Shown: piece by piece, positions 1 to 27,240 of the stretch | How positions within the stretch are numbered: the stretch's first letter is position 1 | Layout: the number at the start of each line of letters is the position of its first letter | Origin: a virus | Lineage: Duplodnaviria > Caudoviricetes | Virus record (IMG/VR): IMGVR_UViG_3300012940_001080 | Span: 1 to 27,240 of that record | Length of the DNA: 27,240 bases | Reading direction: 5' to 3' (one strand) | Notes under the pieces: generated by a model | The model's database searches: none | Told to the model about the DNA's origin: nothing | Seen by the model: only the letters and a program-made list of their open reading frames with translations | Position numbers and translations under genes: made by a program

Positions 1-1
1 C

Positions 2-175
2 GTGGCCGAAGAGCCAAACACGTACGAACGCCTCCCCGTGGAACTTGGCGAGGCCACAGGAGAGGTGGTCGAGGTGCTAAATGGACTCAGCGCGGAAGAC
101 CACGTGGTCGTGGACGGCGTGTTTTACCTCCGGAGCCTTCGCCAGAAAGGGGAGCTCTCCGAACACGAACATTGA
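2..175 (+). CDS. Efflux RND transporter periplasmic adaptor subunit (CzcB/CusB-like), 3' end only
   Basis: Hand translation of frame 2 gives VAEEPNTYERLPVELGEATGEVVEVLNGLSAEDHVVVDGVFYLRSLRQKGELSEHEH*. This fits the typical membrane-fusion-protein C-terminus (V.LG...VEV..GL..GD.VV..G.F.L) with a His tail, and it lies directly upstream of a CDF gene. Confidence 0.8.
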   Translation: MAEEPNTYERLPVELGEATGEVVEVLNGLSAEDHVVVDGVFYLRSLRQKGELSEHEH

Positions 176-193
176 AGTCGAGTGAGGTAGCAC

Positions 194-1153
194 ATGGCAC
201 ATAGTCACGCTCACGGGAACGCCGTTGATGCCGGGTGGTGGCGCATCGGGGTCGCTCTGCTCCTCAACGTCGGCATCGTCGTCGCACAGGTGATCGGCGG
301 CCTCCTCTCGGGGAGCCTTGCCCTCCTTGCCGATGCCGTCCACAACGGGAGCGACGCGGCTTCGCTCGGCGTCAGCTTCGCCGCGCGGAAGATCGCAGGG
401 TGGGATCCAGACCAGCGGCGGACCTTCGGGTACGCGCGGGTGGAAACCGTGGCCGCCGTCATTAACCTGACCACCCTCATCGTGATCGGGCTCTACCTGC
501 TGGTCGAAGGCATCGGGAAGCTCTTCAGTCCCGAGCCGGTGGAGGGCACGACGATGCTGGTGGTGAGTGCCATCGCGTTCGTGGAGGACCTGCTCTCCGT
601 CCTCGTCCTCTACCCGCTCACGAAGGGGAGCCTCAACGTCCGGAGCGCGACGCTCCACCTCGTCGTCGACACGCTCTCTACGGTCGCCGTGCTGGGCGGG
701 GCTGCTGCGGTGATGCTGTTCGACTTCTACCTCGTTGATCCCCTCCTCACCGTGCTTATCTCTCTCTTCATCCTCTACCACGGGGCAAAGGAGCTGCGGA
801 GCGCGGCGAGTGTGCTCATCGAGAGCGCACCGAGAGGCTTCGACCTCGACGGCGCCGTCGCCGCGGTCGAGGCGGTGCCGGGTGTTCAGGAGATCCACCA
901 CGTTCACGTCTGGCAAATAGATGAGAACCGAGTCGGCGTGGAGGCGCACCTCGTGATGGACCGCTCCGACCTGGGCGAAATGGAACGGGTGAAAGGCGAG
1001 GCTAAGCGTGTGCTCCACGACCGGTTCGGGGTGGAGCACACGACGCTTGAGGTCGAGATCGACGCCTGCGTGGAGCACGAGCGGTCCGTCATCCCTAAGC
1101 ACGAGGCCGGGTCCTCCGCGCACCACGATCATGGCGCAGGGCACGACAAATGA
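194..1153 (+). CDS. czcD: Cation diffusion facilitator (CDF) family Zn/Co/Cd transporter, CzcD/ZitB-like
   Basis: 319 aa. Contains the signatures SGSLALLADAVHNGSD, RRTFGYARVETVAAVIN, LNVRSATLHLVVD and IHHVHVWQI...EAHL...GVEHTTLEVE, with His-rich termini. RBS GAGGT precedes the ATG. Confidence 0.93.
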   Translation: MAHSHAHGNAVDAGWWRIGVALLLNVGIVVAQVIGGLLSGSLALLADAVHNGSDAASLGVSFAARKIAGWDPDQRRTFGYARVETVAAVINLTTLIVIGLYLLVEGIGKLFSPEPVEGTTMLVVSAIAFVEDLLSVLVLYPLTKGSLNVRSATLHLVVDTLSTVAVLGGAAAVMLFDFYLVDPLLTVLISLFILYHGAKELRSAASVLIESAPRGFDLDGAVAAVEAVPGVQEIHHVHVWQIDENRVGVEAHLVMDRSDLGEMERVKGEAKRVLHDRFGVEHTTLEVEIDACVEHERSVIPKHEAGSSAHHDHGAGHDK

Positions 1154-1170
1154 TCAACGGGAGATAGGTG

Positions 1171-1320
1171 CAGCTCGGCCTCGCTGCCGGCGGAGAGCCC
1201 GTCCGGGTCGTGCTCGTGGTAGCTGATCGCATGGTTATCGACTTCGTCGCCTATGTGGATGACGTCGGAGCACCCGAACCGCTCCTGTACGCGCAGGCAG
1301 AAGTCGAGGTAGCCGGGGTG
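1171..1320 (-). pseudogene. 50-codon internal fragment of a phage-type calcineurin-like metallophosphoesterase
   Basis: Translates to HPGYLDFCLRVQERFGCSDVIHIGDEVDNHAISYHEHDPDGLSAGSEAEL, with the VxHIGDxxD metallophosphoesterase motif II. The N-terminal DxH and downstream GNH motifs are absent. The flanking residues of ORF 1129..1407 derive from the repeat array and from czcD antisense sequence. Confidence 0.7.
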
Positions 1321-1509
1321 GGAGAGATCCGGGACGTAGGTGCGAAGGATTCGGGACCTGAGCGCGAGGGATTCAGGGCCGAAGCGCGCGGGATTCGGGA
1401 CGGCCATGTGAGAGAACCGGGAGCTGGGTGGGAAGGAATCGAGACCGAAGTGGGAGGGATTCGGGACGGAAGTGGGAGGGATTCAGGGTCGAAGGCGCGG
1501 ATTGAGGGT
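1316..1509 (+). repeat. Left arm of an iteron-like array: 8 (+1 degenerate) 20-bp repeats at a 22-bp period
   Basis: Units start at 1316, 1338, 1360, 1382, 1404, 1426, 1448 and 1470, with a degenerate copy near 1490. Consensus is approximately AAGTGGGAGGGATTCGGGAC. Confidence 0.9.
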
Positions 1510-1514
1510 GAAAT

Positions 1515-1544
1515 CACATGCCATGCACATGCCATGCACATGCC
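1515..1544. repeat. 11-bp tandem repeat (CACATGCCATG)x2.7 at the centre of the array
   Basis: CACATGCCATG at 1515-1525 and 1526-1536, and CACATGCC at 1537-1544. Five CATG sites. Followed by the palindrome ATATGC-A-GCATAT at 1564-1576. Confidence 0.9.
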
Positions 1545-1579
1545 TATTGCGCCTTTAGCCCTCATATGCAGCATATTTG

Positions 1580-1727
1580 GTCCCGAATCCCTCCCACTTG
1601 GACCCCTGTGCACCCTGAATCCCTCCCACTTAGAGAGCTCAACTTCCCGAATCTGTCCCACTTGGCGAGCTCAGCTTCCCGAATCCTTCCCACCCCGACC
1701 ACTCTCCGTACTGAATCCTTCCCACCC
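1580..1727 (-). repeat. Right arm of the iteron-like array: 5 inverted 20-bp repeats at a 32-bp period
   Basis: Units at 1580, 1612, 1644, 1676 and 1708, separated by 12-bp variable spacers. 1580-1599 is the exact reverse complement of 1448-1467, and 1612-1631 is the exact reverse complement of 1470-1489. Confidence 0.9.
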
Positions 1728-1782
1728 TTCGATGGGCAGTTCCCGGTCTATAAGAGCGATGCCTTCACCATCAGCCTGAACG

Positions 1783-2337
1783 TCAACCGGATGTGGGCTC
1801 GTCCGGAGGGTTTTCGCCAACGCGACGATCACCTACGCGAAGATCGCCTTCGTGATCGAGGAGCTCGTCGGGCAGCCCGGCCTTGTCCGTGATGAGCTTT
1901 CTCAGCGCAGCCGCGATGCGCCGCCCGGCCGGGGTGCCGCCGATAGTGTTCTCGCAGATTGACCCCCACTCTGTGAGGGCCACCAGCACGTACGCGAGCT
2001 CATCGAGGTACGTGAAACCTTCGGAGACGAGGGGGATTTCGCCCGCGGAGACGACGTTCGCTAAGGCCGTGGTGAGTCCCAGGAAGGCGGCATACTCGAT
2101 GGCCTTGATGAACGAGCGCCTCCGCTTGCGGCTCGTGATGGGCTCGCCCCGCCGCCTGGCTGCGATCGTGCCGGTGATGAAGTCGGCCAGAACGAGGAGC
2201 GAGATGAGTGCTACGAGGTCGATGTTAACTGAGAAGAGCCGGGAGAGTAGCTCGAGCGCAAAGGTGAGCGCCAGGCTTGCCCAGGCCTTCCACTGGAGGC
2301 CCTCGGCTATACCTTGCAGCGGAGCGAGGTAGTTCAA
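1783..2337 (-). CDS. Phage holin (holin 4_1/TcdE-like family)
   Basis: 184 aa with several hydrophobic segments and family motifs LVLADFITGTIAA..RGEPITS.K and E.GSICEN. Located after the tail genes. The TTG start is uncertain. Confidence 0.8.
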   Translation of the reverse strand: MNYLAPLQGIAEGLQWKAWASLALTFALELLSRLFSVNIDLVALISLLVLADFITGTIAARRRGEPITSRKRRRSFIKAIEYAAFLGLTTALANVVSAGEIPLVSEGFTYLDELAYVLVALTEWGSICENTIGGTPAGRRIAAALRKLITDKAGLPDELLDHEGDLRVGDRRVGENPPDEPTSG

Positions 2338-2358
2338 GGATCTAAATCCATACTGTTC

Positions 2359-2390
2359 TCGCGTTTGCGATTGTCGCGTTTGCGATTGTC
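2359..2390. repeat. Perfect 15-bp tandem repeat upstream of the holin
   Basis: TCGCGTTTGCGATTG at 2359-2373 and 2374-2388, followed by TC. Confidence 0.85.
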
Positions 2391-2483
2391 AGGCGTGTGA
2401 TGGTTATCCCTGGATCGCCGCTGGTCTGGTATTGGGATCGGCGTACCAGAGCTGGTTGTTGTTGTAGTGGAGACGCGCGATCG

Positions 2484-5400
2484 CTAATGATCACTTGCAA
2501 ACCTGTGAATGTGGCCGTTGGGGAATCGGGCGCAGAGCCACATGCTTCCGGCCGAGTTCTTGTACACGTAGATGCGCACCGTGTCCGAGAGCGGCGTTGC
2601 GATGTCGCCCGCCGAGGTAGACGTGGCGCCCTGTATGTCTACGTAGCCCATGAGCGTGCTGCTGCTGCGAGGCACGAGCACGCTGCGCGGCGTCTGCAGG
2701 CCGTTGCCGAATATCGCTACACTGTTGCCGGCCGCTGCCTGAAGGATCAAGGTGCTGTTCAGGGAGCTGTAGATGTAGGCGCCGTCCGACCATCGAACCT
2801 GCGAGGTAGTCGTGTTTCCGTTGTTGAGCCTGACTCCGCTGTTGTTGATCACGACGGCGCCGCTGCCTCCGGTGATCTGCCCGCCCGCGATGTTCAGGTT
2901 GCCCGTGATGTTCATGGTGCCCGTGATCGAGCCGCTTGTGGCGGTGACCGCGCCCCTGAACTCGCCGTGCGTCGCGTAGAGGTAGCCATCTGCCCGCACG
3001 TAGAAGCGCCAGCCCGAGCCTCCTATCGGGTCGCTGCCGGGGCCGTTGAAGTGGACCGCGAAGACAGGCGTGGCGGCGCCTCCAGGCGCCGTGACGTAGG
3101 CCGAGTAGTTGCTGGCGGTTTTGCGCAGGTCGGCGTTGGTGATCTGCCAGCCGGCGAGCTCGCCGCCCTGCTTGGCGGTGAGTGTCGTCGCGGTGATGTT
3201 GCCCTGAATCGTTGCGTCTGTGGCCGTGAGGTGGCCCGTCTGCGTCACGCGGAAGGGCGCGCTTGCGGCAGTGGCGTTGCCCACCCAGAGCCGGTAGGTC
3301 CCGTCCGTCCCGCTCATGCGGACGACGTTGTTGCCCGTGCCGGCCGTGATGTCGTTGAGCGCATTCACGGTGGCGCCGGTGATCGTCGGGCTCTCGATCG
3401 TGGTCTGGGTGATCTTCGTGCTCTGGAGGTAGGACGGGTTCTTCTGCGCACCGGCCTCGATCCCGCCGAGCTTGCTAGCGGCCGTGGCGTCGAGCTGGGA
3501 GAGGTTCGTTGGGCGCCCGGAGACCTGAGTCCACGAGAGCGTCACGCTGGAGCCGAACGTCACCGATCCGGACGTATTCCAACTAATGTTGCCACTGGCC
3601 AAGCGCCCGGAGCCGTCAGCGTTGAGCTGGAACTGCGCACTGCCTTTAGTGCCGCTCCACATTGCGGTATTGTCGAAGCTGATCCCGCCGATGTGGCTCG
3701 TCGTGGAGAGCTTGAAATACTCATTGCCGTTTATGACGCCTTTGAGGCCCCAATCGGACGAGCTGGTGTAGTCCATCTGCACGTAGCTCGTCGTGTTGTG
3801 ACCTGCCAGCTTGACGATGGGGAGGCTCCCGTTGTTAAAGTTGCCGACGAGCACCTTCCCAGTCTGCGTCTCCCCGGAGAGGTTGTCCCCTACGATCGTG
3901 TGCCCGTTCGCGCCGAAGTAGCCGCGCGAGACCGCGATGACGCCTTCGAGAAAGACATTGGTCGAGTAGAGACCATTGCCTCCGACCGTCCGCCCGGCGA
4001 CCGTCTTGCCGATGCCATTCAAGTTTCCAAGACGGGCCAGTACCGCGTACGCGTCGGGGGCAAAGTCCCCGTCCGTATCGCTCCACGTCTGGTATTGCGT
4101 ATACGGCGATCCTGCCGCGTCGAGAACGGTCGAGTAGATCATGCCGCTACCCGGCGTGCCGTAGTCGTAGGCAACGGCTCCCCGGTGAATCACCTTCCCC
4201 TGAACGCCGGGCCCGAGCTTTCGGGTAGTCCACGTCCAGCTCTGAGTGCCATTTCCGCTGTTGACGTAGGAGGCGACCGTTCCCCATGCGTCGGCCACGA
4301 TCAGGCCGCCGCCCTCCCGGCTGATGTAGCGGAGTCGGATCGTGTCCCCGTCCTCGAAGACGGGCGTCGCGCCAAGCTCTTCCAGATCCTCGACAACGAG
4401 GGCGGCCGTCGCCCCCACCGCCGGGACGGTGAAGCTCTCGGCCAGCGTTGCCCGACTCTTGCTGAGGATCTCCGATCCCACGAGGAGTTGCGCTACGTCG
4501 GCCGAAAACGCCTGCGTCTGGATCTCGTCCGAATAAAGGCTCCGGACATCGGCGTGCCCCGTGGTGAAGTTGAACTGTGCCCCGGCGGTCCGGGAGACGT
4601 AGCCGTTCGATTCGAGGGTCCCCCCGTCCACGAAGATTGAGCCGTAGCCGGACACTTCCCCGTTCTGGTAGTTGGCCGTCTCGAGCCGCATGGTGTGCGC
4701 CCGAAGGCGGAACTGGCCTGGCTCCGAGTTGCCGGAGCGCGGGCCGAGCACGATTTCTCCGCCGTCGGGAGCCTCCACCCAAAGCCGGTTGTTCGCCGGT
4801 CCAGCCCCGGCGGAGTCCACGTAGAGGGCATAGCCGTGGTTGAACTGGAACACTTTCGAGGAGGCACCAGCGGGCGGCTGGAAGTTCCACGTCCCCGTGA
4901 CGGTCCACGCCCCGGAGATGGATTCCGCGACGTTGGTCCGGGCGAAGGGCTGGAACGTGGACCCAGCCCGGCGCTGGCCCCAGCGCAAGAGCCCCTGGTC
5001 GAACTCGAGGAACTCATTGTCGAGGTCGCCCTGGTTGATCTCGATGCCGGCGTTCTGGCTTGGGGTGCCCGTCCAGTCCGAGTTAAGCAGAACGAAGTTG
5101 TCACTGAGCGCGACCTTCTCGCCTTCGATGATCGTCGCGTCGCCCGCAACGACGAGCTTCTGTACTACGAGCGTGCCGTGGTTCGTGCCGTCCGGCGCGA
5201 AGACGTGCATCTCGTTTTCGACGCCGCGGAAGATGCCGCCGCCTGCGATCCCGAGGTCGCCCGCGATCGTACCGCCCGTGAGCTTCAGGTAGCGGTCGTC
5301 GTGGTTGTGCTGGGCTCCTGCAAAGTTACTCGGCACGAAAAGCTCGCCACGGATCCAGAGGTTCTCGAACGCTCCGTCTCCCGCCTTCGTGATGGCGGCT

Positions 5401-7457
5401 CCAGTTGTGCCCGGGTTCGTGATACGGTACGTCGCCTCGTCGAAAGCTCCGTTCCAGTTCGTCGTCTCGAAGACCTTGCCGTCCCAGTGTATGCCCTCCA
5501 GGTTGAGCGTCAGGCTTGTGACGGTGTCGCCTTCTTTCACTGCGAACTCAATCTCGCTCTTGTGCGGCACCTCTTCGCCACGAGGCACCGTGGGAGCCTC
5601 GACGAAACGCGAGACGGCGCTGGGCGCGCGCCGCTCCAGGCGCACTTCCTTCCGTATGCGACCGAACTCCTTATCCTCCGTCTCGCGTACGGCGACGACG
5701 CGGCCTTCGAAGTCGATCTCCCATGCCCCGTTACGGTATCGATCACGCACGCGCACCGTATCCCCGAGCATGACTTCGGTCCCCGACTCCTCGAGGTGGC
5801 TCACATCGAAGAACTCGCCTTCATAGCTCACAGGAGCCGTTCCTCCGGCCTCGACGAGCCGCCTGGCGCCCTCGCGGAAGAGGCAGCGCGGTCCCATCAT
5901 GGGGGAGTAGGGGGCGGCCGTGTGGGCCTGCACGAGCGTTAGTGAGTCGATGACGAACTCGGTGCCGTTCTCGAGCGCCGTGATGCGGATACGGGCGTTC
6001 CCCGCGGCCGGCTCGAAGCCGGAGACGCTGATCTCTCGGTAGGTATCACCTCCATAGCTGATCGTCTGTGTGGGCGGATGGAGCTTACCTGCCGAGTCGA
6101 CAAGCTGGGCGGTGATGCGGCCCGAGAGGACGCGCACGTTGAGCCAGAACGAGAAGTAGGGCTTCTCCGTGGTGGGGGCGAGCGGTATATCGATCGTCTC
6201 GACTCCGCCGCCTTTGGCGGCTTGCACGCGAAGGCTCTTCTTGCCGTGGATGACGTAGATCGCCTCCGTCTCGAAGAGGGCCGTGGCGGGGCCGAACACG
6301 GACATGCCGTCGGGAAGAGTAGTCCCTTCTGACATGTCGGCGGAGCCGCCCATCTGCTCGAACAGGTTCGTGTCTGGGCTTACCTCGGAGAGTTCGAGCA
6401 TCACCTCCACGGTCCCGTTTGCACCGGGCACCTCGAGCACCGTCAGGTCGTTACCGGCCGCGTCGAAGAAGCGCACCATCTGGCCGCTGAGGCCCCGTGC
6501 ATCGCCCGCGACGACGACCGTGCGCTCCGATGTCGTTGAGGTGATCGTGTACTTAGCTCCCGGTCTGCCGATCTTCAGGCCCACCAGGAAGCCGCTCTGA
6601 ATGATCGGGTAAGGCGTAAGTCCGAGAGTGAGCGTTGTTTTCCCGTTCGAATAAGAGGCGGAATCGACACTCCAGCTGGCCTGCGCGATGGTAGTGGGAA
6701 ACTCGGGATCGCCGCAGACGGGAAGGACGCGGTTGAAATAGTCGGCGGCCTCGTCGGTGACGCGCAGGTCTACGCGGTTCGCAGCGCTAGGAGCCTCGTA
6801 GGCCGTTGGTGCCTCGATCACTCGGGCGCCCGCCACGGAGGATCCGACCCGCTCGACAAGGTCCACGCGGTAGACACTGCCGTCCCAGCGGGTCGTCCAC
6901 TCGCACCCCAGCCGCTCAGTGATCTGGCGCAGCACGTCGAGGTGGGTGATACCGATGCCCTGCACGACTGGCTTCTCGCTCGAGTAGGCGGCAGCTACCG
7001 TACCAGCTTGGAAGAGGGCAGGGCAGCCATATGTCGCCGAGAGAACCTGAGAGAGCACTTCCTGCGCCGTCATGCCGGTAAAGACGACATTGATCTCGAC
7101 CGTACTGTCCGGACGGGACCGGCGCACCTTGTAGTCGGCCAGGTCGGTCCATATGGGCCACGCAACGATCGTCGTCGGCTGCGTACCGGCGGTCGAGATC
7201 TGCACCTCGCGCACGCGCCACTCTTCGAAGGTCGCGTCGTCGTAGGTGCAGCGGAGCTTGCAGCGACTCTTCAGCAGGACGTCCCACTGCGTGCCGGGGT
7301 GCAGGAGCAGCGTGAGTTCGTCCGGCTCGCCGAGCGTGCGTTCTATTTCCGGGTATTCGAAAGCGCAGGAGAGGAGGTCGGCGCTCCCGTCCACCATGAG
7401 GGGCGCATCGCCACCGGTGGCCGGGTATACCTTTATAGTCTGGATTCGCCTGGGCAT
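2484..7457 (-). CDS. Large tail tip protein: Tal/baseplate-hub-like N-terminus fused to a central fibre/receptor-binding region
   Basis: 1657 aa immediately downstream of the tape measure gene. The N-terminus resembles prophage tail (endopeptidase-like) hub proteins. There is a jelly-roll/CBM-like segment (GKKSLRV...FVIDSLTL), an HNHDDRY fibre motif and G/T/N-rich beta repeats in the C-terminal half. Confidence 0.8.
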   Translation of the reverse strand: MPRRIQTIKVYPATGGDAPLMVDGSADLLSCAFEYPEIERTLGEPDELTLLLHPGTQWDVLLKSRCKLRCTYDDATFEEWRVREVQISTAGTQPTTIVAWPIWTDLADYKVRRSRPDSTVEINVVFTGMTAQEVLSQVLSATYGCPALFQAGTVAAAYSSEKPVVQGIGITHLDVLRQITERLGCEWTTRWDGSVYRVDLVERVGSSVAGARVIEAPTAYEAPSAANRVDLRVTDEAADYFNRVLPVCGDPEFPTTIAQASWSVDSASYSNGKTTLTLGLTPYPIIQSGFLVGLKIGRPGAKYTITSTTSERTVVVAGDARGLSGQMVRFFDAAGNDLTVLEVPGANGTVEVMLELSEVSPDTNLFEQMGGSADMSEGTTLPDGMSVFGPATALFETEAIYVIHGKKSLRVQAAKGGGVETIDIPLAPTTEKPYFSFWLNVRVLSGRITAQLVDSAGKLHPPTQTISYGGDTYREISVSGFEPAAGNARIRITALENGTEFVIDSLTLVQAHTAAPYSPMMGPRCLFREGARRLVEAGGTAPVSYEGEFFDVSHLEESGTEVMLGDTVRVRDRYRNGAWEIDFEGRVVAVRETEDKEFGRIRKEVRLERRAPSAVSRFVEAPTVPRGEEVPHKSEIEFAVKEGDTVTSLTLNLEGIHWDGKVFETTNWNGAFDEATYRITNPGTTGAAITKAGDGAFENLWIRGELFVPSNFAGAQHNHDDRYLKLTGGTIAGDLGIAGGGIFRGVENEMHVFAPDGTNHGTLVVQKLVVAGDATIIEGEKVALSDNFVLLNSDWTGTPSQNAGIEINQGDLDNEFLEFDQGLLRWGQRRAGSTFQPFARTNVAESISGAWTVTGTWNFQPPAGASSKVFQFNHGYALYVDSAGAGPANNRLWVEAPDGGEIVLGPRSGNSEPGQFRLRAHTMRLETANYQNGEVSGYGSIFVDGGTLESNGYVSRTAGAQFNFTTGHADVRSLYSDEIQTQAFSADVAQLLVGSEILSKSRATLAESFTVPAVGATAALVVEDLEELGATPVFEDGDTIRLRYISREGGGLIVADAWGTVASYVNSGNGTQSWTWTTRKLGPGVQGKVIHRGAVAYDYGTPGSGMIYSTVLDAAGSPYTQYQTWSDTDGDFAPDAYAVLARLGNLNGIGKTVAGRTVGGNGLYSTNVFLEGVIAVSRGYFGANGHTIVGDNLSGETQTGKVLVGNFNNGSLPIVKLAGHNTTSYVQMDYTSSSDWGLKGVINGNEYFKLSTTSHIGGISFDNTAMWSGTKGSAQFQLNADGSGRLASGNISWNTSGSVTFGSSVTLSWTQVSGRPTNLSQLDATAASKLGGIEAGAQKNPSYLQSTKITQTTIESPTITGATVNALNDITAGTGNNVVRMSGTDGTYRLWVGNATAASAPFRVTQTGHLTATDATIQGNITATTLTAKQGGELAGWQITNADLRKTASNYSAYVTAPGGAATPVFAVHFNGPGSDPIGGSGWRFYVRADGYLYATHGEFRGAVTATSGSITGTMNITGNLNIAGGQITGGSGAVVINNSGVRLNNGNTTTSQVRWSDGAYIYSSLNSTLILQAAAGNSVAIFGNGLQTPRSVLVPRSSSTLMGYVDIQGATSTSAGDIATPLSDTVRIYVYKNSAGSMWLCARFPNGHIHRFASDH

Positions 7458-7562
7458 GGGCAGGTGGGCCTATACAAAGAGTGAGGGGACGCTCCGGATG
7501 GTGGCCGTCTTCCTTCATTGTCCAAGTGTGCCCGGATGGGAGGTCCGTCCTTACCTGCCCGC

Positions 7563-10500
7563 CTATTTCCGTCCGAACTGCCTGTTGAGATGCTTGCGGA
7601 TCTCCTTCTCGAGCAGGACGGCGAGGCCGGGGATGTCGCGCTCACTACCGACGCTGAGGCTGCCAACTGTCACGTTCACCGAAGTGGAGAGGGCTTTTGC
7701 CGGAGCCTGGAGGACCTTCAGGTGAGGCACCATGGGCGCTATTGCCATCTGGGGCACTTTCGCCAGTGTGCTATCGCCAATGCCTCGTGTGGCCATGATG
7801 CGCGTCCAGTGGGCTATCTCCTTCAGCACGGTGATCATCTCATCGCCCTGCGCGTCGGTGATCTGGCGAAGCTGCCCAATGCTCGTCGTCCAGCCGTCGT
7901 CGAGCCCTGCGGAGGAAGCGTCCTGCTCGGCCTGGATGAAGGAGTCGAGGATGCGCTCGATCTCCTCGGGGGAGAGCTTGCCGAGGTAGGTCTGCAGGTC
8001 AGCTGCGATCGTCTTGCGGAGCTCTTCGACACGCCTGCGCCCGGCCTCCGTCGTGAGATCGAGCCCCATCGCTTCAACGAGAAGCGGTCTCAGGTCTTCG
8101 TCGATTCCCTCGACTGAGAGCAGCGATTTGATGAACTTGCGGAAAGCTTCCGGCGTCTCTTCGCCCAGGTACTTCGTCAAGAACTCGAACGAGGTCGCCG
8201 CGCCTGCCACGGTCTTCGAGTACTCACCCTGGCGGTTGATGAGCTCCTCCAGAGCAGCATCGAGGTTGCCGAAGCGCTCACCGAAGAGTTCGCGCACGGC
8301 GCGGTTGACGAGCTGCTCGGCAGAGATCTTACCCCTTCCGAGTTCTCGCACGTTATTTTTGATGATCGTGTTGAGGAGGGTGCGAAACGTCTCGGAGATG
8401 CCGGAGAACAGGGAGATGCCGCTGTCCTCGAGTCTCTGCACGAGCTCCGTCGCGGCGTCGATCGAGTTGCCGCCGCGCTGGAGGCTGCGGAGGACCTGCT
8501 GCGCTTCGAGGAGCGTGCCGCGCTGGAGGCTCGATCCGAGCTGTGGGGCCTTGAACGTCTCCTCGACAGCGCGCCGGATCTCACGGGCGCTCTCTCGGAG
8601 GGCAGCCTGGAGGCGCTTCATCTCCTCCCGTTCGGCCTTCGAGGCGCTCAGGAGGCCACCGATGACAGAGCCCAGGCCGGCGGCGACGCCGACGAAGCCC
8701 GGTAGCTGGGCGAGGATGCCTTTTGTCGAGGAGAGGCTCGTTTCATCCTCCTTCAGACGCTTCCTCGTCTCGATGAGGTCGGCCATGCTCGCGCCGGCAT
8801 CCAGAAGGCCCGTCGCCACGTCAGCAGCGGCGTCGGAGACCTTGCCCAGCGACCGCGCAAGCCCCAGGAGGCTACGCCCGGCGCCCACCAGGCTGCGGAC
8901 GCTCTCGGCCGAGTCCTTGAGTTGCTTCGGCAGGTCGTCACCCCTTCTCGCGCCTCCGATCTGGCCGGCCATCTCCTGTATGAGCGTCTGCAGGTGGTCG
9001 CGCAGTGCTCCCGGAAGCGACTCGAGATCGATCTCCTCAAGGAACTCGACGAGCTGGATGCGGAACGTCTCGGCCGCAGCGGCTGCCATCGTCTTCGAGG
9101 TCTCCTCGTCAATCAGGCTCAGGTCGGTGTTCTTACGGATGTCGGCGAGCGTCGTCTCCAGCTGCCGCATGTACGTCTGCATCTGCTGCGCGCTGGGCAG
9201 GAACGCCTTCAGGGCCTCCTCCGAGACGCCCTGCTCGAATAGTTCGTCGATGCCCCCTAGCTCGTCGATGAGCTTTCTGGCCGCTTCGGGCAGCTCCTTG
9301 TAAAGCTCGAGGTTTCTGTAGGACTGGTTGTAGTTCTCCGTGAGGTAGTCCTTCTCGGCACCCAGCAGCTGGATCAGCTCTTCGTAATCTTTGATACGAG
9401 GGTCGGACGGGCTCACCTTGCGTAGCTGCGCCACGTCCTTCTGCGCGTTCTCGATCTGCTCCTCGATGCGGTGGATCTCGCCGAGCTTACCGCGCAGTTC
9501 GTCGTAGGCGTCGAGCAGTTCCATGGCCCGTGCGAGTTCTTCGACGGTCATGATCGTGCGCTCGTCTTCGCTGCCACCCGCCGTTACAGAGGGCAGTGAT
9601 CCTCCGCCGGAGCCCTCGGACGGAGGGGCGAGCAGCTTGTTTATGCGCTCGATCTCGGCCCTAACCCGTTTGAGTCTCGCCTCTTCCTCGGCCGTGCGGC
9701 CTACGATACCGCTAAGCTGCTCCTCTACGGCCGTGAGGTAGGCAAGCTGGGTATGGTAGTTCTTGTTCATGTCGGAGTGGAGCTCGTCCTCGGCCCTGCT
9801 TGCTTCCGCGAAGATGGAATGCAGTTCGATGAAGGCGGCGATCTGCTTGCGGATTTCCGGTGTCAGGTCACCCGCGGAGAGCCCGTAGCGGCGCAGTCGT
9901 GCCACGTTCGCCGTCCCCGAGGGGTCGAGCGTGGGGTTGCCTCCGGCGTTCTGCACAGTCTGGAGATTCTGGGTCATCAAGTCGCCCAGGCCCTCCAGCG
10001 TGCCGTCGGCAATTGCCTTGTTGATCGCGTAGCGCACCTTCTCCGGCAGGCCGCCCAGCATCTTGTCGACGTCGGCCTGAAGCTCGGATACCTTGATCGT
10101 AAGCTCGAACAGTCTCTGGCCTTTCATACGGGCGTCGAGCACGTCGATATCGTCAAGGAGGTTCTTGATCTCCTTCCGGTGCTCGCGGATCTTCCGGCTC
10201 GTCTCGCCCAAGAGTTTGCCGAAGAGGTCGAACCTCGCGCTGAGAGCGACGAGTGCCGTGACAACGGCGGCGATGATGCCCGGCCATCCCCCCAGTATGG
10301 CGCTCAAGCTGCGGAACGCCTGTCCCGCCACACTTTTCACGTAGACCCCGGCTTTCTTGATGTGAAGGCCCATGCGCGCAAAGGCCCCGCTCGCCTTCTC
10401 CGCCCGACTGCCCATGAGGGCGATCACGCGGGCTCGCTCCTCGATTTGACGCCGTGTCGCGTCCGGGAACGCTTTCAAGATCTCGGCTCCGCTAAGGACA

Positions 10501-11732
10501 GTAAAGTGTTTGGCGTAGGGGTTGAGGCTCGTACCGCCGCCCGAAGATGGCTTGGGAGGCTGGTGTGTCGTGTAGAGAGGCGCGGCTCTGCCCAGCATGA
10601 CAGCCTGGGCGCGCCTGCCTGCCAGGTGCAGTGCTTCCGCGTACTTGAGCACGCCGTCCGTTAGCTCTTTGACGTTCCGGATGGCGAACTGGAGCCCCTT
10701 GAAGATGAGGAACGAGGTGCCAAGCCTGAGCAGTTCAGGGGTTAGTGGGGCGATGACCTTCGCGATGTCGACGAGCACCCGGTAGATGTCGCGCAGGACC
10801 ATCCCGGTCTCGCGCAGCGAGCGGGTCAGGCTGCCGCTCGAGTCGGCCGCATCGAGACTATCTGCGAGGCTCTGAAGGTCGCGGCCGAACTCGGCGAACG
10901 TAGGTCCGCCTACCTGGGTGAGCGCCTTGCGGAAGACCTCGGCGAAGCGGTTAGCGAGCCCCTCAGCGCTGCGGGAGTAATCCCGCAGCAGCGTCGGATA
11001 CTCCTTACGGATCGCATCCAGGAGCGCGGGGACGACCGCGTCAGCGGCCAGCTTACCCTCTTCGGTGAGCTTGCGAAGCTCGCCCGTGCTCTTGCCTAGC
11101 TCCTGGCTCAGGAGCCGCCACGCCGGAAGGCCGGCTTCCGATAGCTGGTTCATCTCTTCGGCAGCAAGACGGCCGTTGCCGGCGATCTGGCCGAGCGCCC
11201 GTCCGATGCGGTTGAATCCCTGCTGCATACCGTCGGGCGAGAGGATCGCTGCCGAGCTTATCGCCTCGAGATTCTCGAGCACGGTCTCCAGTTCTAGGCC
11301 GAAGGACGTCATCGTCTGCACGCCCTGAGCGAGCGGAGAGAAGGCCAGGCCCTTGCTCTGGGCAAACTTCTGGATCTGAGAGAGCACGCGGTCGGCTTCC
11401 CAGGCGCTGCCCGTGAGCGACGTGAACCGGACGCGCAGCTGCTCCATCTCGTTGTTGACGCCGACGAGGGCCGTGCCGAAGCGCCGGATGGTCTCGGCCG
11501 CGAAGACGGCGCCGACGAGGCGGCGCAGGGAGGTCATCGAGCGCTCGATGCGGCGGCCCGAGCGGTCCCAGGCGCGCTCCGCTTCGCGGGCTCCTTTCTT
11601 GAACGAGTCGCCGCTCTTCTTTCCGGCGTCCTTGAGGACCTTGTCGGCCTCGCGGGCCTGCTTCTCGACCGCCTTCAGGCTCTGGAGGGCCTTGCGGACG
11701 TCGATGTCGTACGTGGATTCGTATCGCGCCAT
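7563..11732 (-). CDS. Tail tape measure protein
   Basis: 1389 aa, helical and Ala/Leu-rich. Tape-measure N-terminal signature ALGQIAGNGRLAAEEMNQLSEAGLPAWRLLSQELGKSTGELRKLTEEGKL. Follows the tail tube and chaperone genes. Confidence 0.93.
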   Translation of the reverse strand: MARYESTYDIDVRKALQSLKAVEKQAREADKVLKDAGKKSGDSFKKGAREAERAWDRSGRRIERSMTSLRRLVGAVFAAETIRRFGTALVGVNNEMEQLRVRFTSLTGSAWEADRVLSQIQKFAQSKGLAFSPLAQGVQTMTSFGLELETVLENLEAISSAAILSPDGMQQGFNRIGRALGQIAGNGRLAAEEMNQLSEAGLPAWRLLSQELGKSTGELRKLTEEGKLAADAVVPALLDAIRKEYPTLLRDYSRSAEGLANRFAEVFRKALTQVGGPTFAEFGRDLQSLADSLDAADSSGSLTRSLRETGMVLRDIYRVLVDIAKVIAPLTPELLRLGTSFLIFKGLQFAIRNVKELTDGVLKYAEALHLAGRRAQAVMLGRAAPLYTTHQPPKPSSGGGTSLNPYAKHFTVLSGAEILKAFPDATRRQIEERARVIALMGSRAEKASGAFARMGLHIKKAGVYVKSVAGQAFRSLSAILGGWPGIIAAVVTALVALSARFDLFGKLLGETSRKIREHRKEIKNLLDDIDVLDARMKGQRLFELTIKVSELQADVDKMLGGLPEKVRYAINKAIADGTLEGLGDLMTQNLQTVQNAGGNPTLDPSGTANVARLRRYGLSAGDLTPEIRKQIAAFIELHSIFAEASRAEDELHSDMNKNYHTQLAYLTAVEEQLSGIVGRTAEEEARLKRVRAEIERINKLLAPPSEGSGGGSLPSVTAGGSEDERTIMTVEELARAMELLDAYDELRGKLGEIHRIEEQIENAQKDVAQLRKVSPSDPRIKDYEELIQLLGAEKDYLTENYNQSYRNLELYKELPEAARKLIDELGGIDELFEQGVSEEALKAFLPSAQQMQTYMRQLETTLADIRKNTDLSLIDEETSKTMAAAAAETFRIQLVEFLEEIDLESLPGALRDHLQTLIQEMAGQIGGARRGDDLPKQLKDSAESVRSLVGAGRSLLGLARSLGKVSDAAADVATGLLDAGASMADLIETRKRLKEDETSLSSTKGILAQLPGFVGVAAGLGSVIGGLLSASKAEREEMKRLQAALRESAREIRRAVEETFKAPQLGSSLQRGTLLEAQQVLRSLQRGGNSIDAATELVQRLEDSGISLFSGISETFRTLLNTIIKNNVRELGRGKISAEQLVNRAVRELFGERFGNLDAALEELINRQGEYSKTVAGAATSFEFLTKYLGEETPEAFRKFIKSLLSVEGIDEDLRPLLVEAMGLDLTTEAGRRRVEELRKTIAADLQTYLGKLSPEEIERILDSFIQAEQDASSAGLDDGWTTSIGQLRQITDAQGDEMITVLKEIAHWTRIMATRGIGDSTLAKVPQMAIAPMVPHLKVLQAPAKALSTSVNVTVGSLSVGSERDIPGLAVLLEKEIRKHLNRQFGRK

Positions 11733-11744
11733 CTGGTGGGGTGC

Positions 11745-12449
11745 CTATGGGGTTGTGGTCTTCATCATGCCGCGCAGGGTCTCCCAGGCCTTGCGCTGCT
11801 CGGCCTCCTTCACTCGCTTGGGCTTCTCGGTGAAGTAGCCTGTGCGCTTGTGGAGCACGGCGAAAGCCTTCTCGCGCTCGGAGTCCTTCTCGATGTAGGG
11901 AAGCCCCTTGGCGGTGATGTAGGAGAGCTCCCAGCGCGCCCGGAGCGCGTCGCACGTCGAGGCCATGAGCGTGAAGAAGGGCCAGGGGAGGGCAAGTACG
12001 GCTTCCGGTGTGAGGGAGAGGTGGTAAGCCACCTCGGCAATGTGGACGTGCCACGGGGTCTTGCGGAACTGCTCGAGCGCCTCTTCCGCCGTTAGGTGTT
12101 CTTCTTCAGTATCCAAGTCCCGGCCGTTCGGAGCGGGCGAGGCTTTCAGCTTCTCGCCTTTTGCTGAGCCCAGCGCGGCGATGTTCGTCAGGATGGTGAC
12201 GGCATGTGCAGGGGGGACACTCTCGCGCCAGAACATCCAGCGCGGTGGGAAGAGTTCGAGGTAGACCGCTCGGCAGAGCCACTTCCTTGCGACGCTGCGG
12301 ATGTCCTGAAAGGCTGCCTCGTCTCCCGAAGCGGCGTCATGAGAGAGATCGATGATGGTGAGCGCTTCCTCTACCGTCGGAGGGCGCATGCGGTAGATCT
12401 TACCCCGGACGGGAACTGCGATAGCGGCTCGGGCGCGCAGGAGATCCAT
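11745..12449 (-). CDS. Probable tail assembly chaperone
   Basis: Lies between the tail tube and tape measure genes. RGKIYRMRPPTVEE is typical of gpG-like chaperones, and the C-terminal LTPEAVLALPWPFF resembles gpT-like segments. The ATG at 12449 is preferred because the TTG at 12470 overlaps the terminator. Confidence 0.65.
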   Translation of the reverse strand: MDLLRARAAIAVPVRGKIYRMRPPTVEEALTIIDLSHDAASGDEAAFQDIRSVARKWLCRAVYLELFPPRWMFWRESVPPAHAVTILTNIAALGSAKGEKLKASPAPNGRDLDTEEEHLTAEEALEQFRKTPWHVHIAEVAYHLSLTPEAVLALPWPFFTLMASTCDALRARWELSYITAKGLPYIEKDSEREKAFAVLHKRTGYFTEKPKRVKEAEQRKAWETLRGMMKTTTP

Positions 12450-12463
12450 TGAAACTGCCCATA

Positions 12464-12500
12464 GCAACAAAGGCCAGCCAGAGAGTACCGGCTGGCCCTT
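12464..12500 (-). terminator. Probable intrinsic terminator/attenuator after the tail tube gene
   Basis: Minus strand reads GGCCAGCCGG-TACTCT-CTGGCTGGCC (stem with one G-U pair) followed by TTTGTTG. Confidence 0.6.
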
Positions 12501-12544
12501 GAGGCTTTAGTCCAGGTAGTGTTGCTACGTCGCCGAGGGTGGCT

Positions 12545-13162
12545 TTAGAGTGATGCTGCCAGGTCGGGCAGGCTCCACGTCAGGCCGAGGGCCTTCGGGC
12601 TGCCCATGAAGGCCACGCGGAACTCGACAGGGATGTCTTCGCCGGCCTGGTCCTTGGCGCGCCGTGCGCCGCGGAACTCGACCGTGTAGGAGTTAGCGTT
12701 GTCGGCGACACGACCAAAGACGATGTCGCCCAACGAAGAGGGCGCGACAGCCGGGAGCCAGATGCCGTACTGGCTGTCGACGCCCGCAGCGTAGTCGAAG
12801 TCGGGGATGATGCAAAGCGAGGGAAGCTCGACTGGCGTGAACGCCCCGCCGAAGCCGAAGGCCTTGCTGGTCGGCTCCGTGTCGCTGGTCTCCTCTTTGC
12901 CGCCGAGCACGAGCTCCTTGATCTTCTCGACCTGTATCTCGTAGAGCTCCGCCGTGACCGTCGCGGCGGCCGGGAGGGCATATACCGCATCCGCTATGAG
13001 GCCATCGCCGGTGAAGGCGTCGGAGAGTCCCATCAGGCTGATTCCGGGGTTAAACGTGACGGACTCCATCGAGCCCAGGTGAACCATGCCCGCTCCTGCG
13101 GCCTGTGTGGGGTCGCCGATGAGGATGTGCGCGGCGCCGAGTGCTACTGATTTTGCTGCCAT
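12545..13162 (-). CDS. Major tail (tube) protein
   Basis: 205 aa, acidic and beta-rich. Sits after the tail terminator gene and before the chaperone and tape measure genes. Followed by a terminator; AATAGGA lies upstream. Confidence 0.75.
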   Translation of the reverse strand: MAAKSVALGAAHILIGDPTQAAGAGMVHLGSMESVTFNPGISLMGLSDAFTGDGLIADAVYALPAAATVTAELYEIQVEKIKELVLGGKEETSDTEPTSKAFGFGGAFTPVELPSLCIIPDFDYAAGVDSQYGIWLPAVAPSSLGDIVFGRVADNANSYTVEFRGARRAKDQAGEDIPVEFRVAFMGSPKALGLTWSLPDLAASL

Positions 13163-13268
13163 GTGCTGTTGTATCCTATTGAGTTGGACCTGTATGGCGA
13201 TCTCATATCGCCTGTCGGTCTGGGGCGACCCGGATTACGGCGCCGCCTTGTAGTGGGAGGTGTGAGGG

Positions 13269-13691
13269 TTAATTATGAAGGGCAACGAGGTACGTGGCTG
13301 TGCTGGAGAAGCTGTTGGTCTTCTCGTCGTAGTATGGGGCCGAAGGCCTTGTCTGCCTGTCGATGTCGAGGTAGGCCGACCCGTGTTCGGACGAGGGGCG
13401 GAGCGCCTCCAGCACTCCGCGGAGCCGCTCGTGGGCAGCCTCCAGCAGCAGATTGGGGTCTCCGTAGCCGCAGCACTGGATCATCGCCTGAACCGGCACG
13501 AGCGTGACGCCGTGGGGCATCTCGCGCAGTGGCGTCTCAAGCTGCCGGATGACAAGGCGCGACCACCGGGTCTTGGCTGGCGGCGCGGGCAGGCGGTGCT
13601 CGTACGCCCCGTCCGTGATCTGCGCCGTTAGCACCTCGTCGGCTGCGGCAGCTTCCTTCATCGCTCTTATGATGGGGTAGATGCGCGCCAT
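13269..13691 (-). CDS. Tail terminator/completion protein (gp17/DUF3168-like)
   Basis: 140 aa, immediately upstream of the tail tube gene. The pattern IIRAMKEAAAADEVLTAQI..GAYEHRLP fits tail terminators. Confidence 0.65.
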   Translation of the reverse strand: MARIYPIIRAMKEAAAADEVLTAQITDGAYEHRLPAPPAKTRWSRLVIRQLETPLREMPHGVTLVPVQAMIQCCGYGDPNLLLEAAHERLRGVLEALRPSSEHGSAYLDIDRQTRPSAPYYDEKTNSFSSTATYLVALHN

Positions 13692-13694
13692 CTA

Positions 13695-14027
13695 CTACCT
13701 GTCCATGGCCTTCTGGATCATGTCGTGGATGAATCCGCCGTCGAAGGAGGGCATAACCGAGCGCCCTTCCATCTCCTGCACGTAAGAGGCGTGTTCAGCT
13801 GTGTTGATCTCCCTGAGGCGTACCTTGCCGCCCCAGGCGGTGATCTTGATCTCGAATGACTCGTGGAGTTCGTCTGAGCGGTCTTCCCAGCTCTGGTGCG
13901 GGTGGGCCTGGTCGAAACGTACGGCCTCTTGGCCCGCCTCCTCGAGGGCTTCCTGTACGAACTGTCTGGGGTTCATCTCCCTCCGCAGGTCGCGGACGAA
14001 CCGGGCTATGTTGGACCTGGTCGCCAT
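13695..14027 (-). CDS. HK97 gp10-like tail completion/neck protein
   Basis: WEDRSDELHESF and NTAEHASYVQ resemble the DRTG.LR.S and YA.YVE motifs of the gp10 family. Canonical position. ATG at 14027. Confidence 0.65.
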   Translation of the reverse strand: MATRSNIARFVRDLRREMNPRQFVQEALEEAGQEAVRFDQAHPHQSWEDRSDELHESFEIKITAWGGKVRLREINTAEHASYVQEMEGRSVMPSFDGGFIHDMIQKAMDR

Positions 14028-14045
14028 GTGGACGGGTAACACGAC

Positions 14046-14360
14046 CTATTCCTTTGGGACCCTGCGGGGACGAACGTAGGCCCGGGCTTCCTCGACCTCC
14101 GGCAGGTCATCTCCGTTGTTCCACTCGACACGCCAGGTCCACCAGCCAGGCTGGTCGAAGATGATCCGGTAGCTGACCTCACCACTTCCGTGAGTGATCT
14201 GCTCCGCGGAAGACGTGGTGCCGCTGGGCTTCTTCACTGTGATAGTGACATGCCACGGCTCGACGGTGGCCGGCTCGCCCGTCTTTGTCGTGATGGACGC
14301 GGTGAACGTCCTACCGTCGCCTTCGTCGATTCCCTCTGCCGGGGTGATGTCGGTAACCAT
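14046..14360 (-). CDS. Small Ig-like beta-sandwich virion protein
   Basis: 104 aa, with an Ig-like strand pattern VTITVKKPSG...G.VSY...FDQPGWWTWRVEW. Confidence 0.55.
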   Translation of the reverse strand: MVTDITPAEGIDEGDGRTFTASITTKTGEPATVEPWHVTITVKKPSGTTSSAEQITHGSGEVSYRIIFDQPGWWTWRVEWNNGDDLPEVEEARAYVRPRRVPKE

Positions 14361-14423
14361 GAGCCTGTCCTGTGGTTGGGCTATACAGGGGTCCGTTCGG
14401 AAGAGACGTCCATGCGGACGAGA

Positions 14424-14819
14424 TTACGCCGCCTGAGCGGGCTCCGTCTGAGCGGACTCAGTCCAGGTGTGGGTGGTGATGGTCACGACCTGACCGTCGT
14501 TGATGCTCGTGTTGTCGAGATTGAGGTCGCTCCCGGAGATGCCGACCGTTAAATCGGTCAGGAAGGTCGTGCCGCTGGAGTCCTTGAAGCGGGCGCTTGC
14601 TGCCTCCCCTACTCCTGGTGCGAGGCCGTGAGAGGCCGTTCCGGTGAGGTTGCTCGCCGTGGCCGCCCCATTTGAGACGGTGTAGGCATCGGCACCTATA
14701 GGGATCGAGACGAGGACCGTCGAGCCGTCTTCGTGGAGGAGTTCGAGAGAACCGCCGTTGGCCTGGGCGGCGAAGACCTGCGCCTGCGAGTTGCGGAACG
14801 CGACTGATTTGTTTGCCAT
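14424..14819 (-). CDS. Virion structural protein (probable neck/fibre attachment protein)
   Basis: 131 aa. ASARFKDSSGTTFLTDLTVGISGSDLNLDNTSINDGQVVTIT resembles a recurrent phage structural family found next to fibre genes. Confidence 0.55.
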   Translation of the reverse strand: MANKSVAFRNSQAQVFAAQANGGSLELLHEDGSTVLVSIPIGADAYTVSNGAATASNLTGTASHGLAPGVGEAASARFKDSSGTTFLTDLTVGISGSDLNLDNTSINDGQVVTITTHTWTESAQTEPAQAA

Positions 14820-14836
14820 CTGGGACTATCCCAAGG

Positions 14837-17596
14837 TTATGCGCCTGGTGAAAGCGTGTTCGTTGCGCTGAGTGAGAGGGTGATTTTGTGTGTGGCTCTG
14901 AGCGAGGGTGTGATCACCTCGGGCTTGCGGTAGACCTGGTAGCCTCTGGCCCGCTCCGGCAGGTCGCGTGCCGATCCGGAGCCCAGGATGCGTAGCATGA
15001 TGCTACCTTCCTGATCCGGTGCGGCGTCTATGAGGGCACCGTTAGCGGTGACGTAGAGGCGGCCTGTAGCGTGCGTGTGCACCGGCCTGTCCGCGCTCTC
15101 TGCCCCTCCGGTAATGCCGGTCCGGGCCTCGATCGTTGATTCTGCTTCGTGGTCCGTCTGAGCGCCTGAGCCTGAGAGCGTGACCGACCCAGAGGCTCTC
15201 GTACATTCGGCGTCATCAGCCGTGGATCCCTGGCCCGAGATCGTGTTCGGCAGCGGTGTGATGACCGTTCCGGAGGCCGCGCTCGTCTCCCTGGCGTCCA
15301 GTATGACGCTGCTACCGTAAATGCCGACGGTGCCTGCCGCATCGATGCTCTCCCTCGAATCTGTGAGCGCCCCGGCGCCCGTCAGGAGGAGAGAGCCCAT
15401 AGCGGCCGTGGATTCGGTCCTATCGGAGACGGCACCGGTGCCGGAGAGAACGGTCGGCTGCTCGCCTTCTTCCAGCCATGCGACGACCTCTGCCGCCGTG
15501 CGCCACGCCCCTGCGTTGTAGAGCCAAGCCCGGTCGCTCGCGGAGAGCTTCCGGTTGAACTTAAAGAGCTGGTCGAGCCGCCCGTCGAGCTGGAACTGGT
15601 TCGCTCCGGGGTTCTTCATGCCGATCACGAGGTCCGCCGGGCATACCTCCGTCGGGACCGTGACGGCGAATTGTTCCGTCCCCGCATCGTTGAAGCCGAT
15701 TTCGAGGACGGACGCCTCCCGGTCAAAGCCTACGAACACGGCCTGCCACGAGCCTGCAGGGATCGACCCCGTCGTCGTGAATGACTGCTGTTGGTCTTGC
15801 GTACCAATCTGGACCAGAAGCGCCCCTGTGTTCTGGAAGCGGACGGCGTACTCGAACGTAGTGTTGTCCCACGGCTTGTTGAGGATGTACGGCGCGCTCG
15901 CGAAGGAGTCTGCGTTGATGAGGAAGGCGAACTCCCACGAGCGGTCGCCCGTCCGGGTGAAGGGCCCGTCCGCTGCTACGAGGTGCTGTCGCCCCGTCCC
16001 GTTGAACTCGACGCAGCCGCCAACCTTCCCGCTCGAGTTTGCCGTAGGGTTGTTGACGGCCGAGAACGTCGTGTTGCCCGTAGCGTCCGCCGTGAGTGCC
16101 CCCGGCTCGAACTCAAGGGCGAAGGCGAGTGCGCCTTGATTCACTGCCGGTGGTGATTCCCGCTGATCCAGGAGATACCGGGTGTGGAGGAGCTGGATCT
16201 GCTCCGTTGTGAGCGCCACGCCCTGCCAGATCTCCGCCTGACCGAGCCTGCCCTTGAAACCGTAGCCGTTGGCGCTGCCGTTGATGGCGCCGATCTGGAA
16301 CGGCGCGTCTGATGCCGGCCCGAGGCTTGGCGCCCGGCCCTTCCACGCGACAGTCCCGTTTACCATGAGCTGGTATTCCGCGCCGTCCTGAGCAGTGAGC
16401 ACGAGATCGTACTTCTCTCCCGGCGTGAGGAAGACGCCTGTCGCAAGCACGCCCCCGGCGTCCCAGATCCGGACCTCGGTCGAGTTCTGTTCGAGGTAGA
16501 ACATGAACCGGAAGCCTGCTTCGTCCGGCTCGCCGCCCGGTCCGAGCCTCTTGTTGAAGATGTTCTTGTAGCTGGACGTGTCGGCGCTCGGAACGAGGTC
16601 CATCGCGCGAAGCGTGAACGTCGTGCCGGGATCCCATGTGCCGAGGCTCGCCCCGCTCTTGCCCGTCATGTAGAGGCTCTTGCGGTCGCCCTCGGTCATG
16701 AATGTGGCCCCACCGTAGACTTCCCCGTCGTGGTTTCCCATCTCGTCGGTCACGTCCTCCGCCTCGAACGTGTATCGGGCCGTCGGGTCGGGCGGCTCAG
16801 GGATCGGGGCCGGCTCGATCTCCCAGACGGCTTCGATAGTGCTGGCAAATGCCGCCGCCATGTGCGCCTCGCCCGCCGGGCTGGGGTGCGTGCCGTCGTA
16901 GAGCATCGTCTCCGGGTCGAATCCGGTCACGGGGTCTGCCACGATGACCGGGCTGTGGGCGCTCGAGACAGTGGACGGAAGGCCGTCGATGAGCTGATTG
17001 ATAGCGCCGTGCCGCTGGCTCCATGAGGCGTCACTCCGGGGTGGAATGAGCTTCGAGATGATCACCCGGACGTAGGGGTTGAACGCGCGGGCCGTGTGGA
17101 CGAGACGGACGAGGTTTGTAGCAGCCTGATCGATGAGGGAGCCGTCGCCCGGATCCTGAATGGCGTCGTTCGTCCCGGCGTGGATCAGCAGGATGTCCGG
17201 GATGTTGGCCTCGTCGTAGAGCTTTTGGAGGGCCGTTTCGAACACCGGAAGAAGCTCGTCCGTGCGGTACCCCCAGTACCCCTCGTGATCGGTGTCCCAC
17301 CCGGAGGCTGGATAACTGCCTGCGTGCGGTGCGGTTCTCGTCCCCACGAAGTCGATCTCGTGGTCCGCCGCCGTGAGAAGCTGAGAGAGTGGGTAGCGGT
17401 AGGAGTTGTGCCCGTTCGTGGCCTGCGTGATCGAGTCGCCCAGGCAGAGGAGCTTTGCCTTGATCGAGGCTCCGACCGGCGACTCTTCACCCCTGGTCAG
17501 CACAGCATAACCGTAGGGCTCGTCGCGCGAGTCCGCGGTGTCGCCCGTATGGCTTTCCGGCGCAACTGTTAACGTGTTCTTATCGGTGGGCTCCAT
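14837..17596 (-). CDS. SGNH/GDSL esterase + two LamG-like jelly-roll domains + C-terminal ~21-aa repeat shaft; probable virion fibre
   Basis: 919 aa. All four SGNH blocks are present: LGDSIT, HEGYWG, HAGTND and DGTHP. A Pro-rich linker follows. Two LamG-type ends (FKGRLGQAEIWQGVALTTEQIQLL and LDGRLDQLFKFNRKLSASDRAWLYN). About eight 21-aa repeats at the C-terminus. Confidence 0.85.
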   Translation of the reverse strand: MEPTDKNTLTVAPESHTGDTADSRDEPYGYAVLTRGEESPVGASIKAKLLCLGDSITQATNGHNSYRYPLSQLLTAADHEIDFVGTRTAPHAGSYPASGWDTDHEGYWGYRTDELLPVFETALQKLYDEANIPDILLIHAGTNDAIQDPGDGSLIDQAATNLVRLVHTARAFNPYVRVIISKLIPPRSDASWSQRHGAINQLIDGLPSTVSSAHSPVIVADPVTGFDPETMLYDGTHPSPAGEAHMAAAFASTIEAVWEIEPAPIPEPPDPTARYTFEAEDVTDEMGNHDGEVYGGATFMTEGDRKSLYMTGKSGASLGTWDPGTTFTLRAMDLVPSADTSSYKNIFNKRLGPGGEPDEAGFRFMFYLEQNSTEVRIWDAGGVLATGVFLTPGEKYDLVLTAQDGAEYQLMVNGTVAWKGRAPSLGPASDAPFQIGAINGSANGYGFKGRLGQAEIWQGVALTTEQIQLLHTRYLLDQRESPPAVNQGALAFALEFEPGALTADATGNTTFSAVNNPTANSSGKVGGCVEFNGTGRQHLVAADGPFTRTGDRSWEFAFLINADSFASAPYILNKPWDNTTFEYAVRFQNTGALLVQIGTQDQQQSFTTTGSIPAGSWQAVFVGFDREASVLEIGFNDAGTEQFAVTVPTEVCPADLVIGMKNPGANQFQLDGRLDQLFKFNRKLSASDRAWLYNAGAWRTAAEVVAWLEEGEQPTVLSGTGAVSDRTESTAAMGSLLLTGAGALTDSRESIDAAGTVGIYGSSVILDARETSAASGTVITPLPNTISGQGSTADDAECTRASGSVTLSGSGAQTDHEAESTIEARTGITGGAESADRPVHTHATGRLYVTANGALIDAAPDQEGSIMLRILGSGSARDLPERARGYQVYRKPEVITPSLRATHKITLSLSATNTLSPGA

Positions 17597-17668
17597 GGAG
17601 TGATTCTATGTCAAACGGGTCGGGCAGCCGGGACGTGGCGCGCGTCCAAGACCTCGCCCAGAGAGGCG

Positions 17669-18004
17669 CTAGACCCAACGCACGGTGACGACGCGGTCGA
17701 AGCGTCCAATCTCGACGAGCTTGCCGGGCTGCAGGACGTGCGCGTACTCGACGAGGACGTCGTCGCCTTCCTTCAGCTTCGTCATGTCGGCGCCTGAGGG
17801 TAGGTAGATCACGGCGTCGGCCTCGCGAAGCTCGTCCCCCTGGCTGGAGCGGCGGAGGCGGCAGGTGTCGTCCTGGACGTCACAGGAGGTGCGAAGTATG
17901 GTGACGGTGGTATCGGAGAGCGCGGCCCCGGTGTCGGGGTCCTGCCCTCCTGGCGTCGTCCGGCTCACTGTCAGATAATCATCGTAAGGCAGAACGTCGA
18001 GCAT
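17669..18004 (-). CDS. Head closure (head-tail joining) protein
   Basis: 111 aa, beta-rich, with TVSRTTPGGQDPDTG...CDVQ...AVIYLP...LKEGDDVLV typical of gp16-like stoppers. Position follows the adaptor gene. Confidence 0.7.
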   Translation of the reverse strand: MLDVLPYDDYLTVSRTTPGGQDPDTGAALSDTTVTILRTSCDVQDDTCRLRRSSQGDELREADAVIYLPSGADMTKLKEGDDVLVEYAHVLQPGKLVEIGRFDRVVTVRWV

Positions 18005-18021
18005 CGCCTACGCGAGCATGA

Positions 18022-18393
18022 TTAAATCCTGTGTAGCGGCGTGCGCTCGTCATAGGGGCGGAGCAGGCGGCTCCAGCCGCGCGGGAGAGTGGGGATGGAT
18101 CGGTAGGTGACCGCCCGCTCGCCCCGCGAAGCGCTCTGCACGTAGGAAGTGGGGGCGGCCGCCAGGTGCTCGGCGACCGTAGCGATCGTGAGGACGAGTC
18201 GGCGGTGCAGGCCTTTGTCCATGAGCGCAGGATCGTCGTTCCAGCCCTTCAGTTTGATTGCTAAGCCGCCGGCCTGCTCCTCGGTGAAGGCGTCCACGAC
18301 GGCCGCTTCCGCCCGTTCTGCGAGGACCTCGACGTCTTCGCGGCTGCGCACGGCGGCAGGCAGCAGGTGGTAATGTTCTCCTGTGAAGATCAC
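18022..18393 (-). CDS. Head-tail adaptor/connector protein (gp15/gp6-like)
   Basis: Directly follows the capsid gene. Helical N-terminus, then VQSASRGERAVTY and RLLRPY motifs. The GTG at 18393 (after AGGGAAG) is preferred to the ATG at 18471, which lies inside a hairpin. Confidence 0.65.
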   Translation of the reverse strand: MIFTGEHYHLLPAAVRSREDVEVLAERAEAAVVDAFTEEQAGGLAIKLKGWNDDPALMDKGLHRRLVLTIATVAEHLAAAPTSYVQSASRGERAVTYRSIPTLPRGWSRLLRPYDERTPLHRI

Positions 18394-18413
18394 GGGGACT
18401 TCCCTGGTTATTC

Positions 18414-18475
18414 GCAGAGGGCCCCTGAACCACTCGGCGATGAAGTTTCGCCTCAACGGCTCAGGGGCCATCTGC
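18414..18475 (-). other. Long RNA hairpin after the major capsid gene
   Basis: Minus strand GCAGATGGCCCCTGAGCC pairs with GGTTCAGGGGCCCTCTGC (17/18 counting G-U), with an inner GGCGA/TCGCC stem. No U-tract. Confidence 0.6.
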
Positions 18476-18487
18476 TATCGAGTCGAG

Positions 18488-19312
18488 CTACGCTACCGCT
18501 ATACGGAGGTCACCGATTGCCTCGGGGCGGATCGTCTTGGCGCCGTAGACGTGCAGGCCGCGCACGAGGTCTGCGAACCGGTTCTCCGAGCGCATGGTCT
18601 CGATCTGGGAGATCGCGTCGGCGTAAGTGATTGCGCTCGTGTGTCCGAACATACAGTGGCGGTACTTCGGGCTCGTGCCGGTCTCCTTGAGAGCCGGGCT
18701 CACGAACACGTTGAAGCCCGCCAGTTGACCTACGAAACCTGCGCGGAGGGTCTGGTCGCCCATCTGCGTGTTGCGCGTGACGAGCACATCCTCGACGAGC
18801 TTGAGTTCGTCCGGGCCGATCACTACGAAGCGGCCCTCTTCCGGAACGCTCTGCTTGGTGAGACGGGCGCGGGCGTCGCGGATAGCCTCGACGAAGTCGG
18901 CAGCTTCGTAGCCCGAGGCCAGCGCGATCTGGTTGGCCGGGTCGGAGTCGGCATACTTGCCGAGCACGTAGGCATCGGCGGCTTGGATGAGAGCGTAGGC
19001 GTCTTCGGAGATGAATGCGTTCACGTACTTCGACGCGTTCTCGTTGTCGTGCATGTAGAACGCGAAGTAGTTGCCCTGGTCGGCTACGAGCAGGTTTTCA
19101 GATGCGTCAACTTCGTCGACCGTGATGTCGGTGTCGTTGGAGTACGGACGGATCGTGGTGCCCAGCGGGCGGATGATCTTCACCGTGTCGCCTACGTTGA
19201 CGAGTTCACCTTCGTAGTTGCGGTTCACAATGGAGCTGATGACTAGGTTCTGCCTGAACTTGAGGTTGAGTTCGGCAGCTACCACCGTCGCGTTGAATGC
19301 GGTCTTGGCCAT
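18488..19312 (-). CDS. Major capsid protein (HK97 fold, P22-coat-like family)
   Basis: 274 aa. Motifs VNRNYEGEL...GDTVKI, DQGNYFAF, VPEEGRFVVIGP, VGQLAGFNVFVS and FADLVRGLHVYGAKTIRPEA. Follows the scaffold gene. Confidence 0.92.
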   Translation of the reverse strand: MAKTAFNATVVAAELNLKFRQNLVISSIVNRNYEGELVNVGDTVKIIRPLGTTIRPYSNDTDITVDEVDASENLLVADQGNYFAFYMHDNENASKYVNAFISEDAYALIQAADAYVLGKYADSDPANQIALASGYEAADFVEAIRDARARLTKQSVPEEGRFVVIGPDELKLVEDVLVTRNTQMGDQTLRAGFVGQLAGFNVFVSPALKETGTSPKYRHCMFGHTSAITYADAISQIETMRSENRFADLVRGLHVYGAKTIRPEAIGDLRIAVA

Positions 19313-19406
19313 GCGTGTGTGTCTAGGAGGTGCAGGTTAGGAAGTGTGGCGAGCGCTTGCCCGCTGCTGTGTTTTAGGGCGCGTCCGTGGACGTGTAAGT
19401 CGTCCA

Positions 19407-20138
19407 CTAGACCTGAATCCGGCCCTCGTTCTGGGCGGCCAGGATGTCTTCTCGGTGCTTGGCGTACTCATCGGGATCTCTGGCAATGCGCTCTATCTCG
19501 GCCTGCGTCCAGATGCGCTTGCCGGTGGAAGAGACGTTCTGAAGCCCGCTGCCGGTCATCTTGGAGGAGGCGAACCAGTCGGGTGCCGACTGCCGCATCT
19601 CTTCAACAAGCTCCTTCGCTCCCGCTAGACGGCCGTCGGAGGTGTAGCGGAAGCCGTCCTTCTCCTTGATCGCCCACTGGCCCGTCTCCTCGTCGAGGGC
19701 GAGCCGGGAGGCCGCCTCGCGTAGGAACGCGTCCCTGAGGGTTGGCTTGACGCCGTCGGCGTACTTGAGGATCTCGTTCTCGCGCTGGGCCATGCGGAGG
19801 CTCTCGATCGTCTTCATCGATTCTTCAAGCTGGGTTCGGACGGGATTGAGGTGCTGGGCCTGCCAGCGCTGCTCCATCTCCTTGATGTCCTTCGGGCTGC
19901 CCTTCACGCTGCCGTCGTCGCGAAGCTCGATGCCTTTTGCTTCGAGGATCTCGCGGACGAAGGCTTCATCGCTGGCGAGCTCGGCGCGGGCGTTCTTCTT
20001 GGCGCTCGCTACGCGGCGCTGGACTTCCTTCGAGAGGTGGTCGGCCGTCACGAAGCCCTTGGGAACCTCGTTCTCGCCGAAGGTGATGTCGTCGATCGAG
20101 ACTTCGTGTTCTTCGCCGTTTATGAGTACTCTTGCCAT
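19407..20138 (-). CDS. Capsid scaffolding protein
   Basis: 243 aa, charged coiled coil, ending in PDWF...GSG...WTQAEI...PDEYAKHREDILAAQNEGRI. Between the portal and capsid genes. Confidence 0.8.
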   Translation of the reverse strand: MARVLINGEEHEVSIDDITFGENEVPKGFVTADHLSKEVQRRVASAKKNARAELASDEAFVREILEAKGIELRDDGSVKGSPKDIKEMEQRWQAQHLNPVRTQLEESMKTIESLRMAQRENEILKYADGVKPTLRDAFLREAASRLALDEETGQWAIKEKDGFRYTSDGRLAGAKELVEEMRQSAPDWFASSKMTGSGLQNVSSTGKRIWTQAEIERIARDPDEYAKHREDILAAQNEGRIQV

Positions 20139-20367
20139 GCTTGCTCGTCCTATTTGATGGCCTTAACGGCCCTTAGCGCCGGATGGGAGGCGCTGGGTGA
20201 CTAGTGGCGACGTGTTATCGCCTTCCACAGTGATCTTAGGCTCACCGGAGTGCCTGCGTAGGACCCCATGGCGATCCGCAGGGGTACGTGTCAGGATCGC
20301 CATACTGTTCGAGTGGGGCGCGTCGGTATTGTACAAGTGTTCTGCGCTGGGCTCAGAGCGTGCGACG

Positions 20368-21579
20368 TCACGCCGTCTGGGGCATCTCTATCGAGACCTG
20401 GGAGTAATCCACCCCGCTCCAGTCCGCAGTGAGGCTGCTCCAGTCGGACAGGCGGTCCGAGAGCGACTGCGCCAGGAGCCACAGGACGTTCGATTCGATC
20501 TCCTCCATCGTCGCTGCGATCATGGAGAGCGCCGAGGAGAGACCTGCCGAGCGCTCAAGGGCAACCTGCGTGGCGGTCTTCTGGACTTGGCCCTCAGCCG
20601 AGATAAGGTCCCAGGCATGGCGGTAGAAATCCGCCTGCTTATCGCGAAGCGTCGAACCTGCCACTTCGATACCGCCAGTCGGCGGCGCGATGTAGCTGTG
20701 GTCGCCATACTCTTCGAGCCGCTGCAGCACGTTCGAGCCCTTCTTGAGGCCTTCGGCCTGCTCGATGAAGTGGTCGTCGTCGCCTGAGATGACGAGTTTC
20801 GGGTAGCTTGCCGATCTGAGCAGGGAGTCTCGATCAGATTCCATGTTGTAGAGCACGCGGGCGCTCTCGGCCAGCATGTAGGCGACGTAGCGGCGCCAGG
20901 GGAGCGCGACTCGGACGAGGGGAGGGATGGCGGCTCCGGTGCGGTCGACATACATTCGGCCGGACTCTGAGTACCGCCCGGAAGAGACGGCTACGGCCGC
21001 GCCTTTGTCTTCCCGGTAGCGCGTCCAGCCCTCCGGTTCGTAGAGCACGAACTGATCGATCGTCTCGGGCTCTTCTGTGATCGACGTTCGCGTGTCGACG
21101 ACCTCTCTCACGAGCGCACTCTCGATCCTCCCGTTCCGTTCGAGATAGTTGGGCACCGAGAGAGGGGAGAGCGTTCGGACCTGCTCCCCATCGATCAGCA
21201 GGAAGATCTCGTTGTAGAGCAGGAGGTCGATTGCTGTGCGGCGCAGCATCGTGCCGTAGTTGAGCCCGCCGCCGGTGTCACGACTGAGGCGGTAGGCCTC
21301 GGTGCCGGGCGTGTCCGGGTCGCCGAGGAAGCCCCAGCTGCGCACCACGTCAGACTCACGTTCGAAGAGTACGCCGGCCAGCGTGTCGATGACAGTGGAG
21401 ACGTAGGGGACGAACTGGGCCAGCCGCGCGCGCTCCTCGAAGCTCGTGCTGGACTCGCCTTGCTCGTGGCGGACGAGGTAGGAGGCGGCGCCCTCGCCAG
21501 TATAGAACGTCTTGCATAGCTGCCAGCGGGCCTCGGTCGCTGCGACGTGCGGGTGGCGGTACTTCAGGAAGCTGGGCAA
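20368..21579 (-). CDS. Portal protein (DUF4055-like)
   Basis: 403 aa directly after TerL. N-terminal HP......RW.....Y.G....YL....ES...FEER..LA pattern and a late KTATQ motif. Confidence 0.85.
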   Translation of the reverse strand: MPSFLKYRHPHVAATEARWQLCKTFYTGEGAASYLVRHEQGESSTSFEERARLAQFVPYVSTVIDTLAGVLFERESDVVRSWGFLGDPDTPGTEAYRLSRDTGGGLNYGTMLRRTAIDLLLYNEIFLLIDGEQVRTLSPLSVPNYLERNGRIESALVREVVDTRTSITEEPETIDQFVLYEPEGWTRYREDKGAAVAVSSGRYSESGRMYVDRTGAAIPPLVRVALPWRRYVAYMLAESARVLYNMESDRDSLLRSASYPKLVISGDDDHFIEQAEGLKKGSNVLQRLEEYGDHSYIAPPTGGIEVAGSTLRDKQADFYRHAWDLISAEGQVQKTATQVALERSAGLSSALSMIAATMEEIESNVLWLLAQSLSDRLSDWSSLTADWSGVDYSQVSIEMPQTA

Positions 21580-21589
21580 TGGGGTGAGC

Positions 21590-22993
21590 CTATATCAAAG
21601 CCGTCATGCCACTTGAGTGTGGCCTATTTCCAAGCATGAGTTCAGTGATGGCCCAGACGAGGGCGTCGAGCCGGTTCGGCGAGGCCTCGCCCGGCGTCCA
21701 GGAGGTCATTTCCGTCTCGAGCTCCGGGTAGGCGCCCGCGTGGCGGACCCTCTGCTGCTCGTAGAGCGCGGCGACGGGCTCGGCGCGGAGGAGCTTGCCG
21801 CGTGAAGCCGTAACCTTCCGATAGGAGACAGAGCGGTCGACGGCGCGGATGGTGTTCTCGACCATATCTCCGCCGAAGTTGGCTTCAGCGATGACACGGT
21901 CAGCTTCGTGGTCGTGATAGGCTCGGACGGCGATCGCCGCCCACTCGGCCGGTGAGGCTTGGGCAGAGTGGTCGGAGAGGACATATCCCAGGCCGTCGTG
22001 GCCAAGTCCGGCTACGACGATGCCACACTCGTCGCCGGCGGCCGTGCCGGAGGGGTCCACGGCCACTACGACGCGCTTCATCGGCGGTAGATCAGTGGGG
22101 CGGACGCGGAGCCCTTCGATCTGCGAGAGCTTCCAGAGCGCTCCCTCTACGTCTTCCAGAAGCTCTGCTTCAAGCTCCTGGCGTCCAAGTCGGGTGCCGG
22201 CGTAGCGGTCCTCTATTGCCTTGAGAAAGGCCGGAGCGAGGTTGCTCCGGTTTTCGTACGTCGAGCCGGTGGTGAGCACCACCGTAGGGTCGTTTTCGTC
22301 CCGGCCGCGCCTGACCAGTTCCTTTATGAGCGCGATCGGGCGAGGCGTTGTCGTGATGAGGCATTGGGGACGGTCGCCGAGCCGGAGCCCGAACTGGAGC
22401 TGGTCATAGGTTTCGCCGACGTACTTCCACTTGGCCAGCTCGTCGCACCATGCGTAGTGGTGCTGAGGTCCACGCAGGCTATCCGGTTCCTCGGCGGAGT
22501 AGGTGGTCGCCACCGCGCCATTTGGCCAGGTCAGGCGGCGCTTTGATGGCTCGTATGTGGGCCGGAACCAGGGTGGGCTGCACGTAAGGATGCCGCTCTC
22601 CCCCTCTACCATCACGTCACGGCAATCGGCGGCGGTGGTGCCGACTAACGCGAGGCGGACAGGGCCAGTGCGTGCCTTCTCAATGGCCCACTCAGATGCC
22701 AAGCGGGTCTTGCCGAAACCGCGCCCCGCCGTCACGAGCCAAGTATCCCAGGCGCCTTCGGGGGCGAGTTGCTTCTCCCTGGCCATGAACCGCCACTCCC
22801 AGCGCAACTTCTGGATCACCTCAGGCGGCAGCTCGGCCAGAAGCTCGCCCCGCTTCTCGACCGGCACAGACGCGAGCAGGCTACGGAGCTCGGCGACGAA
22901 ACCGAACCACTCCACGGACCGGCGACTGTCTGATGTCGGTTGCGTGTTAATTTGACCCGTGCTTACCATGTGTCCGGCGCGACCAACTTTCAC
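21590..22993 (-). CDS. terL: Terminase large subunit (Terminase_6-type)
   Basis: Walker A AGRGFGKT, then LRGPQ, Walker B WCDELAKW, coupling motif ITTTP, and nuclease motifs VVAVDPS and SPNRLDALVWA. The true start may be 8-35 codons downstream. Confidence 0.95.
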   Translation of the reverse strand: MKVGRAGHMVSTGQINTQPTSDSRRSVEWFGFVAELRSLLASVPVEKRGELLAELPPEVIQKLRWEWRFMAREKQLAPEGAWDTWLVTAGRGFGKTRLASEWAIEKARTGPVRLALVGTTAADCRDVMVEGESGILTCSPPWFRPTYEPSKRRLTWPNGAVATTYSAEEPDSLRGPQHHYAWCDELAKWKYVGETYDQLQFGLRLGDRPQCLITTTPRPIALIKELVRRGRDENDPTVVLTTGSTYENRSNLAPAFLKAIEDRYAGTRLGRQELEAELLEDVEGALWKLSQIEGLRVRPTDLPPMKRVVVAVDPSGTAAGDECGIVVAGLGHDGLGYVLSDHSAQASPAEWAAIAVRAYHDHEADRVIAEANFGGDMVENTIRAVDRSVSYRKVTASRGKLLRAEPVAALYEQQRVRHAGAYPELETEMTSWTPGEASPNRLDALVWAITELMLGNRPHSSGMTALI

Positions 22994-23004
22994 GGTGAGG
23001 GGCT

Positions 23005-23301
23005 ATGACTGATTTTGATCGACTTGCCAGTGCGTTTGAGGCCTGCGGCGTCGATTTCACCCGCTTGGTGATAGACGAGAGCGTTGTGAATGCAATCGCC
23101 CGGGGACATCGTCCACCCAAGGGGGCGCGGCAGTGCCTTATGCTTGGAACGATGCTGCTCGTCTTCGACGAATCGGGCACGTACACAGGGCGGCTCGTCG
23201 AATGGCCCTTTGCAGATCCGAAGGAGCAGTGGACGTTTCACCGGCGGCAGCACCCTCCCCGCACCTCAACACCGGCTACAGGCTCTGAGCCCGCTTCGTG
23301 A
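23005..23301 (+). CDS. Small hypothetical protein on the opposite strand between terS and terL (moron-like)
   Basis: 98 aa with a good RBS (GAGGGG) before the ATG. Natural-looking sequence (MTDFDRLASAFEACGVDF...LLVFDESGTY) that fills the terS-terL gap. Candidate promoter TTGCGT-N18-TACCAT at 22940-22969. Confidence 0.6.
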   Translation: MTDFDRLASAFEACGVDFTRLVIDESVVNAIARGHRPPKGARQCLMLGTMLLVFDESGTYTGRLVEWPFADPKEQWTFHRRQHPPRTSTPATGSEPAS

Positions 23302-23737
23302 GCGCTTCGAGGGCCGCCTCGAGCGTTGCGGATTCGATGTTGAGCTCTCCTTCGTGCTTGACTTCCTGGCGCTGCGTCGGCTTACCCAAGTAGCGGTCGA
23401 GCGCGTCCCGAGTGGCCGTGAGGGCGACGCTCTCATCGGATGAGCCAACGAGTTCGTCAAGGCGCATGGCCGCTTTCGTTGCCGCAGATTCTATCATGGT
23501 GAGAATGCCCAGCAGCCGCTGATCCATCAGCGCACGGGCCGCCTCCTCGACGACGGCCGGCCAAGCATAGGCCGTTCGCGGCGAGATGCCCAGCGACTTG
23601 GCTGCCGACTTAATCGAGGGGTGCTCTTGCCGGGCAATTACGTAGCGGCGCTGCGTCAGGCTCAGGGAGGCCCACATCCGTTTGAACTCGTCGGAAGAGA
23701 CCGCCTGGGTTACGGATGTTGACGAAGACTGATCCAT
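23276..23737 (-). CDS. terS: Terminase small subunit
   Basis: 153 aa with an HTH (SIKSAAKSLGISPRTAYAW), a helical oligomerisation region and LDRYLGKPTQRQEVKHEG. Upstream of terL. Confidence 0.75.
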   Translation of the reverse strand: MDQSSSTSVTQAVSSDEFKRMWASLSLTQRRYVIARQEHPSIKSAAKSLGISPRTAYAWPAVVEEAARALMDQRLLGILTMIESAATKAAMRLDELVGSSDESVALTATRDALDRYLGKPTQRQEVKHEGELNIESATLEAALEALTKRAQSL

Positions 23738-23958
23738 TCGAGTGGGGTAATATCAGAGTGGGGTAGATGTAGGTGCAGCGGCTGCGGACGGTCCAGCCGG
23801 GGGGCTGTTCTGGCCCGGGTTCATCGTCATCGTGGCTGAACCGCCCGCGTGACGGCAGGACGCCATCATGAGGCGGGTAGGTTGAGACCGCAGGCGACAC
23901 CGCATCGCCAGAGAGGTCTCGCCGCTGCACGCGGATCGCCCTTCCGCTCATCTCTATT

Positions 23959-24642
23959 CTACAGGTCTCGGGCAATGAGCTCTTTCCAGACCGCCCTTAG
24001 CTGCGGGTTGTCTCGGGTAAAGGACTCCGCCCATCGCTCCCAGTCCAGGTAGCATTCGACGTCGCCCATGAACAGAGCTTCCGGCTCTTCTTCGTTTGGG
24101 AGGGACGACTCATGTGCTGATGCAAGCTTGATCGCAGCGAAGGTCTTCGATGGCAAGTCGATGCAGACGAACGAGATGAGCTTCGCCCCACGGTCTGGAT
24201 CGTAAGCGGAGAGCGTCTGCAGGAACAGCTCGTAGCTGCCTGCGAGGCTGTCCTCTAAGGACGGCGGGTGGTAGATCGTTTCCCCGTCGTAGAAGGGGAA
24301 GCACCGGTGGGCATTGGCGACCAGCTTCACGACGAAGGCGACGAGCGCTGTGTAGAGCGTCCAGGCGGCCTCTCTTTCGAGTTCGGTCATGGGTGTGTTG
24401 TCGAAGCCGGCAGCTCGGCGCTGCCCGCTGAACCTCATGCGGGCACGTTCTCCTTCGTTTAGCTCACTACGGTCGTAGCGCTCGCGGACGGAGGCGAGGC
24501 GTGCCCACCAGGGACGCAGCCGCTCAATGCAGGCGCGTTCGATGGCCGCTGTGAGACGGGTTGGGGCCTCGTTAAGTGGGAGCCACGCAGGAGCGCGCCA
24601 GGCCTGCCTCACGAGGATAACGTGTCTGGCTATTGGGCTCAT
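23959..24642 (-). CDS. Sigma-70 region 2-like protein, probable late-gene regulator; lacks a complete region 4
   Basis: LVAFVVKLVAN...SLEDSLAGSYELFLQTLSAYDPDRGAKLISFV aligns by eye with the sigma region 2 consensus (LRLVVSIAKKY...LEDLIQEG..GL..AVEKFDPERG.KFSTYA). Located just upstream of terS. Confidence 0.6.
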   Translation of the reverse strand: MSPIARHVILVRQAWRAPAWLPLNEAPTRLTAAIERACIERLRPWWARLASVRERYDRSELNEGERARMRFSGQRRAAGFDNTPMTELEREAAWTLYTALVAFVVKLVANAHRCFPFYDGETIYHPPSLEDSLAGSYELFLQTLSAYDPDRGAKLISFVCIDLPSKTFAAIKLASAHESSLPNEEEPEALFMGDVECYLDWERWAESFTRDNPQLRAVWKELIARDL

Positions 24643-24926
24643 TCTTCGAGATGTCTCATGGCTGCAGCACGCGCGGCACGTTCAGCGCGTGCATTTGCTT
24701 CTTTGACGGCCTGCGGGCGTGTGCTACGAAGGTGGGGGATAAGCCCTTGGCGGCGCAGCCGACTGAGTCGCTTTGGGAGCTCGGAGCGGGGGTCTATGCC
24801 GCACTGGATCGCGGCGTATATGAGGCAGTCGAGCGCCTGACCAACGCCTTTCCGGCCATAGCTGGTCAAGCCTGTGAGGATAGCTTCTGCGAGCTCGACG
24901 AGTTCAACATGATGCTCTGGATGCAT
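24639..24926 (-). CDS. Hypothetical protein
   Basis: 95 aa. Its stop overlaps the next start (ATGA), suggesting translational coupling. Confidence 0.55.
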   Translation of the reverse strand: MHPEHHVELVELAEAILTGLTSYGRKGVGQALDCLIYAAIQCGIDPRSELPKRLSRLRRQGLIPHLRSTRPQAVKEANARAERAARAAAMRHLEE

Positions 24927-24936
24927 ATCGTGGGTA

Positions 24937-25158
24937 CTAATGCTTCGGATTAGTTATGGCGTCAAGGCGCTCGCTGAGGTGTGCGCGGGCCTCTCTAAGT
25001 TGAGCAGTGGGGGAGGACGTGCCGCAGCAGCCGCAGCCGGGCGTTCCGAACGCTGCGCGGCCCCGGCGCGTCCGACCCGAGAATACCTTCAGGCAGAGTT
25101 CGACCGCCTTCATCGCGACGATCAGTAGGAGTAAGAGTGTCGACACTGTGATGTCCAT
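24937..25158 (-). CDS. Small hypothetical membrane protein with a CGCC motif
   Basis: 73 aa with an N-terminal hydrophobic helix. Fits tightly between neighbouring minus-strand genes. Confidence 0.45.
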   Translation of the reverse strand: MDITVSTLLLLLIVAMKAVELCLKVFSGRTRRGRAAFGTPGCGCCGTSSPTAQLREARAHLSERLDAITNPKH

Positions 25159-25209
25159 CGATTAGTGGGGCTGGGAGGGCGGTCAGTGTTCGAGCCGCCC
25201 TCCCTTCCA

Positions 25210-26058
25210 TTAAGCCGCCTGCCGGAGAGGCTCGCTCGGCGTCCACGTGCCATCCGGTGCGCGGAAGTAACCGACCCAGATCCCTTCGTCCGTCCTCCGG
25301 TAGAAAAGCGACGGGTCGAAGACGAAGTCGGGCGGCACTTCGCGCGGGTCTGGGACGAATCCGTGGTCGCGGTAGAGCATGTTCGACATCGTGTGGTGGC
25401 TCACTCCGTAGCGGTCAGCCAGCTCTTGTATCGTGGACGACTTCTCGACGAAGTAGGCGAGTCGCGCCTGCCAGACCGCCTCGCGAGGGAGGGTCCGTGG
25501 GACCGAGCCGTCGAGAACGGCGTCCATCACGTTCTCGAGGTACGTACCGACCGCTAGGTGGTCTGGTCGGCAGCACAAGCGATTGCCGCACAGGTGGCGG
25601 ACGACCTGGCCGTCAGGGATTGGACCGACAAAGAGCTCGTGGGCGACGCGGTGGACCTGCACGGGGCGCCAGGCGCCGTTCTCGTCCGGTACGGAGATCA
25701 TGCCGTAGCCTGCCGACGAAGCGCCCTGCCACTGCCAGCAGTCTCCGCTTGGTCCGTGGCCGGGCTCTTTGTTCACGCGGCCCAACAGGCGGTCGTAGAG
25801 TTCGTCGTGGGTCTCCTTCGCTTGGGCCTTCCGGCCGCGGCTCGTATCAACGCCCAGCGACTTGAGCGCGCGAAGGACGGTGTTCGGGTGGATCTGGCGG
25901 CCGGTCGCAGCGCGGTACTTCTCGGCGATCTCGCGGGAGTTGAGACCTTGGGCGTAGTCGCGCGTCCAGTCGGGATATAAGTGGGTGAACAGGTCGCGGC
26001 GGGCCGGGCTGGCCTCCTCTGCCGCGGAAAGGGTGGTCGGGATGCCGCTGAGGGGCAT
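25210..26058 (-). CDS. HNH endonuclease (HNH_3-like) flanked by two HTH domains
   Basis: Nuclease core CWQWQGA...GYG...VHRVAHELFVGPIPDGQVVRHLCGNRLCCRPDHLAVGTYLENVMD. N-terminal HTH (NSREIAEKY...HPNTVLRALK) and C-terminal HTH (TIQELADRYGVSHHTMSNML). Confidence 0.88.
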   Translation of the reverse strand: MPLSGIPTTLSAAEEASPARRDLFTHLYPDWTRDYAQGLNSREIAEKYRAATGRQIHPNTVLRALKSLGVDTSRGRKAQAKETHDELYDRLLGRVNKEPGHGPSGDCWQWQGASSAGYGMISVPDENGAWRPVQVHRVAHELFVGPIPDGQVVRHLCGNRLCCRPDHLAVGTYLENVMDAVLDGSVPRTLPREAVWQARLAYFVEKSSTIQELADRYGVSHHTMSNMLYRDHGFVPDPREVPPDFVFDPSLFYRRTDEGIWVGYFRAPDGTWTPSEPLRQAA

Positions 26059-26960
26059 GACGGGGGTCCTAACGTTGTGCGATGTGACGGCCGGGCGCTC
26101 CGCTCGGCTAACTTAGATGATGTGCGGCCTTCCGCGCCCGGCCCGAGCAGGGCACCCCTCTGTTTGAGCTGATTTGGACGTTGACGGCTATGACGTTGTA
26201 ACGATGTTGTAACGCCGGGATTGCACCGGCCCGGACTCGGACGAACGAGGATGTCCGTTATTGGCACGACTTTTGTTGTAAAGTGGGGTGGCTCCGTGCC
26301 GCGCACACGTCTATCCTCGAGCCGATCTCGAACCCAGGATCCGCCCCCTAAGGAGGTCTAAATAACGTCCGATCTCGCCCGGGCAACACACCGCCCGGCG
26401 AACCATGTCCGCCGAGCGTGACAAATGTTCACGCATGTGTGGACAGTCTGGCACGTGCGCTGTCGCAACCCGACAAGTCGGCAGTGCCTTCCACATAATC
26501 AATCTGGGCGCCACCGCCATACCAGGCGCCCTATCCACCACACGGCGCGCGCGCAGCGCGCTCCGCCCATCAATAGGATCGCCCGCTTGAGCACATATCA
26601 ACAGAGCGGGGTGACCGGCCAAGCCGCACTCCTGCTACGGCCTCTCACTCCCAGGACGCTGAACGCGCCCGTCTCGCCCTCGACCACCCCCGATACCGGG
26701 ACCGCCCACACAGAAGACCCGCCTGGAGCCCGCGTCAAAGCGGGACAGGACCGCCCGAGCGCCTCACCGATCTCCCGCCAGGGGAAAGCGCCGGCTCCCG
26801 CCACTTGCCCGACCAGCACGCCGCCGAGCGCCGGGAACGAGAGCGCGACGCACGAACGCCCCGAAGGACGAGATCAACCAGGCGGGACGACTAGCTCGAC
26901 GCACCGAGACGGACTCCACAGCACGGGCGGAGGAAAGCCACAGCCCCAGAGGGCCAGCCC

Positions 26961-27240
26961 CAGGGCCGACCTCCCGCCCGGAGGACGCACACAGGAGGGG
27001 GAGAAGGGCCAGTGGGGACGGCAGGACAGGGCCGACCTCCCGCCCGGAGGACGCACCCAGGAGGGGCGGGCAGGACAGGAGGGACGGCAGGTCAGGGCGG
27101 AGGGACAGGGCCAGGAGGGACGGGCAGGGGAGGACACCACCCAGGAGGGGCGGGCAGGACAGGAGGGACGGCAGGTCAGGGCGGAGGGACAGGGCCAGGA
27201 GGGACGGGCAGGGGAGGACACCACCCAGGAGGGGCGGGCA
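26961..27240 (+). repeat. G/purine-rich repeats: 40-bp direct repeat at a 66-bp period, then a perfect 84-bp tandem repeat running off the window
   Basis: CAGGGCCGACCTCCCGCCCGGAGGACGCAC[A/C]CAGGAGGGG at 26961 and 27027. The 84-bp unit starts at 27054, 27138 and 27222. Confidence 0.9.

Follow-up and report, generated by a model that had tools for sequence, protein, structure and literature searches.

A Rep3-like iteron array lacking a rep gene beside a phage holin in a probable Rhodothermales element

Near one end of a viral contig, two facing arms of a phased 20-bp repeat lie with a metal-efflux gene on one side and a prophage holin gene on the other, and by their sequence these repeats are very likely Rep3 iterons. 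The array is best explained, with a probability of about 0.6, as a Rhodothermales Rep3 iteron cluster that has likely been separated from its rep gene and unwinding stretch, and that would bind an initiator without firing. We regard the array as mostly explained. The window, the whole stretch of 27,240 nucleotides analyzed here, is an entire record, a linear virus contig about 32% complete by CheckV estimate; other assemblies extend it by about 2.5 kb on the left and about 1.95 kb on the right.

The array and its phage setting

Both arms (Table 1) keep strict register. Left-arm copies start at 1316, 1338, 1360, 1382, 1404, 1426, 1448, and 1470, at steps of exactly 22 bp, and right-arm copies start at 1580, 1612, 1644, 1676, and 1708 on the minus strand, at steps of exactly 32 bp. 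The initial annotation, made from the letters alone, had described eight copies at 22 bp on one strand and five at 32 bp on the other; both periods were exact, but the slot at 1404 had a leave-one-out score of −1.6 compared to 19.6 to 31.2 for the other 12, leaving seven good copies of eight in the left arm. Its observation that two right-arm copies are exact reverse complements of left-arm copies was borne out by two pairs, 1448 to 1467 with 1580 to 1599 and 1470 to 1489 with 1612 to 1631. The distance between the arms had been put at about 70 bp and is larger by our count, a value of 70 arising only if the partial ninth copy is included.

Table 1. Features of the array and its flanks (window positions)
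Feature	Position	Strand	Basis
Cation diffusion facilitator (CDF, metal efflux) gene, left flank	194..1153	+	PF01545, PF16916
Phage metallophosphoesterase internal fragment, about 50 codons, cut at both ends	1165..1320	-	phrog_221, E 5e-11
Left arm, 8 iteron-like 20-bp slots, 22-bp period (slot 1404 degenerate)	1316..1489	+	Sequence, motif scores
Spacer, 90 bp, 51% GC	1490..1579	.	Sequence
Partial ninth copy, register short by two bases	1492..1509	+	Read from sequence
Tandem repeat of 11 bp (2.7 copies) with five CATG sites within 30 bp	1515..1544	.	Sequence
Right arm, 5 iteron-like copies, 32-bp period, facing left arm	1580..1727	-	Sequence, motif scores
Phage holin	1783..2337	-	PF05105, phrog_199
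Tailed-phage morphogenesis module (tail, tape measure, capsid, portal, terminases)	2484..23737	-	Synteny with G058 prophage

The array is real and not an assembly artifact. With up to 3 mismatches allowed, the motif matched 12 times, compared to a shuffle mean of 0.05 and a maximum of 1 in 100 shuffles, and a motif-free copy count gave 12 for the array and 2 to 3 in 12 other 2-kb slices and 30 shuffles. Single contigs crossed the whole array in three (X2, X3, and X5) of the four metagenome runs compared; X3 and X5 are possibly source runs of this DNA, and X2 is not so marked. In the fourth run (X12), two contigs are interrupted at 1581/1591. None of these four runs has a joint or letter difference listed inside the array. 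Of 24 listed runs, 20 contain the stretch, whole or in part; most of these are metagenomes from compost and fertilizer, and 10 are marked as possible sources.

Several replicon-level checks proposed with the initial annotation returned little. Outside the array, the 27 kb contain no further occurrence of the motif (best score, 10.6), and the window holds no second array. GC skew does not switch at the array; only the local strand bias of the arms is seen. The record is classed as linear, with no joints in run comparisons that used contigs only, and contig depths yielded no copy-number ratio. A search for sigma-70 promoters in positions 1100 to 2500 found none. Clustering of CATG sites, as in the spacer's tandem repeat, was rejected as a general trait of rep-linked arrays (3.3 versus 2.8 per kb).

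The host likely belongs to the Rhodothermales, because a syntenic prophage lies in genome G058 and the best match to the CDF gene (63%, among 301 genomes of the class) lies in G022, both of the same order as G001. The G058 prophage is the nearest phage relative found, with identities of 76% for TerL, 66% for capsid, and 57% for portal. It adjoins a tRNA-like sequence and host genes, and it looks integrated; no Rep3 was found in the G058 genome. Its contig ends before the holin, and neither the holin nor the tail C terminus was found in G058. In this related prophage (G058:C6, L114 13683 to 16400), an 18-bp coding repeat of 13 copies runs into a 600-amino-acid open reading frame without a Pfam hit. 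This frame has motifs that resemble those of family A DNA polymerases, and it is a candidate replication gene next to a type I restriction locus and a sequence like tRNA-Leu.

In the window, 55 bp separate the stop codon of the holin gene from the last copy of the right arm. Scans of viral collections, from which near-identical records may be missing, returned no match for the motif, holin, Rep3, capsid, or continuation past the right end, and blastn with positions 1150 to 1800 gave four weak plasmid matches (E 0.2 to 0.6) and one phage match, which was the phosphoesterase. The minus strand at 14837 to 17596, between head and tail genes, encodes a 919-amino-acid virion-region protein with a GDSL esterase and two laminin-G domains. 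A plus-strand frame at 26425 to 27240 has 66- and 84-bp coding-like repeats and runs off the end. Contigs from X2, X3, and X10 depart from the window at 27164 into other sequence, and an X5 contig also continues past 27164; judged from these sequences, positions 27165 to 27240 are probably one more copy of the repeat unit at the end of the contig. At the other end, in the region of positions 1 to 556, the X2 contig that carries bases 1 to 123 has twice the depth, and all four runs compared contain a second CDF paralogue, which together suggest a duplicated metal-efflux region.

Related repeats at Rep3 genes in Rhodothermales

In length and phasing the array is of the repeat type that accompanies Rep3 genes, phased direct repeats of 17 to 22 bp. 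The initial suggestion of an iteron replicon gained support from two directions: a Rep3 gene in a Salinivenus genome is preceded by near-identical repeats, and related repeats flank Rep3 genes across the Rhodothermales. A two-copy pattern of the window motif, scanned over 596 Gb of genomes, returned nine loci, of which only one, in a metagenome-assembled genome of Salinivenus (Rhodothermales; L032), had a 22-bp array. Scored with the window matrix, this locus has 11 copies, mostly at 22-bp steps, about 0.9 kb upstream of an open reading frame that matches Rep3_N (E 1e-34) and Rep3_C. The best plasmid relatives of its product are Salinibacter ruber initiators, which also have arrays upstream. 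A TnpB-like fragment (PF07282; 8986 to 9756) lies between iterons and rep gene at this locus. Among 22 metagenome loci, one (L015) was the window's own record, and the other 21 had no 22- or 32-bp array of at least three copies; they consisted of 15-bp coding-like repeats, with a pair 33 bp apart in two of the loci.

A wider comparison started from the protein. The Rhodothermales Rep3 set held 35 loci, some of them redundant (5 plasmid stretches and 30 loci from 26 of 285 genomes), and 6 non-Rhodothermales Rep3 plasmids formed an outgroup; arrays were sought de novo. Arrays of at least five copies were present in 29 of the 35 loci, with runs at 21 to 22 bp and steps of 31 to 33 bp. Convergent inverted copies occurred in 9 of the 29, at offsets of 84 to 192 bp, and the offset in the window is 110 bp. 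Among loci found by protein, the consensus agreed with the window core at 13 of 16 positions in L073, which has three copies only, and at 12 of 16 in each of L071, pSR35, L074, and L092, compared to 7 to 9 of 16 in the six outgroup plasmids. Many Rhodothermales arrays resemble the window motif at chance level only, as would follow if every Rep recognized an iteron of its own.

A family pattern found 9 places in 8 of the 285 genomes, and all 8 are among the 26 Rep3-bearing genomes; 7 places adjoin rep, 2 lie at contig ends, and a reversed-pattern control found none. Because the pattern was built from rep-linked arrays, this enrichment is partly built in, and its informative part is that nothing clearly distant from rep was matched. 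The window array is unusual in this light, since none of the nine places is a certain stand-alone array. The window retains the positions that are invariant across 14 arrays (rho 0.55, P = 0.03). Copy identity within the window array is 0.82, inside the rep-linked range of 0.77 to 0.95, and so gives no clear sign of decay.

The search also turned up unusual arrangements. In the origin array of L068 (844 to 1363, G118:C2), successive 22-bp steps switch strictly between two different iteron variants, and several Rep3 genes lie within a few kilobases on a single contig in L093 (G396:C192) and in L070/L095 (G126:C7). Another Rhodothermales locus (L209 3588 to 11407, G068:C164) combines Rep3, ParA, and a 728-amino-acid ParB-like protein amid small phage-like genes; a terminase match lies on a different contig, and the locus is possibly a fragment of a phage-plasmid or an integrative and conjugative element (ICE).

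Missing origin parts and competing explanations

Origins of this kind are described as iterons with DnaA boxes and an AT-rich unwinding element, generally beside a rep gene (PMC6312765, in part). Since rep and the AT-rich element on this partial list of parts are absent, the array is not a complete origin, although its sequence places it with Rep3 iterons. As first reported, no initiator is visible in the window: neither Pfam nor a custom profile found Rep3 in six frames. A VYKSD stretch after the right arm was rejected as a Rep3 start, falling outside the top 6 of 33,000 to 44,000 windows at four lengths. For AT-rich stretches, 19 of the 29 rep-linked arrays were examined, and 17 had a 40-mer with a GC content of 0.18 to 0.40 starting 76 to 88 bp 5′ of the 22-bp run; the other two, L071 and L090, carried theirs 3′ of the run. 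At the usual 5′ position neither window arm had such a stretch (GC content of 0.50 on the left and 0.475 on the right). An E. coli-type pattern gave no DnaA-box-like match near the array, and likewise none near most rep-linked arrays; a DnaA-box-like word just past the right end was dropped because it more likely lies inside an open reading frame.

On the left, the place where an AT-rich stretch would usually lie is occupied by the phosphoesterase fragment. Homology to phosphoesterases begins at 1320 and thus overlaps the first repeat by 5 bases. The fragment ends after about 50 of 205 to 218 residues and does not include the GDTHxPF motif, which sits just upstream of the fragment's start point in 80 of 80 homologues. 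A deletion at this 5-base overlap may have joined the first repeat to the phosphoesterase interior and removed the unwinding stretch, and rep may have been lost or left behind as recombination stranded the cluster.

On this reading, Rep monomers would bind each repeat along one face of the helix. Where a cognate plasmid is present, the 12 to 13 sites would be predicted to titrate Rep and handcuff the plasmid origin, lowering copy number and producing incompatibility toward the matching plasmid; where it is absent, the array would be a silent relic. Cooperative, phased binding to iterons of 17 to 22 bp, with WH2 contacts to GAG/GTG, is described in PMC4980987, and extra iterons are reported to block initiation via titration and handcuffing (PMC12361487, PMC6312765, and PMC6090056). 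Among the matches listed (at least 120 plus 120; 20 of 150 cluster representatives), no Rep3 protein lay on a contig with the length of the one bearing this element's genes (32,758), and no cognate Rep was identified, a result that does not show absence.

Some observations sit less easily with a stranded fragment. The record is about a third complete and contigs from other assemblies extend it on both sides, so rep may lie elsewhere on the element. The AT-rich stretch of L071 and L090 lies 3′ of the run, where the window has its spacer. Exact phasing argues against simple decay, as does a copy identity inside the rep-linked range. Four consecutive 32-bp steps occur in no rep-linked array; the most in any of them is two.

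A location of rep and origin beyond the sequenced part is the premise of an unlikely alternative, that the array is a copy-control cluster of a phage-plasmid or a prophage-carrying plasmid, like the widely spaced incA iterons of P1 or the incC iterons of F. Its appeal is that about two thirds of the element are missing by the CheckV estimate, that a plasmid could have carried the metal-efflux genes on the left as cargo, and that phasing is exact and copy identity falls in the rep-linked range. P1, itself a prophage, carries iterons on either side of repA (PMC10999674), and some phage-plasmids are reported to have turned into integrated phages (PMC12282955). However, the control iterons of P1 flank rep, and here there is no rep in the nearest 25 kb on the right or 1.3 kb on the left. 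Virion genes are present, with no Rep3, ParA, or ParB in the sequenced 32% or so of the element. The listed matches likewise gave no Rep3 on a matching contig (20 clusters), 80 terminase loci, distant at 47 to 58%, contained none, and the G058 relative looks integrated and has another candidate replication gene.

It is quite unlikely that the prophage or the island flanking it has kept an inward-facing array lacking rep on purpose, as a decoy that evicts a competing Rep3 plasmid by titrating and handcuffing its initiator or as a minimal origin that borrows its Rep. If true, purposeful retention would amount to a weapon or hijack between mobile elements that consists of DNA alone and needs no protein, and an array kept to inhibit or borrow a plasmid initiator would be a simple form of mobile-element conflict. 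If the array is a recent deletion scar, it matters little, and the repeat type itself is ordinary iteron biology. No matching case of a rep-less iteron array in a prophage was found among the open-access papers listed.

More doubtful still is a working origin fired in trans, an idea already raised by the initial annotation, in which the Rep of a coresident plasmid would load both arms and melt the spacer, making the phage or island a plasmid satellite. The weakest 40-mer duplex near the array does lie in the spacer (start 1553, 99th percentile of the window), the best-scoring copies are those closest to it, the 110-bp step falls inside the 84 to 129 bp of seven rep-linked convergent layouts, and L071 and L090 set a precedent for an AT-rich stretch 3′ of the run. 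Against this, the lowest 40-mer GC content of the spacer is 0.45, compared to 0.15 to 0.40 in most rep-linked arrays, the 5′ AT-rich stretch of 17 of the 19 arrays examined is absent here, and DnaA-box-like matches are lacking, as they are near most rep-linked arrays. The spacer was no closer to any rep-linked region than shuffles were; a 14-base likeness to L090 scored 12.5, within the null range of 11.5 to 14.5. Four runs yielded no excision or inversion joints, in contigs that drop rare forms.

Very improbable is a partition centromere or a set of sites for a phage-encoded DNA-binding protein, with iteron likeness arising by convergence. There is no rep nearby and the window encodes small helix-turn-helix proteins (below curated cutoffs), but the same motif stands at Rep3 origins, no ParA or ParB family appeared among the 25 window frames scanned (24 in a second scan), and the sequenced part of the G058 prophage, whose contig ends before the holin, has no comparable array. 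The initial proposal of a partition site thus found no support and no neighboring parA or parB, and support was equally lacking for a new nucleoprotein scaffold. Transposase-binding ends of a transposon remnant, or cruciform action, are extremely unlikely, and the examination of the ends, together with the Rep3 context, largely refutes them: the inverted arms differ in spacing and 1440 to 1640 folds at a z score of −6.6 as a direct consequence of inverted copies, but with unequal periods only two copies can pair, Rfam gave no match, and the TG...CA ends that would have marked a remnant lacked inverted repeats and target duplications (five outer pairs; duplications of 0 to 1 base; at most 9 of 20 positions complementary).

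Comparison with known origins and titration sites

The repeat length and helical phasing are like those of F RepE ori2/incC, the R6K gamma origin, and pPS10, with iterons of 19 to 22 bp, and the G-rich half of the window repeat resembles the GAG/GTG contacted by the WH2 domain (PMC4980987). Unlike the window, the F, R6K, and pPS10 origins have an unwinding element, DnaA boxes, and an adjacent rep. P1 shares two iteron groups on a phage-bearing element, and its iterons set incompatibility, but repA lies between its groups, and no gene lies within the 90 bp that separate those of the window (PMC10999674). The titration sites of Vibrio cholerae chromosome 2 offer another likeness, as iterons distant from the origin that bind the initiator and inhibit initiation; that is an RctB system with sites scattered on the same replicon (PMC6090056), whereas the window has one compact array and no known cognate replicon.

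Set against Rhodothermales Rep3 origins (PF01051 plus PF21205), represented by L032 and by Salinibacter ruber pSR35, pSR47, pSR61, pSR67, and pSR118 with putative iterons read from their sequences, the window differs in several ways: it lacks rep, it has no AT-rich sequence on the 5′ side of the run, its five inverted copies keep a strict 32-bp period, and phage genes flank it. No description of iterons in Salinibacter or Rhodothermus plasmids was found in open-access main texts. The comparison gives a first sketch of Rhodothermales Rep3 origins, consisting of a repeat consensus, rules for the steps, and the fixed spacing of an AT-rich stretch; it could help in designing vectors for use in Salinibacter and Rhodothermus. 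What the window shares with these origins is the motif family, runs at 21 to 22 bp with steps of 31 to 33 bp, inverted copies about 100 bp away, and a copy number within their 5 to 13.
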